64,000 bases of DNA, taken from contig CAWBOS010000012.1 in the NCBI GenBank assembly GCA_963790475.1, positions 1,472,001-1,536,000 on the forward strand. The letters run 5' to 3'. This DNA comes from an uncultured delta proteobacterium. Its GTDB lineage: Bacteria > Desulfobacterota > RBG-13-43-22. Positions 1 through 64,000 of the stretch are shown here, piece after piece; the stretch's first letter is position 1; each line of letters opens with the position of its first letter. Below the pieces are notes generated by a model that saw only the letters and a list, made by a program, of their open reading frames with translations, was not told the DNA's origin and did no database searches. The position numbers were made by a program, and so were the translations under genes.

Positions 1-702
1 AACCGCGGGGGCCTGGTCAATGTTATCATTGATTTGTGCCTTCCAGACCAAGGTACCGCGATTGGCATCCAAGGCGTACAGGTTCCCATCAGCAGAGCCA
101 ATATACAAAAGGCCGTTGACCACCGTCGCTGAGCCATCGATGAAATTTTCGCTTTTAAACTGCCAGCGCAGTTCTCCCGAATGGCGATTCAAAGCGATAA
201 CCCGGCCATCCAGCAAACCCAGAAACAACAAGTCGTTGGCTATGGCCGGTGACGAATTCACGGGACCGGTGGTCCGGTAAGTCCAGATTGGTTTCCCATC
301 GGAGACCTTTAGAGCAAGCACCTTGAAGTTGTCTCCCACATACAGGACCCCGTCTGACACTGCCGGGGAAGAGTCAGCCGACTCGGACTGAGCCAGTGAC
401 CAACGGATTTTCCCTTTAAAAGAAACCCGTTGATCAAGATGACGCTGGTGGGTGGGAGTTCGGGCATAGGTCGCCCATTCCCCCGGCTGAGCACCGTTTT
501 CGATCCGAGAAGAGAGGTGATAAAACAGCAATCGCAGGTTCGGGATAAAGGGGCTGCTCAAGACCAGGTAGGTGAGAAATCCAAAGAACAGGAGCAGGAT
601 AAGGCCCCTAAATTTCCAACCTACTTTTTTTGCGGCACCATGAGGCGAATTAGAACGCCTCTTGTTATACCAGATGGTCTTTTTGAAATCGAATTCTTCC
701 AG
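1..702 (-). CDS. PQQ-like/BamB-like beta-propeller repeat protein, runs off the window edge; start codon uncertain
   Basis: Manual translation of the minus strand: TM segment, then SSPAVSDGVLYVG..LALKVSDGKPIWTY..NSSPAIANDLLFLG..IALNRHSGELRWQF..GLLYIGSADGNLYALDANRGTLVWK. The frame is open up to a stop at 703-705. Confidence 0.8.
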   Translation of the reverse strand, partial: MEEFDFKKTIWYNKRRSNSPHGAAKKVGWKFRGLILLLFFGFLTYLVLSSPFIPNLRLLFYHLSSRIENGAQPGEWATYARTPTHQRHLDQRVSFKGKIRWSLAQSESADSSPAVSDGVLYVGDNFKVLALKVSDGKPIWTYRTTGPVNSSPAIANDLLFLGLLDGRVIALNRHSGELRWQFKSENFIDGSATVVNGLLYIGSADGNLYALDANRGTLVWKAQINDNIDQAPAV

Positions 703-1384
703 TTAAATAACCTTCTTTTGTTTTATATCTGACGCGGATGGACACTACCATATCTGCTGAATTATTGCAGCATGTTTAATGTCCTGAGACCTCCATAAAA
801 TAAGGTTAACCGGAGATTAAGGGTAAAGAAGCTTTGGGCTTTATGGTGGACAACCCCGGAAAAGAGGACCTCCCGGTCCCATTTAATGCGAGCTCTTCAT
901 TTTCATGTCAAGACTATTATGAGACCCTTTCTTACTATTGGTTTCCTGACATCCTGGATGAGACTCTAATTCCTCCGCAGATATGGAGTCTTGAATTATG
1001 AAACTACTTTTGATAAACTGAAAAAAATTACTTACTCAGACCGGAGTATTTCGTTATGGAGACCATGGATTTCAGGCCTTGAAGACTCTGGAGTCGGGTC
1101 CGCTCAACCCGGAAGAAATGGAACGGATGAGAAAAATCGGGGATTACCTCCATGGGGATTAATGAAATCCTTGTTTAACTTGGGGGAGTGAATTTAACTT
1201 TTTTAAGCAGGGGGGGTCTGATTCATTAAAATAAAATGTTTTAAAACTCATTGCAATTACTTTAACCGTTGTAATTCTAATTAAGAAGGGAGGCGACTAA
1301 TCCGGAATTACCTTAATCCTAAAAGTTGTGCAACCCTTATTCGCCTTTCGGCGCCAAAAATTATCTTTAGAAGGAGGAATGATC

Positions 1385-1867
1385 ATGAAAAAGAAGGTTA
1401 ATCTGTCTGCTCGTTCGGCTGTACCCGTTATGGTGATGGCGGTTTTCCTGGCCGCTATCTTTTTTACCTGGGCCAATCTTTCAATGGCGGCTGCGGCCGA
1501 CCAGTCTGCTCCGGCCAAAGTCAGGCGCTCACACGTGGAACGGACCGAGGCCCACATTAAAGACCTTCAGGCTGCCCTCAAAATTACCAAAGAACAGCAG
1601 GGGTTATGGGATGAAGTTACCAAGGTGATGAGGGAGAATGCCAAGATCCTGGAGGACCTCATCAAGGCCAGGATTGATAAAAAGAATAATATGAATGCTG
1701 TTGAGGATCTTAAATCCTACAGCCAGATTTCTGAAGCCCAATTAGAAGGGATGAAGAAGTTCATTCCGGCTTTTGAGGCCCTTTATAACAGCATGTCGGA
1801 TGAACAAAAGAAAAATGCCGACGTTTTATTTAAAATGGGCAGGCATGGACAGCACAGAAGGAAATAA
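1385..1867 (+). CDS. Spy/CpxP (LTXXQ motif) family periplasmic protein
   Basis: Signal peptide, LKITKEQ and MSDEQKK motifs; AGGAGG RBS before ATG 1385. Confidence 0.8.
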   Translation: MKKKVNLSARSAVPVMVMAVFLAAIFFTWANLSMAAAADQSAPAKVRRSHVERTEAHIKDLQAALKITKEQQGLWDEVTKVMRENAKILEDLIKARIDKKNNMNAVEDLKSYSQISEAQLEGMKKFIPAFEALYNSMSDEQKKNADVLFKMGRHGQHRRK

Positions 1868-1940
1868 TCGCCCGGGCCGCTGCCTCAAGATCGGGCACCT
1901 ATCAGGCGATCGGGAATTATTTCAATAAAGGAGGTCTGTT

Positions 1941-2273
1941 ATGAAAAAAATAAAGATAAGAGACAAGAAAATCTGGTCTACTGCGGGCAAGATTCTTGTC
2001 GGACTGGTATTGGTTTCCATGGTCGGCGGCCTATCCCCCCTACCGGCCAATGGTGAAGATTTTAGACGGGGGGGCCCCCATGACCGAGACCGGTTTGAAC
2101 GCCGGGACCGAGACCGGTTTGAACGCCGGGACCGAGGTCGGGATGGCTATTACCACCGGCGGGTCTATCGAGATTATCGTCCCTCACATCGTGGTTATGG
2201 GCCTCCTACGGTGTTTATTGAGCCACCGCCGCCTCCGCCGGGCTTCAGTATTTTTTTCCCCTTTGGCCGGTAA
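1941..2273 (+). CDS. Small secreted Arg/Pro-rich hypothetical protein
   Basis: AAGGAGG RBS, signal-like segment, tandem DRDRFERR repeat, poly-Pro C-terminus. Confidence 0.65.
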   Translation: MKKIKIRDKKIWSTAGKILVGLVLVSMVGGLSPLPANGEDFRRGGPHDRDRFERRDRDRFERRDRGRDGYYHRRVYRDYRPSHRGYGPPTVFIEPPPPPPGFSIFFPFGR

Positions 2274-2464
2274 GAGGGGGGTCCGTAGGACCATAAGCCT
2301 GACGTTGTTCAGTTTATCCGTTAGATTTTCTTAAGCCTCAATCCGGGGACACCAGGCCTATTTGATTTTTGGCATTTTTCTAAATCAGGATATTGGGCTG
2401 GATGTCCCCGGAATTTTAATTTCAATATACGGTTGTGGAAAGTTCTTCAGCGCGGAGGGTAGAT

Positions 2465-3328
2465 ATGGGCGTTCGGTTTCGTTGGCTGGGATATGTCTGT
2501 TTCGAGTTTGTCCTGCCCTCGGGCAAAGTGCTGGTAGTCGATCCTTATATCGACTATTCACCCACGGCGCCGATTAAAGGCAGTGAAGTTACCGGCGCCG
2601 ATTACATCGCCCTCACCCACGGTCATTACGATCACATTACCGATGTCGGATATCTTCTGCACAAATTCCATTCCAAAGTAATATGCAGCCGGGAAATCGC
2701 CGAACCCTTATCCAGAGTCTTCAATATCGATTTGGGGGACCTCATCCGGGTCAGCGCCGATGACAGGGTCGATTTCTGCGATCTGCGTATCGAGGTTAAG
2801 CGAGGTCAACACATCAATCTGCTCCCGCCGATGCGTCAGGCCTACGCGCAACTCCTGGGTAAAGAGGCTGACTTGGCCTGGTCTTTTAAGAAGATTCAAA
2901 AGGAAATAGAGACCGCCTTGAACCGCATTCAAAAACCGGAAACGACCGCGATGCTGGAAAAACTTGATCGGGCCGGGGTGACGGGAGGCGAGCAATTAAA
3001 TTTTCTTTTCCAGACTGAGGACAATCTGCGCCTTTTCTTCTACAGTTCGGGCCCTGAAGACCACCTGCGTCCGATTGCGGCCGAGGCGCGTCCCCAGGCC
3101 ATTTTCATTCAACTGGGAGGAACGGATTTAGAAAAAATGGCGGAGATGGCCGCAATCTCCGGTGCAGGCCTGGTCATTCCCACGCATCACGACGGCAACG
3201 GGGTGGAGAGCTCCCAGCGCTTAGCCGGAAAATTCGCCCACCTGTTGGCAAAAAAAACAAAAGCCCGGTTTGTGAATATCGAACACGGGAAGTGGTACGA
3301 AATCGCAACTCATTGCCAGCCCCTCTGA
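2465..3328 (+). CDS. Metallo-beta-lactamase-fold hydrolase (UPF0173-like)
   Basis: RWLG..VDPY and THGHYDH metal motif, C-terminal IPTHHD. Confidence 0.85.
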   Translation: MGVRFRWLGYVCFEFVLPSGKVLVVDPYIDYSPTAPIKGSEVTGADYIALTHGHYDHITDVGYLLHKFHSKVICSREIAEPLSRVFNIDLGDLIRVSADDRVDFCDLRIEVKRGQHINLLPPMRQAYAQLLGKEADLAWSFKKIQKEIETALNRIQKPETTAMLEKLDRAGVTGGEQLNFLFQTEDNLRLFFYSSGPEDHLRPIAAEARPQAIFIQLGGTDLEKMAEMAAISGAGLVIPTHHDGNGVESSQRLAGKFAHLLAKKTKARFVNIEHGKWYEIATHCQPL

Positions 3329-3386
3329 GAAATCAAGAAGTCTTATTTAATATCAGAAGGCCATCCGGGTCACCAGGGGAGAAAAC

Positions 3387-4430
3387 ATGAAGGAATTTAT
3401 CGATCTGAGAAGCGACACCGTCACCAAACCCACGCCGGGTATGCGAAAAGCCATGGCCGGAGCGGAAGTGGGGGATGACGTTTACGGGGAAGACCCCACG
3501 GTCAACGCCCTGCAGAAAAAAGTGGCCAGGATGTTAGGTAAAGAGAGGGCTATTTTTGTTCCTTCCGGGACAATGGCCAATCAATTATCCATCAAGGCCC
3601 ACACTCAGCCCGGAGACGAGGTTATCCTCGAGGCTACGTCTCATCCCTATAATTTTGAAGGCGGGGCCGCAGCTGTTTTGTCCGGGGTCCAATTTTTCTG
3701 TCTTCCGGGGACAAGAGGTATTCTCGAGGTCTCTCAGGTCGAAGAGGCCATCCGACCCCTCGATGCCCACTTCCCGGTGACCAGACTGGTCTGTCTGGAG
3801 AACACCCATAACCGTGGGGGAGGGTCTGTCTATCCTATTAAGAACCTGTCAGAGATTTATAAACTGGCCAAATCCAAGGGCCTTTCGGTCCATCTAGATG
3901 GTGCGAGACTCTGGAACGCTTCAGCGGCCACCGGAATCAAACCATCCGAATATGCCCGATGGGCGGATTCGGTATCGGTTTGCCTTTCAAAGGGGTTGGG
4001 GGCCCCAGTCGGCTCCCTGGTAGCCGCCTCCGCCGCTACTATCGATCGAGTCCACCGCTTTCGGAAAATGTTCGGCGGCGGGATGCGTCAAGCCGGAATT
4101 CTGGCGGCTGCCGGGATCTATGCCCTGGGCCATCATCTGAAAAGGCTGAAGGTCACCCATGATCAGGCCAAACGCCTGGCCCTTTTTCTCTCGGGATGCG
4201 AAGGAGTCTCCATCGATCCCGATCAGGTTGAGACAAATATCGTCATCTTCGATGTGTCCCAAAGCCGAAAAACACCGGCGCAGGTAGCCAAGGCCATGAA
4301 GGCAAAAGGGGTATTGATCCATTCCCTGGGCAAGACCCAGATTCGTTTGGTGACCCATATCGACATCTCCGACGCCGGTATTGAAAAGGCCATCGAAGCC
4401 TTTAAACAGGTATTCCATTATTCGGGATGA
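3387..4430 (+). CDS. ltaE: Low-specificity L-threonine aldolase
   Basis: [40 protein letters not shown] and CLSKGLGAP motifs. Confidence 0.95.
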
Positions 4431-4693
4431 AAGAGCCAGCGTTATCTCTATAAATTCAAAGCTCTCATATATTCTCGCATTGAAAAATACAGTCCTCTCA
4501 CAGCGATAATAATGTCAAGCCGTTATTGTTCCTTTCAACCCATTCCCTAAAATAGGAACCAGGAGTTGTCTCACCCAACAACCGGGAGGCCGAGTGAAGA
4601 CCCATAACAGGTAATCCCTATGAACCGGCCTTAACTTGGGGGAGGGAGCTTCAAGGCTGAGAAAGCCTCGTCAAGGCAGAAAGAGAGGACAGG

Positions 4694-6049
4694 ATGCAGA
4701 TGGTCAATAAGAAGGCAACTCGCCTTATGATTTGGTTGATGGTGCTGGTCTTAGCCGTACCGCTCCAGCTTCCGGCCCAGAACACCGCGGGGGCGGACAA
4801 TACGGAAGGAAATTACACCTACTCTCAGGAACGGCTCGACCGACTGCTGGCCCCCATAGCCCTCTATCCGGACGTCCTCCTTTCTCAGATCCTCATGGCC
4901 TCAACCTACCCTCTTGAGGTGGTCGAGGCCGACCGCTGGCTCAGACAAAGAGCGGGGCTTACGGGGGACCAACTCGATGAGGCCTTGAAAGAAATGCCGT
5001 GGGACCTGAGTGTGAAATCGCTTTGCCATTTTCCGAAGGCTCTCGACATGATGAGCACCAAACTCCAGTTTACGACGGACCTGGGGAATGCCTTCTTAGA
5101 CCAGAAGGACCAGGTGATGAATACGATCCAAAGCCTGCGGGCCAGAGCACGAGCAGCAGGGACTTTGGCTTCCTTAAGTAATGAAAGGGTTGTCGACCAG
5201 GACCCCTATATCTCGATTGACCCTGTTGAACCGGAGGTCATTTACGTTCCGTATTATGATCCGTGTACGATCTACGGACCGTGGTGGTATCCTGAGTGCG
5301 GACCCCTGTGGTTCTGGTGGCCTGACGTTGTGATTGGAGTGGGTTTCTTTTTCGGCCCCCCCATCTTTTTCGGCCGCCTGCACGGCTGGTGCGGGTTTCA
5401 CTGGCGTCACCACGACATCTTTGTCCATGTAAACCGGGTAGGCTTTCTCGGGAGAGTGGGTATTACCAGGCTGCACGGTGGTGTGGAAACCTGGGTCCAT
5501 AACCCCATACACCGCAGAGGAGTGGCCTATCCCGGCCCGGCGACGGCCCGCCGCTTCGGACAGGCTCCGCGGCCGGGTGTGGAAGCCCGGCGCCTTTTCA
5601 GGGGATTTCCATCCACGGAGGGGGCTCCCGGGTCGCGGGCTATGCCCGCCAGACCGACACCCGGCCCTGTTGAGCGAGGAGAAAGGCTGGAAAGATCGAG
5701 GCCTCCGGAGGTTCAACGACCGTCCAAACCGGAGGGCTTGAGCCGCCCTCCCGAGGTTCTAAGGCCAAGCAGGCCGGAACCCAGGTTTCAGGCAGCCCCC
5801 CGGCCCTCAGGGGGAGCAGGGCCGATGGTCCAGCCACAGTTCCGGCAGCCGAGAATGGGCAACCCTTTCGAGGGTTTCGGACGCAGCGGTCCGGAAGTGA
5901 GACAGCACAGCGAGCGTGGTTTCCAAAGTCTTCAGGGCGGCCGGCCCAGCGGAGGCTTTCAGCAGGGTGGTCGGCCAAGTGGTGGCGGGGGAACGCCCCC
6001 GGGGGGAGGCTTCAGTGGAAGAAGCAGCCCTGGGCGTGGTCGGAGATGA
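4694..6049 (+). CDS. DUF3300 domain protein
   Basis: LLAPIALYPDVLLSQILMASTYPLEVVEA signature; G/R/P-rich tail. Confidence 0.9.
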   Translation: MQMVNKKATRLMIWLMVLVLAVPLQLPAQNTAGADNTEGNYTYSQERLDRLLAPIALYPDVLLSQILMASTYPLEVVEADRWLRQRAGLTGDQLDEALKEMPWDLSVKSLCHFPKALDMMSTKLQFTTDLGNAFLDQKDQVMNTIQSLRARARAAGTLASLSNERVVDQDPYISIDPVEPEVIYVPYYDPCTIYGPWWYPECGPLWFWWPDVVIGVGFFFGPPIFFGRLHGWCGFHWRHHDIFVHVNRVGFLGRVGITRLHGGVETWVHNPIHRRGVAYPGPATARRFGQAPRPGVEARRLFRGFPSTEGAPGSRAMPARPTPGPVERGERLERSRPPEVQRPSKPEGLSRPPEVLRPSRPEPRFQAAPRPSGGAGPMVQPQFRQPRMGNPFEGFGRSGPEVRQHSERGFQSLQGGRPSGGFQQGGRPSGGGGTPPGGGFSGRSSPGRGRR

Positions 6050-6094
6050 GCCATCTGAGAGATTCGGCTTACGATTGAATAACGGAGGAAAGTT

Positions 6095-7057
6095 ATGGAC
6101 CTGTTCAGACATAAAGAAAAAAGTCTTTTCCCTTCGAGAGTTATCCCTGTCCTGGTTATTGCCTTGTTTTTGGTAGGGATAACCGGCCTTACCAGCCATT
6201 CCTCTCGACTGAAACACCAGGAGACCTTCAGTTCTCCGGAGGAAGCCTTCAAAACCATGATGGAGGCCATCAAGACCGGCAATAGTTCACACTTAGTCCG
6301 TCTTTTCGGCCCCCAGGGGAAGGCCCTTTTTTCGGAGGAGGCCCGATTGAGCGGGCAGACGTTAGGTCGGTTTCTAAAGGAATACGGGGAAAAGAACAGG
6401 TTGGAAAAGATAGGTAAAAATATGGTTGTGCTGCATGTCGGCCAGGAAGACTGGCCCTGGCCTATTCCGGCGGTCAAGGTTGGAACGCGATGGCGGTTCG
6501 ACGTTGAGAAGGGCAAAAGGGAAATCCTGGCCCGAAGAATCGGCGGGAATGAAGTGGCCGCCGTTCAAGTCTGTCTGGCCTATGTTGATGCCCAGCGTGA
6601 ATATGCCCGGGAGCATCCCACAGCCAAGGGATTGGGCGAGTACGCCGAAAAATTTATGAGCGACGAGGGGAAAGAAGACGGCCTGTGCTGGGTTCCGGGG
6701 AAAGAAAAAAAGCAAAGCCCCATCGGACCGCTGTTAGCCAATGCCTGCCAGATTGATTACTCGGGCACCCGGCCGAAGGGAAAGCCCGCTCCTTACTACG
6801 GTTATTATTACAAGATTCTGACTCGGCAAGGCAAAGATGCTCCAGGAGGCGCCTATGATTATATCGTCGATGACAAGATGATCGGAGGATTTGCCCTGGT
6901 CGCTTACCCGGCCTTCTACGGAAAGTCAGGCATAATGACCTTGATTGTCAACCAGGACGGGCAGGTCTATGAGAAAGACCTCTTGGAAAAGACCGAAAAA
7001 ATTGCCAGTGCCATGAAGGAATTCAATCCGGATAAAACCTGGAAAAAAGTGGATTAA
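6095..7057 (+). CDS. DUF2950 domain protein
   Basis: WPWPIP, EILARRIGGNE, YVDAQREY, PYYGYYYKIL, GFALVAYPA; usual partner of DUF3300. Confidence 0.9.
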   Translation: MDLFRHKEKSLFPSRVIPVLVIALFLVGITGLTSHSSRLKHQETFSSPEEAFKTMMEAIKTGNSSHLVRLFGPQGKALFSEEARLSGQTLGRFLKEYGEKNRLEKIGKNMVVLHVGQEDWPWPIPAVKVGTRWRFDVEKGKREILARRIGGNEVAAVQVCLAYVDAQREYAREHPTAKGLGEYAEKFMSDEGKEDGLCWVPGKEKKQSPIGPLLANACQIDYSGTRPKGKPAPYYGYYYKILTRQGKDAPGGAYDYIVDDKMIGGFALVAYPAFYGKSGIMTLIVNQDGQVYEKDLLEKTEKIASAMKEFNPDKTWKKVD

Positions 7058-7395
7058 GAATTGTGCCTGTGCAATTGTCCTGCTCATGTGCCGGTTTCGT
7101 CTGCTCGGGTACCTCGGGCTACGATACTTCCTTGATGAGTCGGAGTTGGGTGTCAGACCAGGCGATGTCCTTCTTTCCATCTCCAAAAGGGCTTATTTCA
7201 ATACACTTCCAACATGGGATTAAATATTCTCCCACCCGCCCAGCTTGCCTGAAAAATGGGATGTTGAAGCCGAATCCCTGGATATCGGGGGAGCTTCAGA
7301 AATAACCATGGGATTATGGGCTCAGGCAAGTTCGCAGAATGAAATCGTCCCTTTGGACCAAGGGGTTATTACCTTTTGTCAAAAAAGGAGGATAA

Positions 7396-8029
7396 ATGGC
7401 AAATCTTATCACACGGAGACTCGGCCGCACTGATCGGCAGGTAACAACTCTCGGTCTTGGCGGTCAAGCTTCAATTCAGTGGACTGGTCCTGATATTAAC
7501 CCGATTTCTATCAGTAGCAGGCATCAGCACCGTTATCATCGGAATTGGACATATTGATCAAGATCCCAATCGATGCCAACTGGAGCAAAATCTTAAAGCC
7601 GCTCAGCTTGAAAATCCATTGATCGCCGACAAGATGAAAGCCATTGAGGGTAAGGTGATTGCGGCAGGGAAGGAACAGGTCAATTCCTACTTCCAACGCA
7701 AATATATCGGGCTGACCGCACCACGAAATGTGGGTATGGAAGCCGACATGGCCGGACCAAATTTCGGTCACCTAGCGGTAAGAGTCAGTTGGGATACCGC
7801 CTACGCCGGTAAGTTTCCCGAAGAACGTTATGATATAGTGTTTGACGATAAGCTTGTGGCCGGTCTTTCCCACCATCCTCAGATCACCACAAGACGTTTC
7901 CATTATGATATGATTTTCAACAAGGACCAGAAACCCGCAATTCATCGCTGTTTAGTACGGGTAGTCGATAGCAGTGGGAAAACAGTGGATAGCAACATCT
8001 TGTCTATCAATCTGGGGGCCATGATTTAG
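7396..8029 (+). pseudogene. Aldo/keto reductase with a large internal deletion and frameshift
   Basis: RBS plus ATG 7396 gives MANLITRRLGRTDRQVTTLGLGGQASIQW (AKR N-terminus); at ~7510 it joins the C-terminal part (ISTVIIGIGHI...) in another frame. Confidence 0.7.
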
Positions 8030-8234
8030 GATCACCAAGGGGGTAGGTCCCCTTCACTTTTCACGGAATGGTTGTTTAATAGTGTCAAAGGTCTGAAGTT
8101 AAGCCCGGGGCGGACCTCCCTCGAAGAGCTCGGGATCTACAACTTGCTTTATACCAATATTTTTGCTATCATGTTGAGCAAGTTAGATTGATTGAATAAA
8201 TCAAAACACCATTTCTGTTGAAGGAAGGAACTGA

Positions 8235-8594
8235 ATGGATATTAAAGGCAAAATCAACGTGGAAAATCAGAGGAAGAGTGCCCTGAAAAATCTTGAAGCC
8301 CAGCGGGTTTTTCTGAAAGAAAAAGGGCTCAAGATCGATGAGATCAAAAAAAATGTTATAGTGCGAAAGCTGAAAGCCGAAGTAAGAAAAGCTGATTTTC
8401 GGATGAGCCGCATTGCCGATCAGGAGAAACAAGACCTGGATCTGGCCCAAGCGAAGGCTGAAAAGCTGGCATCCGGGAAGAAGGCCAAGGAAGAATCAAA
8501 GAAAGAGGCCAAAGTAGAAGAGCAGGGAACGAAAGGAGAAAAGGAAAGATCGGAAAAGAAGACCAAATCCGAGGGAAAGAAGGACAAGAAATAG
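8235..8594 (+). CDS. Lys/Glu-rich hypothetical protein
   Basis: RBS, coiled-coil-like composition. Confidence 0.6.
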   Translation: MDIKGKINVENQRKSALKNLEAQRVFLKEKGLKIDEIKKNVIVRKLKAEVRKADFRMSRIADQEKQDLDLAQAKAEKLASGKKAKEESKKEAKVEEQGTKGEKERSEKKTKSEGKKDKK

Positions 8595-8699
8595 AAGATT
8601 TTGTCCTGCTTGTCTCTTTGCCCCGGACTTGTTCTTGCCCTATCCTCATTCCACCAAAAAGCAGCTTGCAGATTGTAGAGAAAAGGAGGGTTAACGATT

Positions 8700-9386
8700 A
8701 TGGATGCGGGCCCGACTATTTTTACAGTTAAGGAAGTAACCACAGAGACGGAGCAGATGCGCCTGTTCTCTCTGGTGGCAGAAAAGACATGGTCTTTCAT
8801 CCCGGGGCAGGTAGCCATTCTCGGGATGGAGGGAATTGGCGAATCGTACTATGCCATCGCCTCCGCGCCCGAGGACAAAAATGGCCTGGAGGTCCTGGTG
8901 AAGGACGGGAAGGGCGTGTCAGCCAACTTGTTCAGAGCGAATAAGGGGGATAAAATACAAGGCAAGGGGCCAGTTGGCAAAGGCTTCCCGGTCGACAACT
9001 ATCCCGGTCGAGATTTCATTATGGCGGCGGTAGGGAGTGCCATATCACCCATGAGAAGTGTTATAAGACACATTTGTGCCAAGCGAGGTCAGTACGGGAA
9101 AATATCATTAATATACGGTGTCAGATTCCCCAATGACTTCTCCTTCCTCAAGGAAGTCAAGGACTGGGAGAAATCGGATATTACGGTAACGCTAACCATC
9201 AGCCGTCCCGAGGGGACGAACTGGACCGGAAAGACCGGATATGTAGAACTTTATTTCCCGGAGGCTCTTAAGCAACTGAAACAACCGGTGGCCTTAATCT
9301 GCGGTATGAAAGCCATGCAGGAACAGAGCCGGGATGAACTGGTCAAACTGGGTGTGGCGTCCGACCAAGTCCTGACCAACTACTAG
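8700..9386 (+). CDS. FAD/NAD(P)-binding oxidoreductase (FNR-like)
   Basis: FIPGQ, YAIAS, GPVGKGF, AVGSAISP, LICG motifs; no C-terminal Fe-S Cys cluster. Confidence 0.85.
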   Translation: MDAGPTIFTVKEVTTETEQMRLFSLVAEKTWSFIPGQVAILGMEGIGESYYAIASAPEDKNGLEVLVKDGKGVSANLFRANKGDKIQGKGPVGKGFPVDNYPGRDFIMAAVGSAISPMRSVIRHICAKRGQYGKISLIYGVRFPNDFSFLKEVKDWEKSDITVTLTISRPEGTNWTGKTGYVELYFPEALKQLKQPVALICGMKAMQEQSRDELVKLGVASDQVLTNY

Positions 9387-9392
9387 TGTAGT

Positions 9393-10934
9393 CCCGGATG
9401 TTGCATAAAAAAAGTGCAAATTTTGTAAAGACCGATCAGGCGGCCTTTTTAAAAGCATCCAGATACACAAAAAAGTCTCTTTGGACTGATTCATTTCCAT
9501 TAAGCGTCAGGGTTAGTTGCTTTTGGGGTAACGTTAATCTCCCTGCTCTTTGAATAATCAGATGGCGTAAAGTTTTTAATTCTTCAAAACACCATAGAGG
9601 GGCTCTTTTCTCGGTCGTCCCTCTTTCCCTTGGACGAGCCGCCATTTGTAATTCGCGGGTTAAATTGTGGGCCATGATTGCAGCCATCGTATAAAGCTGG
9701 TTTCCGCCCCAGCGACGAACAGGGATATAATCCATTTGAGCTTGAGATTTCAATTCTCCAAAGAGTCCTTCCTGGTCGGCGCGCCCATTATGGAACATCA
9801 ATACCTTCTTAGCCTTGACCCGCTTGTTGGTTACGATGACTTTAAATTCGTAGCCTTCCTCCCGAGGAACGAATAAGTCCAGTTGAATCGGACCTCGGAA
9901 AGCCAGGGAGACTCGTTGACGGATGCACAGGAAACGAAATCGGTTATCCCATTTCTTGGGTTTCCAAAACGTTTCAAACCAAGACCATCGGTCATCCAGC
10001 CGCTTCCAACGTTTTCGCTCCTGGATCATTTGTTTCCATTCGGCAAAACGTTCAAAAGGCACTGACAGAGTAAACTCAACCCCTTGTTCTTCTAAAAACG
10101 GTACGAGGTTATCGTTAAAAAAGGCGCTGTCCAGTCGGGCTTCTATGATTACGCCGGGAAGGGCTTCCTTCAAGAGGCGTAGGCATTGTTCGATAAATTC
10201 CCGTGCTCCATTAGAGTCGTGGACATTTCCGGAACGAAACAGGGTATCGAAAACCTGCCCGGTTTGGGCAATGGTGCAGAACAAAGGATAATAACTGCGG
10301 GCTCCTTTTTTCTTTTTGTTATACCCCACAGCGGTTCCCTCCGCTCGACGCTGACAGGTCCAAAGAACGGATCCGTCAAAATCCAGTGTCAGACGAAAAG
10401 GAGCCAACTTTTGCAGTCTGGCAATAACCTGGTTCCGGCATAGTTCCCGAACTTTTTCGATGGCCGAAATATCAATCGTTCGCAAAGCGCGAGAAACCGT
10501 TGAGACCTCTGGCAGCCTTTTTAACCCTAATAAACGCTTGATCAAGGGATCATCTTGGTAATAATCCAGATCCCTCAGCTTACGGAAACCCAGTAAAAGG
10601 TGAAAGATCAAAAGAAGCATAATGAGGTGATGACCAAATATCTCGGAAACTTTTAAATGGTCAAAACATTTCTTGAGTTGTGCTTTGAGATTCAGGTTCT
10701 GGAGCAGTGGCTGATAAATAACTAGCCCGGCAAATGAGGTCAATTGTTGATTTTCAAACTTGATGGCTGGAATTTTAAACATTCGACTAAAAATATTCCT
10801 TTTGCTATACTTCACCTTAGGTGGCCTCCTGTATCGGTTCTTTTGAGATGTGCTAATTTCACTTTAGCCAATACTGGAGCCACCTTCAAGCATTTTCATG
10901 GTGTTTTATGCACTTTTATTATGCAACTATGAGG
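9393..10934 (-). mobile_element. IS1380-family insertion sequence
   Basis: Imperfect IRs cccggatgttgcataaaaaaagtgca / revcomp cctcatagttgcataataaaagtgca; TAGT directly flanks both ends (4-bp TSD). Confidence 0.85.
9436..10815 (-). CDS. IS1380-family DDE transposase
   Basis: LTSFAGL, TLDFDGSV, GYNKKKKGARSYYPL, RLDSAFF motifs. Confidence 0.92.
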   Translation of the reverse strand: MKYSKRNIFSRMFKIPAIKFENQQLTSFAGLVIYQPLLQNLNLKAQLKKCFDHLKVSEIFGHHLIMLLLIFHLLLGFRKLRDLDYYQDDPLIKRLLGLKRLPEVSTVSRALRTIDISAIEKVRELCRNQVIARLQKLAPFRLTLDFDGSVLWTCQRRAEGTAVGYNKKKKGARSYYPLFCTIAQTGQVFDTLFRSGNVHDSNGAREFIEQCLRLLKEALPGVIIEARLDSAFFNDNLVPFLEEQGVEFTLSVPFERFAEWKQMIQERKRWKRLDDRWSWFETFWKPKKWDNRFRFLCIRQRVSLAFRGPIQLDLFVPREEGYEFKVIVTNKRVKAKKVLMFHNGRADQEGLFGELKSQAQMDYIPVRRWGGNQLYTMAAIMAHNLTRELQMAARPRERGTTEKRAPLWCFEELKTLRHLIIQRAGRLTLPQKQLTLTLNGNESVQRDFFVYLDAFKKAA

Positions 10935-10963
10935 TAGTGTAACAGTAATCCCTTCCCATGGTT

Positions 10964-11069
10964 GTCATTCCGGACTTGATCCGGAATCCAGTCTTTTCAA
11001 CCTGGATTCCTGCTTTCGCGGGACTTGATCCGGAATCCAGTCTTTTCAACCTGGATTCCTGCTTTCGCG
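10964..11069. repeat. REP-like palindrome (GTCATTCC..GGAATCCAG..CTGGATTCC) with an exact 49-nt tandem duplication
   Basis: 10972-11020 is identical to 11021-11069. Confidence 0.85.
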
Positions 11070-11159
11070 AGACCTTATGATTGAAAAAGAAAGGCAAGTC
11101 TCGAGTTTTCGGATATAGTCTTTTGTAGCAGCAAAAAACAAACCGAAAGGAGACTTGCC

Positions 11160-12090
11160 ATGGAACATGTTAACAAATTGGATTTTTCGGGTCAATCGAT
11201 TTACGTAGGACTGGATGTCCATAAGAAGAGTTGGACCGTGAGTATTTTTTCGGAACAATGTGAGCATAAGACTTTTACCCAACCTCCGAAAACAGAAAAA
11301 CTGGTCCATTATCTTAAACGCAATTTTCCCGGAGCGGCCTATCAGGCGGTGTATGAGGCCGGCTTCAGCGGCTTTTGGACTCATGATCAGCTTCGGGAGC
11401 AAGGAGTCCATTGTATTGTGGCCAATCCGGCCGATGTTCCGACGACGAATAAAGAACGAACCGGCAAACGGGATCCCAGCGATTCCCGGAAGCTGGCCAG
11501 GAGCCTCCGGAACAGGGAATTGAAGGGGATATACGTACCGGTCCGTTCGAAACGGGAGGATCGCAGCCTGGTTCGAACCCGTCCGAGCATGGTGAGAAAG
11601 CAAACCCGGTGTAAAAATCAAATTAAGGCGCTCCTTTACTTTTATGGGATTAATCTGCCCGAAGAGGTTGTTCCATTATTTTGCTGTCCCGGGAAGCAGA
11701 ATATCGCGAAAGGGTCCGGTTGTTAAAAACGGTCCCATCAGTACCCTGACGGCCATGATTTTCTTGACCGAGCTTGGTGAGTTGGCCCGATTTGCCTCTT
11801 TGGACAAGCTGGCCAGTTATGTCGGACTAATCCCCGATGTCGAATCCACTGGGGAGACCGAACATATAAAAAACTTAACCCATCGGCGAAACCCCCAGTT
11901 AAGGGCTTTGCTCATCGAAGCCGCTTGGGTGGCTGCCCGGAAGGATCCGGTCCTGCTCCTGGCCTTTAATGAATATTGCCAACGGATGAAGAAAACCAGG
12001 GCCATTATTAAAATTGCTCGGAAACTGCTCAACCGCATTCGTTATGTATTAAAGAACCAGGTAGAATATGTTCCTGGGGTAGTTCAATAA
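11160..12090 (+). pseudogene. IS110-family transposase with internal deletion and frameshift near 11670-11740
   Basis: VGLDVHKK, VYEAG, KRDPSDS in one frame; LASYVGLIPDVESTG, LIEAAW, IARKL in another. Confidence 0.88.
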
Positions 12091-12091
12091 T

Positions 12092-12296
12092 AACTTGAAG
12101 AGGTGCTTCCAATCCGATAAATCGGCTCGTGGGCGTAAACGGTCCGTCATTCCTGCAGCTCATCGGTAGAGGGTGTCTGCTCTTCGCGAGACTCCGTGCC
12201 CACGATTTTAATATAATCAAGATGATGCAGCTATCTGATCCAGATATGTCTGCTGATAGAAGGTTGATTTTAAAGATTGGTTCAGCCCTTAAGTTT
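12092..12296 (+). ncRNA. Candidate bridge/seekRNA of IS110 element 1
   Basis: Stem tcgtgggc/gcccacga encloses gtcattcctg and ttcgcgagac; stem aatcaa/ttgatt encloses atagaagg. These match the REP target and the element junctions. Confidence 0.72.
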
Positions 12297-12564
12297 GGTT
12301 TCAATTGCTCGACGGATCGGCTTCCGGGCTAATCTCCTGCGGTTAAAAGAGAATAGCCCCAATTGGCCTCTTCATGGATGGCTGCCTGTTTCTATCGCAG
12401 GTAGTTCAGCCTCCTCAGGAGATCATACCGGTAGCCATCCATGAAGAGGTTTATCTTAAAAACCTTAAAAACCATTTAAAAGTCATTCTCTAATAAAAAA
12501 GACTTGCTTTTCAACATAGAAGGAAGGATGTGCTGAAATTATCGATTACGGTTTGTAGGTTATT

Positions 12565-12660
12565 ACGCTAAGGATCAGCTGCAAAAAAAGCCAGCCAAGA
12601 CACTTCAATTGCAACAAAATCGCACTGGCTTTTTGTGTCAGGCTGAATCCTGTTGTTGGC
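12565..12660 (-). repeat. attC-like palindrome (degenerate)
   Basis: Minus strand GCCAACAACAGGATTCAGC...GCTGATCCTTAGCGTA, downstream of the acyltransferase fragment. Confidence 0.5.
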
Positions 12661-12703
12661 CTGCCTTTCCATTTCGACAGCTGCTGGTTGCCCAAATTCG
12701 CTT

Positions 12704-13050
12704 TCACTCTGGCGACGTTCTCCTCGATGACGTAAAATTTGCCCTGGGCTTGCTCCCCAGATACTTGCGAGCGGGTGACTCAACGTAATGTTCGAGCAGA
12801 ACGGCCAAGGCGAAGCTCGCAGGGATCACGACGAACGTTCCCCAGGCTGGCATCGGCGTGGGCAACCCCTTGATCCAGAGCTGATTGGGATGGGCGATCC
12901 AGGCCACATACTGGATGATGGGTTCATGCACTAGGTACAACGACATGGAAATCCTGCCGAGAAACAACATGGGTGGCCAATTCAGCAAGCGGCCAGTGAC
13001 GGACACCGCACCCTGTTCGGCCATCGACAGGCCAACGATAATCTGAAGCA
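12704..13050 (-). pseudogene. C-terminal fragment of an acyltransferase_3-family membrane protein
   Basis: FLGRISMSLYLVHEPI and HYVESP motifs; no N-terminus. Confidence 0.75.
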
Positions 13051-13434
13051 GCGCTGAATGCCGGCGGAGGTCGTGGGGCCCGATGGATATTTTGAGTTGG
13101 GCACCAAGATTTTTTATCATCGATCTGGCCGTTGAATAGGAAACCGGGAAAAGACGAGATCATCCGGTCCCAGGTTCTGGGCTCGGATATATTCCTCCAA
13201 TCGTTTGGCGATAGGTTCCGGCATATAAGCGACTTCGGCTTCCTTTCCGGACTTCGGCTCCCGAAGGACTATTTTTATTTCCGAAATATCCGACACCTTG
13301 ATCTTTAAGGACTCTCCAATACGCAGCCCACAACGGGCCTGGAGTTCGAGGATCAATCGATCCCGGAGGTTTTTGGTTTTGTAGATGATCTCGTCTATCG
13401 CCTCTTTATCGGGGACTTTCCTGGGGCTCTGCAC
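13051..13434 (-). pseudogene. Tyrosine recombinase/integrase fragment (frameshifted, truncated)
   Basis: RDRLILELQARCGLRIGE in one frame, PHDLRRHS in the next; catalytic Tyr region missing. Confidence 0.8.
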
Positions 13435-13648
13435 GAGCGCAGGCCAGTGGATCGCAGCTTTCTATCTTTAGTACTCCATTCGGGGCTGGGTAAGGTGTCG
13501 CTGTAACTTTTTTAATCTTTGGCCTGTTGAATCAATATCCAAGAAAATCCGTTTGATTGTTTCCTCTGGCCCCAGCCTTCTGCCTTGGCAACTTAGACTA
13601 TATAGGAAAAAGCAGTTTGTTTTTAATGATAGATTTGGATTGTCACAC

Positions 13649-14830
13649 CTACCCGGATTGAAAAGCCCTCATCACCCTTATCATCAGTATAAACGGCTTA
13701 ATTTTTGAATCTACCTGATTGATAGACCCTGCCAGGTACAGATTCTTTTCTTTGGAATAATAAAGAAATGAGCCGGTAGAACCCGAATGACCCCATAAAG
13801 GCGATACCTTCAATACCTTAGAAATGAATGGAGGGAATTGGAAGTACATCGTTCCGAACCCATATTGAAGCGGAAATTCCAATTTATGCCAGTTATGCAT
13901 CAATTTCAGGGTGTCTTCACTGACAATTCGACCTTCCTTTAGGGCTTTCAGGAATATGATCATTTCTTCTGATGTGGAAACAATGCCTCCATCAGCCCAG
14001 TAGGACCCATTCGAACGGGTTTTGGTAATGTTCACATCCTTATAAAATATATCCGCCGTAACGCCGGTTGGCGGGAGCTGAGGTTTAGAACGGCCGATCA
14101 ACCAAGTATGTTTGAGTCCCAGAGGACGAAAAAGAAGATCCTCGTAAACGATGTGAAGCGGCTTCCCGGTTATGGCCTCGATGACCTTTCCCAACAACTG
14201 AAAATTGGTATCTGAATAGGATGCATCCGTACCGGGCGCAAAATTGGGTTTCAGATCCTTTCGGACCCTATCAATCGTCTCATCCACCGTCCAAGATCGT
14301 CCCGGTTCTTCCAGGAACATTTCAAAAAGGCTTTTTCCTCCTTTTGGTTTCTCAGAATAGTAATCTGCGATCCCGGAAGTATGCGACAACAATTGTTTTA
14401 TAGTTATTCCATGGGAATAATCCTTACCTCTATAGACGTGGATCCCTCGAGTAAGCCCTTCGGGAAGGTATTTCGACATTGGATCATCTAAAGAGAGAGC
14501 TCCCTTTTCATACAATCGCATGATGGCCGTGGCGGTATATAGTTTGGTAATGCTGGCGATATAGATAGGAGTATCTTTAGTCATAGGGACCTGACCGGCT
14601 TGGCTGGCAATCCCCGCAGCCCCCGACCAGGAGAAGGTGCCATCCCCCTTCGCCACGGACAGAACACAATTCCTCACCCCTTTATCTTTCTTTACTAAAT
14701 CTGAAACCAAATATTGCATTTTCTGATTGAAATCATTAAATGGTGGAATTGAAAATCTTAATTTAATTATAAACAATCCCCCTGCCATAATAATCACAAT
14801 TATGGCGAATATAATTATGATCCGTTTCAT
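13649..14830 (-). CDS. Serine hydrolase (beta-lactamase/D-Ala-D-Ala peptidase family)
   Basis: SITK, LLSHTSG, YSD, WGHSG motifs; N-terminal anchor. Confidence 0.9.
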   Translation of the reverse strand: MKRIIIIFAIIVIIMAGGLFIIKLRFSIPPFNDFNQKMQYLVSDLVKKDKGVRNCVLSVAKGDGTFSWSGAAGIASQAGQVPMTKDTPIYIASITKLYTATAIMRLYEKGALSLDDPMSKYLPEGLTRGIHVYRGKDYSHGITIKQLLSHTSGIADYYSEKPKGGKSLFEMFLEEPGRSWTVDETIDRVRKDLKPNFAPGTDASYSDTNFQLLGKVIEAITGKPLHIVYEDLLFRPLGLKHTWLIGRSKPQLPPTGVTADIFYKDVNITKTRSNGSYWADGGIVSTSEEMIIFLKALKEGRIVSEDTLKLMHNWHKLEFPLQYGFGTMYFQFPPFISKVLKVSPLWGHSGSTGSFLYYSKEKNLYLAGSINQVDSKIKPFILMIRVMRAFQSG

Positions 14831-14945
14831 CGGTATGGTTCTCCTCTGATAGCATTCTAATCACCGAAAATTACTTCCAACGTCTTGAATAGGAGCAGTT
14901 AATTGTTCCATTTCTTCTTTGGGTTCCATAAAGGTTAGGCCTTGA

Positions 14946-15434
14946 TCAGTCTTCGTCTCGTCGCCCTACCCGTGGCACCCACTTGCCGGTTCTCCTCTTA
15001 TATTCCCTGTATACTTCTCCAAATCTCGCTTTCAATAGTTTTTCTTCGTAACTGGCGATGTAGTTGTAAAAGACAAAGATAGGAATCAATAATGCAAAGG
15101 ATAAAAGAAACAGAGAAGAAAGCGTTGTCCCAAGATAAGCCAGGAGAGCTGCCAGATATATGGGATGGCGCACGTAGGAAAAAGCACCGGTATCGACCAC
15201 GTGGTTGGGTCGTTCCTTTCCGCTGATGACTCTGTGCCCTTTCCATAAAAGGGTTAGAGTGATCAAGAGGGCCAAACCCAACATTGTCATGCGCACAGAT
15301 TCAGGAACCCAATTTTTTAAGAATGTCGTCCAGTATAGAAAAAATGAATCCCCCACCCATACGATAAGGAACAAAGCGGCGGAAATCAACTGTCCACAAT
15401 CCCCAAATGGATGTTCTCCTTTTTTCTCTTTCAT
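14946..15434 (-). CDS. Isoprenylcysteine carboxylmethyltransferase/PEMT-family membrane protein
   Basis: TGAFSYVRHPIY and EEKLLKARFGEVYREYK motifs. Confidence 0.88.
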   Translation of the reverse strand: MKEKKGEHPFGDCGQLISAALFLIVWVGDSFFLYWTTFLKNWVPESVRMTMLGLALLITLTLLWKGHRVISGKERPNHVVDTGAFSYVRHPIYLAALLAYLGTTLSSLFLLSFALLIPIFVFYNYIASYEEKLLKARFGEVYREYKRRTGKWVPRVGRRDED

Positions 15435-15985
15435 GATTGCCTCTCACCAAAGGCCCAACGAAAAGTTTAACCAGGGGTGGTGGAGACGGTAGAACTGGAT
15501 AGAAAAAAGCTAAACCTGCCCCTGGTTAGATCATTTATTACAAATACCTCATTGTTTCAGTTTTACCCTTGATACAAAGATCAAGAAAATAATTTATTTT
15601 TCCACCTTGTTTTTTTTAACCATTTTTCTCAAAACAAAAAAACCCCACCTCTCGAATGAGAAACAGGTTTCCTAAATTCCTCCATTGACTTGCCTCCTTT
15701 TGGGTTAAGTGGCGAAACTGGAAGAAGGGTTAACTTGCTTATCCGGCCATTGAATAAAATGGATTATACACGATCTTAGGAAATAGCAAATAGGAGGTTT
15801 TTTATCAGGCTGGAACCTTAAATTTGGAGGGGGGCCTTAAACTATTATGGTTTGTACTCTTCTGATTTTTCACAAATGGAACTTACAACCTTTCACGAAG
15901 AACTCACCACCAAACCAGACAATGTCTGCATGGTCAAATTATGATTTTCATAGCTGATTTGTGGGTGTTTCCTTATTCTTCCGGT

Positions 15986-16768
15986 TTATTCACCCCTGGA
16001 AACAGCAACCAGTACCAGGGTTTGATGGGTGAACAGGATCTTTCCTTCTTTGTTTCTTACGCGCAGGCCTGTTCTATCCTGTTTCAACGCCTCTTCGAAC
16101 CTCCGACGGATTTCCGCCTCTATTTCCGGTGCTGGTCCGCCGTGAAGGATCCAGCCATCCAAGTCATAGTGTACCCGCCCGGCAAGCTCGTTTGCTATTT
16201 CCAATCTGTTGGCACGGAATAGTTCCCGGAACTCGGTCGCCTTGAGGGCTCTCACATGGGTGGGATCGCAAAGGCGTTCGATTTCATTGTGCACGCCGGC
16301 CTCTAATCGATCCTCGGAGGTCACGATATCGGCGGTCAGTATTTTCCCGCCAGGCTTTACGACCCGGTACATTTCCGCCAGCACCCGACCAGGTTCCGGA
16401 AAATGGTGGAATGCGGCCCGGCAAGCGACGATATCGAAGGTCGCCGGGGCAAAGGGAAGGGCGGTAGCCGCGCCTTTCTCGAAACGGACATTGTCCATCC
16501 CTCGTCTTCCCGCCTCAGCCCTGGCCATCGACAGCATGGCATCCGTGGCGTCCAGACCCACGGCGGTGGCGCATCGTCGGGCAAAGGCCATCGTCAGAAA
16601 TCCCGGGCCGCAGGCGACGTCCAAAACGCGTCCCTCCGGTTCCGGCCGACACATTTCGACCATCATGGTATGGGAGGCCTCGTCTCTGGCCTGAGCTGTA
16701 GCGGCATAAGCGTCGGCTTGCCGGGTGAACTGGGTACGGATGTCATCGATGTTGTCTTTGCTCATCAT
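15986..16768 (-). CDS. Class I SAM-dependent methyltransferase
   Basis: VLDVACGPG, FDIVACRAAFHHF, DPTHVR motifs. Confidence 0.9.
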   Translation of the reverse strand: MMSKDNIDDIRTQFTRQADAYAATAQARDEASHTMMVEMCRPEPEGRVLDVACGPGFLTMAFARRCATAVGLDATDAMLSMARAEAGRRGMDNVRFEKGAATALPFAPATFDIVACRAAFHHFPEPGRVLAEMYRVVKPGGKILTADIVTSEDRLEAGVHNEIERLCDPTHVRALKATEFRELFRANRLEIANELAGRVHYDLDGWILHGGPAPEIEAEIRRRFEEALKQDRTGLRVRNKEGKILFTHQTLVLVAVSRGE

Positions 16769-17021
16769 TAACCTCTATGATACTTTCTAACCCGGACAAG
16801 CCGGAACCATATTTGAAATATTGTAACATTTGGTGGATTCGTAAAAAGTCACCGAAAGCCTATTTTCGTCATTCCCTTGAAAAAGGGAATCCAGTGTTTT
16901 TAATAAGTTGAGAATAGCCTAGACATAATGGCTGACAATTAAAAAAGCGACCTGCCCCTTATCGTCGTGGGTTATATTAGGGAGTGATCCCAATACAGAG
17001 CCAAGAATAAGGAGGCAGGTC

Positions 17022-18134
17022 ATGAAACATTTTATCACAGTTGTCGGTATGGATGTACACAAAGATTCCATAGAGATTGTAATCGCCGAAACCACGGGAA
17101 CTGAAGAAGTTCGGCATTACGGAAAAATTAACGGCGACATGGCCTCATTGGACAAAGCAGTCAGAAAACTCAAAAGCACCAGTAGGGAACTGCACTTTGT
17201 CTATGAAGCTGGGCCATGCGGCTATGAGATTTACCGTCACCTATCCTCGCAGGGGTTTACTTGTGTGGTCGTTGCCCCCTCGAAGACTCCCAGACGGAGC
17301 GGCGACCGAGTCAAGAACGACCATCGCGATGCCCAGACACTGGCCCGGCTTTATCGGGCCGGGGAGTTAACCCCGGTCTATGTCCCTCGACCGGACGACG
17401 AAGCCATGAGAGATTTGACCCGCGCCCGGGAAGATGCGGTCAAGGCCTTGCGCACTGCTCGTCAACACTTAGGGGCTTTTCTGCTTCGGTATGGCCATAG
17501 GTACCCCGGTAAAACATCCTGGACGCCTGCTCATAGGCGTTGGCTATCGGACGTCACCATGCCCCACCCCGCCCAGCAGATTACCCTTCAGGAATATATC
17601 CACACGGTAAACGAGGGCACCCTGCGAGTCGGTCGTTTAGTTGACCAGAGTCTGAAGCTGTTGCCCCAATGGAGCCTGGCCCCAGTGGTTGAAGCCCTCC
17701 AGGCCCTCAGAGGGGTGGCTCCTACTGTGGCTATAACCACCGTCTCTGAGATCGGCGATATCACTCGTTTTGAGAACCCCCGGCAGTTCATGGCCTATCT
17801 GGGTCTGGTTCCCTCGGAACACTCCAGCGGCCAGTCCGTCAAACGGGGCAGCATCACCAAAACCGGCAATGGCCACGTAAGGCGCGTTCTCGTTGAAGCG
17901 GCGCATGCTTATAGCTATCCGGCCCGGATAAGCAGGTTTCTGCTCAAACGACAACAGGGACTGCCGCAGCCCATCCGGGAGATCGCCTGGAAGGCCCAGG
18001 TTAGACTCTGCGGCCGGTTCCGTAGGCTTATGGCCCAAGGAAAAATGAAAACCAAAGTGGTAACCGCCATCGCCCGCGAGCTCTCCGGCTTCATATGGGC
18101 GATTGCCAGGGAAGTTCAGTTGCGAAACGTGTAG
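17022..18134 (+). CDS. IS110-family transposase/recombinase
   Basis: VGMDVHKD, VYEAGP, KNDHRDA (DEDD) and AYLGLVPSEHSSG motifs. Confidence 0.95.
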   Translation: MKHFITVVGMDVHKDSIEIVIAETTGTEEVRHYGKINGDMASLDKAVRKLKSTSRELHFVYEAGPCGYEIYRHLSSQGFTCVVVAPSKTPRRSGDRVKNDHRDAQTLARLYRAGELTPVYVPRPDDEAMRDLTRAREDAVKALRTARQHLGAFLLRYGHRYPGKTSWTPAHRRWLSDVTMPHPAQQITLQEYIHTVNEGTLRVGRLVDQSLKLLPQWSLAPVVEALQALRGVAPTVAITTVSEIGDITRFENPRQFMAYLGLVPSEHSSGQSVKRGSITKTGNGHVRRVLVEAAHAYSYPARISRFLLKRQQGLPQPIREIAWKAQVRLCGRFRRLMAQGKMKTKVVTAIARELSGFIWAIAREVQLRNV

Positions 18135-18190
18135 CCTAGGTCAAAAAACAAACCTTCTTAAAGGAGTATAGAGACCACCCATTATATCCT

Positions 18191-18382
18191 ATCCAGGGGA
18201 CCAGCAGAGACGCGACCCCGTTGGGAGAATCCTCGAGGAATCCAAGGAATAAGGTCATCCGAATTTCCGATCCTAGAGCGAGGCAGCTCCTGTGACGAAG
18301 TCAAGTCAGGCGTTCAAAATACGCGAATATCAGAATGATCAAACGTCGCTAAATCGGTCCCGTCTCTGCTTGTGCCCTGGAT
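18191..18382 (+). ncRNA. Candidate bridge/seekRNA of IS110 element 2
   Basis: Closing stem atccaggg..gcagagacg / cgtctctgc..ccctggat; internal ggaatcca, cctag and atatcaga match the target and the circle junction. Confidence 0.75.
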
Positions 18383-18548
18383 TAAACTGACAGTCTAACC
18401 CTCTACTAGGGCCAGGAAAAATCTTTTCCTCTTGACAACTGTCAGCCATATCGGATTCCCGCCTCCGCGGGAATGACGACGAAATATTCTATCCAATTTG
18501 AGTAGAATTCTATTCCTAAGTTACTAAGACTTTATTGGTTTCTAAATC

Positions 18549-18580
18549 TGGGGAAATCATACTTGTTTGATTTCCCCCCA
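18549..18580. terminator. Hairpin, probable terminator
   Basis: ggggaaatca...tgatttcccc just past the acyl-CoA ligase stop. Confidence 0.5.
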
Positions 18581-18594
18581 GGCCTTGTCTGATC

Positions 18595-20187
18595 CTAATT
18601 TTTCAGCAGTTCCGCGATTTCAACTTTAAGGGCAAGTTTGTCGACCTTTCCGTTGGCCAGCAAGGGCAGCAGCGGCCGGATGATGAATTTCTTGGGGACC
18701 TTGTAGTTGGCCAGCCGGGACTTACAATATTCGCTCAGTTCCTCTTCCGTGACCTCCTTGCCCGGAAGGGTCATGGCAAAGGCCCATCCGACTTCCTGGT
18801 AGATCTCATCAGGGACACCGATGACCGCGGCAAACAGGATGCCGCCCTGGGCTTCAAGGATTTCCTCTATTTCCCGCGGATAAACGTTTTCACCCCCGGT
18901 CTTGAACATTTCCGACTTGCGGCCGCTGATGGTGATATAACCCCGATCATCCTTAGAGGCCAGATCGGAAGTGTAATACCATCCCTGGCTATCGAGGACT
19001 TCGGCGGTTGCATCCGGCTTATTGAGATATTCCTTGAACATGAAGGCGCCCCGAACGGCTATCTCACCCACCTGGCCGTTGGGGATTTCACGGCGTTTTT
19101 CATCAACGATCTTCAGTTCAAAAGGCGGGGCGATCTTGCCTGCGGTTTTCATCCGCGTTTCCAAATCGTCCCCCTTTTCCGTATAGGTAACGAAACCGCA
19201 GACCTCGGTAGAACCATAACCGGTCACCAGCATGGTACCGGTCTGATTGGAGATGCCTGACAGGACATCCAGCATAATCCTGGGGGCCGCCGCGCCGGCC
19301 CAGGCGATGAGCTTCAGAGAGCTGAAGTCGGTCTGGAAGAATTCGGGCTGCCTCATCTGTAGGAGGAACATAACGGGAACCTGTCCGAACAGGGTGATCC
19401 GCTCTTTTTCGATCATCTTCAGAGAAGCCAGCGGGTCAAACTGGTCCATGAAAACGATGCACCCGCCAGCCAGGACGGCGGCAAAGCCGATTTCGACGTC
19501 CGCCGCCACATGATTGATGGGGAAGTGGAGGAGGACCCTCATATATTGGTCGGCATAGAACTTCTTGGCCTCAACCTTGATGTTCTCCACGATACTGCGA
19601 TGGGTGTGGACCACCCCCTTGGGCTTGCCCGTGGAGCCGGAGGTGTACATCAGAAGGGCCCGGTCATTTTCTCGGACCCCGGCGGCCCGTTGCGACAGCG
19701 CCGAGTCAAGCTCGGGGCGGGGCTGTTCCGTAAATTCGATGAAAGATTCGGTCCCTTCAACAGGCTCGCCTATGACCAGGACCTTTTTAACGAAGGTAAA
19801 TTCATCCCTCAGCGCCCGGATCGTCGCGGCTATATCGTTTCCCAGAAAGGTGCGCACAACGATCAGCACCACCGGCCGGGAGTCCATGATCTGGTAACGA
19901 AGTTCATCCAGGGTGAATTTAGGATTGAGCCCCAGCCACACGGCACCGATCTTGCCCGCGGCCATGTACGTTGTCAGGAATTCGTTACAGGCCGCAGCGA
20001 GCATCGCCACCCGGTCGCCAGGCTGCACGCCTGCGGCCAAGTAAGCTCGGGCGATCCCGTCCATCCGCGTCTTGAAATCACCCCAGGTGAGACGCTCCTC
20101 GCCAAAGACAAGGGCCTCGGCCCTGGGTTTTTCGGCGGCCCATTTTTCCACGTAATGCCATGTCAATTTCAGATGGCTCCAGTCCAT
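18595..20187 (-). CDS. Acyl-CoA synthetase (class I adenylate-forming enzyme)
   Basis: MYTSGSTGKPKG, GYGSTE, GGENVYPREIE, NGKVDK motifs. Confidence 0.93.
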   Translation of the reverse strand: MDWSHLKLTWHYVEKWAAEKPRAEALVFGEERLTWGDFKTRMDGIARAYLAAGVQPGDRVAMLAAACNEFLTTYMAAGKIGAVWLGLNPKFTLDELRYQIMDSRPVVLIVVRTFLGNDIAATIRALRDEFTFVKKVLVIGEPVEGTESFIEFTEQPRPELDSALSQRAAGVRENDRALLMYTSGSTGKPKGVVHTHRSIVENIKVEAKKFYADQYMRVLLHFPINHVAADVEIGFAAVLAGGCIVFMDQFDPLASLKMIEKERITLFGQVPVMFLLQMRQPEFFQTDFSSLKLIAWAGAAAPRIMLDVLSGISNQTGTMLVTGYGSTEVCGFVTYTEKGDDLETRMKTAGKIAPPFELKIVDEKRREIPNGQVGEIAVRGAFMFKEYLNKPDATAEVLDSQGWYYTSDLASKDDRGYITISGRKSEMFKTGGENVYPREIEEILEAQGGILFAAVIGVPDEIYQEVGWAFAMTLPGKEVTEEELSEYCKSRLANYKVPKKFIIRPLLPLLANGKVDKLALKVEIAELLKN

Positions 20188-20495
20188 GATACCCTCCTGT
20201 TTTTCATGAGAGAGGTCTAAAAATCTTTACCCGACATAATCTGAAGTAGTTTCCATAAATGCCCCTTATGGTTGGATGCCGTACTTTATCATAGGTTGAA
20301 GATCTTTTCACTTACATCTTTATCCAGTTTTATTGTTTTACCTCTGGCCTTCCCACAACCCGCAAAAGCCTTCCTTGACAAAACCCGGACCGAAATATTA
20401 GACTAAAAGTAATATCTGGCTCTGCAGCGGGGTCGGACCAGAGGATGGGATTTAATTTCCTTTTAATATTCCGGCAGGGCATTTAACATAAGGAG

Positions 20496-20999
20496 ATGGC
20501 CATGAAAGATTTGAATTACATGAGCATTGCTGAGGATAACATCAAGAAAATCAGAAAAGGGGCTTTTTTAACCGTAAGAGCCGGCAAGGCCCTCAACACC
20601 ATGACCATTGGCTGGGCTACTTTCGGATTTATCTGGCAAAAGCCGATTATGATGGTGGCGGTTCGGTCTTCGAGGCATACCTTTGGTCTTATGGAGGCAG
20701 CGGAGGATTTTACCGTTACCATACCGACGAATGATATGGCTAAAGAAATTGCTTTTTGCGGTTCGAAATCGGGACGGGACCTGGACAAGTTTAAAATGGG
20801 CAACCTGGAAATAACCAACGGCAGTAAGGTGGTTTCCCCGATTATCAACACCCCTGGGCATCATTACGAGTGCAAGATAGTCTACAAGTCGGCTATGAAC
20901 CCGGCCTATCTGGACCAGAATTGTGATACATCCCTTTACCCACAAAAGGATTACCATACCCTTTACTTTGGCGAGATACTGGCCTGCTACGAAACCTGA
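20496..20999 (+). CDS. Flavin reductase-like protein
   Basis: NTMTIGW, CGSKSGRDLDK, HTLYFGEI motifs. Confidence 0.88.
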   Translation: MAMKDLNYMSIAEDNIKKIRKGAFLTVRAGKALNTMTIGWATFGFIWQKPIMMVAVRSSRHTFGLMEAAEDFTVTIPTNDMAKEIAFCGSKSGRDLDKFKMGNLEITNGSKVVSPIINTPGHHYECKIVYKSAMNPAYLDQNCDTSLYPQKDYHTLYFGEILACYET

Positions 21000-21178
21000 T
21001 ATTCAAAAAGTCATCAATAAGGGGTGGCCAATCGACGTTTGACTTAAGACCTTTCCAATCGATGGACTTGGGGACGACTGCCCCTGGGATGGGCAGCGTC
21101 CCCAAGTAGGGTAAGCCATCAACCGGGGTTGATCGATGGTATGGAAATACCGGTCCTGCTTTCCCTGAAAACCTTGGT

Positions 21179-21567
21179 TTAGATCATCAATTCCCCATCC
21201 TTCATCAGGCACTGATCGTCGATCATAATCGTCGGATTACTGAATAACACGTCCTGGTGGATGCGGCTCATGGTACTGCCGCCGATGTCTTGGTGTGGGC
21301 GATGGTTGCCCCTTCGGCAACAGAGAAAATGGCATTAACGGCCTTCATAGCCGCCGTTACTGCCGCGGTTGGTTCGCCCCCGTCGATTTTCCGTGGTGGT
21401 ATGACGGCCAGCGTGGTATCAAGCCCCATTTCCAGCATGGCATCCAGAAGGGTCTGACCTAAATGTGCCGGCCGGGGCAGGTTGTCGGCCACAATCAAAA
21501 TTTTTTTCCCCTGGTTGACCGCATTACAGGCTACCAGCATATTTTGAATATTTTTCTTTACATCCAT
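21179..21567 (-). pseudogene. M29-like (leucyl) aminopeptidase with the central part deleted
   Basis: N-terminus (..KILIVAD..GEPTAAVTAAMKAVN..HT) joined out of frame to a C-terminus SRIHQDVLFSNPTIMIDDQCLMKDGELMI*. Confidence 0.65.
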
Positions 21568-21819
21568 GGGTTTCTCCTTGGCATCTTTGTTTTTTAATTA
21601 CCCTTAACATATAGCAACGGTTAGGAAGAGTTAATTATAATAATTTCAATAGGTTATGCTATCACATAGCGATAAAAATTTCTTTTCACCTGATCTCGGG
21701 TCACCTGAACAATGGCCTGAAGAATAGGGCCTGAACAATAAGGATTGACGATCGTTGGAATTCGAGGATAGAATAAATTGTTTGGAGAATTTTATTTATA
21801 AAGTTAAAGAGGGGAATAT

Positions 21820-22599
21820 ATGGAAATCAAAAATAAAGTTGTGGTGGTCACCGGCGGTGCTGAAGGAATAGGCGCGGCCTTGTGCCGGCGGTTTGCCCGA
21901 GAAGGGGCTAAAGGTATAGTCGTGGCTGATATCAATGAGACGAAAGCCAAAGCCGTAGCGGATGAAATACAGGGGGCGGCTTTCAAATGCGATGTCAGCA
22001 AAGAAGAAGAGGTGAAGGAGCTGGTCCGCTTTACGGAAAAGAAGTACGGACCAATAGATCTTTTTTGCTCGAATGCCGGCATTATTGCCATCGGCGGCGT
22101 AGAGTGTCCCAATGATCAATGGCAGCGGATTTGGGAGGTCAATGTCATGTCCCATGTGTATGTGGGACGGGCGATTATTCCCGGAATGATCCGGCGGGGC
22201 GGTGGTGCGCTGATGATCACCTCTTCGGCCGCGGGGCTCCTCAGTCAGATCGGTTCGGCGCCTTATTCGGTTACCAAGCATGCGGCTGTGGGGCTGGCCG
22301 AAAATATCGCCATCACCTACGGCGATCAGGGGATCAAGGTATTCGCTCTCTGTCCCCAGGCCGTGCGCACGGCCATGGCCGGTCCGGATGGCGGCGTAGC
22401 GGCGGTTGACGGGCTGATGGAACCGGAGGAGCTGGCCGAGGCGGTTATCGAGGGTTTGAATAAAGAAGAGTTTCTGATTCTGCCTCACCCCGATGTAAAA
22501 ACTTACCTGCAGAGAAAAACAAGCGATTATGATCGCTGGCTTCAAGGCATGCGGCGACTTCAGGCCCGGTTCATGGCCGGAGGGCCTCTCAAGAAATAG
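21820..22599 (+). CDS. SDR-family oxidoreductase
   Basis: [17 protein letters not shown] motifs. Confidence 0.93.
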
Positions 22600-22727
22600 G
22601 ATTTTGCCGCCCAGAGAGATGTTGTTGAATTAGTCAATCTGGAATTTTATGGTCCGAATGGACCCCGGAAGCATCGAACCGGTAGGACAGACGAACAACA
22701 ATTCTGCGAGAGGAAATAATAACGCCA

Positions 22728-23303
22728 ATGTTTGACAGGGTAACCAACATTATATCGATGATGTCAAAAACCCGGTTTAATTACTGGGCTGAATTTGCTA
22801 TCGATATCCCCTTGGGCGCGGTGATGATTTTTGCCGGTCTGCGTCATGGCGGACACAATCCCATCACGGTTCTTCTAACCATCCTCCTTGGCCTGTTTCT
22901 TTTCACTATTATCGAATACTCCTCTCACCGCTGGCTGTTTCACGGATCGGTGCCGATCATAGTGCAGGGTCACCGCGCGCATCATGAGAACCCGCTGGGT
23001 TACGATGCCCTGCCTTTCTTTTTACCGGCCCTCGTACTGCTGGGGTTGTCAGGACTATTTTGTTTGTTTATGTCCGCGAGCTATTCATTCCTGCTGACCG
23101 GAACCATAGCTTTAAGCTACACTACCTATGGACTGAGCCATTTCACCATTCACCACCATCGTTTTCACTGGGTGCCGGCCCGAAACTGGGCGGCCAATCA
23201 TCATATCCATCACTACCACTCCGACACCAACTTCGGTGTTACCACACCGCTATGGGATATATTGATCGGAACACGCTATGTTTACGATCACAAAAAAAAT
23301 TAG
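22728..23303 (+). CDS. Sterol desaturase/fatty acid hydroxylase family protein
   Basis: HRWLFH, HRAHH, HFTIHH, HHIHH His boxes; NFGVTTPLWD. Confidence 0.88.
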   Translation: MFDRVTNIISMMSKTRFNYWAEFAIDIPLGAVMIFAGLRHGGHNPITVLLTILLGLFLFTIIEYSSHRWLFHGSVPIIVQGHRAHHENPLGYDALPFFLPALVLLGLSGLFCLFMSASYSFLLTGTIALSYTTYGLSHFTIHHHRFHWVPARNWAANHHIHHYHSDTNFGVTTPLWDILIGTRYVYDHKKN

Positions 23304-23544
23304 GGTCTTTCGATTTCGCCACCCCTTTGCCCTTTGCCTGGCCTTTTCTCCCCCATTTGCTCCCTAAATAAAGCTCAAAGTTCTCTTCAATTACTTGGTC
23401 ATGGATGGTGCGCCTGGCGTCTGCCGTGGATAGATGGGTACAACCGGTTGTATTACCATAGGTTGCTGTGTCTCTTCATTTTGCTGGTCATGGATGGTAG
23501 TAAGCCTCTCTACCTTGCCGGTGCTGTGGATATGCAGATAGACC

Positions 23545-24336
23545 TTATTCGGACTTTAAAGACTCTCCTTTGAGGTGTCGCGACCGGAGTTTGCGCATAC
23601 CAAGGAGCCACCGGTCGTAGTCGGAGGTCTTTCTTTCCAAATAGGTCTTTACCTCAGGATGGGGCAGGATCAGAAATCTCTCATCAGCCAAAGCCTCAAT
23701 CACCGAATCGGCGACCGTCTCCGGTTCTAATCGGCCGTCGACCGCCGCTACACTGACCTCTTCCCGAGTCATCCCGGTGCGAACTGCCTGTGGACAGACC
23801 ACTGAAACTTTAATCCCCTGATCGCCATACATGATGGCGATATTTTCCGCCAAACCCACGGCCGCGTGTTTGGTTGTCGCATAAGATGAAGATCCGGTCG
23901 TATTCAGCAAGCCTCCGGCAGAGGCAACATTAAGGAGAAAGCCGCCCCCACGTTCAATCATTCGGGGAATAACCGCCCTGGCTGCGTATACATGGGCCAT
24001 TACATGGACTTCCCACATCTTTTGCCAGATTTCATTGGAAAGCTCAAGGCCTCCTCTAACCGATATTCCGGCATTCGAGCAGAACAGATCAACAGGACCG
24101 TATTTTTCTTCGGTCCGCTCGACCACGTTTATAATATCATCTTCATGGCTGACATCACATTTCAGCCCCAATCCCTTGATTTCATCGGCCACGGCCAGGG
24201 CGCCGTTTTCGTTAATGTCAGCCACTGTGATGCCTCTTGCGCCTTCCCGGGCGAACCGTCGGCAAAAAGCCCTGCCGATGCCGCTGGCCCCGCCCGTGAC
24301 CACAACCACTTTATCAGTAACTTTCATCTTATTCAA
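23545..24336 (-). CDS. SDR-family oxidoreductase (paralog of 21820-22599)
   Basis: TGGASGIG, SNAG, YATTK motifs. Confidence 0.93.
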   Translation of the reverse strand: MNKMKVTDKVVVVTGGASGIGRAFCRRFAREGARGITVADINENGALAVADEIKGLGLKCDVSHEDDIINVVERTEEKYGPVDLFCSNAGISVRGGLELSNEIWQKMWEVHVMAHVYAARAVIPRMIERGGGFLLNVASAGGLLNTTGSSSYATTKHAAVGLAENIAIMYGDQGIKVSVVCPQAVRTGMTREEVSVAAVDGRLEPETVADSVIEALADERFLILPHPEVKTYLERKTSDYDRWLLGMRKLRSRHLKGESLKSE

Positions 24337-24584
24337 ACCTCCCGGTTCTGATTTAAACCCCCTTGGTGTCTTGTACCATTGAATAATAGAAATTAAAATA
24401 CCAATTTCCCTCCCGTCCCCATCTCCTTTTTTCCCCTTGACCCGGCCTTTTTCTAAGATTAAAGTCTTCTCGTCAAAAGAAAATCCCGGGGATGTAATGA
24501 GAGAATATGAAGATCGGTTTAAAAGGAACAGGCAGACTGCCGATGTCTAGTCCGCAGGCAATCCATTCATGATCGATTGTAACA

Positions 24585-24652
24585 ATCCCCCTCATTCCCC
24601 CTTTCCAAAGGGGGACTTTCCCTTTGAAGAAAAGAGGGCGGGAGGGATTTTT
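24585..24652. repeat. Palindromic intergenic repeat (CCCCTTT..AAAGGGG type)
   Basis: aatccccc..ccccctttccaaaggggg..gggagggattt. Confidence 0.5.
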
Positions 24653-24738
24653 GATGGTTTTTCAAATGGCCAAATTGATACGATGATTTTATTTCGACTT
24701 CGAGGTGTATTTATTGGAAGTTTTCATAAGGATTTAAT

Positions 24739-25872
24739 TTGGAATATCAGCTTTACGCAACCTGCCCCGACGAGATAACGGGCCTTTTGGCCAAGGAAAT
24801 CGCTTCTCTTGGCGGAACCAAAATTCGGATCGACTATCGGGTGGTGTATTTCAGCGCATCGAAGGAAGTCGCCTACAGGGCCCACCTGCACCTGCGGCTG
24901 GCGAATCGAATTTGCCGGGTTGTAAAGGAAATTCCGGCACAATCTCCAACCATCATCTTCGACAAAGCGAGGAAGATTCGATTTCATGAGCTCTTTTCCG
25001 ACCAGGAGGCGATCAGCATCAGGGTGGTCGCCTCCAACGAGGGAAGCAAGATCCCGAATCATTTGATCGGCAGTAAACTGCGCGAAGCTATCAATGATTG
25101 CTTTCAGCATCACCTGAATATCACCCCCAATCAAAGCTCTCGGGGCGCCGCCATCGGGGTCACCGGTTACTTCCATGACAAACGTCTGCTGGTCAGTGTC
25201 GATACCACCTTTGAGGGTCTTCACCGCCGGGGATTTCGCGTTGAAGGCCATCCGGCCCCTTTGAACGAAACGCTGGCCGCGGCTCTGCTGGCGGTCTGCG
25301 AATACGACGGGACCACGAGCTTTTTCGATCCCATGTGCGGGAGCGGAACGATCGTGGTCGAGGCCGCTCAGATGGCCATCCATCGGGCTCCGCAGATCCA
25401 CCGAAAAAAAGGCGGGTTTGGCCTTGAACATCTTTATGGTTTTGATGCCAGTCTCTGGCAGACCGTTCAGGCTCAGGCCCGCGCAGCTGAGAGGCCGGCG
25501 AAAGCGGGAATCTTTGGTTCTGATATCGAGCCTCAATTTGTCGAGATTGCCAAAAAATCCGTTGCCAAGGCCCAGTTGGAAACGGTTGTTCATCTGGAGA
25601 CCAAAGATTTCTTTAGAACGGAGAAACCGGCTGAGGGCGGGCTCCTGATCGCCAATATCCCTTATGGCCTCAGAATGACGGATAGAGACGTCAACCCGGA
25701 GTTTTTGCGAGCCATCGGCGACCACCTCAAAAATCACTTCAAAGGGTGGCGCTGTGGGATTCTCGCTCCCGTTTCATCGCCTCTTAAGGAAATCGGACTG
25801 AAGCCTGATAAGCAGGCCTCGTTTTTGAATGGTACCGTTCCCGTCAGACTCGTTGTCTTTGATATCTATTGA
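24739..25872 (+). CDS. THUMP-domain RNA methyltransferase (RlmL-like)
   Basis: LHRRGFR, APLNETLAAA, DPMCGSGT, NIPYG motifs. Confidence 0.9.
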   Translation: MEYQLYATCPDEITGLLAKEIASLGGTKIRIDYRVVYFSASKEVAYRAHLHLRLANRICRVVKEIPAQSPTIIFDKARKIRFHELFSDQEAISIRVVASNEGSKIPNHLIGSKLREAINDCFQHHLNITPNQSSRGAAIGVTGYFHDKRLLVSVDTTFEGLHRRGFRVEGHPAPLNETLAAALLAVCEYDGTTSFFDPMCGSGTIVVEAAQMAIHRAPQIHRKKGGFGLEHLYGFDASLWQTVQAQARAAERPAKAGIFGSDIEPQFVEIAKKSVAKAQLETVVHLETKDFFRTEKPAEGGLLIANIPYGLRMTDRDVNPEFLRAIGDHLKNHFKGWRCGILAPVSSPLKEIGLKPDKQASFLNGTVPVRLVVFDIY

Positions 25873-26188
25873 TCCCGGCATTCCCGCACCTTCTTTCCGG
25901 GATAGGGTTAAGGGGAAAATACTATCCCTTGAACAAAAATATACAGGAGACCCGTTATTTCTTTCGGGTCGGCTCCGGGAAATAATAAACGCATTAACAA
26001 TGATACCAAGATCCTATTTCTTTGCCGTAAGGTTCTGCAGAGGTCCGCAGCTCAGTTGTTCCCCTAAAAGGTTGGCCTGAAACAGATCCTTCGGGAATTT
26101 TATTAACATCGTCGAAAAATTCCAAAACCTTTTACCTCGGCGAAAGCGGCAACAGGTAGATTAACCTTTTTTAAAAGGAGAATCGAAA

Positions 26189-26893
26189 ATGGTCAATTCC
26201 TGGATCACCTCTTTTTATCACCTCTTAGGTCAGCTTGGATACACCCATCCTGTCCATCCCGCCCTGGTTCATATGCCCATCGGTCTGGTGACCGGGGCCT
26301 TTATCCTCAGATTGGGGGCCATTTTTTTCAACAAGGAAAACCTGATCCGTTCGGCCCGTCACTGCTTTGTCCTTGGCTTCCTTTTTTGGTTTCCGGTAGT
26401 CCTCTTAGGCTTTATGGATTGGCAACATTTTTATGGAGGGGTCTGGCTGACCCCCATCAAGATAAAGATGGTTTTGGCCTTGGTCTTACTGGTTCTTTTT
26501 CTGCTGGTTTTAATTTTAAATTTTCGGAAGGAGAGAAATTCGAAACTGACTTTGGCCCTGTATTCCCTTGGCCTGCTTACCGCGGTCCTTCTGGGTTTTT
26601 TCGGCGCTCAATTGGTATACGGAGGAAAATCACTCCAGTCGTCAACGTATCAACCCGGAGAAAAATTATTCGCCGCCAACTGCATTGCCTGTCATCCCGG
26701 AGGAAGGAATATCCTGAAACCTGACCATCCGATCATCAATTCGCCCAAATTGAAGGATCTCGATACGTTTGTGTCCTGGATCCGTCATCCCATTGCCCCC
26801 ATGCCGACCTTTTCCAATTCCGAAATTTCCGATAACCAGGCCAAGGCCCTCTACGCCTATATCACCAAGGTGCTGGTCAGTTCAGGAGAATAA
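26189..26893 (+). CDS. DUF2231 membrane domain fused to a c-type cytochrome
   Basis: HPVHPALVHMPIG, TM helices, CIACH and a distal MP. Confidence 0.85.
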   Translation: MVNSWITSFYHLLGQLGYTHPVHPALVHMPIGLVTGAFILRLGAIFFNKENLIRSARHCFVLGFLFWFPVVLLGFMDWQHFYGGVWLTPIKIKMVLALVLLVLFLLVLILNFRKERNSKLTLALYSLGLLTAVLLGFFGAQLVYGGKSLQSSTYQPGEKLFAANCIACHPGGRNILKPDHPIINSPKLKDLDTFVSWIRHPIAPMPTFSNSEISDNQAKALYAYITKVLVSSGE

Positions 26894-26912
26894 AACCGAG
26901 GCTCTCTTTTTT

Positions 26913-28319
26913 ATGCGACGTTACCTTATTTTTGCTTCCGCCGGTTTAAGTCTCCTCATGTATTCCATCGACAGTACAGTGGTCGCGGTGGCTTTTCCCA
27001 ATTTGATCAAAGACCTGAACACTAACGTACTCTGGGCGGCCTGGACCATTTCCATCTATCTGATAGCAGTTACCAGCTCCATGCCCTTAATGGGCAACCT
27101 GAGTGACAGCTTTGGCCGAAAAAAGGTCTTTCTTATTTCTCTGATTCTTTTTACGGGAAGTTCTCTGGCCTGCGGTCTCGCTTCCAATATTCAAAGCCTG
27201 GTGGCCTTCAGGTTCCTTCAGGGGATCGGGGGAGCCAGTTTTCTTCCGACGGCGGCAGGCATTGTCAGTGATCAATTTCCGGAAAATCGGCAGAGGGCCA
27301 TCGGGCTTTTTACCAGTATTTTTCCCATTGGGGGGATTGTAGGGCCGAATTTAGGGGGCTGGATAGTGAGCCGATATTCCTGGAGGTATATTTTTTATAT
27401 CAATTTACCCCTTGGCATAGTTCTCATAGTGATGATCGCGGTTCTGCTTGAAAAATCTAAAGGTTCTTTTCGTCCCCATGTAGACTTTAAAGGGGCTTTG
27501 CTTTTTTTGGGGGCGATCCTGTCCCTCATGCTGGGTTTCAATCGAATTGCCCAGAATTTCTCCACATCCTCCATTTTCCTGACCGTGATTTTTATAACTT
27601 GTTTTTGTTTTTTTATTTACCTATTTTTTCGTCAGGAAAAAAAAGAGTCCAACCCGATCCTCAATATGGATTTGTTGAAATCAAAGCCTTTTCTGGCTGC
27701 AAACCTCTACAACTTACTAATCGGGGCCGGGGTCATGGGAATTTTTGCTGTTATTCCCCTCTATGCCACCTCGGTGTACAAGTTATCCATTTTGCTCAGC
27801 GGGATGATATTGACCCCTCGCTCTCTGGCGGTCATTCCCGTTTCAGCGATCACCAGCTTTTTGCTCAAACGATGGGGGTACCGATGGCCCATGCTGTCCG
27901 GGTTGATCATCATCTCTTTTTCCACGATTCTGCTGGGTGGACCGGGAATTCAACTGATGCCGATGATGGGGATTCACCTGGGAATTGCCGGAACCCTGGC
28001 TCTTCTGATCATGGTCAGCGGAATAGGCATGGGAATCGCCCTCCCCGCTTCCAATAATGCCTGCATTGAATTAATGCCCGACCATGTGGCGACTATTACC
28101 GGGCTTCGAGGGATGTTCCGGTCTGTCGGAGGAGCCTTGGGAATTTCCTTAATCACCATTATCCTCCATTTGAGCTCCACTCCGGCCCAGGGCTTCAGGG
28201 TTACCTTTATCGGCTTTGGTCTCGGACTTCTATTTTCGATCCCCCTCATTTTTCTCATGCCGGATGGAAGGTATGTCCCTCAGGATTCGGAAAAGCACCT
28301 CACCGAACACCACCAATAA
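26913..28319 (+). CDS. MFS transporter (DHA2/EmrB-like)
   Basis: GNLSDSFGRKK, RFLQGIG, WRYIFYINLPLG motifs. Confidence 0.92.
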   Translation: MRRYLIFASAGLSLLMYSIDSTVVAVAFPNLIKDLNTNVLWAAWTISIYLIAVTSSMPLMGNLSDSFGRKKVFLISLILFTGSSLACGLASNIQSLVAFRFLQGIGGASFLPTAAGIVSDQFPENRQRAIGLFTSIFPIGGIVGPNLGGWIVSRYSWRYIFYINLPLGIVLIVMIAVLLEKSKGSFRPHVDFKGALLFLGAILSLMLGFNRIAQNFSTSSIFLTVIFITCFCFFIYLFFRQEKKESNPILNMDLLKSKPFLAANLYNLLIGAGVMGIFAVIPLYATSVYKLSILLSGMILTPRSLAVIPVSAITSFLLKRWGYRWPMLSGLIIISFSTILLGGPGIQLMPMMGIHLGIAGTLALLIMVSGIGMGIALPASNNACIELMPDHVATITGLRGMFRSVGGALGISLITIILHLSSTPAQGFRVTFIGFGLGLLFSIPLIFLMPDGRYVPQDSEKHLTEHHQ

Positions 28320-28574
28320 GTGGCTTCTTCAATGGCGCCCAAGGTAGAAAGATGATTATTAAGACCCTGAAGCCTGGGGATTGACAGGGGAGGCCCTGTA
28401 ATCCTGGTCCGTTTTATCATATTAGGGAGATCGTTGATCCTGGGGCCGTATAGGGGGACGGGGGAGTGTTTGAGAAGGAAGTTACACCAACAACTCTTGT
28501 TTGGGAGCTGGACTAAAAATTGAGAATTACCATTCGAAATGTGCGAAACAAAGGCAGGGCCATTTCTGATCAGG

Positions 28575-28690
28575 CCATTGTTTGTCTTCTCCACAACATC
28601 GCCAGCGCCTCCTGCGCCTTGGCCAGCCAATAATCCATGCCTATCTTGCGGAACATGGTCTCGGCCTTTTTAAGATTTTCCGAAGCATCT
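28575..28690 (-). pseudogene. C-terminal fragment of a TPR-containing (cyclase/AAA-type) protein
   Basis: Minus strand reads ENLKKAETMFRKIGMDYWLAKAQEALAML. Confidence 0.45.
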
Positions 28691-29414
28691 TTTTTTTATA
28701 AGATGTTAAGTGGTGGTTTTCATAAGAATCTCCAAGGGGGTGTGACGTTTAGATAACCCCGTCAGTCTCAAAGAAGATCCCTTCCGAGTGGTTCTTTTTG
28801 GTCATCCGGCTGAGCCAGGAAGGATAATCTAAAGGGTCCAACAGCAGGGTCACCCCGATCTTTGACAGATAAGCCACCACCATTTGCTCCAGATCCATTT
28901 GTTCCTGACTGGCATTTGGGATTTGAGCCTTGAAGGTGAAACCATGACTGATATCTGATGGATAGCCTGTTTAATCTCTTCATTACTTGGTCTAGGGTTA
29001 TTGCCCAATTCACTTTTCAATAGATCAATAAAAGTTCTTTTATTTCCCATTCAAGATTTTTTATCTCACTTTCAATTCCTTCATTCTCTATCTGTCTGAT
29101 TATTTCTGCAGATTCTGATATAATATTTTTCATAAAGTATCCATTTCAATAGCCTTCAATCTGCATATTATCATTTTCTTTATCCTACCAAATATTAGGA
29201 GAACTATTCAAATTATCCAACTTAATTCTTAGCACTGTTGTTTTTAATTTCTTCTATAGATTCAATTACTTTAAGAACATGCTTTTTAATGGAAAGAGTA
29301 TAAAACAAGAAAAAGACGGGACCAAGAAGAAAGAAACGGCTGAAAGTACAGGAAAGGAAACTAGAATCTGATGAGTCTATCTGAAGTTCGAGGGATTTGG
29401 GTTTGTCCTAATGA

Positions 29415-29818
29415 TGCTGATCTCCAGGATAAGTTCAGGGGGAACCTGTTTACTGCTTGGGCGGCATCCGGCATAAAGGTGGCGCGAACCTGATTTAGGC
29501 TCTGGTGTGGAACGTGGGAACCTGTCGTCCCGATGATAAGGGAGAAATTCAAGTGGAGGACCCTACAGGAATGAGAGTACCGATGCGGGGCACAGGGATG
29601 GACCAACTCGTAGTAGTGTTGAAATCTCTGTAATGGGGATGGAGGGAAGGGGTTGGATCATCTGTCCTTGCCTTTTGGTCAACCAACGATGGGAGGAACC
29701 AAGAGGTAAGGAAAGGTCGCCATAAAAGGCAACTGGATGATAGGAGCCGGATGACGGGGAGACTGTCACGTCCGGTTCTGTGAGGGCCTGGGGGTGAAAT
29801 TCCCCCGGGCTACTCGAC
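29415..29818 (+). mobile_element. Group II intron remnant (class D/RmInt1-like), 5'-truncated, no RT ORF
   Basis: Domain V gagccggatgacgggagactgtcacgtccggttc, domain VI ending ctactcgac, domain I motifs aagggagaa..gagagtaccgatgc. Confidence 0.85.
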
Positions 29819-29947
29819 TCAATAAAATAGATTTCCCGAAATTTATGTGATATTTTCCGAATTGACAAAGATTATAAAAGGGTTATACTTGACTAAAAAA
29901 GTTTGCTTTTAGTCTGCCGTTCTGGTTTCTGGGCTTCATCTGCCTGA

Positions 29948-32884
29948 ATGAGATCAAACATGAAGATCGTATCCCTTCGCCTTTTCAACCAAATAGGTTT
30001 GTTTTTGCTTGCTCTTATCCTCGGCATGGGTTTGGTGGCGACACCATGTTTATCTGGTCCAATTCCCTCCATGGTCAGGCTGCCCGGCCATATCCCGGGA
30101 AAAGCTATAGCGAACGCCAAATGGATAGAGCGGCTGAATCCAAAAACCGAAATTCCTATTACTTTTTCTTTACCGCTGCGCAACCAGCAAGAGTTGGACG
30201 ACCTGCTTATCCATATCTACGGTCCAACTGATCCGCTTTATTCGCACTATTTAACCTCCCAGGAGTTTACCGACAGATTTGGACCTACACAAGGCGATTA
30301 TGATGCTGTCGCTGCCTATGCGACAAGCCTGGGACTTAAGATAACCGGAACTCATCAAAACCGCACCCTTTTGAACGTATCGGGCACAGCGGCAGTAATT
30401 GAATCTGCCTTTGGTTTGCATCTTCATAATTATCAGGCGCCGGATAACCGAAAATTTTATGCTCCTGACAATGACCCTCAAGTTTCCAATTCGATTGCTT
30501 CCCTTATTGTAGGGGTGATTGGTCTGGACAATGCAGCCGTCTGGCACGCCCATAGCCGTTTTGTTTCTGCGGAGGGATTTTCGCAAATATCGCCGTATCA
30601 AATAGGAACAGGTCCCGGTGGCGGTTTGACTCCCAGCGACATCCAAAAAGCTTACAACCTAACTGGCGTATTGGCCAATGGGTCCGGCCAAACACTTGGT
30701 TTATTCGAACTCGACGGGTATAACACCTCTGATGTGAACCAGTACGTGAGCTATTATAAGTTGCCATCGATACCGCTCCAAACCGTCTTGGTTGATGGGT
30801 TTTCCGGTAACGCCGGGAGCGGGGCGTCCGAAGTGACGCTTGATATTGAGCTACAGATCGCGCTGGCGTCGGGTGTGAACAAGATCATCGTTTACGAAAG
30901 CGCGAACTCGAATACGGGGGTAGTTGACACTTATAACAGAATCGCCACGGATAATCTGGCCAAACAGATCAGCACGTCCTGGGGACTTAGCGAAGGGCAA
31001 AGCAGCTTGACGGTTATTAACAGCGAGAATGCCATCTTCCAGCAGATGGCGGCGCAAGGGCAGTCGATCTATGCGGCATCGGGTGACAGCGGCGCCTATG
31101 ACGATGGTTCCACTCTCAGCGTCGATGATCCTGCCTCTCAGCCTTATATGGTTGGAGTGGGAGGAACCCAGCTTTTTGTCAACTCTGATGGTTCATACAA
31201 TCGTGAAACAACCTGGAACGTCAACAACACGGTAAACGGAGGGGTCGGTGGCGGCGGTGTCAGTTTGTTATGGAGCGTTCCCACCTGGCAGCAGGGAGTT
31301 GTATCCGCAGCGTCAGCCACCATGCGGAACGTACCGGACATTTCACTCAACGCCGACCAATATACCGGCTATTCGATTTATTATAACGGCGGCTGGTGGA
31401 TTTTTGGCGGCACGAGCTGTGCTTCTCCCGTCTGGGCGGCTTTCACCGCGAGCGTCAATCAGGTGCGCGCTGCCAATGGGTTGCCGACGTTGGGATTTGC
31501 CAATCCTTTAATTTACCAGATTGCGAAGGGCGCAAACTATGTGATGGATTTTCATGACATCGCAGACGGAAGCACGAACCTGTATTATCCGGCCGGAACG
31601 GGTTATGACAATGCAACCGGCTGGGGTTCTTTCAACGGGGCTAATCTGCTGGCCGACTTGGTAGGCCGCTCTCCCTCTCCGCCCAGTGCAACAACAAACT
31701 GGACCACATACTTGACCAGCAACTCCGCCCAATTGAACGGTGCGGTGAATCCCAATGGATTATCGGCCACCTTTTATTTTCAGTGGGGGACCACAACTGC
31801 TTATGGGAATGTGACGAGCACCCAATCAGCTGGCAGCGGCACGGGGGTCATTGCCGTATCGGCGAACCTAGCCGGCCTTACTGCCGGGGTTGTCTATCAT
31901 TGTCGCCTGGTGGTGACCAATAGTGCGGGAACCAATTACGGATTGGACGTAACTTTTATCCCCAGGGTGGCCGTAATAGTAAAGGGAGATTTTAACAGCG
32001 ACGGATCTGCTGATATTCTCTGGCGCCAGGCAACAACCGGGCAGGTCTACCTCTGGCTGATGAATGGAACAACTTCGTTTGAACAGGGGGCCGTGAGAAC
32101 GGTCGATCCGGTCTGGGCAATAAAGGGAACAGGGGATTTTAACGGCGATGGTACAGCTGATGTTCTCTGGCGCCATGCCCTGACTGGTCAGGTCTACCTC
32201 TGGCTGATGAATGGCGCAACCTCAATTGCCGAGGCTTCCCCGGCCACGGTCGGAGACTTGAACTGGCAGATTGTCGGGATAGGCGACTTCAATGGAGATG
32301 GCAAAGCCGATATCCTCTGGAGGCATAAGGCCAGCGGACAGGTCTACATCTGGCTGATGAACGGCACTACCATTGCTTCCCAGGGGTCTCCCGGGACAGT
32401 GAGCGATTTGAACTGGGAAATCAAAGGGGTGGGTGATTTCAATGGGGATGGCAAAGCGGATATTCTCTGGCAGCATGCCATCAGCGGGCAAGTTTATATC
32501 TGGCTAATGAACGGGACGACCACTGCTGCACAGGGTTCTCCGGCCACAATAAGCGACCTGAACTGGGAGATCAAGGGGGTGGGTGACTTTAACGGGAACG
32601 GCAAATCGGATATACTCTGGCGAAATAAGCTGAGCGGCCAGTTATATATCTGGCTGATGAACGGGACGACCACTGCTGCACAGGGTTCTCCGGCCACAAT
32701 AAGCGACCTGAACTGGGAGAGTAAAGGGGTGGGTGATTTCGATGGGGATGGCAAAGCGGATATTCTCTGGCGCCATGCCGTTACCGGTCAGGTCTATATC
32801 TGGCTGATGAACGGAACCACCATTGCTTCAGTAGGTTCACCTGGGACAGTCGGTGACAGTAACTGGACAATTGTAGCTCGATAG
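29948..32884 (+). CDS. Secreted sedolisin/kumamolisin (S53) protease with FN3-like domain and six FG-GAP/VCBS-like repeats
   Basis: Pro-kumamolisin domain, EVTLD, SGDSG, GGTSCASP; six GDFxxxGxxDI/VLW..WLMNG repeats. Confidence 0.92.
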   Translation: MRSNMKIVSLRLFNQIGLFLLALILGMGLVATPCLSGPIPSMVRLPGHIPGKAIANAKWIERLNPKTEIPITFSLPLRNQQELDDLLIHIYGPTDPLYSHYLTSQEFTDRFGPTQGDYDAVAAYATSLGLKITGTHQNRTLLNVSGTAAVIESAFGLHLHNYQAPDNRKFYAPDNDPQVSNSIASLIVGVIGLDNAAVWHAHSRFVSAEGFSQISPYQIGTGPGGGLTPSDIQKAYNLTGVLANGSGQTLGLFELDGYNTSDVNQYVSYYKLPSIPLQTVLVDGFSGNAGSGASEVTLDIELQIALASGVNKIIVYESANSNTGVVDTYNRIATDNLAKQISTSWGLSEGQSSLTVINSENAIFQQMAAQGQSIYAASGDSGAYDDGSTLSVDDPASQPYMVGVGGTQLFVNSDGSYNRETTWNVNNTVNGGVGGGGVSLLWSVPTWQQGVVSAASATMRNVPDISLNADQYTGYSIYYNGGWWIFGGTSCASPVWAAFTASVNQVRAANGLPTLGFANPLIYQIAKGANYVMDFHDIADGSTNLYYPAGTGYDNATGWGSFNGANLLADLVGRSPSPPSATTNWTTYLTSNSAQLNGAVNPNGLSATFYFQWGTTTAYGNVTSTQSAGSGTGVIAVSANLAGLTAGVVYHCRLVVTNSAGTNYGLDVTFIPRVAVIVKGDFNSDGSADILWRQATTGQVYLWLMNGTTSFEQGAVRTVDPVWAIKGTGDFNGDGTADVLWRHALTGQVYLWLMNGATSIAEASPATVGDLNWQIVGIGDFNGDGKADILWRHKASGQVYIWLMNGTTIASQGSPGTVSDLNWEIKGVGDFNGDGKADILWQHAISGQVYIWLMNGTTTAAQGSPATISDLNWEIKGVGDFNGNGKSDILWRNKLSGQLYIWLMNGTTTAAQGSPATISDLNWESKGVGDFDGDGKADILWRHAVTGQVYIWLMNGTTIASVGSPGTVGDSNWTIVAR

Positions 32885-32980
32885 TAAAACAAAACCCATA
32901 AAACTTTTAAATCGCAATCTTGAGCTGGTCCCCAAGTTCAAGTCCGGGGGTAATCCAACCATTTCTTCAACATTTCAATT

Positions 32981-33122
32981 TGAGCCCCCCCGAAATAATG
33001 GACACCTCTAAGAATTTGTATTATTTAGGAAGGAGGTGCCTATGGGGAAAAGCATCGATATTTTAGCCGTGAGTTCAAACGAGATGCCGTGCAGTTGGTC
33101 ACGGAGAAAGGGATGTCGGTTG
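32981..33122 (+). pseudogene. IS3-family left end and orfA fragment
   Basis: TG..ggacac terminus, AGGAGG RBS, FSREFKRDAVQLVTEKGMSV. Confidence 0.65.
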
Positions 33123-33179
33123 ACCCGAGTAATATGTTAAAAAGGATATTCTATAATATTCTATCCTACTTTAATTAAA

Positions 33180-33428
33180 GCCGGGGTTGATCGAATTCGG
33201 TTCCACGACCTCAGACATTCGAACGTGGCTCTTAGGATAGAAGCTGGCCAGAACTTAAAGTATATCCAAAAGCAATTAGGGCATTCCAGTATTCAGGTGA
33301 CAATGGATATTTACGGCCACTTACTAAGGGATACGAACCAAGATGCCGCGATCAAATTGAATGAGATGATATTCAATAGCAACGAAAATCTGGTGAGTGG
33401 TGACATTGGGTTGGTAGCAAATCAGTAG
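33180..33428 (+). pseudogene. C-terminal fragment of a phage-type tyrosine integrase next to the tRNA
   Basis: RIRFHDLRH, then IQKQLGHSSIQVTMDIYGH. Confidence 0.85.
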
Positions 33429-33497
33429 CAGTTAGCTTAAGAGGCAGGGCAAAAGAAGGGAAACTGATGAGTAAGTTATTGATTCTTATTGGTTGTG

Positions 33498-33573
33498 TGG
33501 TGGGCCGTGGCAGGATCGAACTGCCGACCTACTGATTAAGAGTCAGTTGCTCTACCTGTTGAGCTAACGGCCC
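33498..33573 (-). tRNA. tRNA-Lys (CTT)
   Basis: GGGCCGTTAGCTCAACAGGTAGAGCAACTGACTCTTAATCAGTAGGTCGGCAGTTCGATCCTGCCACGGCCCACCA. Confidence 0.97.
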
Positions 33574-33656
33574 ACAATACCTGAGATTACCTAACATAAT
33601 TTAACAAAGGTGACAAGCTTAAAAAAGCATCACCTGAAAAAGTGGCTGTAAAAAAA

Positions 33657-33923
33657 TCATGACCCCGGTCCGACTTCTTTGGATTGAGCCAGACAGTCAA
33701 AAATCCTTTCCAGCCGGGTCTTGGGTAATCCCCCAAAGGCGGCCTCCAAATCCGCTCTGGAAAAATTCTCCCCCAAAAAAGAATTCACGGGAACCCGCTC
33801 TTCCCAGCAGCCGATCAGGTTTCGACAGGGTAAGGACGATTGAGCCCGGCGGCAATAGTTGAAGGTCAGCATCATCCCCAATTGAGGACAGTAGATTTCC
33901 AGAGGGTCGTAGGTGTCGATCAT
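33657..33923 (-). CDS. Small Cys-containing hypothetical protein
   Basis: CPQLG..YC..LPC..CW pattern. Confidence 0.7.
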   Translation of the reverse strand: MIDTYDPLEIYCPQLGMMLTFNYCRRAQSSLPCRNLIGCWEERVPVNSFLGENFSRADLEAAFGGLPKTRLERIFDCLAQSKEVGPGS

Positions 33924-33947
33924 GGGTTTACGATTACCAATAGTAAC

Positions 33948-34030
33948 AGACACGGAGAAAGGGAGACACGGGGACGGGGGGAAGCAGAGCGGGTTTTCTC
34001 CCCATCTCCGTGTCTCCGCCTCCCCGTGTC
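33948..34030. repeat. Short-period (about 8-nt) inverted repeat hairpin
   Basis: gacacggag..gacacgggg / ctccgtgtc..ccccgtgtc. Confidence 0.6.
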
Positions 34031-34085
34031 ATTCCAACCCTGCATATCTGAACCATTTAATCCAACAAAGCTGAGAGTTCCCTCG

Positions 34086-35453
34086 TTACAATTTCGGCTT
34101 TGGATAGTCGGCCAGGGCCTGTAATGACTTTTGAATCTCTTCGTCGGGCAATTCGAAATCGGTCAGCTTGCCTTCGAAGTAGGCACTATAAGCCATCATA
34201 TCCACCAGCCCGTGGCCGCTCCAGTTGACCAGAATGGTCTTGGCCTTGCCTTCTTCCTTGCATTTTTTGGCCTCGGAGATAACCATCGCCAAGGCATGAT
34301 TGGTTTCCGGGGCCGGGATATGTCCTTCGGTTCTGGCCCAGGTCACCCCGGCGGCAAAGGTTTCCAATTGCTTGACGGCCCGCGGTTCGACCAGTTTGTC
34401 CAGAATCAATTGAGAGACGATGGGGGCCATGCCGTGATAGCGCAACCCGCCGGCGTGAATCGGGGCCGGAACGAAGTTGTGTCCCAAGCTATACATGGCC
34501 AGCAAAGGAGTCATCTGCACGGTATCCCCGAAATCATAGACAAAGGGGCCTTTGGTCATGGTCGGGCAGGAGGAAGGTTCCACGGCGATGATATCGATTT
34601 TTTTCCCGCCGATCTTGTCCCGTACAAAGGGGAGGGCCAGACCGGCAAAATTACTTCCACCCCCGGCGCAACCGATGACAATATCCGGGTAATCGCCGAC
34701 TTTCTGGAGTTGTTTCTGGGCTTCCAGGCCGATGATGGTCTGATGGAGCAGGACGTGGTTCAGGACACTGCCCAGGGAATATTTGCTGCCGGGGTTGCTG
34801 ACAGCATCCTCCACGGCTTCACTGATGGCGATGCCGAGACTTCCCGGGGAGTTGGGGTCCTGTTCCAGTATGGACCTGCCGGCTTTGGTGTCCGGACTGG
34901 GGCTGGGGATACAGGTCGCTCCCCAGGTGTTCATCATCAGACGACGGTATGGTTTCTGATCATAACTGATCCGGACCATATAGACTTTAATCTCCAGACC
35001 AAAAAGGGCACCGGCAAAAGCCAGGGCGCTTCCCCACTGGCCGGCCCCGGTCTCAGTGGCGATCCGTTTGGTCCCCGAAATTTTATTGTAATAGGCCTGA
35101 GGCACGGCGGTGTTGGGTTTATGACTGCCGGCCGGGCTGACCCCTTCGTTTTTATAATAAATTTTGGCCGGAGTTTGTAAAAAAGCTTCCAGGGCATAAG
35201 CGCGGACCAGAGGGGAAGGCCGCCAGATCAGATATTTTTCCAGGACGGGTTCGGGTATATCGATGAAGCGCTGCGGACTGACTTCCTGTTCAATCAGGGG
35301 CATGGGAAAGATCGGGGCCAGATCATCGGGGCCGACCGGTTGACCGGTACCGGGATGCAGGGGGGGCTGCATTCCGTTCGGCATGTCGGGTAAAATGTTA
35401 TACCATTGACGGGGCATTTCATCTTCGGTTAATAAAATTTTTTTGGGCACCAT
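34086..35453 (-). CDS. trpB2: TrpB-like PLP enzyme (TrpB2)
   Basis: [34 protein letters not shown] motifs. Confidence 0.93.
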
Positions 35454-35786
35454 GATTCCTCCTTCTCCTCAAGGTTATTTTTTCTATATAATAATTTTTT
35501 TCTTGGTTGAGAATAGATTCCTTCAGGCAGAGTACAGGAACTGTCGAGAAAAACTAAAATTTCACTATATAAAGCTTGGATAAACCTGTCAATCAAATTA
35601 AAGAGCGCTTTGAAAAACGCCATCTTTTGCCCCGGTTCCGCGTCAGACTCAAGATTTAATTCTCGAAATACTAAATGTATCCCGGTGGGAGGCAAAACGA
35701 AGGAGGAGCAAGCGGCTTTTTATCCCTTGACCCGACACCGATCTTTATTTTATATTCAGAGATGTTCTTGCAAATCTTTCAAATAT

Positions 35787-35903
35787 CGTCACACCGGCGA
35801 ACCCCGGATCAGGTCCGGGGCAGGCGCCGGTGTCCAGACATCATCCCAATGAAAGTCGGGAACCAGCACCATCTCCTGGATTCCGGCGTTCGCCGGAATG
35901 ACG
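35787..35903. repeat. REP-like palindrome (CGTCA..CCAG..CTGGATTCC..GGAATGACG)
   Basis: Same family as 10964, 16868, 44637, 48357 and 50398. Confidence 0.8.
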
Positions 35904-35999
35904 TCGCTGGACTTTTACAACAGGCAATATAACAAGATATAAGCGGCTATAGATACTTCTTAAAGCCATTGCCGTTTAAGAATTTCCGGGAAAGGGAAC

Positions 36000-36368
36000 A
36001 TGGGGGAAAAAGAGGTCGTTCCTATTAAGAACATCGTCCAGGAACTGTGGACCGGAGGGAATTCCCTCATCGATCCCCTGGTCCCGGCCGTTATAGAGGC
36101 CTGGAGCCGGGTGGTTCCCGTATCGTTACGCCCGGCGATCTGCCTGGAGGGGATCCGGGAGGGGACTCTCCATCTGCTGGTTTCCAACCCGATCGTCGGA
36201 CAACAATTGCAGTTTCTAAAGGAATCCATCCGGGAAAAAATGAATGCCATCCTGGGGGGGCCGATTGTTAAAGGGATTCGGGTTAAGCCCGGGTCTTTTC
36301 CGGAGATGCCTTCTGCAGAATTTGAAGAACCTGGTCATCGTAAACCCCGGGCTCCCGGTAAAGGGTAA
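36000..36368 (+). CDS. DUF721/DciA family protein
   Basis: AWSRVV..IREGTLHLLVSNP..QQLQFLKESIREKMN pattern. Confidence 0.75.
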   Translation: MGEKEVVPIKNIVQELWTGGNSLIDPLVPAVIEAWSRVVPVSLRPAICLEGIREGTLHLLVSNPIVGQQLQFLKESIREKMNAILGGPIVKGIRVKPGSFPEMPSAEFEEPGHRKPRAPGKG

Positions 36369-37065
36369 CAGGCGGAAGGACCTTGAGTTCTTCCCGACCC
36401 TGGAAAACGGCCTCCATCAATACCCACTCCGCCTCTTTATCTTGAAAAGAATAAACCATTCGGATCTTCTTGGGTTCCAGCTGGTGTTGTCTGGACAAGG
36501 CCAGAAGAGATACCAGTCTCCAGGCCGGGTAGATCACGAACCATTTCCCTCCAACCTTTAAGCTGTGGGCCACACTTTTCAGAAGCTGAGGTAAGGTAAC
36601 CCGGACCTCATGGCGGGCCATGGCTTTTTGGGGATTGGGGTTGATCCGGCCCCGATCTAAGGGGCGAAAGGGTGGATTGGAAACAACCGCGTCAAATTTA
36701 CCTTTTTTGATGAATCCCGGGAGTTGACAGAGGTCCCCCCGGATGATTGAAATACGATCCTGAAATTGATTGAGGATGATATTGCGGCGGGCCAGATCGA
36801 TGAATTCCGGCGCCAGTTCCAGGGCAATGATCCTGGAGAGCGGATAGGCCCCGGCCAGGATAAGGGCCAGGATCCCGCTGCCGGTTCCCAGATCCAAAAT
36901 CCGGGAACGAGCCTTGAGCCGGATAAATTCAGACAGGATTAAAACGTCAATAGAAAAACGATAACCGGTTTTCTTCTGGATGACTCCGATAGCCCCCTTT
37001 CCCCAGGAGTCCAGGGTTTCATCGGCACCAACCGATACCGGTTTCTCAGGGGAGGATGGATTCAT
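36283..37065 (-). CDS. tRNA1(Val) A37 N6-methyltransferase-like (TrmN6/YfiC)
   Basis: GYRFSID, LDLGTGSG, SNPPF, ARHE motifs. Confidence 0.88.
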   Translation of the reverse strand: MNPSSPEKPVSVGADETLDSWGKGAIGVIQKKTGYRFSIDVLILSEFIRLKARSRILDLGTGSGILALILAGAYPLSRIIALELAPEFIDLARRNIILNQFQDRISIIRGDLCQLPGFIKKGKFDAVVSNPPFRPLDRGRINPNPQKAMARHEVRVTLPQLLKSVAHSLKVGGKWFVIYPAWRLVSLLALSRQHQLEPKKIRMVYSFQDKEAEWVLMEAVFQGREELKVLPPVTLYREPGVYDDQVLQILQKASPEKTRA

Positions 37066-38422
37066 TCCGATTTAAGGGATTCATCACCAGGCCGGTCAGT
37101 GTTTTAGGGTAAAAATAAGTGGATTTTCTGGGCATGACCAGAGAGGCCTCCGCAATCTGCCGGACCTGTTCAATCGGGGTGGGGTTTAAGATGAACCCCA
37201 TTTGGCTGCGCCCCTTTTCCACCCGTTGTAAAACCTCAAGGCTGTCATGCCGATATTCGATAATTTTTTCCTGGTCCAGTTCTTCCGGCCGGATTCCCAG
37301 AATTTTTTGAAAGACCAAGCGGCTTAAGATCACGACATCCAGCCGTTTTAATAAAGGGTCGATACCTTCCCCCCAGTCGCCGTCCAGACTCTCTTTTTTT
37401 AGGGTTAGAAGATAGAACCAGGAAGTCTGGAACAGGAAGAGACCAAAAGAGTGGGATTCGGTGCCTTGTTTCTCCAGCCGGGAAAGAAATTCGTGGGTAG
37501 TCTGTTTTTTAGTTTCAGGATCAAAAGGAATTTTTTCAACCGCAAAATAGGGGGCCAGCTTTTTTTCCAATAACAGGGGGTCGATTTCGAAAACGCGGTT
37601 CAAGGCCCGATGGACCGGGAAGATAGTCAGTCCGGGATCTTCCATCGGACAGAGAAACATCAGCGTATAATTAAAGGCCGCGGTACTCCCCAGCTCCGGG
37701 TGTTCTCTGCGCATATCCGATTGATAGGCCAGGCTGGTCTCATAACGGTGATGGCCGTCGGCGATATAGACGGTTTTGTCCAAAAATCTTTCCCTGATTT
37801 TCATTAGGGTTGAAGGGGCGGTAATTCTCCAAAGCCGATGACGGACCGAGTCTTGATCTACAAAGTCGGTAAAAGGTCTTTCGGCGGCTTGATCGTCAAG
37901 TAAGGAGAGGATTCGGCCTTCGGGGTCGATATAAAAAGAGAAAATCGGACAAAACTGCATTTGACAATGTTGGAAAAGCTGATAGCGGTCCTGTTTGAAA
38001 GAGGAAAAAGTTTTTTCATGAGGCCGGACTTTGCCGGAATCAAAAGGTTCCAGCCCGAGCAAGGAGATAAAACCGGTACGGATGCGGATCCCTTGGCCTG
38101 GAATCGAAAAATTAATTTTATAAAGATAGATAGCCGGTTCCTGATCCTGGATAAGGAGTTGGTCTTTAAGCCAGGTCTTTAGAGTCAGGGCGGCACGGGT
38201 GTATCGATTATCTTCAGGGGTGTCTCCAGGGAAGGTCTTACCGAAATCCAGGCGGATGATATTGTTCGGATGCAATTGATAAAAACGCTCCTGTTCCTCG
38301 GGATTGATTACGTCATAGGGCGGGGTCACCACCTGGGAAAAATTGTTGATGATTCGTGAATTATAGATAATCCCCCGAAAGGGGGCGATGTGCGCCACCT
38401 TGCCTTCTTCTCCTTTCTGCAC
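37046..38422 (-). CDS. DUF1015 family protein
   Basis: PPYDVI, PHEKT, IADGHHRYE, MPRKSTYFYPK motifs. Confidence 0.92.
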   Translation of the reverse strand: MQKGEEGKVAHIAPFRGIIYNSRIINNFSQVVTPPYDVINPEEQERFYQLHPNNIIRLDFGKTFPGDTPEDNRYTRAALTLKTWLKDQLLIQDQEPAIYLYKINFSIPGQGIRIRTGFISLLGLEPFDSGKVRPHEKTFSSFKQDRYQLFQHCQMQFCPIFSFYIDPEGRILSLLDDQAAERPFTDFVDQDSVRHRLWRITAPSTLMKIRERFLDKTVYIADGHHRYETSLAYQSDMRREHPELGSTAAFNYTLMFLCPMEDPGLTIFPVHRALNRVFEIDPLLLEKKLAPYFAVEKIPFDPETKKQTTHEFLSRLEKQGTESHSFGLFLFQTSWFYLLTLKKESLDGDWGEGIDPLLKRLDVVILSRLVFQKILGIRPEELDQEKIIEYRHDSLEVLQRVEKGRSQMGFILNPTPIEQVRQIAEASLVMPRKSTYFYPKTLTGLVMNPLNRNESILP

Positions 38423-38572
38423 AAAAAACCAATAAATTTTTTAATAGCATGTTCTTGTTGACCGGTAAAGAAAATTAATATCTGACAGGGAACAAAAGGA
38501 ACTGATGGGGGAATTTTGCCGGGAAAATGTTTGCCGGACAGGAACGCCGGTCCGGATCGGACACCATAGACA

Positions 38573-38620
38573 ATAGGCCCAAAGTCCCTTTTTAAGCTTT
38601 GGAAAGGGGCTTTGGGCCTA
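38573..38620. terminator. Hairpin, probable terminator
   Basis: taggcccaaagtccc...ggggctttgggccta. Confidence 0.55.
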
Positions 38621-38682
38621 GGACTTTTGCTCTCTTTGAGAAACTTCAGGCCGTTGACTGGATAAGTATTAATCCGGGTTGT

Positions 38683-38925
38683 TTATTTTTTCTTGGGAAG
38701 GGGCTTCACTCTTTTCCCTTTAAGATATAATTTCAATGCCTCATCGACTACCTCTTTAATCCCCTTTTGCTCCCAATAAGTAATGGACTTTATCTTCCCA
38801 TGATTGATCTCCCGGATCATGACTGTGGTCCGGATCCATTTTTCCGGCGATTTTTGGGGTGCCTTGGCTTTTCCGGCAACGGCAGGTTTGATTTTTTTCA
38901 TTGCCGGTCTTTTTCGGATGACCAT
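38683..38925 (-). CDS. Small basic protein, ribbon-helix-helix-like
   Basis: WIRTTVMIR..KIKSITYWE..IKEVVDEALKLYL; RBS present. Confidence 0.65.
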   Translation of the reverse strand: MVIRKRPAMKKIKPAVAGKAKAPQKSPEKWIRTTVMIREINHGKIKSITYWEQKGIKEVVDEALKLYLKGKRVKPLPKKK

Positions 38926-39015
38926 GATCTTTGCTCCCTTTAAAAAAAGTGGAACGATTAGGGGGTATGCTTTAGTGAATCTCTCTCCTCCTGTCCCAAT
39001 TGCAAGAGGAAAAAC

Positions 39016-39318
39016 CTATTTCTTGGGAGGAACAACGGCATCTTTGAAAGCTTTAGCTATCCTCATTTTAGTTACGGTCTTGGCAGGAATCTTGATCGGT
39101 TCACCGGTTTGAGGATTTCTCCCGGTGCGAGCCTTTCTTTTGGAAAGAACGATCTTGCCAATGCCCGGCATGGTAAAAGATCCGGATTTCTTGGTTTCGG
39201 CAACCGCCAATTTGGCCAATTCATCCAGGATCTCCTTTGAAGAATTTTTGGTCATCATGAACTTTTCGGCCAGGTAAGAAACCAGTTGCGTTTTGGTAAG
39301 GGGTTTTTTGGTAGCCAT
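39016..39318 (-). CDS. HU-family DNA-binding protein
   Basis: RKARTGRNPQTGEPIKIPAK. Confidence 0.95.
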   Translation of the reverse strand: MATKKPLTKTQLVSYLAEKFMMTKNSSKEILDELAKLAVAETKKSGSFTMPGIGKIVLSKRKARTGRNPQTGEPIKIPAKTVTKMRIAKAFKDAVVPPKK

Positions 39319-39473
39319 AGCGTTTTATCCTCCTTAAAAGTTTTTTATTTGATGAATTTATAAAGGAAAAAAAAGGAAGGGTCAAGCGAAAAAGACAAAA
39401 GTTCCCTAAAAAAATGCAAATAGCCTCATTTTTTTTTGTCAATTCCCTTGATCTGCCCTTCGATCCCTGCCAA

Positions 39474-40319
39474 TTAATCTCTTTTCCGGTCCAATTTTCC
39501 CCTCTTTTGACAGCCAGGGCAATAATGGGTGCCGCGACCGGCCACCCTTATTTTTTCAATTTGCCGGCCGCAGCGCGGGCAAGGGGATCCGGTCCGGCCG
39601 TAAACTTGATGATAATTTTGAAAGCCTCCACTGGTTCCATCCGGTCTCCGATAGTCCTTCAGAGTCGATCCCTGCATTGAAATAGCCCGGGTCAATATTT
39701 TTTTAATAATTCGATGGAGGTCCTTGATCCGGGCCGAAGATAAGGTGTCTGATTTGGTCAGGGGATGTATTTTGGCTTGGAACAGAGACTCATCCACATA
39801 GATATTCCCCAATCCACTGATTAGGGATTGATCCAGCAAAAGGGATTTGACGGTCCTTTTCCTGGAGAGGACGATTTTGACAAATTGATCGGAGGTAATT
39901 TCAAAGGGGTCGGGACCCAGGCGGCTGAGATAGGGGTTTGAATCGACGGGCTTCCCTGGGAATAAGGCAAAAAAGCCGAATTTTCTTATGTCCCGGTAAC
40001 GCATCTGAAATTTGGAGGAATAAAAATGAAAAATCATATGTGTATGCCGGTCGGCCGGCGTCGATCGGGGTTCCACTAAAACCTGACCGGTCATTTTGAG
40101 ATGGAGGATCAGGGTCCAGTCCGGAGTAAGGTCCATGAGGATGAACTTGCCTTTACGCCTGATTTCTCGTATGATGGCCCCGGTTAAAATTCGAACAAAA
40201 ACCTTTGAAGAAGAACGAAGAATTCCAGGATTGAGAATCTGAACGAATCTGATCTTTTGGCCGATCAGACTCGAACGAAGTCGGCGGACAATGGTTTCAA
40301 CTTCCGGCAGCTCGGGCAT
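39474..40319 (-). CDS. mutM: Formamidopyrimidine-DNA glycosylase
   Basis: MPELPEVET, HLKMTG, GLGNIY, C-terminal zinc finger. Confidence 0.97.
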   Translation of the reverse strand: MPELPEVETIVRRLRSSLIGQKIRFVQILNPGILRSSSKVFVRILTGAIIREIRRKGKFILMDLTPDWTLILHLKMTGQVLVEPRSTPADRHTHMIFHFYSSKFQMRYRDIRKFGFFALFPGKPVDSNPYLSRLGPDPFEITSDQFVKIVLSRKRTVKSLLLDQSLISGLGNIYVDESLFQAKIHPLTKSDTLSSARIKDLHRIIKKILTRAISMQGSTLKDYRRPDGTSGGFQNYHQVYGRTGSPCPRCGRQIEKIRVAGRGTHYCPGCQKRGKLDRKRD

Positions 40320-40328
40320 AGGATTCGC

Positions 40329-41255
40329 TCACTTTTCGGCATCGGGAGTTTGGAGAAATTCCCTTTGAGGGCGATAACGGGTGATGAACCATTTCAGTTG
40401 CCGGCAGACCCCGCGGATCATGCGGACTTCATGGGATTGGAGGCCGGTTCGCGAAAAATATCGGCGCAGGCTCATCATCCAAAGCTCGGGATTTTGTTTG
40501 TCCAAAAAATCCATCAACTGCAGGACCTCCGACAGGTGCCGGTACATCCCTTCCAGTTCGAAGGAAGAGGCCAGGGGAGGGGCTTCGAGTTCGGAGTTCG
40601 GAGTTCGGAGTTGGGAGATATCTGCCTGAGACTGAAGGGGTGACAAGTGACTGGCGTCGAGCGCTGAGATTGCGGAATTCGAGTTTGGGGAGTTCGAATT
40701 TGAATTGCTCTGAACTCCCCTGCCCGTCGCAGGCTCCGAACTTTGAGACTGACCATTTTGGTGTGCCAAAAGAATTTCATAACAAAGAATCAGAACGGCC
40801 TGACCCAGATTGAGGGAACTGGCGGCGACGGTGGGGATGTGGACGAGGCAATGGCAGAACCGTAATTCTTCGTTGCTTAAGCCGCGGTTTTCAGGGCCGA
40901 AGAGAACGGCGATACGGTTTTGAGCACCCAGGGATTGAATTTTCCGGGCCGCTTGAGAGGGACCGATGATCTCCTTGCGCTGGCCCCCCAGACGGGCTGT
41001 GGTTCCCACGATGTATTGAAAAGGGGCCAAGGCCTCGGCCAGGGACGAATAGGTTTTCATGTCTTCCAGCAGCCCTCGGGCCATGTGCGTGGAAAGCTTG
41101 GTCATCCGTTCCCAGTCGGTATCCTCGGGACTGACTACGATGATATGGGAAAGGCCCATATTCCAGGCCGCACGGGCCGAGGCCCCGATATTTTCCGCGA
41201 AGCGCGGTTGATGGAGAACCAGGGTGATGTGGTCCAATAAAGAGTTGTCAGGCAT
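40329..41255 (-). CDS. TrmJ/LasT-family SPOUT RNA methyltransferase with an in-frame low-complexity insert
   Basis: ENIGASARA, FGPENRGLSNEEL, SLNLGQAV motifs. Confidence 0.9.
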   Translation of the reverse strand: MPDNSLLDHITLVLHQPRFAENIGASARAAWNMGLSHIIVVSPEDTDWERMTKLSTHMARGLLEDMKTYSSLAEALAPFQYIVGTTARLGGQRKEIIGPSQAARKIQSLGAQNRIAVLFGPENRGLSNEELRFCHCLVHIPTVAASSLNLGQAVLILCYEILLAHQNGQSQSSEPATGRGVQSNSNSNSPNSNSAISALDASHLSPLQSQADISQLRTPNSELEAPPLASSFELEGMYRHLSEVLQLMDFLDKQNPELWMMSLRRYFSRTGLQSHEVRMIRGVCRQLKWFITRYRPQREFLQTPDAEK

Positions 41256-41407
41256 TGGTTTCTTTTCAAGAAGAATTCGGAATCTGGTAGTCAGGGGTCA
41301 GAATAAAACCTTAAAACCGGCTTCCCATATTCTGGATTCTGACTACTGGATTCTGGATTCCATGTTTTTCTATTATCATACTATCGGGTATAACACAACC
41401 GACCTTT

Positions 41408-43585
41408 ATGTTTGATACCCTGCTAAAATGGATTTCGCCGCTGTTCCTGACGGCCATGGTGCTTCTTTCCGGCTGTGGCGGCGAATGGAACAACCCCTAC
41501 CCGGTTCAGGAACGGGGCCGCAATATTCTCTACTCCGCTTTTTCCGAGCGCCCCAAACATCTCGACCCGGTACAGTCTTACAGCGAGGATGAGGCGGCCT
41601 TCAATGCTCAGATCTACGAGCCTCCCTTGCAGTACCACTATTTTAAGCGACCATACACCCTGGTTCCGGGCACCGCTGAAGAAGTCCCCCACCCTCAGTT
41701 TTTTGATGCCGGGGGACACCGACTCCCGGATGATGCCGAGGCGGGCAGGGTGGCTTACAGTCTGTACGAGATCAGAATTCGTCCCGCGATCCGTTTTCAA
41801 CCCCATCCCGCTTTTGCCCGTGATGCAGCCGGCGCTCTGCTTTATCACCACCTGAGGCCAGTCGACCTGAATCCTATCCATAACCTCTCGGACTTCAAAC
41901 AACAGGGCACCCGCGAATTGATTGCCGCTGATTATGTTTACCAGATCAAGCGGCTCGCTCATCCGAGATTGCAATCCCCGATCTTCGGTCTCATGAGTGA
42001 TTATATCGTCGGACTCAAAGCCTATGCCGCCCTTCTTAAAAAAGCCAATCAAGAGCTGTTAAAGAAAGGAGAGGGTAATGCCTATCTGGATCTGGACCGG
42101 TTTCCTCTGGAAGGGGTAACAATTGTGGATCGCTACACCTACCGGGTTAAACTCAAGGGGAAATATCCCCAGTTCGTTTATTGGCTGACCATGCCTTTTT
42201 TTGCCCCGGTTCCTAAAGAAGTGGACCGCTTCTTTTCCCAACCCGGGATGGCGGAAAAGAACTTCACCCTGGATTGGTACCCGGTAGGAACGGGTCCTTA
42301 TATGCTGACCAAGAATAATCCCAACCGGCAGATGGTCCTGGAACGTAATCCCTATTTCCATGGAGAGACCTATCCTTCCGAGGGAGAAGAAGGGGACCGG
42401 GAGGCCGGGCTTTTGGCCGATGCCGGCAAGCCTTTGCCCTTTATCGACAAGGCGGTATTCAGTTTGGAGAAGGAAGGAATTCCCTACTGGAACAAGTTTC
42501 TGCAAGGGTATTACGACGCCTCGGGGATCAGTTCCGACAGCTTTGATCAGGCGGTCCAGATCTCCAGCACCGGAGACATCGCCCTTACCGAAAAAATGAA
42601 GGAGAAAGGGATCCACTTGAGCACCTCAGTGGCCCCTTCCTCCTTCTATATGGGATTCAATATGCTGGATCCGGTAGTTGGAGGGACTTCGGAGCGGGCC
42701 CGTAAACTGCGTTTGGCTATTTCCATCGCTGTGGACTATGAGGAATACATCAGTATCTTTGCCAACGGCCGTGGTATTGCGGCCCAGGGTCCGATTCCTC
42801 CGGACATTTTCGGCAACAGGCCCGGTAAAGACGGGATCAATCCTTATGTATATGACTGGGTCAACGGCCACCCAAAACGCAAATCCTTAGAGGCGGCTAA
42901 AAAACTGTTGGCCGAGGCCGGTTACCCAGGGGGGATTGATGTGGAAAACGGCAAACCTCTGGTGCTCAACCTCGATGTCACCGCCCGAGGTCCTGACGAC
43001 AAGGCCCACCTTGATTGGTATCGAAAACAGTTCGGCAAGCTCAACCTTCAACTGGTGGTCCGGGCCACCGATTACAATCGATTTCAGGAAAAAATCCGAA
43101 AGGGTAACGCCCAGATCTTCAACTGGGGCTGGAACGCCGATTATCCCGACCCGGAGAATTTTTTGTTCCTGTTGAATGGACCTCAAAGTCAGGTCAAAAG
43201 TCAGGGAGAAAACTCGGCCAATTACGCCAACCCTGAATATGACCGGTTGTTTGAGAAAATGAAAAATATGGAAAACGGGCCGAACCGCCAGGCTATCATC
43301 GATCAGATGATTGAAATTGTCCGCCATGACGCCCCCTGGCTGTGGGGGTTTCACCCCAAGGAATACAGACTTTATCATTCCTGGATGCTCAACCAGAAAC
43401 CGAATAAAATGGCCCGCAACGGGCTTAAATACCAGCGCATCGATACGGTGATGCGGGAACAGAAGAGGGCTGAATGGAACCAGCCGGTTCTCTGGCCCCT
43501 GTTTCTGATTCTGGCCGTGCTGCTGGTCACGGCCCTGCCGGCGGTTATTGCCTATCGCCGCCGGGAAAGGAAATCGGCCATCTGA
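41408..43585 (+). CDS. ABC peptide transporter substrate-binding protein (family 5) with a C-terminal TM helix
   Basis: Lipobox LSGC, PKHLDP, PVGTGPY, GWNADYPDPENF. Confidence 0.9.
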   Translation: MFDTLLKWISPLFLTAMVLLSGCGGEWNNPYPVQERGRNILYSAFSERPKHLDPVQSYSEDEAAFNAQIYEPPLQYHYFKRPYTLVPGTAEEVPHPQFFDAGGHRLPDDAEAGRVAYSLYEIRIRPAIRFQPHPAFARDAAGALLYHHLRPVDLNPIHNLSDFKQQGTRELIAADYVYQIKRLAHPRLQSPIFGLMSDYIVGLKAYAALLKKANQELLKKGEGNAYLDLDRFPLEGVTIVDRYTYRVKLKGKYPQFVYWLTMPFFAPVPKEVDRFFSQPGMAEKNFTLDWYPVGTGPYMLTKNNPNRQMVLERNPYFHGETYPSEGEEGDREAGLLADAGKPLPFIDKAVFSLEKEGIPYWNKFLQGYYDASGISSDSFDQAVQISSTGDIALTEKMKEKGIHLSTSVAPSSFYMGFNMLDPVVGGTSERARKLRLAISIAVDYEEYISIFANGRGIAAQGPIPPDIFGNRPGKDGINPYVYDWVNGHPKRKSLEAAKKLLAEAGYPGGIDVENGKPLVLNLDVTARGPDDKAHLDWYRKQFGKLNLQLVVRATDYNRFQEKIRKGNAQIFNWGWNADYPDPENFLFLLNGPQSQVKSQGENSANYANPEYDRLFEKMKNMENGPNRQAIIDQMIEIVRHDAPWLWGFHPKEYRLYHSWMLNQKPNKMARNGLKYQRIDTVMREQKRAEWNQPVLWPLFLILAVLLVTALPAVIAYRRRERKSAI

Positions 43586-44562
43586 TGTTGAACTATATCA
43601 TCCGACGTGTGCTCTATGCCCTTCCGATCCTGATCGGAGTCAATATCATCACCTTCAGTCTGTTTTTTGTGGTCAATACCCCGGACGATATGGCCCGTAT
43701 CCATCTGGGGGTGAAGCGGGTGACGCCGGAAGCTGTTGCCAAATGGAAACAGGAGCGGGGTTACGATAAGCCGCTTCTGTTCAATTCTTCCGCTCCGGGT
43801 ACGGCCAAAGTGACCGATACCATCTTTTTCGAGAAATCGATCAGGCTGTTTGCCTTTCAATTCGGCCCGGCCGATGACGGACGCGACATCGCCTATGAAA
43901 TCAAGACCCGTATGGGACCGAGTCTGGCTATCGCCCTGCCCGTGTTTCTGCTGGGGCTGGCCTGCTATATCTCTTTCGCCCTGATGATGGCCTTTTTCCG
44001 GGCCACTTACCTGGATTTCTGGGGAGTGGTGTTGTGCGTGGCCATGATGTCCATTTCCAGTCTGTTTTATATTATCGGCGGTCAATACCTGTTGAGCAAA
44101 CTCTGGAACCTGGTGCCGATTTCCGGGTACGGCACAGGGATTATAGCCGTTAAATTTCTGATTCTACCGGTGTTGATCGGGGTGGTGAGCGGAATCGGCT
44201 CCGGTGCCCGCTGGTATCGTACCATCTTTCTGGAGGAAATCGGCAAGGACTATGTGCGCACCGCCAGGGCCAAGGGTCTGTCGGAATGGCGGGTCATGTA
44301 CAGACATGTCCTTCAAAATGCCATGATCCCCATCCTGACCGGGGCGGTGGTGGTCATTCCGGTCCTTTTTATGGGAAGCCTGATCACCGAATCCTTCTTC
44401 GGTATCCCGGGGCTTGGCAGTTACACCATCGATGCCATCAACTCCCAGGATTTTTCGGTGGTCCGGGCCATGGTTTTTCTGGGTTCGGTGCTTTACATTA
44501 TCGGACTTATTCTGACCGACATTTCCTATACGCTGGTTGATCCGAGGATACGACTGGAATAG
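43585..44562 (+). CDS. ABC peptide transporter permease (OppB/DppB-like)
   Basis: DYVRTARAKGL, ITESFFGIPGLG, DPRIR motifs. Confidence 0.92.
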   Translation: MLNYIIRRVLYALPILIGVNIITFSLFFVVNTPDDMARIHLGVKRVTPEAVAKWKQERGYDKPLLFNSSAPGTAKVTDTIFFEKSIRLFAFQFGPADDGRDIAYEIKTRMGPSLAIALPVFLLGLACYISFALMMAFFRATYLDFWGVVLCVAMMSISSLFYIIGGQYLLSKLWNLVPISGYGTGIIAVKFLILPVLIGVVSGIGSGARWYRTIFLEEIGKDYVRTARAKGLSEWRVMYRHVLQNAMIPILTGAVVVIPVLFMGSLITESFFGIPGLGSYTIDAINSQDFSVVRAMVFLGSVLYIIGLILTDISYTLVDPRIRLE

Positions 44563-44636
44563 CTGATAGCTCTTAGCTGATAGGTACAAAAAAGTTTTTT
44601 CTTCATCCTTTAAACTGTGACAAAGTCGTAACAGGT

Positions 44637-44706
44637 CGTCACCCCGGAGAAAACCGGGGTCCAGAAGTTTTTGTTTAAATTCCTGGATTCCGACTTTCGT
44701 CAGACG
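44637..44706. repeat. REP-like palindrome flanked by heptamer repeats (agctgat / ctatgag)
   Basis: cgtcaccccggagaaaaccggggtccag..ctggattccg. Confidence 0.75.
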
Positions 44707-44781
44707 AAAATGGGCGACTTTTTACTTGCTATCACTATGCGATTTAAACAATGAGCTGACCGCTATGAGCTATGAGGTAAT

Positions 44782-46260
44782 ATGATAATCATGAACTTCA
44801 AACCGATCATACTCTGGACCGATGCTCTGATTGCCGTTTTGCTTTTGGCCGGATTGGCTTACGGCTGGACGATATTGAGACACGAGCACCTGCTGGCCCC
44901 CTGGAAACGGGTAATCCGAAACACGAGCGGCCTGGTGTCCATGATCGTGCTGACCGTGTTTCTGGTAATCGGTTTGCTCGATACCCTGCATTTTCGCCCG
45001 GCCATGGAAACCCAAAAAAACGGCGAGAGGGCTTATGCGGTGGAGGTCTTAAGCCTTTTGGATCTGATGGTCGGTCCCTTAAGGCAGCATACCGAAAAAA
45101 CGTATTCCGCCCCTTTGGCCGCCCATCTTTTTTCCAAAGAAACCGTCGAGCTTCCCGACGGGCGGCAGGCGCGGATTTTCCCACGCCTGGTTTACGGTGG
45201 AGCCCATCTGAAAAATCCCGATCAGGATAAGGACGGTGATATAGCTAAACGCGGGATCTTCGGTTTAATCCTGGCCCTGGTGTTATGGGGCCTGGCAGCT
45301 AGTGTTTTGCTCGGGATCCTGGCCCGCCGCCGAAAAATCGGCCTGGCCTCATGCCTAAAGGGCGTATTCCGTGGTCAAGAGGAAATTCCCTGGAATGCCG
45401 CTTTATGGACCTTGCTGGGCCTTTTTCTGTTGGCTGTGCCCATTACCGTTCTCAGCCTCAAATATCACGTTTTCGGCACCGACAAGGTGGGACAGGACGT
45501 GCTTTATCTGGCCTTGAAGAGCATACGTACCGGCCTGGTCATCGGGACCCTGACCACAATGGTGATGCTGCCCTTTGCGGTTTTGCTCGGAATCATGGCC
45601 GGGTTTTTCCAGGGGTGGATTGACGATATCATCCAGTACGTCTACACCACCCTGAATTCTATTCCCGCCGTACTGCTGATTGCCGCGGCCGTTTTGATGA
45701 CCCAGGTTTACATGGATAGCCATCCCGAACTGTTCGAAACCGCCAGCGCCCGGGCTGACCTGCGCCTGTTGTTTTTGTGCCTTATTCTTGGCATCACCAG
45801 TTGGACCGGACTGTGCCGCCTGATGCGGGGGGAATCGTTAAAGATCCGGGAGATGGAATATATACAGGCGGCGCAGGCCTTCGGCGTTTCCGATTTCAAG
45901 ATCATTATTCGACATATCCTGCCCAACGTCATGCACATCGTGCTGATCGCCCTGGTCATGGATTTTTCAGGCCTGGTACTGGCCGAGGCCGTATTGTCCT
46001 ACGTGGGGGTCGGCGTGGATCCCTCGATGATCAGTTTCGGCACGATGATCAACAGTGCCCGTCTGGAAATGGCCAGGGAGCCGATGGTCTGGTGGTCCCT
46101 GTCCGCCGCCTTCGGCTTTATGTTCCTGCTGGTGTTGTGCGCCAATCTGTTTTCCGATGCGGTACGGGACGCCTTTGACCCGCGGGTCCAAACCCGGGCG
46201 GTACGGCTGCAGCTCTTTCGGAAACGTCCGCCGGCCGTGGCGAAAGGGAAGCCTTCATGA
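44782..46260 (+). CDS. ABC peptide transporter permease (OppC/DppC-like)
   Basis: GTDKVGQD, EYIQAAQAFG, RHILPN, DAVRDAFDPR motifs. Confidence 0.92.
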   Translation: MIIMNFKPIILWTDALIAVLLLAGLAYGWTILRHEHLLAPWKRVIRNTSGLVSMIVLTVFLVIGLLDTLHFRPAMETQKNGERAYAVEVLSLLDLMVGPLRQHTEKTYSAPLAAHLFSKETVELPDGRQARIFPRLVYGGAHLKNPDQDKDGDIAKRGIFGLILALVLWGLAASVLLGILARRRKIGLASCLKGVFRGQEEIPWNAALWTLLGLFLLAVPITVLSLKYHVFGTDKVGQDVLYLALKSIRTGLVIGTLTTMVMLPFAVLLGIMAGFFQGWIDDIIQYVYTTLNSIPAVLLIAAAVLMTQVYMDSHPELFETASARADLRLLFLCLILGITSWTGLCRLMRGESLKIREMEYIQAAQAFGVSDFKIIIRHILPNVMHIVLIALVMDFSGLVLAEAVLSYVGVGVDPSMISFGTMINSARLEMAREPMVWWSLSAAFGFMFLLVLCANLFSDAVRDAFDPRVQTRAVRLQLFRKRPPAVAKGKPS

Positions 46261-48304
46261 GCACACCCTTACTGGAAATCGATCGTTTAATAACCCGGCT
46301 GATCACAGACAGCGGTGTGATTAGAGCTGTGGACGGCCTGTCTCTGTCCATTAATCACGGGGAGACCTTCGCCCTGCTGGGGGAATCGGGTTGCGGCAAG
46401 TCCATGACTGCCCTTTCCATTATGCGCCTTTTGCCGGAGGCAGGTCTTATCCTTGGCGGCAGCATTCGGCTGGAGGGCCGTGATCTATTAGCCATTTCGG
46501 AATTGGAAATGCGTAACGTTCGGGGCCGACATATCGGTATGGTTTTCCAGGAACCGATGCTGAGCTTGAATCCGGTCATGACCATCGGGAACCAGGTGGA
46601 GGAAATTCTCATTCAACACCTCAAACTGCCGGGTGAGGAGGCCAGGAAACGTGCTCTGGCCCTGCTGGAGGCGGTGGGTATTCCCGATGCGGCCCGACGC
46701 AGCGGCTATTATCCCTTCCAATTTTCCGGAGGCATGAAACAGCGGGTGATGATCGCCATGGCCTTGGCTTGTGAGCCGGCCCTTTTAATCGCCGATGAAC
46801 CCACCACGGCACTCGATGTCACTACGCAAGCCCAGGTCCTTGATCTGTTACGGCAAATCCAGAGTCAGAGCCGCATGTCGATACTGCTCATCACCCATGA
46901 TCTCGGAGTGGTTTCAGAAATGGCCCACCAGGTGGCGGTGATGTATGCCGGCGAGGTGGTGGAAACGGCTGACCGCCAGCGGTTCTTCACCCATCCGGCC
47001 CATCCTTATTCAAGAAAACTCTTTGAATCCCTGCCCATGCGAAATAAACGGGGCGAGCCCCTGGCCATGATCAAGGGCAGCGTGCCACCCCTTACCAGGG
47101 AATTTTCAGGCTGCCGTTTTGTCGAACGCTGCGATTTTAGCTGGGATCGTTGCCTTTCCCGGGTGCCCCAATGGAACCAATGGGAGCCGGGTCGCTTTGT
47201 GAGATGCCACCTTTATGAAAATCAGGCGAGAGGCGAGAGGCAAGAGGACAAGGGCAAAGAGCAAAGGGCATGGAGCATGGGGGAGGGGGAGGGCGGCAAA
47301 GAAAGAGAGACGGGATTTGCGGCGCAAGATGCGAAAACACCTACACCCCTTCTGAAAGTGGAAGATTTGAAAGTTCATTTTCCAATCCGCAAAGGCCTCC
47401 TGAAGCGTACGGTGGGGTCCATCAAGGCCGTGGACGGCGTATCCCTTTCGGTTCCCATCGGAAGGACCCTGGCCCTGGTGGGGGAATCCGGCTGCGGCAA
47501 GACCACTCTGGGCAAGGGTATTCTCCGCCTCATCCCCCTGACCGGCGGTTCGGTTTGGTTTCAGGGAAAAGATCTTTCGTCTCTGTCCTCCGCGGAACTA
47601 AGGCCGCTGCGCCGGGAGTTTCAGATCATCTTCCAGGACCCCTACGCCTCGCTCAATCCCCGCCTGCGGATTGCGGAAATCATCGAAGAGGGTATGGCGG
47701 CCCTCGGCATCGGGACCGGCTCCGGCGATCGGATGATTCGTATCGACCGCTTGCTGGAGGAGGTCGGTTGTCGGCGTCGATCAAATTTCGCTATCCTCAT
47801 GAGTTCTCGGGAGGGCAACGTCAGCGAATCGCCATCGCCCGCGTCCTGTCCGTGAATCCTAAACTCATCATTTGCGATGAGCCGACCAGCGCGCTGGATA
47901 TTTCGGTACAAGCCCAGATCCTGAATCTGCTCAAAGAACTGCAGGACAGGCACGGTCTGGCCTATCTATTCATCACTCATAATATTTCCGTGGTCGAGTT
48001 TCTGGCCCACGAGGTGGCGGTGATGTACCTGGGGCGCATTGTCGAGCGGGGAACAGTAGAAGAGGTCTTGGACCATCCGAAACATCCCTATACCCAGGCG
48101 CTCCTTTCGGCCGTACCGTCGATCGATCCTAAAACCAAACGGGAGGTGATTCGTCTGCAGGGGGATCTGCCTTCCCCGGCTGATCCGCCACCCGGCTGCC
48201 ACTTCCATCCCCGCTGCCCTGAGGTCATGCCGAAATGCAGAGTGATCTACCCGGGTCAAAGCCGTTTCAGTGACACCCATTCCACGCACTGCCATCTGTA
48301 TTAG
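46257..48304 (+). CDS. Fused OppD/OppF-type double ABC ATPase with a 1-nt frameshift at ~47769
   Basis: Two GESGCGK Walker A motifs; the second signature ([17 protein letters not shown]) is in the next frame. Confidence 0.85.
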
Positions 48305-48356
48305 GATTATGGAGAGTTAAGGGGGATTGATATTATTGATGAACTCGTAAAAAGTT

Positions 48357-48434
48357 GTCACCCCGGTGAAAACCGGGGTCCAGAGGTTTTTAACTATTTA
48401 AAATTCCTGGATTCCGACTTTCGTCGGAATGACG
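48357..48434. repeat. REP-like palindrome
   Basis: gtcaccccggtgaaaaccggggtccag..ctggattccgactttcgtcggaatgacg. Confidence 0.8.
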
Positions 48435-48658
48435 AAAACAGGCTTCCGGTGGCTTTTTGCGAATCCGTCAATATTACCCAAGTGCAATTATTAAATTGCC
48501 TTTTTGCCACAGGAAAAACAGTCAAGAACAACAGACAAAACCTGATAAGCCTGCTATCGCTACATAAAGATTAAAAAGTTGCTTTTTAGTCGGATCAATA
48601 TAAAATTAAAGCTAAAAAGGGTGTTGAATGAAACGATGAATAGGAGACCGAAAAAAAA

Positions 48659-49420
48659 ATGTTCAAGAAGAGTATTTGGTTTTGGATACCGATTATCTGT
48701 TTATTCTTATTGTTGTTTTCCCGGCCAAGTGGGGCTATCGGCCTGGAGGCGGCCATCGGCCTCTCGTATCAGGATTTTCAGGGAGGTGTCGCCTATAAAG
48801 GAGATTCCCTCGATTTAAACAATGATTTGAGATTTAGTCGTGCTACCCAATTCTTTGGCCGGCTTAAAATTGATACACCCCTCGTTATCCCCAGTTTTTA
48901 CCTGATGGCCACGCCCATGAGCTTTGATGGAACGGCGACCGACAACCTCTCCTTTACCTTCGGGGATCAAACATTCAATGCCGGCATCCCTTTTTCATCG
49001 ACGTTAAGACTTGATCATTATGATTTGGCTTTGTATTACGGATTGCCTTTTGTAAAACAGGCTACGCTGGGGCGGATTAATATTGAGGCAGGATTGAATA
49101 TACGACTCTTTGATCTGAAAACAGAGATAACCCAGATGGGCAAATCGGAATCCGAGAGTTTTAATCTGCTTGTGCCAATGGCTTATCTTGGGCTCCAAAT
49201 CAAACCAACGAGTTTCCTTTCCCTGGAAGGAGAATTTCGAGGGGTTGCCTACAATAGCGATCATTACTATGATCTGATCGGCCGGGTCAAATACTATTTT
49301 GTCAAGTTGGCCTATGTCAGTGCCGGATACCGCCATGAAGAAATTTCCATGGACCAAAGTGATATAAAATTGAATGTCCGGTTTAGCGGACCTCAGGTAG
49401 AAGTAGGATTTCAATTCTGA
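48659..49420 (+). CDS. Outer-membrane beta-barrel protein (TIGR04219-like)
   Basis: Signal peptide, alternating beta-strands, DLALYY, AGYR, terminal Phe. Confidence 0.78.
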   Translation: MFKKSIWFWIPIICLFLLLFSRPSGAIGLEAAIGLSYQDFQGGVAYKGDSLDLNNDLRFSRATQFFGRLKIDTPLVIPSFYLMATPMSFDGTATDNLSFTFGDQTFNAGIPFSSTLRLDHYDLALYYGLPFVKQATLGRINIEAGLNIRLFDLKTEITQMGKSESESFNLLVPMAYLGLQIKPTSFLSLEGEFRGVAYNSDHYYDLIGRVKYYFVKLAYVSAGYRHEEISMDQSDIKLNVRFSGPQVEVGFQF

Positions 49421-49462
49421 AAAACTACCTTTTCCCATAGGCGCCGTCCCTATTTTAATAAT

Positions 49463-49624
49463 TTGTCAAGATAATGTTTATCATTTATAATGGGTTAAGT
49501 AAAATCCGGAGAGGTTAAATAATCAGGCGTCCTTCTATCAAAGACCAAAGATTCCTTTTTCCCTTCCTAAAGGGTTCCTTTGGGGAGAAAAGTTATAAAA
49601 ACATCTTAAAGTAACTGGTTAGCG
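49463..49624 (+). promoter_or_regulatory. Promoter plus attI-like module, copy 1
   Basis: TTGTCA-17-TATAAT; ends gtaactgGTTAGCG. Confidence 0.6.
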
Positions 49625-49656
49625 AGGAGGAAATATGGGAGTATGGAGGTAAGTAA

Positions 49657-49857
49657 ATGACAAGAATTGAAGAAATTGAAAATACGGTTGCCTCGTTGCC
49701 GGTAGAAGAATACCGGAAATTTCGAGAATGGTTCCTGGAACGTGACTGGGCGCAATGGGATAGACAGATTCAAGCCGACTCGGAGTCAGGGAAATTGGAC
49801 TTCTTCGTGAAAGAGGCCATGGAAGAGAAGAACCGTGGTAAGTTGAGAGATTTGTGA
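49657..49857 (+). CDS. Putative antitoxin
   Basis: WDRQIQADSESGKLD motif; overlaps the toxin start. Confidence 0.7.
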   Translation: MTRIEEIENTVASLPVEEYRKFREWFLERDWAQWDRQIQADSESGKLDFFVKEAMEEKNRGKLRDL

Positions 49858-50105
49858 TCCATCGCACAACCCGCCGTTTTTGGGACTGCTATCGGTCGTT
49901 ATCATCACAGACGAGAGAATTAGCTGACAAGAGCTTTACTCTTCTGCGCGAAGACCCTCGGCATCCCTCACTTCATTTCAAGAAGGTGGGGAAGGTCTGG
50001 TCTGCCAGAGTAGGTGCTGGCCATCGAGCTTTGGCTGTGCTCGACGGTCAGGACTATATCTGGGTGTGGATCGGGACACACGACGAGTATGAACGATTGA
50101 TATAA
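49854..50105 (+). CDS. ParE/RelE-like toxin
   Basis: [30 protein letters not shown]. Confidence 0.85.
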
Positions 50106-50152
50106 ATGCCAAACTGTAAATCCTACTAGAAATGGGGACATCCCCATCATTA

Positions 50153-50330
50153 TTATTCATCACACACAATATTTCCAGCTTCAGGGGGACCTGCCGTCCC
50201 CGGCCGACCCGCCCCCTGGCTGTCACTTCCATCCCCGATGCCCCGAGGTCATGCCGAAATGCCGGACGATTTACCCGGCCCAAAGCCGTTTCACCGACAC
50301 CCATTCCCTGCACTGCCATCTGTATGATGG
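50153..50330 (+). pseudogene. Diverged, internally deleted duplicate of the ABC ATPase 3' end
   Basis: LFITHNIS joined to [33 protein letters not shown]. Confidence 0.85.
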
Positions 50331-50397
50331 TTTGGAGGGGTGATTGATATTAAACATAGCGATATAAATTATTACCTTTAAATCCAATGCTCCCTTC

Positions 50398-50450
50398 CGT
50401 CATGCCGGACTCGATCCGGCATCCAGAGGATTCTAACCACTGGATTCTGG
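50398..50450. repeat. REP-like palindrome (partial)
   Basis: cgtcatgccggactcgatccggcatccag..ctggattc. Confidence 0.7.
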
Positions 50451-50462
50451 CTAGAAATTAAT

Positions 50463-50623
50463 TTGTTATGAGAATATTTATAGTTTATAATAGGTTATCT
50501 AGATTTTGAAAGGGTTCTCGTGCTATTGGATGTCCAACAATAGCCAAAGATCTTTGTTTTCATCCCCGAAGGGGTACCTTGAGGAGGGGAGTTGTACAGA
50601 AACAATAAAATAACTTGTTCTTC
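50463..50623 (+). promoter_or_regulatory. Promoter plus attI-like module, copy 2
   Basis: TTGTTA-17-TATAAT; ends aataacttGTTCTTC. Confidence 0.65.
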
Positions 50624-50645
50624 CATTGAAAATAAAGAGGAGGAC

Positions 50646-50834
50646 ATGATGCAAATTAACGACAAAAAAACGAACAAGAGTTCCCTTAGATTTCCATACC
50701 CACATGGCAAGCCCGTTGAGTGCCCACATTGCGGCGAGAAGTTCGAACTTAAACGTCTTTCTGAAGCAACTGGTTATTTTGAATGTTTAAATCCGAATTG
50801 TAGAAAGACCTTTCATGTAAAGAAGGACCATTAA
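50646..50834 (+). CDS. Small zinc-ribbon protein
   Basis: GAGGAGG RBS; CPHC..CLNPNC. Confidence 0.65.
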   Translation: MMQINDKKTNKSSLRFPYPHGKPVECPHCGEKFELKRLSEATGYFECLNPNCRKTFHVKKDH

Positions 50835-50868
50835 TACTATATGCCTCGTTTCTTAATTTCTTATTAAA

Positions 50869-50928
50869 CTTGAACAAGCCAAAATCAGCCGACGCAAAAA
50901 GCCGCGCGGCTGATTTGCAGCGTTAGTC
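50869..50928 (+). repeat. attC-like site
   Basis: ..GAAC, stem aaatcagccg/cggctgattt, ends GTTAGTC. Confidence 0.7.
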
Positions 50929-50957
50929 GCTGTTTCATTCCTTACCAAGGAGACGAT

Positions 50958-51239
50958 ATGAATGTTTTATTAGATGATTTAGAAACAGAATGGAAGAAAG
51001 TTCCAGAATACAAAGATGTGGAAGCTGAATATTGGGTTCCTGGGCAGAACCAAATAGAGAAGTGCCCAAATGGATGTGAACTGGTAATTTATGAAGGTAA
51101 TCCTGTAAAATGGGACCGGGTATCGGGCCGTGATGCTTATCGCCAGACAAGGATATGTAGGAAACATGGTTTTGCACGAATTTATGTTATAACCGGCCCT
51201 GCCGCATTGGCTACAAAGTGGAATCCACAGAATTCATAA
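50958..51239 (+). CDS. Hypothetical cassette protein (CPNGC..CRKHG)
   Basis: AAGGAG RBS directly after the attC-like site. Confidence 0.65.
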   Translation: MNVLLDDLETEWKKVPEYKDVEAEYWVPGQNQIEKCPNGCELVIYEGNPVKWDRVSGRDAYRQTRICRKHGFARIYVITGPAALATKWNPQNS

Positions 51240-51316
51240 AAAGCCATGAGGATTGTCATTAATTATATAAGAAACTTTAGAATAACTTGTTCGGCTTACT
51301 AAGCGGGGTACGAGGT

Positions 51317-51697
51317 ATGATCTTTGAGACGTACTATTGGAGATTGGAATTGGGACGTCTTTCGCGCGTACTGCATCGTCACATTACACAGCGCCGGTGG
51401 CGTACATCATCTGATGCATCGGTCGAAAAATGTATAATGCTAGGCTTCTATTCAGTTCGCAAACTGCTTGACGCATTTCAGCCGCCTCCGAATATGGCGT
51501 TTCAATTAACTGTCACAACGTCCCCCTTTTTTGGCGATCATTACTATGATCTGATCGGTCGGGTCAAATACAATTTTATTAAGTTGGCCTTCGTTAGTGC
51601 CGGATACCGCCATGAAGAAATTTCCATAGACCAAAGTGATATAAAACTGAATGTCAGGTTTAGCGGACCTCAGGTAGAAGTCGGATTCCAATTCTGA
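51317..51697 (+). pseudogene. Truncated cassette gene fused in frame to a duplicate of the beta-barrel gene 3' end
   Basis: 51534-51697 closely matches 49257-49420 (DHYYDLIGRVKY..VEVGFQF*). Confidence 0.8.
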
Positions 51698-51760
51698 AAA
51701 CCAGGGGGAGAGTTATCCCCACGAAAAGTGAATTAATAGACGCTGTTGTCCCTATTTTCA

Positions 51761-51890
51761 GATCCAAAAACCAAACGGGAGGTGATCCATCTTCGGGGGG
51801 ATATGCAGTCCCCGGCCGACCCCCCGGCCGGCTGCCATTTTTATCTCCGCCGCCCTGAAGTCATGCCGAATTGCAAAGTGATCTATCCGG
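51761..51890 (+). pseudogene. Second diverged duplicate of the ABC ATPase 3' end
   Basis: [39 protein letters not shown]. Confidence 0.82.
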
Positions 51891-51902
51891 TTGGAAAATA
51901 AT

Positions 51903-52063
51903 TTGTTTAGACAATGTTTATCATTTATAATAGGTTTCCTGGAATTTGAAAGGGTTGTGGTGCCTTTGGACGTCCATCAACAGCCAATAGTCTTTGTTAG
52001 CATCCTCGAAGGGATACATTGAGTTGGGGAGTTAGAAAAAAACTTTAGAATAATTTGTTAGGG
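51903..52063 (+). promoter_or_regulatory. Promoter plus attI-like module, copy 3
   Basis: TTGTTT-17-TATAAT; ends aataatttGTTAGGG. Confidence 0.65.
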
Positions 52064-52072
52064 ATTGACTTC

Positions 52073-52735
52073 ATGGAAAAGCAAGCGTGGGACATTTCCT
52101 GCACAAAGGAAGAATTTGAAAAGATAAAATCAGACGAATGTTTCATTGGATTGCTTACTTTGGGTAGGGTCGTGAACGCTTTGCGTTTTTGCCAAAAGCC
52201 TGCAAGAGACGCTAAAGGTGGCTCTGACCCTTCAAGTGCTCGCTCTATGATTAACTCTTTTTTATTCGCAAGCTCAGTTTTATACGAAGGGTTTCTGCTG
52301 GTTGAAAAATTGGTCAGGCAATATAAAGATCGTGATTCATTCAAAGATGGTTTTGGAGCTTTGTTAAGAGACGACTTGGTTACATCTTTGAGAACATCAG
52401 TTCTAAAAAGAGCAAGGAATAAATTTATTTTTCATTTCGATAGGGATGTGTCGAGAGAAGCACTACAATATTTTGATATGGCAACTATTAAATTTGCATC
52501 AGGGGTTGGGAAAGCCACTGGTGAAATGTATTTTGGTTTGGCTGATGAACTTGCGATGAATTACTTGTTACAGCCAAAAGAAAATGAATCTAATGAGTCT
52601 TTGATGCAACGATACGCAAAAATCGTGAAGGACACTACCTCTATTATGGGACAATTTACCAAATCCACAGAAATTCTTATGGCAGATGTGTTGAAAGATA
52701 TGGGGTTTGTTGTCAAGAACGCTGCGCGTCCCTGA
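52073..52735 (+). CDS. Hypothetical helical protein with a HEPN-like RNKFIFH motif
   Basis: AT-rich ORF with an R-N-x4-H motif. Confidence 0.6.
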   Translation: MEKQAWDISCTKEEFEKIKSDECFIGLLTLGRVVNALRFCQKPARDAKGGSDPSSARSMINSFLFASSVLYEGFLLVEKLVRQYKDRDSFKDGFGALLRDDLVTSLRTSVLKRARNKFIFHFDRDVSREALQYFDMATIKFASGVGKATGEMYFGLADELAMNYLLQPKENESNESLMQRYAKIVKDTTSIMGQFTKSTEILMADVLKDMGFVVKNAARP

Positions 52736-52880
52736 CATCTCTGTAGATGATCATCTGTGGCTGCTCAGCGTTTGCACCTCAATACCATCGGATGCAGCAG
52801 ACAATCCCGCCGGCAAGCAAGCTTGCCTCCGGTCTTGCTCCCGTTCCCCAGTCATTAGGCTTAACGAGAGGAGAACAAAT

Positions 52881-53675
52881 ATGGGACTTCTCGACAATCT
52901 AAGAAGAAACATGCCAGGGGGGCCAAGAAATATTGCTAAGCACTTATTGAAATACTACTTGGCTGATATAACAAGGTTTCCCTATTTAAATTCAAAAGAA
53001 ATATTCAAAAAGATGTTGCAGGATCGTTATGCAGTTATAAAGAAGATGAGTGCTGACGATATAATGAAAATTGTTTCAAAGACTGATACTTTGGTTGAAC
53101 TTACATTAGAAGTTATTGCATATGAGCATCCTGCCGCAATGAATTCGCACTATCAAAAAGAAACCTGTGACGATATCTTTGACTTCTTTAAAGAGAACGT
53201 ACCTCAGGAGTTTGAAAGATTTATCAATAAGGTTAATGCTACAGAAAATCAGGACAATTATGAATTCGGGATTCGGAAATCTGCCCCCATACCTATAAGG
53301 CCACCAATATCCAAAGAAGAGGCATTTGTCGAATGGATGTTACGTTATGATGAAGATACCCTGCTATTTCGACAAATGATTTCAGATGAGAACTTAGATC
53401 ATGTTGTAACGAGCACTACAAAATTGATAATCCGAGAAGTGAACGATAATCCAAGTGGCGAAATGCTAATGGATAGATTAGGTACTATTAGGGAGTTTTG
53501 TCAAACATCTCTAAAACCAATCATTGAAAAAAGAAGGGGCATAGAATTTTGCCCCGAAGAAATACAAATCGTATTTCTCGCCTGCCTAACAAAGATGTCA
53601 ATATTGCCGTATTTCGTAAAGTACAAATATAATGTACCAGTTCCAGAAGGGTTTCTCCCGCTTAAAGAATTATAA
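52881..53675 (+). CDS. Hypothetical cassette protein
   Basis: GAGGAG RBS before MGLLDNL; AT-rich; preceded by a degenerate attC-like element ending ATTAGGC. Confidence 0.7.
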   Translation: MGLLDNLRRNMPGGPRNIAKHLLKYYLADITRFPYLNSKEIFKKMLQDRYAVIKKMSADDIMKIVSKTDTLVELTLEVIAYEHPAAMNSHYQKETCDDIFDFFKENVPQEFERFINKVNATENQDNYEFGIRKSAPIPIRPPISKEEAFVEWMLRYDEDTLLFRQMISDENLDHVVTSTTKLIIREVNDNPSGEMLMDRLGTIREFCQTSLKPIIEKRRGIEFCPEEIQIVFLACLTKMSILPYFVKYKYNVPVPEGFLPLKEL

Positions 53676-53870
53676 CTGATAACGTGCGGCATGCAACCGG
53701 AGGGGTCTCGACCTACTGCTGTGGAAGCCGGGGTCAAATCTTTATCTTTACATTTAGAAATATTTATTGTGTTGGATAAGCCATGATAAGAACCTTGAGA
53801 ATCCAATATCCTAATACGTATTATCTTGTGACCTGCTGCGAAAAAAGGGACGTTGATAAAATATCACTTT

Positions 53871-54080
53871 ACAGATAGTGAATGTTGGGATCAGGTTTCG
53901 GTTCGAATCAACTGGGGTCTGATGCTGCAAAAAATCAAATGGAAAGACTTCAATGAAACACGGATGCTGATTGGATCGGCTATTCTTCTCTTCTTTTTGA
54001 CAGGCCTCTTTCTGCAGGCGCCGGCGTATGCCGAATCCTGTGAAAAGGTCGTTCATGCGGTCAATATGCGGCTCTCGGCC
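53871..54080 (+). pseudogene. Diverged 5' fragment (with upstream region) of the barnase-like gene
   Basis: AYAESCEKVVHAVNMRLS is identical to the 56323 gene; frameshifted start. Confidence 0.85.
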
Positions 54081-54282
54081 GCGGAACATAGGGCCAGGTC
54101 TTGAAATATAAGTTTTATGGTTAGGATTTTCCTACCGAAGTATTTTCTTAAAAAGATTGTGGTTTGTAGGAGAATTCTTTATACTAAAGCTAAAACGGTG
54201 ATAGTAGCGATAGGGGTAAAGGAAAGTGATTTTTCACGACCCCATTTCCTTGAATGACTTTGAGATATTGGAGGAACGATTT

Positions 54283-54504
54283 ATGAAGAAGCAAATTACA
54301 GCGCTTATTGAACGTGAAGGGGATGGTTTTGTATCGCTTTGCCCGGAACTCGATATCGCCAGTCAGGGCGATACAATCGAAGAAGCCCGTGAAAACCTAC
54401 GTGAAGCTCTTGAGCTTTTCTTTGAGACCGCTTCCCCCCAGGAGATTCAATCACGCTTTCATGAGGAAGTGTATGTAACGAGGCTGGAGGTTGCAGTTGC
54501 CTAA
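54283..54504 (+). CDS. HicB-family antitoxin
   Basis: CPELDIASQGDTIEEARENLREALELF. Confidence 0.88.
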   Translation: MKKQITALIEREGDGFVSLCPELDIASQGDTIEEARENLREALELFFETASPQEIQSRFHEEVYVTRLEVAVA

Positions 54505-54718
54505 ACTCCGTGTTCTATCTGGGAATCAAGTTTGTGAGATCCTATTACGCCATGGATTCCTTGAGGTGCGGCGCCATGGCAGCCATATCGTAATGCAGAA
54601 GCGATTGCCGGATACAACGATTACCGTACCTGTCCCAAATCATACAGATCTGCGGATTGGTACACTTCAATCCATCATCCGCCAGTCTGGTATATCTAGA
54701 ACCGAATTTGAATCCTGA
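54497..54718 (+). CDS. HicA-family toxin
   Basis: GF..VRRHGSH..VPVPNH..GTLQSIIRQSG. Confidence 0.9.
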   Translation: MPKLRVLSGNQVCEILLRHGFLEVRRHGSHIVMQKRLPDTTITVPVPNHTDLRIGTLQSIIRQSGISRTEFES

Positions 54719-54724
54719 GCGATC

Positions 54725-54788
54725 GCCCAACAAGTCGTTCCCCCGAATCGCCTAAATAACAGTCTTCCCGGTGAACTCACCGTTGATC
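54725..54788 (+). repeat. attC-like site after hicA
   Basis: GCCCAAC..GTTC...GAAC..GTTGATC. Confidence 0.55.
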
Positions 54789-54830
54789 AAGGAAAAGCCA
54801 AGGAGATGGTAGGTGAAAAATAACACGTTA

Positions 54831-56239
54831 GAGAACCTTTTGCAAAACTTATAAAAACTGCATGATGAAATATATCAGCAGGCGGTTATCCCAGTCGATT
54901 TAGGAATTTTGGGTCTTTCTTAACGACGATAGTCAGATTTGAGACTTTGGTAACAATTTTCAGGCATAGTTCTCCTCCTGACCTGAACTTTTCACCCCGT
55001 TCTTTGAAAATTTACTCAGGAAGCCAACTTTATCAACTGATCCGCAAAGAGCGCCAGGACGCCAAACATGAGATGGAGATTGACTTTCAAGGCTCCTCGG
55101 ACCATGACATTCTTGGCACCGAACTCTTCTTTTAACCGGCTATTGAACCGTTCTGATGCTGTCCTTCCATTAAATCTTCTGGCCTCGTGGGGAGCCATAG
55201 GGATCACATCCTTACCGCGGAAGTTCTTGTCGATAATGGGCACATGTCCCAGAGCTCTGCTGATTGCATAGATAGATCCAGCGTCATAAGCGGCATCCAT
55301 CAAATCATAAAGATAATCCACCTTGGAACTAGTCATCTTCATTAACGGTATAGCGACCTGGCTGTCATGAAGCGATGCTGCGGTCAAGACGACACTCACC
55401 GGCAATCCGCAATCATTAACATCGGCATGGAGTTTATACCCGACCCAGGTCTCTTTGTACCCTTTGGAGTTCTTCTTGGTCCCTACGTCGCAGTAAACCG
55501 GCAATTCTTTTAAGGCCTCTTCAACTGATTGCTCTCGTTGCCTGGTCAAGCGTTTGTCTTCCTTGGAATCACGGAGTTCTCCCTTGACTGGACGTCCTCT
55601 CTTCTTCGGCGCAGGCTTTTCTTTTACAGGCTTCTTAGTCGGCTTTTCCCGACCTTCTATGGCCGTTGCGTCTCGGGATATATGACCAACCAGTTCCGGC
55701 TTTAAACAACGTTCCACCAGGGCTTCGTGAACTTTTTCGCCAAGCCCCCCTTCGGCAAACTCCGCAAAGGCCCTGGAAAAAGTGGCCTCAGAGGGAATGT
55801 CGGATACCTTTTCGAACCCGCAGATGCGTCTTACATTAGACGTCGTTTTCAAATGTTCAATGGTTGATCTGGTGAAGGAATGGTTATAGACCGTCTTGGC
55901 CACAAAAGCCCGCGCTATCGCTTGGCGCTCAAGGATCTTCCTCCCCATCCACTGATTTAAAGAACTCCGGGGAACATATCTTTCAACCTCAACCAGTTCC
56001 AATATCGTCACCAGCCGTTCCTCTTTTTCAGTCAAAGGCTGTTCCCAACATTCTTCTAAATCGGAAAATAAACCTTGTTGCAATCTACCCCTTAACCATG
56101 ATACTTTTTTCCAGAGCTTCATCGGTGTCTCCTGTGTTTTTTTGTGTTCTTTCTAAACATCATCTTAACACAGAACCACCGCTGAGGCTCACTCTTTATG
56201 CTTGTCTATTCCCTAAAAATAGACTTTTGCAAGAGGCTC
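54831..56239 (-). mobile_element. IS5/IS1182-like insertion sequence
   Basis: IRs gagaaccttttgcaaaa / revcomp gagcctcttgcaaaa; TA on both flanks. Confidence 0.78.
55016..56122 (-). CDS. DDE transposase (IS5/IS1182-like)
   Basis: PSEATFSRAF, ISRDATAI, GYKLH, DAAYD, ERFNSRLK motifs. Confidence 0.9.
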   Translation of the reverse strand: MKLWKKVSWLRGRLQQGLFSDLEECWEQPLTEKEERLVTILELVEVERYVPRSSLNQWMGRKILERQAIARAFVAKTVYNHSFTRSTIEHLKTTSNVRRICGFEKVSDIPSEATFSRAFAEFAEGGLGEKVHEALVERCLKPELVGHISRDATAIEGREKPTKKPVKEKPAPKKRGRPVKGELRDSKEDKRLTRQREQSVEEALKELPVYCDVGTKKNSKGYKETWVGYKLHADVNDCGLPVSVVLTAASLHDSQVAIPLMKMTSSKVDYLYDLMDAAYDAGSIYAISRALGHVPIIDKNFRGKDVIPMAPHEARRFNGRTASERFNSRLKEEFGAKNVMVRGALKVNLHLMFGVLALFADQLIKLAS

Positions 56240-56322
56240 TAGAGAAAGTGGATATTGGAATCAGGTTTCGTTTCGAAGCACCCGGACCTGATACTGCAAA
56301 AAAATCAAATAGAAAGAATTCA

Positions 56323-56793
56323 ATGAAACAACGGATACTAATCAGATCGGCTATCCTCTTCCTCTTTTTGATAGGCCTCTTCCTGCAGACGCAGGCCTAT
56401 GCCGAATCCTGTGAAAAGGTCGTCCATGCAGTCAATATGCGGCTCTCGACCGGAATCGACGAGCGGGAATTGATCGAAATAATCCACAATCTGAACAGGA
56501 CGAGCAACAAAAGGCTTCCTTCTAAGTTCGTGAACAAGCGGGAGGCCTGGTCAGAGGGATGGAAACCTGGAAGGGACTTGTGGTCAGTCAGATCACTTAG
56601 AGGCTCGAGCATGGGGGGCGACTATTTCAAAAACCTGGAGGGTCGGTTGCCTGACAATAAATGGCGCGAGGCGGATCTCGACTATAAGGGCGGACACCGG
56701 GGCGGCAAACGCCTTATCTTTTCAGGCGATGGGGAGCGATTTGTGACCGTAGACCACTACAAGACCTTTACGGAGGTGCCGGCATGCCGGTGA
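56323..56793 (+). CDS. Secreted barnase/RNase Sa-like ribonuclease
   Basis: Signal peptide (AYA|E), GGDYFKNLEGRLP, WREADLDY, RGGKRLIFS, TVDHYKTF. Confidence 0.9.
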   Translation: MKQRILIRSAILFLFLIGLFLQTQAYAESCEKVVHAVNMRLSTGIDERELIEIIHNLNRTSNKRLPSKFVNKREAWSEGWKPGRDLWSVRSLRGSSMGGDYFKNLEGRLPDNKWREADLDYKGGHRGGKRLIFSGDGERFVTVDHYKTFTEVPACR

Positions 56794-57062
56794 AACGATT
56801 CCAATTAAATGGGAGCACAATACGTTCTCTCGATGATCTCTATGATCGGATGTCATCCCTCATCGATCTGCCGGAGCACTTCGGGCGCAATCTCGATGCG
56901 CTCTGGGACGTCCTTTCCACTGATGTCGAAGGTCCTTTCGAGATCGTCTGGAAGAATGCGGATAATTCAAAGAAGTTTATGGGCAAGGATTTTGATCGGA
57001 CCGTGAAGATGCTGCGGGAGCTGGAAAAAGAACGGGATGACTTCAAATTGATGATCGATTAA
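56784..57062 (+). CDS. Barstar-family inhibitor
   Basis: LPEHFGRNLDALWDVL; overlaps the RNase stop. Confidence 0.92.
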   Translation: MPVKRFQLNGSTIRSLDDLYDRMSSLIDLPEHFGRNLDALWDVLSTDVEGPFEIVWKNADNSKKFMGKDFDRTVKMLRELEKERDDFKLMID

Positions 57063-57290
57063 TAAGATAGCCCACAACACATTAAACCTATGGGGGCCAT
57101 GCAGGAAAAAAGAAAAGGTCAAATACTTTTTTGCCACAGACCCACACGGGCAAAAGCCGGACAAAAGCCTATCTCTCACAGAGCTCTCAGAGACTCAGAG
57201 CAACCTAATTTATTGATTGCCGGTGAGGGGCCGGCAATCAATAACATTCACTACCCTGGGGGTAATTTTTTGGGCGGAGACCAGAGTTGG

Positions 57291-57362
57291 GGCATTTGCG
57301 GCCTCATGCCGGCCCTCACTCAATTCCTGCGGCAGAACATGGTCCACATACTCCCTTTCTAC
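57291..57362 (-). pseudogene. Diverged duplicate of the enoyl-CoA hydratase 3' region
   Basis: VEREYVDHVLPQELSEGRHEAANA vs VEREYVDYVLPQELSEDRQEAANA at 61909-61980. Confidence 0.85.
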
Positions 57363-57386
57363 CCCTGAATCTTTAAATAGCCCCTG

Positions 57387-60300
57387 TTATCTGGTCTTAA
57401 ATAAAGACAATTGGGACGTGATTGCTTTTTCCTTGTCCACCTTTTTCTGCAGGCGGGCCGCCTCCCGAAGGTTACCCCGCTTTTTCCAGATTCCCAGGGC
57501 TTCTTCCAAACGATTCATCCGCTCATAGACCCGGGCCTCCCCCGCTTCGTCTCCGATAGCCTTAAAGCAGCGGAGGGCCTCTTCGTTATGACCGCCATCA
57601 CGGTAGGTCCGACCTGCTTCCGAATAAAATTTCGTTTCTTCAAGAATATGGCCAGCCAATTGTAAATTACGGTGCCGCCGGGCCAGGTGAACGGCCTCTT
57701 CGGTTTTCCGTTCCCCCAAGAGAAATTCCACGGCCTGCCGGTAATGCCTCGGGCTTTCGCCGAAGAGCCTGTAATTCCAGCCGGTCATCTCAATGCGGTC
57801 CAGACTGGTTTCAAAAGCGTCTTTGTCCTGATAGAACTGATAGCAAGCCAGGAGAGCCGGGTCTTTTTCCCGGGCGGCCAGCCGTTTCAATTCGGCGATG
57901 AATTTTTTCAAATTCTGGGAAATGGATTTGGCAAAGAGCGTTCCTTCCCGGACCGCTTCAAAAATTCCGTTGTAATTCCGGGTTTGGAGCAGAAAGTTCA
58001 AAACGGGACCAGGCAAACTGGACCCCCAGAAGGGGAGGGAGGAGATAAACTGTTCCACACCGGGCCGCCATTCCTCTTTATTTCCCTTTTCCAGGAGCCG
58101 GGTCAGAAGCTCGGCAATAAATACCTGGGCCTCCGTCCGAAGCCGATAGTGGTTATCTGTTTCCAAATATTTATGCAGAAGGGCCTGCAAAAAGGGAAGC
58201 GTGATTTTCGGGCCGGCGGCTTCCTTCACATATCTCCCGGCCTCCTCCAGGCGGTTGCCCCTCAGAAAATAATCCAAGGCCTCCTCGTCCCGGCCGGTTT
58301 TCCGGTAAGCCTCCCGAACCAGGTCCGGGGCATTGACGGCCTTGAATCGGACCAGTGCCCGGTCCGGGGAGCCTTCCTTTAAAAACTGTTCCCCCTCCTG
58401 GAGGAGTTTCAGTTCCTTTCGCGTCTCCTGCCGGCCTTCACCGAGATGGAAGGAAAGAAATTCGGCGGCCTGCTCCCATTTATCCGGAAGCTGACTTTGC
58501 TCGATTTCCAAAGCGGCCTGATAATAATCCCCCAGGTTATAAAAACAATCGGCAGCGCTTTCGTGATTTCCCAGGGCTTGGTATTGGGGTGCGGCCAAGT
58601 TATAAAAGCGTTTTTTGAAGAAGAAAGCGGCCGATTCCTCATATTGCCCCAGTGCAAACGAACGAACGGCCGCTTTCAGCAGGTTGTTTTTGAGCACTGC
58701 CTGGCTTTTTTCTTTTTCCATGAGGGCGGCCTGCTCCTTGCCGGTTCGGGCGAACCGGGTGAAGGCTTCCATGGCCGCGGCCAGGTCCCCGTTCTTTTCA
58801 TGCAGAAGGGCGGTCTGGTAATCGTCCCCCCCTTTGACGTAGCACTCCAGCAGTCGGGCCTGGTTTTTCAACCTTTTGTACATGGCGGCGGCCTCGGCCC
58901 AGTTGCCGGCCTGGTAAAATAGGTCCGCGGCCCGATCGAGCTTTTTCAACTTTTTAAAGAGGACCGCGGCCTGCCGGTACAATCTCCCGGCCGCGAAGGC
59001 CTCGGCCGCCTCCGGGTACTTCTTGTTGGCGGCCAGGTATTCGCCCAGGCGTTGGTGATTCCCGGCCTTCCGCCAATTCTCCAGGGCCTTGGTGATCTCC
59101 TTCCTTCTGAGCCATTCCTCTGCAGCCCGGTCAAACTCGCCCTGCTGCTCGTAAAGGAAGATCCGGCATAGGGCTGCGCGCTCGTGGTCTTTCAATTTTT
59201 CCCATATGTCCATGGCCAGCTCCCATGAACCGGAACGCTCATAACAGGCGCCGGCCTGGGGCCAATAACTGTGCTTCTCAAACAGCGGGGCGGCTTCCCG
59301 GAATTGTTTGCGCTGCTCCCAAACAAAGGCCTGGGCGATTTCCGCCCGATCGAGGCTGCCGGCGTTTTTGTAACATTCCAGGGCCGCCGGGTAATATTCA
59401 CGCTCCAGGAAATAATCTCCCTGATCGGCCCATTCCTCCGGTGAGGAGACCCGGTGCCAGAGCCGGGGCAGCGCTTCGGAATCGGATGTTGAAAACAAGA
59501 ATTCGACGAGCTCGGTCAAGTTCCAGATCTCCGCGCCCGGATCGTAAATGATGAGGGTGTTCCGGGCCCGGGTAATGGCCACGTACAGCAGGTTGATCTC
59601 GTGGCGCAGGTGCGGTTGGCCGCTGCGCTCAAGTTCCCTTCCGTTGAGGATACGCCGCCAGAGCGGGGCCGATTTTGGATCGGCGGAAAATTTCCAGACC
59701 AGAACCGTATCGAATTCCAGCCCCTTGGCCTCCTGGATGGTGAAAATCAATTCCGTTCCCAGGACCTGTTTCAGCCGGGTCTGCTCTTCCCGGTCCCGGA
59801 CCAGAATGACCTGCCCGGCGGCCCGCAGCCGCAGTTGGGAGAGGATTTTTCCCTCTTCCATGTCGGTCAGCAGAAAGGGGGGCTTCCCGTTGAATTTCCA
59901 TTCCTCCCTGATTTCCGAGCCGGCCAGCCCGATCAAACGCTGTTTGAGGTCCAGCAAGGCGTTGGCCAGCTTGACCACGTTGCCCACACAGCGAAAGTTG
60001 ATCCGCAGGGAGTGTACCCGGGGCACCTGGATCCCGCGTTCGAAAAATTTGTTCCGCACCTCCTCCCAGCGAAAGCCGCTGGGATTGATGATCTGCTTGG
60101 TATCGCCAGCGAGGACCACGTTCTCCGGAGAACCGGCCAGCCGGAAGATCAGGGACAGTTGCACGTCGGCGAAGTCCTGGACTTCGTCACAGACTACCAG
60201 ATTATAAGAAGTCTGGGGGTCGGCCCCCCGGCCCAGCCGGTCCAGGACCCGGCGGCAGAGGTCGATCTCATCCCACAGCCCCTGTTCCTCCAGTTTCCCC

Positions 60301-61619
60301 TGGTAATATTCTGCAATATCGTAAAGCTCCCTTCGTTCATAGAGAAAATTGGGTGCCCGTTTGCGCCCCAACTGCACATATTCCGGGTAGGTGAGGAGTG
60401 GGCCGGCCAGGGTTCTGGATTTTTTTTCCAGAATTCGAAAAATCTCCAGGAGGGCCTGTCCCTGTTCCTTCCGCCAGCGGCTTTCATCGGTGGTCAGACT
60501 GCGGGCCAGCCCTTCCAGGCCGGCGAACCCGGTTTTGCTTTGTAGAAAAACCTGAATCCTTGGTGCGGTCTCCAGGTTGACTAATCCGAGGAGACCTTCC
60601 TTTAATTCCAATACCCGGTCCCGAGACTGGGGTCCCTGAAGATAAGCCAGGGAAAGGCTTTTCCACCGTTCCAGCCGGAACACCGGTTTGGCCCCTTTGA
60701 TAATGGACCGGATTTCTTCCCAGACCAATTCGGCATCGTACCGGGAGTATAACCGGTGATTCCGGAAGAGGGCTTCGAATTCCCGCAGCCGGACTTCCCT
60801 GTCCGGGTTGAACGCCCCGACCGCAGGGCCGAGCAGGTCACGAAGCAGGTCCCGGAAGACGTAAAAGTCCGGTAGTGAGACGGCGTCTTCCAAGCCGGTC
60901 TGGGCCGTCAGCCCGGCATAGAGGCGCCGGCTGAAATCCCTCAGGAAAGGGTTATAGGTCAAAAACAATTTCCGTTGGCCGGCAAATTCAGGCTTGAGCA
61001 GATAATATACGGCCAGGGTGGTCTTGCCGCTGCCGGCGGTGCCCGAAATAAGGACCGGCGGGGAGGTTTCCAGGACCCGGGCCTGCTCTTCGGTCAAATA
61101 AAGAAACAACTCCACCTCATCCGGTTTCCCGGCCTCCCGGAGCCGCTCCCATTCGTCATTGTTCAGTACCAGCCACCGCTGGGGTCCGTAATCGTCCGGC
61201 ACCTGCGCTTCGATGGCCTCCTGGCTGTAGACCGCCGAGGGCAATTCGTCCAGGATGACTTCCGGGAAATCTTCTTCGCTTTCCGGGGCAAAATCCAGGA
61301 AGGGGGCGTTTTCCGGCAGGACCCGTCGGGCCTTCCGGCTGACTTCGTCGTGGCCGATCAGCCCCCAGATATAGACCGCCGTCTGGGAACCCCTCTTCCC
61401 CAAGGTGAAAAGCATCCGGTTCGAGCGGGAAAAACGGGCCTCAAAAACGACTCTCCTCGAGCTGCCATTCAGCTTTTTGACCCGCAGCCCTGCGTCCCAC
61501 AATCCGGCCCGCAGGAACTCCAGTTTTTCCGAAAGCCTTTCCTTTTCCTTGGCGCCCATCAACGGTAGGGCCTTCTTAAGACATTCGTTGAGCAGCAGGA
61601 TATATTTTTGTCCGGACAT
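57387..61619 (-). CDS. RelE-like N-terminal domain + SF1 (UvrD-like) helicase + long TPR/alpha-solenoid repeat region
   Basis: GTAGSGKTT, CDEVQD, AGDTKQ, NFRC, TIQEAKGLEFD, LYVAITRAR; repeats of the type AxECYExAGxxxxA; start taken at MSGQKY after a GAGG RBS. Confidence 0.88.
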   Translation of the reverse strand: MSGQKYILLLNECLKKALPLMGAKEKERLSEKLEFLRAGLWDAGLRVKKLNGSSRRVVFEARFSRSNRMLFTLGKRGSQTAVYIWGLIGHDEVSRKARRVLPENAPFLDFAPESEEDFPEVILDELPSAVYSQEAIEAQVPDDYGPQRWLVLNNDEWERLREAGKPDEVELFLYLTEEQARVLETSPPVLISGTAGSGKTTLAVYYLLKPEFAGQRKLFLTYNPFLRDFSRRLYAGLTAQTGLEDAVSLPDFYVFRDLLRDLLGPAVGAFNPDREVRLREFEALFRNHRLYSRYDAELVWEEIRSIIKGAKPVFRLERWKSLSLAYLQGPQSRDRVLELKEGLLGLVNLETAPRIQVFLQSKTGFAGLEGLARSLTTDESRWRKEQGQALLEIFRILEKKSRTLAGPLLTYPEYVQLGRKRAPNFLYERRELYDIAEYYQGKLEEQGLWDEIDLCRRVLDRLGRGADPQTSYNLVVCDEVQDFADVQLSLIFRLAGSPENVVLAGDTKQIINPSGFRWEEVRNKFFERGIQVPRVHSLRINFRCVGNVVKLANALLDLKQRLIGLAGSEIREEWKFNGKPPFLLTDMEEGKILSQLRLRAAGQVILVRDREEQTRLKQVLGTELIFTIQEAKGLEFDTVLVWKFSADPKSAPLWRRILNGRELERSGQPHLRHEINLLYVAITRARNTLIIYDPGAEIWNLTELVEFLFSTSDSEALPRLWHRVSSPEEWADQGDYFLEREYYPAALECYKNAGSLDRAEIAQAFVWEQRKQFREAAPLFEKHSYWPQAGACYERSGSWELAMDIWEKLKDHERAALCRIFLYEQQGEFDRAAEEWLRRKEITKALENWRKAGNHQRLGEYLAANKKYPEAAEAFAAGRLYRQAAVLFKKLKKLDRAADLFYQAGNWAEAAAMYKRLKNQARLLECYVKGGDDYQTALLHEKNGDLAAAMEAFTRFARTGKEQAALMEKEKSQAVLKNNLLKAAVRSFALGQYEESAAFFFKKRFYNLAAPQYQALGNHESAADCFYNLGDYYQAALEIEQSQLPDKWEQAAEFLSFHLGEGRQETRKELKLLQEGEQFLKEGSPDRALVRFKAVNAPDLVREAYRKTGRDEEALDYFLRGNRLEEAGRYVKEAAGPKITLPFLQALLHKYLETDNHYRLRTEAQVFIAELLTRLLEKGNKEEWRPGVEQFISSLPFWGSSLPGPVLNFLLQTRNYNGIFEAVREGTLFAKSISQNLKKFIAELKRLAAREKDPALLACYQFYQDKDAFETSLDRIEMTGWNYRLFGESPRHYRQAVEFLLGERKTEEAVHLARRHRNLQLAGHILEETKFYSEAGRTYRDGGHNEEALRCFKAIGDEAGEARVYERMNRLEEALGIWKKRGNLREAARLQKKVDKEKAITSQLSLFKTR

Positions 61620-61869
61620 CACCGGTTCCTCATTAAAAGTGCGAACGCATAAAGATCTTAAAGACCGGGCTCTCACAAGAGCCGATGTAAATGGGCAATT
61701 TTAATTTTTCCATCGCGGAGAGGCAAAGGGCCCAAAGAAGAAATATTTTTTATTGATTGTCTCGCCGTTGGCGGGATTCAATCCACCTCTTATGGGATTG
61801 AACGAAAATAATTCTTCTGCGATCTTTGCGGCTTGGAGGTGAACAAAAACTTTTTCTTCAAGCACCTTT

Positions 61870-62640
61870 TTATTTCCCCTTGAAATGCGGTTCTCTTTTT
61901 TCGACAAAGGCATTTGCGGCCTCCTGCCGATCCTCGCTCAGTTCCTGGGGCAAAACATAGTCCACATATTCTCTTTCCACTTTTCGTCCGGATCGTTCCG
62001 TCTGGGTGTAATATCCGTATTTCACCGACCTGATAAACAGCGGTGGAACCATCTTCAACAGTTCGGCCCATTTTTCAGCTTCTTTTATCAGCCCATCATC
62101 AGACACAACGTCATTGACCAGGCCGAATCCCATGGCTCGCTGAGCACTCATCAAGCGTCCGCCTTTCCAGGAGAGGAGCATGAATTCCAGGGCGATCTTG
62201 AAAGGCATATAGGGGGCATATTGAGGCGGGATCTGGGCCACACCGGCCCTGCTTTCCGGATAGCCGAAAAGGGCATTTTCGGAGGCAATGGTGATGTCAC
62301 AACCCGTCACGGCAATGATGTACCCCAGTCCGAGAGCGTAGCCGCGGACGGCCCCGACAATCGGCTTGAAAAGGTCCGTGCCGTTCAAGGGGTAGGCCTC
62401 GTGGTATTCCCAGGGTTTTCCCATTTTTCGATCTTCATCGGTCAGGTCGACGCCCACGGAGAAGGACTTGCCATTAGCGCTCAAGATGGCGACTTGGGCC
62501 TCCGAATCTTTCTCAAAGCGCTTCCAGGCGTCCCGCAGGGAGAAACTCATTTCCAGATTGAAGGCGTTCAATTTTTCCGGCCGATTCAGGGTGATGTAGG
62601 CTATGTTGTTCTTCACTTCGTACAAAACCGTATCAGACAT
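61870..62640 (-). CDS. Enoyl-CoA hydratase/isomerase family protein
   Basis: ITLNRPEKLNA, FSVGVDL, KPIVGAVRGYALG motifs. Confidence 0.92.
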   Translation of the reverse strand: MSDTVLYEVKNNIAYITLNRPEKLNAFNLEMSFSLRDAWKRFEKDSEAQVAILSANGKSFSVGVDLTDEDRKMGKPWEYHEAYPLNGTDLFKPIVGAVRGYALGLGYIIAVTGCDITIASENALFGYPESRAGVAQIPPQYAPYMPFKIALEFMLLSWKGGRLMSAQRAMGFGLVNDVVSDDGLIKEAEKWAELLKMVPPLFIRSVKYGYYTQTERSGRKVEREYVDYVLPQELSEDRQEAANAFVEKREPHFKGK

Positions 62641-62692
62641 GTTGGTGACCTCCTTTATTCGTAGCACTTTAAGTGTTTGAAAAAGAGTTTTT

Positions 62693-62882
62693 ATTCACCG
62701 CAAAGCCGCAAAGAACGCAAAGAGTTTTTTTTGAACAATCCCGTGAAAGGAGGGATTGTTCAAACCGGCTCTGGCCTCCGGCCAAATCATTGCCTGAGGG
62801 CAGGGAAGCTTCTCTATTGCAGGCCGCTCACCTGCAATAGAGGAATGTTTTTCTTTGCGCCCTCTGTGTCTCTGCGGTGAAA
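62693..62882. repeat. MITE-like element with 9-nt-period inverted arms (related copies at 57133-57250 and 61710-61842)
   Basis: ttcaccgcaaagccgcaaagaacgcaaag...ctttgcg..tctctgcggtgaa. Confidence 0.6.
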
Positions 62883-62931
62883 GCAGGTGTTTCAAAAAGC
62901 TAATTTAATACAAAAATTCAAGTAGGACTGG

Positions 62932-63792
62932 TTAGTCTTTTCCGCTCAGGCCGGCTTTTTTCAGCCAGGGCAGTGAAAGTTGATAATTTTTCTTGGCCAC
63001 ATTGGTCCTGGCAAAACCGCCTTGACTGGGAGGAGTCATCGTTCCGGTGCGGGTAGCCGTCATAAGGCAGAAATTATTGAAAGACGATTCCACCTCGGCG
63101 TTCAGGCCCATGGTTTCTTCCATATGGTTGATGGAGAATTTGCACAACCTGACCCAGTAAGGGACATCCAGGTAGTTTTCCGCCACCCTCTGGGCATAGG
63201 CCAGGGTCTCTTTTTCCAAAGTTTCCGGATCGAAGATCCGGTTGACAAACCCATAGGAGAGGGCTTCCCGGGCGGTCATGAAACGATGCTCGAAAAGTAT
63301 TTCTTTGGCCCGCCGGGGTCCTATGTCATAGGGTACGGAAAAATATTCCACGAAGCCGGGAAGGAATTGGGCATCCTCGGCGGCGAAGAGAATATCCATG
63401 GAGGCGGCTACCATCCAGCCGCCGAAGATACAATAGCCATGGACCATGGCTATTGTGGGTTTGGGCAGGTTACGCCAGGCCAGGCAAAATTCGACATACA
63501 TTTTTCGCATGTCTTCAAACCAGGGCGTTAAACCCTGTTCGGCGCGTACGGCATAACCTTGTTGTTGTTTGTATTCTCTATCTTCCTCAGTCCCGATATC
63601 GTGCCCCGCCGAAAAGGCCCGTCCAAGGCCGGAGAGGACAATGGCGCCGCACTGCGGATCCTTGGTGGCCATCTTGAGGGCCGAATCCACTTCCTCAAGC
63701 AGTAGATAACTCTGGGCGTTTAGAACCCTGGGCCGATTGAGAATGATTCGGGCCACCTTTCCCGGTTGATAAACAACATGTTTATACTCCAT
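62932..63792 (-). CDS. Enoyl-CoA hydratase family protein
   Basis: ILNRPRVLNAQ, FSAGHDI, KPTIAMVHGYC motifs. Confidence 0.92.
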   Translation of the reverse strand: MEYKHVVYQPGKVARIILNRPRVLNAQSYLLLEEVDSALKMATKDPQCGAIVLSGLGRAFSAGHDIGTEEDREYKQQQGYAVRAEQGLTPWFEDMRKMYVEFCLAWRNLPKPTIAMVHGYCIFGGWMVAASMDILFAAEDAQFLPGFVEYFSVPYDIGPRRAKEILFEHRFMTAREALSYGFVNRIFDPETLEKETLAYAQRVAENYLDVPYWVRLCKFSINHMEETMGLNAEVESSFNNFCLMTATRTGTMTPPSQGGFARTNVAKKNYQLSLPWLKKAGLSGKD

Positions 63793-64000
63793 GGCTGTAC
63801 CTCCTTCAGGTTCGTTGTTTCAATGTTGTAAGTATATAAGCTTTCGTATCATTTACCCAATTTGATGTCAACTCATTGTATGGAGGATTTTCTTGTCTGA
63901 TCGATCCATAGATCTGAGGAGAGAAATTCTAATTTTTGTTAAAATCCTATCGTTCTCAGTGTCCCATTCTCAATTTCTCTCCCTCAAGAGTTTATTGGTG

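Follow-up and report, generated by a model that had tools for sequence, protein, structure and literature searches.

Orphan Copies of a Probable Integron Promoter–attI Module, Stacked in a Chromosomal Island of an Uncultured Delta Proteobacterium without an Integron Integrase

We analyzed a 64,000-nt stretch of the genome of an uncultured delta proteobacterium (the window), in which three copies of a module of ~165 bp lie within an island of ~8 kb downstream of an OMP gene; two congeners lack the island at the same locus. We consider it probable that the module is the Pc promoter plus attI of a chromosomal integron native to the genus, present here as orphan copies without an integrase and brought into its stacked layout by recombination.

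Structure of the Modules

The initial annotation had placed three promoter boxes in the island, and direct reading found them there: TTGTCA-17-TATAAT at 49463, TTGTTA-17-TATAAT at 50463, and TTGTTT-17-TATAAT at 51903. The GTT ends that it had reported were also recovered (49618-49620, 50617-50619, and 52057-52059), at 155, 154, and 154 nt past the start of the respective -35 box, and similarity among the copies does end at or just past this GTT, with unrelated ORFs after each copy. The modules are as follows, the slash marking the point between G and TT.

49452..49620, plus strand: module A; Pc-like promoter with -35 at 49463 and -10 at 49486-49491; attI-like tail ending in G/TT at 49618/49619; profile E 7e-38
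50452..50619, plus strand: module B; promoter with -35 at 50463; attI-like tail with G/TT at 50617/50618; profile E 5e-48
51892..52059, plus strand: module C; -35 TTGTTT at 51903, -10 TATAAT; attI-like tail with G/TT at 52057/52058; profile E 9e-48

In the repeat search, modules B and C were 78% identical (50446-50619 versus 51886-52059), and among the window copies the 40-nt promoter ends (heads) were 80-90% alike and the 26-nt ends (tails) 77-88% alike. The resemblance among the three copies is far beyond chance, because a five-copy profile recovers them at E values of 7e-38 to 5e-48. The fourth, partial copy of the initial annotation was confirmed as a tail remnant at 51269-51291, which ends in AGAATAACTTG/TT with the G at 51289; it corresponds to the final 23-26 nt of the tail (77-88% match) and was found by the tail profile at E 1.2e-5. 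The promoters of modules A and B were the top sigma-70 matches of the promoter scan within 49300-55000 (11/12 and 10/12); the -35 hexamer of module C is weak (3/6 match), and this promoter was absent from the list of that scan.

The Module Adjoins Integrase Genes in Congeners

Integron integrases above the TIGR02249 cut-off of 265 bits were detected in 6/21 genomes of the family. In four congeners (G004:C14, G002:C47, G001:C166, and G007:C174), the module lies 0-100 nt from a divergent TIGR02249 integrase gene (363-403 bits; NCBIfam confirmation at 402.9 and 363.2 bits against the same cut-off), and in G014:C53 its neighbor is a C-terminal fragment of intI. Aligned with the sequence next to intI in the four congeners, the window modules match in both head and tail, and each of these parts contains invariant columns. 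In G007:C174, nothing but the module separates intI from the first cassette; therefore, the attI of that integron must be within the module. Past the module GTT of this congener, cassettes are arrayed with canonical attC sites, 58-59 nt long, which fold into an R''/R' stem, a spacer, and a bulged L stem (z -2.1 to -2.8). Because the module adjoins a divergent intI in four congeners, and because cassettes with canonical attC sites begin right after its terminal G/TT, we proposed from these comparisons that it is most likely the Pc promoter and attI of the integron of this lineage.

The attI-like character assigned to the modules initially was thereby upheld: in congeners, the segment that separates intI from the first cassette is homologous to them over their full length, and the tail ends at the G/TT where cassettes begin. 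Two checks had been suggested along with that reading, and both were positive, since the module was found beside intI in four congeners, and what follows GTT varies between species at two orthologous positions, where the same upstream core flank is followed by unrelated DNA (G010:C15 versus G000:C10:1889 kb, and G010:C20 versus G000:C10:142 kb). The three observations named as speaking against it were reversed: intI occurs in relatives, at least one attC-like hairpin was found, and different genes follow orthologous modules.

The genome that carries the window yielded no integron integrase (best TIGR02249 match 105 bits, cut-off 265), and no complete integron was identified in it; tblastn with a congener IntI gave a best match of only 31% identity. 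The proposal that the sites are served in trans by an integrase elsewhere was thus not borne out for the genome as assembled; with no integrase in it, service in trans is impossible here unless an integrase enters from outside. It is likelier that the window sites represent relics and portable promoters. The intI-linked copies may stem from one or two ancestral loci, and would then amount to few independent observations. It is also possible that the module originated as a promoter element inserted at attI. Its left edge differs among these genomes, cutting into the long intI reading frame in G007:C174 and lying 100 nt upstream in three others.

Distribution of the Module

A profile search of the window's own genome found 10 near-full copies, 22 heads, and 30 tails, and the module was present in 12/13 congeners searched; the module-bearing matches were assigned to Thermodesulfobacteriota or "delta proteobacterium." Local duplication was rejected as the origin of the module, copies occurring genome-wide and in congeners. 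Among the congeners, the most matches were found in G008 (21) and G005 (17), both without IntI at E<=1e-30; because the genomes richest in the module lack the enzyme, we proposed that the module persists, and perhaps spreads, without an integrase. In G004 and G007, each with an integrase gene, at least 5-8 module loci lie elsewhere. In other arrays of the own genome, tails separate genes. In G008:C41, where head and tail are 2 kb apart, no transposase was found between them; two ORFs labeled methyltransferase-like from their translations alone lie there.

We consider it unlikely that the module is a self-standing portable promoter or leader repeat with no integron role, whose adjacency to intI would be one more insertion and whose GTT end would be where a second, tail-borne promoter (TTGGGG-16-TAGAAT) starts transcription. 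The many copies in genomes without IntI would suit such a repeat, as would the finding of heads and tails apart from each other and a left edge that shifts by ~10 nt among copies, as if promoter function alone were kept; moreover, the TAGAAT lies 7-8 nt before similarity ends, and conservation of the head likewise stops ~7 nt past TATAAT. However, the -35-like part is the least conserved of the tail and the spacer and last 13 nt are the most conserved, which is unusual for a promoter. The base after GTT also argues against it, being A or G in 30/38 tails with an in-register GTT and never T (hand count from 52 unique tails), with GTTAGGC, GTTGGGC, and GTTAGCC as recurrent junction forms. A strict GTTRRRY junction, however, was present in only 6/38 in-register tails (hand count), a point against the integron reading. 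The G007:C174 array, with its cassettes beginning right after GTT and its attI confined to the module, weighs further against a repeat of this kind, as does the repeat search, in which no terminal inverted repeats, no target duplications, and no inverted repeat linking head with tail were seen, so that the module did not classify as MITE- or IS-derived, whether by terminal inverted repeats with a target duplication or by IS200/605-type ends. In 9/32 modules, a GTT stands just 5' of the A-rich run located ahead of the -35 box, which would fit excision from a secondary site.

Cassettes and attC Sites of the Island

The island carries the following cargo and recombination sites.

49657..50105, plus strand: cargo of module A; overlapping 66-aa and 83-aa ORFs, ParE-like toxin pair
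50618..50922, plus strand: cassette with a 62-aa zinc-ribbon ORF (50646-50834) and attC; probable ends taken from the attI G/TT and the attC G/TT
50869..50928, plus strand: attC; from R'' CTTGAAC across 5 nt to an L stem of 10-11 bp that has a single bulged base, then a further 5 nt to R' GTTAGTC
50923..51291, plus strand: cassette with a 93-aa ORF (50958-51239), closed by the attI tail remnant 51269-51291, not by an attC; delta-attI type
52073..52735, plus strand: 220-aa ORF of no known family, initially called HEPN-like
52793..52853, plus strand: putative attC-like hairpin of 7+5+17...17+5+7 layout; degenerate R'' GGATGCA and R' GTTCCCC; z -1.56
52881..53675, plus strand: 264-aa ORF of no known family
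53853..54104, plus strand: 5' region duplicated from the barnase-like gene (80-94% to 56237-56452 in the repeat search)
54283..54718, plus strand: HicB-like/HicA toxin-antitoxin pair; HicA 59.8 bits, HicB-like under cut-off
54725..54788, plus strand: weakly folding attC; R'' GCCCAAC ... R' GTTGATC; z -1.67
54832..56200, minus strand: IS element inserted past the HicAB cassette; DDE transposase at 55016-56122; right limit approximate
56098..57062, plus strand: barnase-like ribonuclease and barstar

The strain-specific island ends near 57369. The end of the IS element has about 12 copies in the genome, and a contig of run X2 joins 54831 straight to 53873-like DNA. Several gene labels of the initial annotation are best kept tentative: the ParE toxin-antitoxin pair matched PF24732 at 23.3 bits, under the cut-off of 24.4, and the zinc-ribbon gene matched zinc-ribbon families, all under their cut-offs. 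The HEPN-like label was not confirmed, the ORF matching no Pfam, NCBIfam, or PADLOC family and giving only a weak Atlas lead (0.85).

Sites were compared with the attC pattern of R'' RYYYAAC, an L''/L' stem with extrahelical bases, R' GTTRRRY, and a length of 57-141 nt; Rfam gave no match for attC here. Among the three hairpins described as attC-like, that at 50869-50928 is convincing, and those at 52793-52853 and 54725-54788 are weak. The first folds as DNA at -15 kcal/mol (z -3.26), has the same layout as the congener attC sites, and was the top match of the whole window in the attC scan; its R'' pairs with R' through AAC/GTT only. Its homologue in another array of the own genome is alike from R'' to R' only, and the homologue of 54725-54788 in G011:C102, ~800 nt from an intI fragment, shows 81% column identity and is bounded exactly by AAC...GTT, similarity ending at GTTG; similarity confined in this way from R'' to R' is expected of cassette boundaries. 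No attC was found after the cargo of module A.

Within 2.4 kb of tails and on the same strand, attC-like sites numbered 8 downstream (7 distinct) versus 1 upstream in raw counts, with ~101 kb scanned per side, which places them on the cargo side; the single upstream site is the window's own attC, inside the stacked array. In a heuristic scan of the genome, attC-like hairpins were not enriched within 6 kb of modules (9/141 in 5.1% of the genome, ~7 expected), which counts against the Pc-attI reading.

Origin of the Stacked Layout

The flanks of the island and the copied fragments inside it are listed below.

47270..48304, plus strand: 3' part of "oppF," an oligopeptide-type ABC ATPase gene; PF08352 oligo_HPY 76.8 bits; syntenic with congeners; conserved flank on the left, from which the copied 3' fragments derive
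48659..49420, plus strand: beta-barrel OMP-like gene; conserved flank; weak Pfam match; orthologues in 7/12 congeners searched
50154..50340, plus strand: oppF' pseudo-fragment, 84% to 48155-48308, internally deleted; the DNA native to its downstream side comes next and includes a REP-like repeat (50395-50447)
51317..51533, plus strand: 5' part of an ORF of unknown type, truncated at its junction with the OMP' fragment; closes the inserted block on the right; found nowhere else in the genome
51534..51758, plus strand: OMP' 3' fragment and ancestral OMP-downstream DNA (original gene end)
51761..51901, plus strand: another 3' fragment of oppF (oppF'), abutting module C at ...CCGG/TTGGAAAAT

The last 167 nt of the OMP gene (49257-49423) are a donor-type copy of the duplicated 3' end, 93% identical to 51534-51700. 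The segment 51534..51758 matches the OMP downstream DNA of G010, G011, and G012 past the stop codon, whereas the copy after 49423 does not. Because each module comes with a copied 3' fragment of the oppF or OMP gene, the sequence points to pieces of homologous islands that were stacked by recombination, rather than to an array built in place, and the evolved multi-site platform proposed initially was not borne out.

Alternatively, strain variants of one locus in the metagenome bin might have been joined in series during assembly, leaving a single real module here. Contamination of the bin stands at 9.68%, the OMP' and oppF' duplicates (93% and 84% alike) resemble alleles of related strains, and no read or contig bridges the junctions, the contigs being too short to do so. 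Nevertheless, the junctions are exact and have fused reading frames to each other (51533/51534), the modules carry unrelated rather than allelic cargo, and stacked tails occur at other loci on other contigs too, such as the four in 6 kb of C13. We thus regard such an artifact as quite improbable; it would alter the copy count of the window only, not the identity of the module.

Discussion

It is very improbable that the module specifies a structured noncoding RNA or a leader acting in cis, riboswitch-like or of antitoxin RNA type, to control downstream genes: although the module has its own strong predicted promoter with ~120 nt that would be transcribed ahead of the first ORF, forms hairpins in single-sequence folds, and could pair its 5' GGUUAC with AUAACUU of the tail, RNAalifold gave 0 consensus pairs on 25 modules, a python alifold run was weak (-9 kcal/mol, covariance evaluation 8.1), the modules had no Rfam match at E<=1 (Rfam 15, scanned 44000-60000), and the middle is the least conserved part and variable in length, being unrelated in the much shorter copy at G000:C10:1889 kb.

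Under the Pc-attI reading, the head would act as a near-consensus sigma-70 promoter, driving rightward transcription through the tail into the following DNA, and the tail (...TTATACAGAAACTTTAGAATAACTTG/TT) would be the double-stranded site at which an integron integrase inserts new cassettes, between its G and TT. This genome has no integrase gene, and the module would have persisted, by whatever route it spread, as ~10 full and some 20-30 partial orphan copies. In the island, three full copies and one remnant of 23-26 nt appear to head small accessory genes, some still with an attC; these would include two toxin-antitoxin pairs, a zinc-ribbon gene, and unknowns. The three-in-a-row layout would then have arisen as pieces of homologous islands, each with an oppF or OMP 3' fragment, were added by recombination.

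The module resembles the platform of a sedentary chromosomal integron (intI-Pc-attI), with a predicted promoter that would read into the array, a putative attachment site that ends at G/TT, and, in congeners, a divergent TIGR02249 integrase on one side and cassettes with R''-L''...L'-R' attC hairpins on the other; it differs in that the window genome has no integrase and many module copies (10 near-full). Clusters of attC sites lacking an integron integrase (CALINs) are defined by attC sites alone, and the attI models of IntegronFinder presumably cover classes 1-3 only. The island shares with CALINs, as characterized in the IntegronFinder paper (PMC4889954), the lack of an integrase, cassette-like small genes, and attC sites; unlike them, it has few good attC sites but several attI/Pc module copies, which IntegronFinder would not recognize. 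In delta-attI cassettes, the downstream site is a short attI remnant instead of an attC, and the reported cases are rare and single, in clinical mobile integrons with IntI1 (PMC12901181). The 93-aa ORF cassette of the window, which ends in 23-26 nt of tail, belongs to this type, whereas the tail-bounded units here are common, chromosomal, and without an integrase. Genomic attG sites outside integrons take cassettes with attC, according to a preprint (bioRxiv 10.1101/2022.09.11.507474), and would offer a route for integrase-made circles to land at many genomic places; in contrast to those insertions, the dispersed unit here carries attI and a promoter.

It is possible, though we hold it doubtful, that the genus has a "distributed integron," in which one integrase gene, kept by some members, serves many scattered Pc-attI pads that each capture and express their own cassettes. 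The pads would be copied, possibly as integrase-made circles cut at the GTT 5' of the promoter, and the window genome would have lost the integrase and kept frozen pads that an incoming integrase can reactivate.

The usual picture of an integron has a single integrase, a single attI, and a single array. The present results suggest that the landing pads of integrons can increase in number and become dispersed over a genome. If attI-promoter modules are able to multiply and endure at a distance from intI, a chromosome could capture and express cassettes at many sites simultaneously. The dozens of natural attI variants form a set for studying what integrases need in a double-stranded site. To our knowledge, software detects integrons via intI and attC only. 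If our reading is true, surveys undercount integron-derived DNA, because orphan attI sites outside the clinical classes are invisible to current tools, and a horizontally acquired integrase could re-arm integrase-less islands.

Module Copies in the Window and in the Genus

Direct reading of the sequence placed the modules of the window exactly at the coordinates of the initial annotation, with the -35 boxes at 49463, 50463, and 51903 and the closing GTT at 49618, 50617, and 52057. The fourth, partial copy that it had described was likewise present, retaining only the last 23–26 nt of the module (G at 51289).

Copies of the module in the window
49452..49620: module A
50452..50619: module B
51892..52059: module C
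51269-51291: tail remnant

The three modules, each of ~165 nt, opened with TTGTCA, TTGTTA, or TTGTTT, followed by 17 nt and TATAAT, and their -35 start lay 154–155 nt from the closing GTT. Modules B and C were 78% identical across 174 nt, and module A had in common with them the 40-nt head (80–90%) and the tail, with a different middle. Two of the three heads were the top matches to the sigma-70 consensus within 49300–55000; the GATAATATTTATC of the head may resemble a Fur box. A palindrome, TTGGA(C/T)GTCCAA, was observed in the middle of one module subfamily (e.g., at 50533–50546 and 51974–51985 in the window). Its halves resemble the R boxes of attC sites (GTTGGAC/GTCCAAC), and on this likeness it could be a candidate integrase-binding element.

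With a profile built from five copies, 10 near-full copies were detected in the 6.34-Mb genome (all E ≤ 2e-9), and separate profiles yielded 22 heads and 30 tails at E ≤ 1. Both heads and tails occurred alone, and tails also stood in series, as in the four found inside 6 kb of contig C13. Conservation of the head extended from the A-rich stretch 5' of the -35 box to ~7 nt past the -10 box, and the middle varied in both sequence and length; the tail, ...TTATACAGAAACTTTAGAATAACTTGTT, was the best-conserved part and ended abruptly. The genes 3' of the modules were diverse and mainly accessory (toxin-antitoxin pairs, nuclease-like genes, and unknowns), labels that rest on reading of the translations with no family search behind them. 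DNA searches recovered the module from 15 of 18 family genomes and from 12 of 13 congeners; together with the presence of copies on six contigs of the genome (C1, C6, C10, C12, C13, and C15), its occurrence in the congeners ruled out local promoter duplication. The possibility that the module is itself an attC was also rejected, as head and tail are direct rather than inverted repeats and nothing pairs internally apart from a 6-bp AGTTAT/ATAACT stem.

A tail upstream of a gene resembling housekeeping ddl was discounted, because this Ddl-like gene has no orthologue in the 13 congeners (E ≤ 1e-60). It sits within an 8-kb island that is absent from two congeners (G011 and G012) and whose edges do not match any tail. 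When genome contigs were scanned with a 17-mer of the tail, the matches were largely due to chance and came from unrelated phyla. The 17-mer was also observed on eight contigs of one Bacteroidales MAG (L111, L113, L129, L132, L141, L145, L148, and L154), where it may be a separate repeat of that MAG.

Modules Adjacent to Integron Integrase Genes

Complete matches to the integron integrase family TIGR02249 were found in 6 of 21 family genomes, and in four of them (G004:C14, G002:C47, G001:C166, and G007:C174) the module adjoined the integrase gene on the opposite strand, two of these integrases scoring 402.9 and 363.2 bits against NCBIfam. In these relatives the module does sit beside intI, a point that the initial annotation had proposed to check. 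In three genomes, ~100 nt separated the head from the start codon of the integrase gene, and in G007:C174 the left edge of the module ran into the long integrase reading frame. The integrases of this lineage (L210, L212, L213, and L211) had open frames of 471–524 aa, with a conserved N-terminal extension before the TIGR02249 match that opens with MLAIPS... in three. Three of the contigs stopped in the module or soon after it (G004:C14 within the tail), the behaviour expected of a dispersed repeat in assemblies. When the four intI-adjacent modules were aligned with the three window copies and a copy beside an integrase fragment (G014:C53), invariant columns ran all along the head and the tail.

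In G007:C174, whose extracted locus is L211, an array with canonical attC sites begins after the GTT of the module.

attC sites of the G007:C174 array (positions in L211)
6048-6105: attC
7430-7488: attC
9428-9486: attC
near 4651-4752: 100-nt attC

The three short sites folded into an R''/R' stem, unpaired spacers, and a bulged L stem. Since nothing but the module lies between the integrase and the first cassette, the attI of this integron must lie in the module, and the G|TT of the tail is the natural predicted crossover point. On homology to intI-adjacent DNA and on context, we consider the attI-like reading of the window modules to be well supported at the level of sequence.

The main rival explanation is that the module is a portable promoter without a tie to recombination, which would fit both the -10-like TAGAAT within the tail and the fact that modules thrive where IntI is absent (G005, G008, and the window's own genome, G000). 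In a whole-genome search, G000 had no TIGR02249 match above the cut-off (best 105 bits vs. 265), and service in trans by an integrase elsewhere in the genome, as initially envisaged, is not supported for this genome. The best, sub-threshold match was a 314-aa XerC/D-like recombinase, with an equal-scoring copy on contig C11; three attC-like hairpins were observed immediately 5' of this recombinase (G000:C10:1649972-1651184). A structured leader RNA is unlikely, as 25 modules gave 0 consensus pairs and no Rfam match was obtained. It is also unlikely that the module is a transposable element, given that terminal inverted repeats and a transposase are absent and that its left edge varies by ~10 nt.

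The idea that head and tail are the ends of an IS200/605 element or a MITE carrying cargo was ruled out, there being no transposase in the example of G008:C41. In this locus (L069, 2406-4473), two ORFs are inserted in mid-module and separate head and tail by 2 kb; a ~35-nt part of the module, GGGTTGCCTTCCCCAA..., is duplicated at the borders of the pair, which was called methyltransferase-like from the translations, with no family search.

Cargo after G|TT and attC Sites

The DNA that follows GTT does vary between genomes, being unrelated at two positions where the module and the core DNA upstream of it are common to G000 and a congener, G010. Conversely, G010:C34 and G000:C10 (1797 kb) carried the same module and ~150 nt of cargo in different surroundings. 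GTT was in register in 38 of 52 unique tails; the next base was a purine in 30 of these 38 and T in none (0/38), and the strict GTTRRRY was found in only six.

As a MAFFT alignment of five congener attCs was structurally inconsistent, two heuristic scanners were used instead of a covariance model; they are crude, and the 100-nt attC at L211 4651-4752 is one of the known sites that they missed. Of the three attC-like hairpins proposed in the window, the one at 50869-50928, 3' of the zinc-ribbon ORF, held up: it folded as the congener attCs do (-15 kcal/mol, z -3.26) and was the top match of the layout-based scan across the 64-kb window. A relative of this site in another array of the genome (C12, near 1221 kb) resembled it only from R'' to R', with unrelated flanks. 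The other two were weaker, as 54725-54788, 3' of HicAB, folded poorly (z -1.67), and 52793-52853 had the correct layout with a degenerate R''. The 54725-54788 hairpin aligned with a site in G011:C102 that has the matching orientation and an integrase fragment ~800 nt away; the alignment was confined to CCCAAC through CGTTG.

A control scan of the flanks of every distinct tail found eight attC-like matches downstream and one upstream within 2.4 kb on the strand of the tail (~101 kb per side). The lone upstream match was the window attC inside the stacked array, leaving seven distinct sites downstream vs. none upstream. Against this, a genome-wide run of the same heuristic showed no enrichment near modules, with 9 of its 141 sites falling in the 5.1% of the genome that lies within 6 kb of one, which suggests that most arrays have few recognisable attCs; many array genes were separated by tails rather than by attCs.

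History of the Island

The stretch 49423-57369 was absent at the orthologous locus of both G011, which carries other genes there, and G012, which has a gap of ~450 nt. The fragment at 51534-51758 is the true ancestral end of the left-flank OMP gene with its downstream DNA, and the intact OMP gene is now closed by a 93%-identical copy of the OMP 3' end, directly followed by module A. From this copied end we infer that the block 49257-51533, which spans the OMP 3' copy to the truncated ORF, was added by a recombination event for which the OMP 3' end served as anchor. Fragments of the oppF 3' end precede modules B (84%) and C (about 80%), and a module natively lies 3' of an oppF orthologue in G008:C29, so these modules appear to have been brought in from related islands along with the DNA upstream of them. 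Thus, the multi-attI platform of the initial annotation gave way to a different picture: as read from the assembly, the three modules appear to belong to recombined pieces, bearing oppF and OMP 3' fragments, that were stacked on one another, and not to a designed multi-site platform. The module junctions were bridged by no read-derived contig, the runs containing little of the stretch.

Several other features were observed in and around the island. A REP-like repeat, a GCCGGA...TCCGGC hairpin followed by TCCAGAGG, occurs at 50395-50447 and at about 48360-48420, with parts at >15 other places in the genome. An IS with a DDE_Tnp_1/DUF772 transposase occupies 54832-56200, and its 184-nt end recurs nearly identically ~12 times in the genome; in a contig of run X2, 54831 abuts DNA resembling that at 53873, which points to a related strain without the insertion. 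The 5' region of a barnase-like gene is duplicated (53853-54104 vs. 56237-56452, 80–94% identity), with the HicAB pair and the IS lying between the two copies. To the left, a two-domain ABC ATPase gene (46257-48304) is apparently split by a frameshift into ORFs 46257-47855 and 47270-48304, which overlap in different frames, the second ATPase domain being spread across both.

Right flank of the island
57387-61676, minus strand: 1429-aa UvrD-type helicase with TPR repeats, conserved in G011

This helicase gave GajB-like PADLOC matches.

Relation to Known Integron Systems

Among known systems, the window locus is closest to an integrase-less integron platform and to a CALIN, and differs from both in its several copies of an attI/Pc module. 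PMC12901181 describes delta-attI-type cassettes from class 1 and 2 mobile integrons that IntI1 can recombine, and the window cassette closed by the tail remnant matches these cassettes as described there. For orphan or dispersed attI sites, a full-text literature search, judged on titles and the starts of abstracts, returned no paper. For congeners in which an integrase coexists with several orphan modules, service of these modules in trans is a live possibility.

Follow-up and report, generated by a model that had tools for sequence, protein, structure and literature searches.

A predicted RelE-like domain, a UvrD-type helicase and a TPR-like solenoid on one chain: a TRANK1-related candidate conflict protein from a variable bacterial island

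The gene and its island

The window analysed here is a stretch of 64,000 nucleotides from an uncultured delta proteobacterium, for which an initial annotation had proposed a fusion gene of about 1410 aa lying in an RNase-rich hotspot and bounded by duplicated core sequence. The size was confirmed, as positions 57387..61619 of the minus strand hold one intact gene encoding 1410 aa plus a stop codon (product P0002). A single open frame spans 57387..61676 (-), the probable start being the ATG at 61619 and the stop codon lying at 57389-57387. The features of the gene and of the surrounding DNA are as follows.

57387..61619, minus strand: whole coding sequence, 1410 aa plus stop, with full-length homologues
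61627..61631, minus strand: GAGGA ribosome-binding site, read from the sequence, 7 nt 5' of the ATG
61329..61619, minus strand: predicted RelE/ParE-fold N-terminal domain, residues 1-97 (AF2, VIA-align, conservation)
61098..61328, minus strand: conserved linker, residues 98-174 (conservation and AF2)
59475..61097, minus strand: UvrD-type SF1 helicase core, residues 175-715 (Pfam, PcrA profile, motifs)
57390..59474, minus strand: TPR-like alpha-solenoid, residues 716-1410 (AF2, Foldseek, IFT144 profile)
49424..61869: variable island holding the gene, 12.4 kb, from comparison with congeners
49854-50105: ParE_like ORF, 23.3 bits, just under the 24.4 cut-off
54491-54718: HicA, 59.8 bits
56098-56793: barnase-like gene (Pfam)
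56784-57062: barstar (Pfam)
57291..57362: direct repeat D6, copy 1, a remnant of an enoyl-CoA hydratase 3' end just past the stop codon
61909..61980: direct repeat D6, copy 2, within the 3' end of the resident enoyl-CoA hydratase gene

The island lies between an outer-membrane-protein gene (48659-49420) and the enoyl-CoA hydratase gene (61870-62667, -), and its content varies among congeners: the two flanking genes are only about 450 bp apart in G019, enclose 7 kb and 3.2 kb of unrelated DNA in G016 and G013, respectively, and in G009 the site carries the helicase and other cargo. The nearby HicAB, barnase/barstar and ParE_like ORFs agree with the hotspot first described, and the island also carries an IS4 transposase. 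The duplicated sequence was likewise found, since the two D6 copies (72 nt, 85% identical) stand on both sides of the gene, whose neighbours are the enoyl-CoA hydratase gene upstream and the gene remnant downstream. The GC content of the coding sequence is 0.571, against 0.492 in the remaining window. Sequence comparison indicates that the gene moves as a bare ORF: homology to a copy in another genus, at another site, begins at 61631 and stops with the ORF.

Three domains on one chain

The AF2 model of residues 1-160 (pLDDT 84.7) places b1 at 6-11, a1 at 12-20, a2 at 23-37, b2 at 45-50, b3 at 57-62, b4 at 67-76 and b5 at 79-89, which is the b1-a1-a2-b2-b3-b4(-b5) order of the RelE/ParE superfamily, and it superposes on solved members. 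When this query, a predicted model and not a solved structure, was compared by VIA-align with 48,161 PDB representatives, the top 27 rows were all chains of that superfamily (RelE/YoeB/YafQ/HigB/ParE/Cami1-type, Z 7.9 to 3.6). The earliest unrelated fold appeared at Z 3.6, and the remaining rows, at 3.5 or below, comprised two more TA toxins followed by unrelated folds. The best match was aRelE (1wmi; Z 7.9-8.2, rmsd 2.8-3.0, 85/88 residues), and Cami1, a ribosome-acting RelE fusion, matched at Z 7.0-7.3 over 101-109 residues. Residues 1-97 are accordingly predicted to adopt the RelE/ParE toxin fold, as the pattern of the N-terminal ~90 aa had suggested.

Sequence searches gave little for the same domain. 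Pfam and NCBIfam models did not match it in the window protein even at E<=10, a PDB sequence profile search returned no RelE match, and among 65 family members there were weak Pfam matches to Gp49/HigB-like models in eight (best E 0.017) and to ParE_like in one. Its nearest sequence relative is an ORF named 'ParE_like', and hhalign aligned it with the window's own stand-alone ParE_like ORF (74.8%, E 2.6e-5), the motif KK..AR..R..W..HD(E/D) being common to both. From 1.84 billion proteins a profile of the domain retrieved no more than 282 cluster representatives, which were almost without exception long helicase fusions or short fragments. Within the domain L36, W41, E60, R68 and H90 are invariant; E60, R68 and H90 occur in all 65 relatives, and also in a cyanobacterial plasmid relative and in animal and fungal TRANK1-like proteins. 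K48, K49, R62 and D91 are at least 90% conserved in the 65 relatives, and the polar residues K48, K49, E60, R62, R68, H90 and D91 are kept across phyla. By our inference, E60, R62, R68 and H90 may be the counterparts of catalytic residues of RelE or YoeB. In the linker, P102, N104, F107, L108, E134, Q147, W149 and R159 are invariant, and residues 100-130 pack against the N-terminal domain in the AF2 model.

The helicase core contains the full SF1 motif set that had been claimed, namely Q (175-183), I (GTAGSGKT, 193-200), Ia (219-223), II (VCDEVQD, 476-482), III (505-520), IV (NFRC, 541-544), V (626-637) and VI (677-689), with the key residues invariant in 24 homologues and a conserved insert of about 230 aa (241-470) separating motifs Ia and II. 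It scores above the Pfam cut-offs for UvrD-helicase (48.8 bits, cut-off 23) and UvrD_C (37 bits, cut-off 25.6) and matches a PcrA profile at 1.3e-14. These features, together characteristic of the SF1A UvrD/Rep/PcrA-like class, identify at the sequence level a helicase/ATPase of UvrD (SF1A) type with intact motifs. By sequence, the core stands nearest to the DNA helicases PcrA, UvrD and Rep; identity with any of these proper, or with RecB, was rejected, the scores being far under the NCBIfam equivalog cut-offs (pcrA 41.6 bits, cut-off 911; uvrD 34.4, 1144; rep 20.1, 951).

For residues 717-1410 AF2 gave 46 short helices with a mean pLDDT of 92.4, in line with the tandem helical hairpins of a superhelix, and the C-terminal 708 aa scanned alone exceeded the cut-offs of the repeat models TPR_GEMI5 (35.5 bits, cut-off 33), TPR_2 (34.7, 27) and Clathrin (34.4, 29.6). 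Foldseek returned 141 PDB matches at E<=0.001, with IFT-A subunits first and Ctr9, SKI3/TTC37 and clathrin also present, all generic and with low TM-scores, and an IFT144 profile matched at 9e-15. We are confident, from models and profiles, that residues 716-1410 form an all-helical TPR-like solenoid, in agreement with the ~680 aa of helical repeats reported earlier. It opens with an invariant junction motif (S725/W730/Q733/G734/Y736) and is less conserved than the other parts: mean pairwise identity is 0.57 in the RelE-like domain and 0.60 in the helicase, against 0.37, 0.25 and 0.34 in successive solenoid regions, the lowest value being that of residues 1091-1300. The three-part architecture is thus supported by structure models, Pfam and motifs.

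A patchy bacterial family homologous to TRANK1

The gene is a member of a widespread, unnamed family of ~1410-aa proteins, whose full-length homologues measure 1405-1470 aa and are 38-87% identical. Across phyla the length is near-constant and identity is 40-50%, a constancy higher than usual for fast-evolving immune sensors. One member, P0238, bears an additional N-terminal OB fold. The distribution is that of an accessory gene and very patchy (1/13 congeners, 4/20 genomes of the order and 4/81 genomes of a spirochaete family sample, centre included), and no housekeeping synteny is conserved around the homologues. No conserved neighbour was found among the gene clusters of 78 loci and, close kin aside, the 57 full-length loci share no small ORF within 700 bp of the gene. 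The adjacent cognate antitoxin gene of a type II toxin-antitoxin system is therefore missing, as first inferred. In other genomes the homologues are surrounded mainly by genes for metabolism or transport; judged by our reading of their Pfam names, about 14 of the 240 surrounding ORFs look related to TA systems, defence or mobility. Among IMG/VR viral contigs, none of 149 pattern matches was a real relative.

Eukaryotic TRANK1 (TPR and ankyrin repeat-containing protein 1) had been likened to the bacterial protein for its layout, and BLASTP and hhalign now raise this resemblance to sequence homology of the whole bacterial core. Marsupial TRANK1 aligned with P0002 at E 7e-43 and 27% identity (392-942 = 1393-1991); the matches cover helicase and solenoid, with small collinear ones at Walker A and the N-terminal domain, so that the similarity is not confined to the generic helicase core but takes in the domains on either side, in unchanged order. 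A TRANK1 stretch aligned with the bacterial N-domain profile (hhalign 94.95%, E 4.1e-8) and keeps E60, R68, W85 and H90, and the N-domain HMM matched 7 of the 25 long proteins retrieved at E<=0.015 (computed for 25 sequences), the match preceding the helicase in every case. TRANK1, including its fungal, green algal and plant forms, has like the bacterial protein a RelE-like domain followed by a UvrD-type helicase with the same large insert, the junction motif SxPEEW..QGDY and then a TPR-like solenoid. However, the eukaryotic proteins (2500-5000 aa) carry extra N-terminal TPR and ankyrin repeats, which the bacterial protein lacks, and long C-terminal parts, while plant forms have added DNA2/NAM7 helicase domains and a degenerate N-domain. 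A quick tree of the helicase segment, unrooted and with 77 rows, placed the eukaryotes in a single group (SH-aLRT 99) that is distinct from the 1410-aa family and has short Bacillota forms as its nearest neighbours (SH-aLRT 92). TRANK1 appears in an ISG table (PMC6880163) and in an IFN-beta signature (PMC12231911), and its molecular function is described as unknown (PMC8724122). The three-part core of one bacterial accessory gene thus recurs in an interferon-induced animal protein, a link for which our literature searches turned up no earlier description.

A possible conflict function and its alternatives

Known immune proteins with an effector, an NTPase and repeats, such as Avs/AVAST and other STAND NLR-like proteins, present the same order of N-terminal effector, central P-loop motor and C-terminal repeats, and SF1 helicases serve defence in Gabija GajB, Nhi and Mokosh. 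Nevertheless, STAND NLR-like proteins use a STAND NTPase whereas the motor here is UvrD-type, and a STAND/Avs-type assignment was rejected (nSTAND3 16.2 bits, cut-off 27.2, E 0.0086; AAA_16 28.1, cut-off 32.6). PADLOC matched no system, and no known defence system in it covers the gene beyond UvrD pieces: the partial, generic UvrD-core matches (GajB 1.5e-12, DRT-associated helicase 2.9e-15) span only 60-220 residues. Gabija was discarded on these partial matches and on the neighbours, which are barstar, barnase and enoyl-CoA hydratase, with no GajA-like OLD-type ATPase-nuclease among them. From RelE/ParE toxins, whose fold it has in common, the N-terminal domain differs in being always fused to a helicase and having no antitoxin gene. 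Cami1 (CARF-RelE, a type III CRISPR ancillary nuclease; 8phj, 8phb) is likewise a fused sensor and RelE-fold RNase without antitoxin, but its CARF sensor binds cA4 and the protein, of ~380 aa, lacks helicase and repeats. CoCoNuT CnuH also joins an SF1 helicase to a RelE/colicin D-like 'RNase toxin-like' domain in front of it, detected only by structure and predicted to target RNA in defence (PMC11090510). CnuH is, however, UPF1-like (SF1B), has an SmpB-like OB fold and no TPR solenoid, and lies in conserved operons with McrB/McrC-like CnuB/CnuC and CnuE effectors, whereas the present family is UvrD-like and stand-alone and has a 695-aa solenoid. Compared by description, CnuH was set aside, as the helicase matches UvrD models and not AAA_11/AAA_12; no McrB/McrC-like or CnuE-like gene occurred among the 240 flanking ORFs or in the window.

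Our best guess, which we rate at about even chances, is a conflict system consisting of one protein, in which a RelE-type RNase is coupled to a helicase, and a defence role is plausible. It would be a stand-alone protein that moves horizontally and combines an effector, a motor and an arm of repeats in a single chain. The ligand of the solenoid may be a protein or some large complex, either an invader product or the ribosome; the helicase would load onto single-stranded RNA (or DNA) and consume ATP, and ATP use might position or unmask the RelE-like domain so that RNA is cut. RelE, YoeB, HigB and Cami1 cut mRNA in the ribosomal A site, which is the candidate target here too; alternatively, the domain could cut the strand that the helicase feeds to it. 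Translation of the invader or of the cell would stop as a result. Since no antitoxin accompanies it, the protein would have to be controlled intramolecularly. In favour of this reading count the fold and the fixed residues of the N-terminal domain, the complete helicase motifs, the stand-alone and patchy occurrence, the content of the island, the TRANK1 homology and the precedent of CnuH. Against this reading stand the failure of any Pfam RelE/ParE model to match the N-terminal domain of the window protein, the kinship of that domain with a ParE_like ORF, given that ParE toxins do not act as RNases, the near-constant length and high identity of the family, the mostly metabolic or transport genes around the homologues and the negative IMG/VR and PADLOC searches.

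The same RelE fold would suit an accessory, non-immune factor of RNA surveillance or stress, which we consider rather unlikely. Its helicase would act on ribosomes that are stalled or damaged, stripping or remodelling the RNA there, while the RelE-like domain would cut the trapped mRNA and the solenoid would be a docking scaffold for ribosome or RNase; UPF1 with SMG6 and the SKI complex offer functional analogies, no more. The high conservation of sequence and length, the mostly ordinary flanking genes and the occurrence among the Foldseek matches of SKI3/TTC37, solenoid of the ribosome-bound SKI helicase complex, are consistent with such a role, as are the OB folds of P0238 and of CnuH, the latter lying before the RelE-like domain. 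However, the distribution is patchy even inside the genus, the GC content is foreign to the locus, the gene lies in a variable TA-rich island and the solenoid matches are generic.

A low probability is also given to a helicase acting on DNA, as an accessory against plasmids, in replication conflicts or in repair, whose N-terminal domain would be no RNase; ParE toxins are not RNases, and the domain might be a ParE-like interaction or poison module (e.g. against gyrase) or a nucleic-acid-binding adaptor. The kinship of the helicase with PcrA, UvrD and Rep and of the domain with the ParE_like ORF points in this direction, as do matches to ParE structures (Z 5.2-6.0) and two relatives on cyanobacterial plasmids, directly after the parA/parB partition genes. 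However, RelE, YoeB and YafQ-type RNases outrank ParE, by only 1-2 Z units, and the Glu/Arg/His set is invariant from bacteria to animals; RNases of the RelE fold keep such a set, which ParE toxins are not known to have. Moreover, the N-terminal helices are short in the AF2 model (9 and 15 residues), whereas ParE has a long N-terminal helical hairpin. Finally, a selfish addiction element, that is, a single-chain toxin-antitoxin preserving its carrier DNA, is very improbable despite the TA modules around the gene, its movement as a bare ORF and the partition genes beside the plasmid copies, as addiction requires a short-lived antidote and a stable toxin that are produced separately, there is neither a second product nor a conserved small ORF, and most copies of the family are chromosomal, among ordinary genes.

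Architecture of the predicted protein

On the minus strand, one uninterrupted reading frame extends from 61676 to the stop codon at 57387-57389, and its ATG at 61619 yields the intact 1410-aa product (P0002) described in the initial annotation. The UvrD-helicase and UvrD_C models exceeded their Pfam cut-offs, and the full SF1 motif set that had been claimed was located, from Q to VI, with key residues invariant in the 24 homologues compared. Promoter and terminator scans at the locus gave counts no higher than those of shuffled sequence, and Rfam had no match over window 48000-64000. Among the sequencing runs listed, no RNA run carried the gene; two DNA rows of one study carry part of it.

Features of the P0002 gene and of its product
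61726-61698, minus strand: candidate promoter-like site (promoter scan, counts at shuffle level)
61631-61627, minus strand: GAGGA ribosome-binding site, ahead of the ATG at 61619
Residues 175-183: SF1 motif Q
Residues 193-200: SF1 motif I
Residues 219-223: SF1 motif Ia
Residues 476-482: SF1 motif II
Residues 505-520: SF1 motif III
Residues 541-544: SF1 motif IV
Residues 626-637: SF1 motif V
Residues 677-689: SF1 motif VI

The helical repeats, put at about 680 aa, were recovered by two routes. Scanned alone, the C-terminal 708 residues passed the cut-offs of the Pfam models TPR_GEMI5, TPR_2 and Clathrin, and AlphaFold2 placed 46 short helices in residues 717-1410, with a mean pLDDT of 92.4. The family profile matched the TPR region of IFT144 (9e-15), and Foldseek searches of the PDB with the solenoid model returned generic TPR-like solenoids (IFT-A subunits, Ctr9, SKI3, TFIIIC and clathrin) with low TM-scores. 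In the family, effector and motor are evidently constrained and the distal solenoid arm is variable, the mean pairwise identity being 0.57 in the RelE-like domain, 0.60 in the helicase blocks and, by section of the solenoid, 0.37, 0.25 (residues 1091-1300) and 0.34. Complex prediction of the RelE-like part (1-115) against the helicase (160-715) plus proximal solenoid (716-1040) scored 0.00 and is uninformative on intramolecular docking.

The N-terminus had no Pfam or NCBIfam match, and the best match of the N-domain profile among PDB sequences was an McrB N-domain (E 0.069), which we judged to be chance. Modelling of residues 1-160 with AlphaFold2 (73 homologues) gave a pLDDT of 84.7 and the order b1-a1-a2-b2-b3-b4-b5. 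Foldseek returned no match to this model at E<=0.001, and RelE, YoeB, ParE, HigB and Cami1 made up most of its list; when VIA-align was run over that list, archaeal RelE aligned at Z 8.2 (rmsd 3.0, 85/88 residues). In a Foldseek-independent search of 48,161 PDB representatives, the 27 best rows (Z 7.9-3.6) were all RelE/ParE superfamily members; next came the first unrelated fold, TrmO (Z 3.6), and then rows at 3.5 or less that include two more toxin-antitoxin toxins. Since the model and the structure searches favour members of this superfamily, we accept the RelE/ParE fold proposed for the N-terminus as a predicted fold. L36, W41, E60, R68 and H90 are invariant in 65/65 N-domains, K48, K49, R62 and D91 are conserved in at least 90% of them, and weak Gp49/HigB-like Pfam matches occur in 8/65. 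Judged from conservation, the conserved residues may be the counterparts of the catalytic residues of RelE-type RNases.

The stand-alone ParE_like ORF of the window (49854-50105) matched the family N-domain profile with 74.8% probability (hhalign, E 2.6e-5), and the two have in common the pattern KK..AR..R..W..HD(E/D). This ORF encodes 83 aa, scores 23.3 bits, just below the Pfam cut-off, and is preceded, with a 4-nt overlap, by a 66-aa ORF without Pfam match (both in window 49657-50105). They could form an antitoxin-toxin pair; the ParE_like product is the closest in-window sequence relative of the P0002 N-domain.

A variable island and a mobile gene

The outer-membrane-protein and enoyl-CoA hydratase genes that enclose this region lie ~450 bp apart in one congener (G019), and at the same site two others carry unrelated DNA, 7 kb in G016 and 3.2 kb in G013. 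In a fourth, G009, the helicase gene begins 20 nt past the hydratase stop and other cargo follows. Because these genomes differ between the same flanking genes, window 49424-61869 is a 12.4-kb variable island, and its ParE_like, HicB/HicA and barnase-like RNase genes agree with the RNase-rich hotspot of the initial annotation. No integrase was seen within it.

Contents of the island, and recurring ends of flanking core genes
49854-50105: ParE_like ORF
Zinc-ribbon ORF
Two unassigned ORFs
HicB/HicA genes
55016-56122, minus strand: IS4-type transposase gene
56098-57062: barnase-like RNase gene with barstar gene
57387-61619, minus strand: P0002 gene
48155-48308, 50179-50332 and 51791-51944: copies of the ABC-transporter ATPase 3' end (identity 84% and 64%)
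49257-49423 and 51534-51700: copies of the outer-membrane-protein 3' end (identity 93%)

The GC content of the P0002 gene is 0.571, that of the rest of the window 0.492 and that of the rest of the island 0.442. Just beyond its stop codon lies a 72-nt copy of the hydratase 3' end (85% identical), so that the bounding of the gene by duplicated core sequence was confirmed. A copy in another genus sits at a different site, adjoining a PIN gene, and its alignable part begins 12 nt ahead of the ATG and ends 9 nt short of the stop. As the similarity is confined approximately to the limits of the ORF, the mobile unit is the bare P0002 gene.

The flanking core genes have their 3' ends repeated inside the island, that of the ABC-transporter ATPase occurring three times and that of the outer-membrane protein twice, which looks like the scars of repeated insertion at one hotspot. 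The two enoyl-CoA hydratase genes are separated by a dispersed repeat of ~250 nt (62655-62920), of which a partial copy lies near 61805-61855. Used as DNA query, 61870-63800 had 33 matches in the genome of the window and many in 13/13 congeners, nearly all at query positions 785-1050. An inverted-repeat arm of this element falls between the end of the hydratase gene and the start of the helicase gene, within 236 bp that are absent from G009. The barnase-like RNase ORF (231 aa, with the Pfam Ribonuclease domain in residues 136-227) has a signal-peptide-like N-terminus and overlaps with barstar. Its 5' part recurs in truncated form 2.4 kb upstream (53853-54104), across the transposase gene, with pieces 80-94% identical between 53867-54081 and 56237-56452. 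Two adjacent ORFs of 226 and 322 aa (52055-53675) have the lowest GC of the island (0.375-0.41) and no Pfam, NCBIfam or PADLOC match.

Distribution and gene neighbourhoods

At least 435 relatives of P0002 were found among 5.8 billion proteins. The best 120 of these are nearly all 1405-1470 aa long, with identities of 38-87%, and their database names, where given, are only "UvrD-helicase domain-containing", "TPR repeat protein" or "hypothetical", apart from one JGI name that starts "mRNA-degrading e...". The 78 genome loci are from Spirochaetota, delta-proteobacterial/Desulfobacteraceae MAGs, Neomarinimicrobiota, Acidobacteriota, Ignavibacteriota, Calditrichota, KSB1, Aminicenantes, Lentisphaerota, Bacillota and one Heimdallarchaeota MAG; the ORF caller missed the family gene in 3/78. 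A profile of the N-domain alone matched 282 proteins at E<=0.001 (1.84 billion representatives), nearly all of them proteins of 800-1900 aa or short fragments, and the representatives scanned outside the 1410-aa class matched UvrD-family helicase models in 22/22 cases (TPR-type repeats in 13/22, an extra N-terminal OB fold in 1/22). It thus seems that the RelE-like domain is found practically nowhere but ahead of the family helicase. A scan of IMG/VR viral contigs for the family gave no relative and only two trivial Walker-A matches, and the ESM Atlas only generic UvrD-helicase clusters.

The gene is single-copy in the genome of the window and is present in 1/13 congeners, 4/20 genomes of the order and, with the centre counted, 4/81 genomes sampled from a spirochaete family. 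Two copies are found in some Spirochaetia genomes (L025 and L053 in OZ244929.1, L026 and L065 in CBDBDQ010000005.1, L046 and L051 in OZ253572.1), ~18-22 kb apart in two genomes and >1 Mb apart in the third. Plasmid matches in Shigella and others covered the helicase core alone. Shorter relatives with the N-domain (hhalign 98.9%) are carried by two cyanobacterial plasmids, right after partition genes (ParA, or ParA plus ParB); on pEu1 another helicase-like gene, with the annotation "3'-5' exonuclease", comes after the family gene.

Plasmid-borne relatives
6932-10219, Crinalium pCRI9333.06: L096, 1095 aa, directly downstream of partition genes
6926-9814, Euhalothece pEu1: L097, 962 aa, directly downstream of partition genes

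Clustering of all ORFs of the loci disclosed no conserved neighbour, and among small ORFs at <=700 bp from the gene in 57 full-length loci none was common beyond close kin, so that a conserved antitoxin-like ORF was rejected. The family therefore has no antitoxin gene and no partner gene, as had been claimed for the antitoxin. Conserved housekeeping synteny, which by the initial annotation would have refuted the defence reading, was rejected too, given the lack of a conserved neighbour and the patchy occurrence. In a Pfam survey of 240 flanking ORFs (two per side) metabolic, transport and regulatory genes predominated. Because only ~14/240 were toxin-antitoxin-, defence- or mobile-like, as judged from Pfam names, the flanking genes give no strong defence-island signal. 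These few comprised PIN, HEPN-NTase, Pol-beta NTase, Cas3-like, two SNF2, AAA_14/DUF4143, ATPase_2, DUF6079, PDDEXK_3, HigB, Schlafen AlbA_2 and two transposase/integrase genes. The PADLOC check proposed in the initial annotation found no system that matches P0002, nor any match in four island neighbours.

Relation to TRANK1 and possible function

When residues 430-1050 were searched among proteins >2468 aa, 25 matches were obtained: one marsupial TRANK1 (E 7.8e-23), two fungal, two green-algal, 17 plant and three unnamed. By BLASTP, P0002 residues 392-942 matched residues 1393-1991 of the marsupial TRANK1 (E 7e-43, 27% identity) in an alignment that covers the insert typical of the family (LGRKRAPNF / LGRKRSPNF), each of the C-terminal helicase motifs, the invariant junction motif (SSPEEWADQGDYF / STPEEWIVQGDYY) and then ~220 solenoid residues. 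The Walker A motif, residues 294-310 and the RelE-like domain (12-74 = 867-934) gave minor collinear matches. This last TRANK1 stretch matched the bacterial N-domain profile by hhalign (94.95%, E 4.1e-8, 81 columns) and keeps E60, R68, W85 and H90, with R62 replaced by K. A local HMM (E for 25 sequences) placed the N-domain upstream of the helicase in fungal, algal and unnamed long proteins; in the plant TRANK1-like proteins it is degenerate. Thus, the TRANK1 resemblance of the initial annotation holds as sequence homology, and P0002 and TRANK1 are very probably homologous. Helicase segments were placed in a rapid unrooted tree of 77 rows, from which no transfer direction was drawn; in it the eukaryotes formed one group (SH-aLRT 99), nearest to short Bacillota forms (92) and set apart from the 1410-aa family (88) as well as the Heimdall-containing group (100). 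The member on the Heimdallarchaeota MAG contig (L074, 1571 aa) has a helicase segment identical to that of P0188 and groups with the 1570-1900-aa forms rather than with the TRANK1 group of eukaryotes.

TRANK1 is listed among ISGs in a published table (PMC6880163) and forms part of an IFN-beta signature (PMC12231911), and is described as a robust bipolar-disorder risk gene whose role is little known (PMC8724122). No publication was found that links TRANK1 with RelE, with a helicase "domain architecture" or with UvrD and prokaryotic proteins, subscription journals and supplementary files lying outside the search.

We believe that a single-protein conflict system fits best, and give it an even chance. 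The helicase would engage nucleic acid, spending ATP, the solenoid would bind a ligand, and both events together would license an RNA cut by the RelE-like domain. It is favoured by the fixed three-part module with constrained motor and N-domain and variable distal arm, by the absence of a partner gene, by the accessory and mobile behaviour, by the toxin-antitoxin-rich variable island and by the homology to an interferon-induced eukaryotic protein. Its weak points are that curated RelE models are silent, that no PADLOC system matches and that the neighbourhoods are mostly ordinary. A non-immune role in RNA or ribosome surveillance seems unlikely, a DNA-directed role with an N-domain that is not an RNase is similarly improbable, and an addiction role is very unlikely indeed. 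If the conflict-system reading is true, the family would represent a new and widespread single-gene type among prokaryotic conflict systems, in which an RNase fold of the toxin-antitoxin type is joined to a UvrD-type motor without antitoxin, and it would provide a tractable bacterial model for TRANK1, a 3000-aa vertebrate, interferon-listed risk gene for bipolar disorder. The Glu/Arg/His set kept in the RelE-like domain from bacteria to animals suggests RNA cleavage coupled to ATP hydrolysis, a testable hypothesis that would bring the long-open functional question on TRANK1 within reach of simple experiments. It is doubtful, if conceivable, that the bacterial and animal proteins are one ancient immune machine with a shared RNA-cutting function, in which the repeat arm would guide the ATP-driven helicase and the RelE-type endonuclease would thereby reach RNA, most probably at the ribosome; TRANK1 would then be an unrecognised helicase-RNase effector common to eukaryotes and prokaryotic conflict systems.

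A survey of RelE/ParE multidomain proteins (PMC11980606) and a BECR classification preprint nowhere mention helicase, UvrD or TPR. A helicase with an N-terminal RelE-like domain adjoins Tiamat and a methyltransferase, according to a preprint (bioRxiv 10.64898/2026.09.30.754977). In CoCoNuT CnuH a RelE/colicin D-like domain precedes a UPF1-like helicase with predicted RNA targeting; in contrast to the P0002 family, CnuH is found in McrBC-type operons and, as far as that account describes it, has no solenoid (PMC11090510). Two long family members, P0238 (1860 aa) and P0212 (1899 aa), have ~270 extra residues ahead of the RelE-like domain, which in P0238 include an OB fold (Pfam tRNA_anti-codon, 8.1e-7), and the resulting order of OB fold, RelE-like domain and helicase recalls that described for CnuH.
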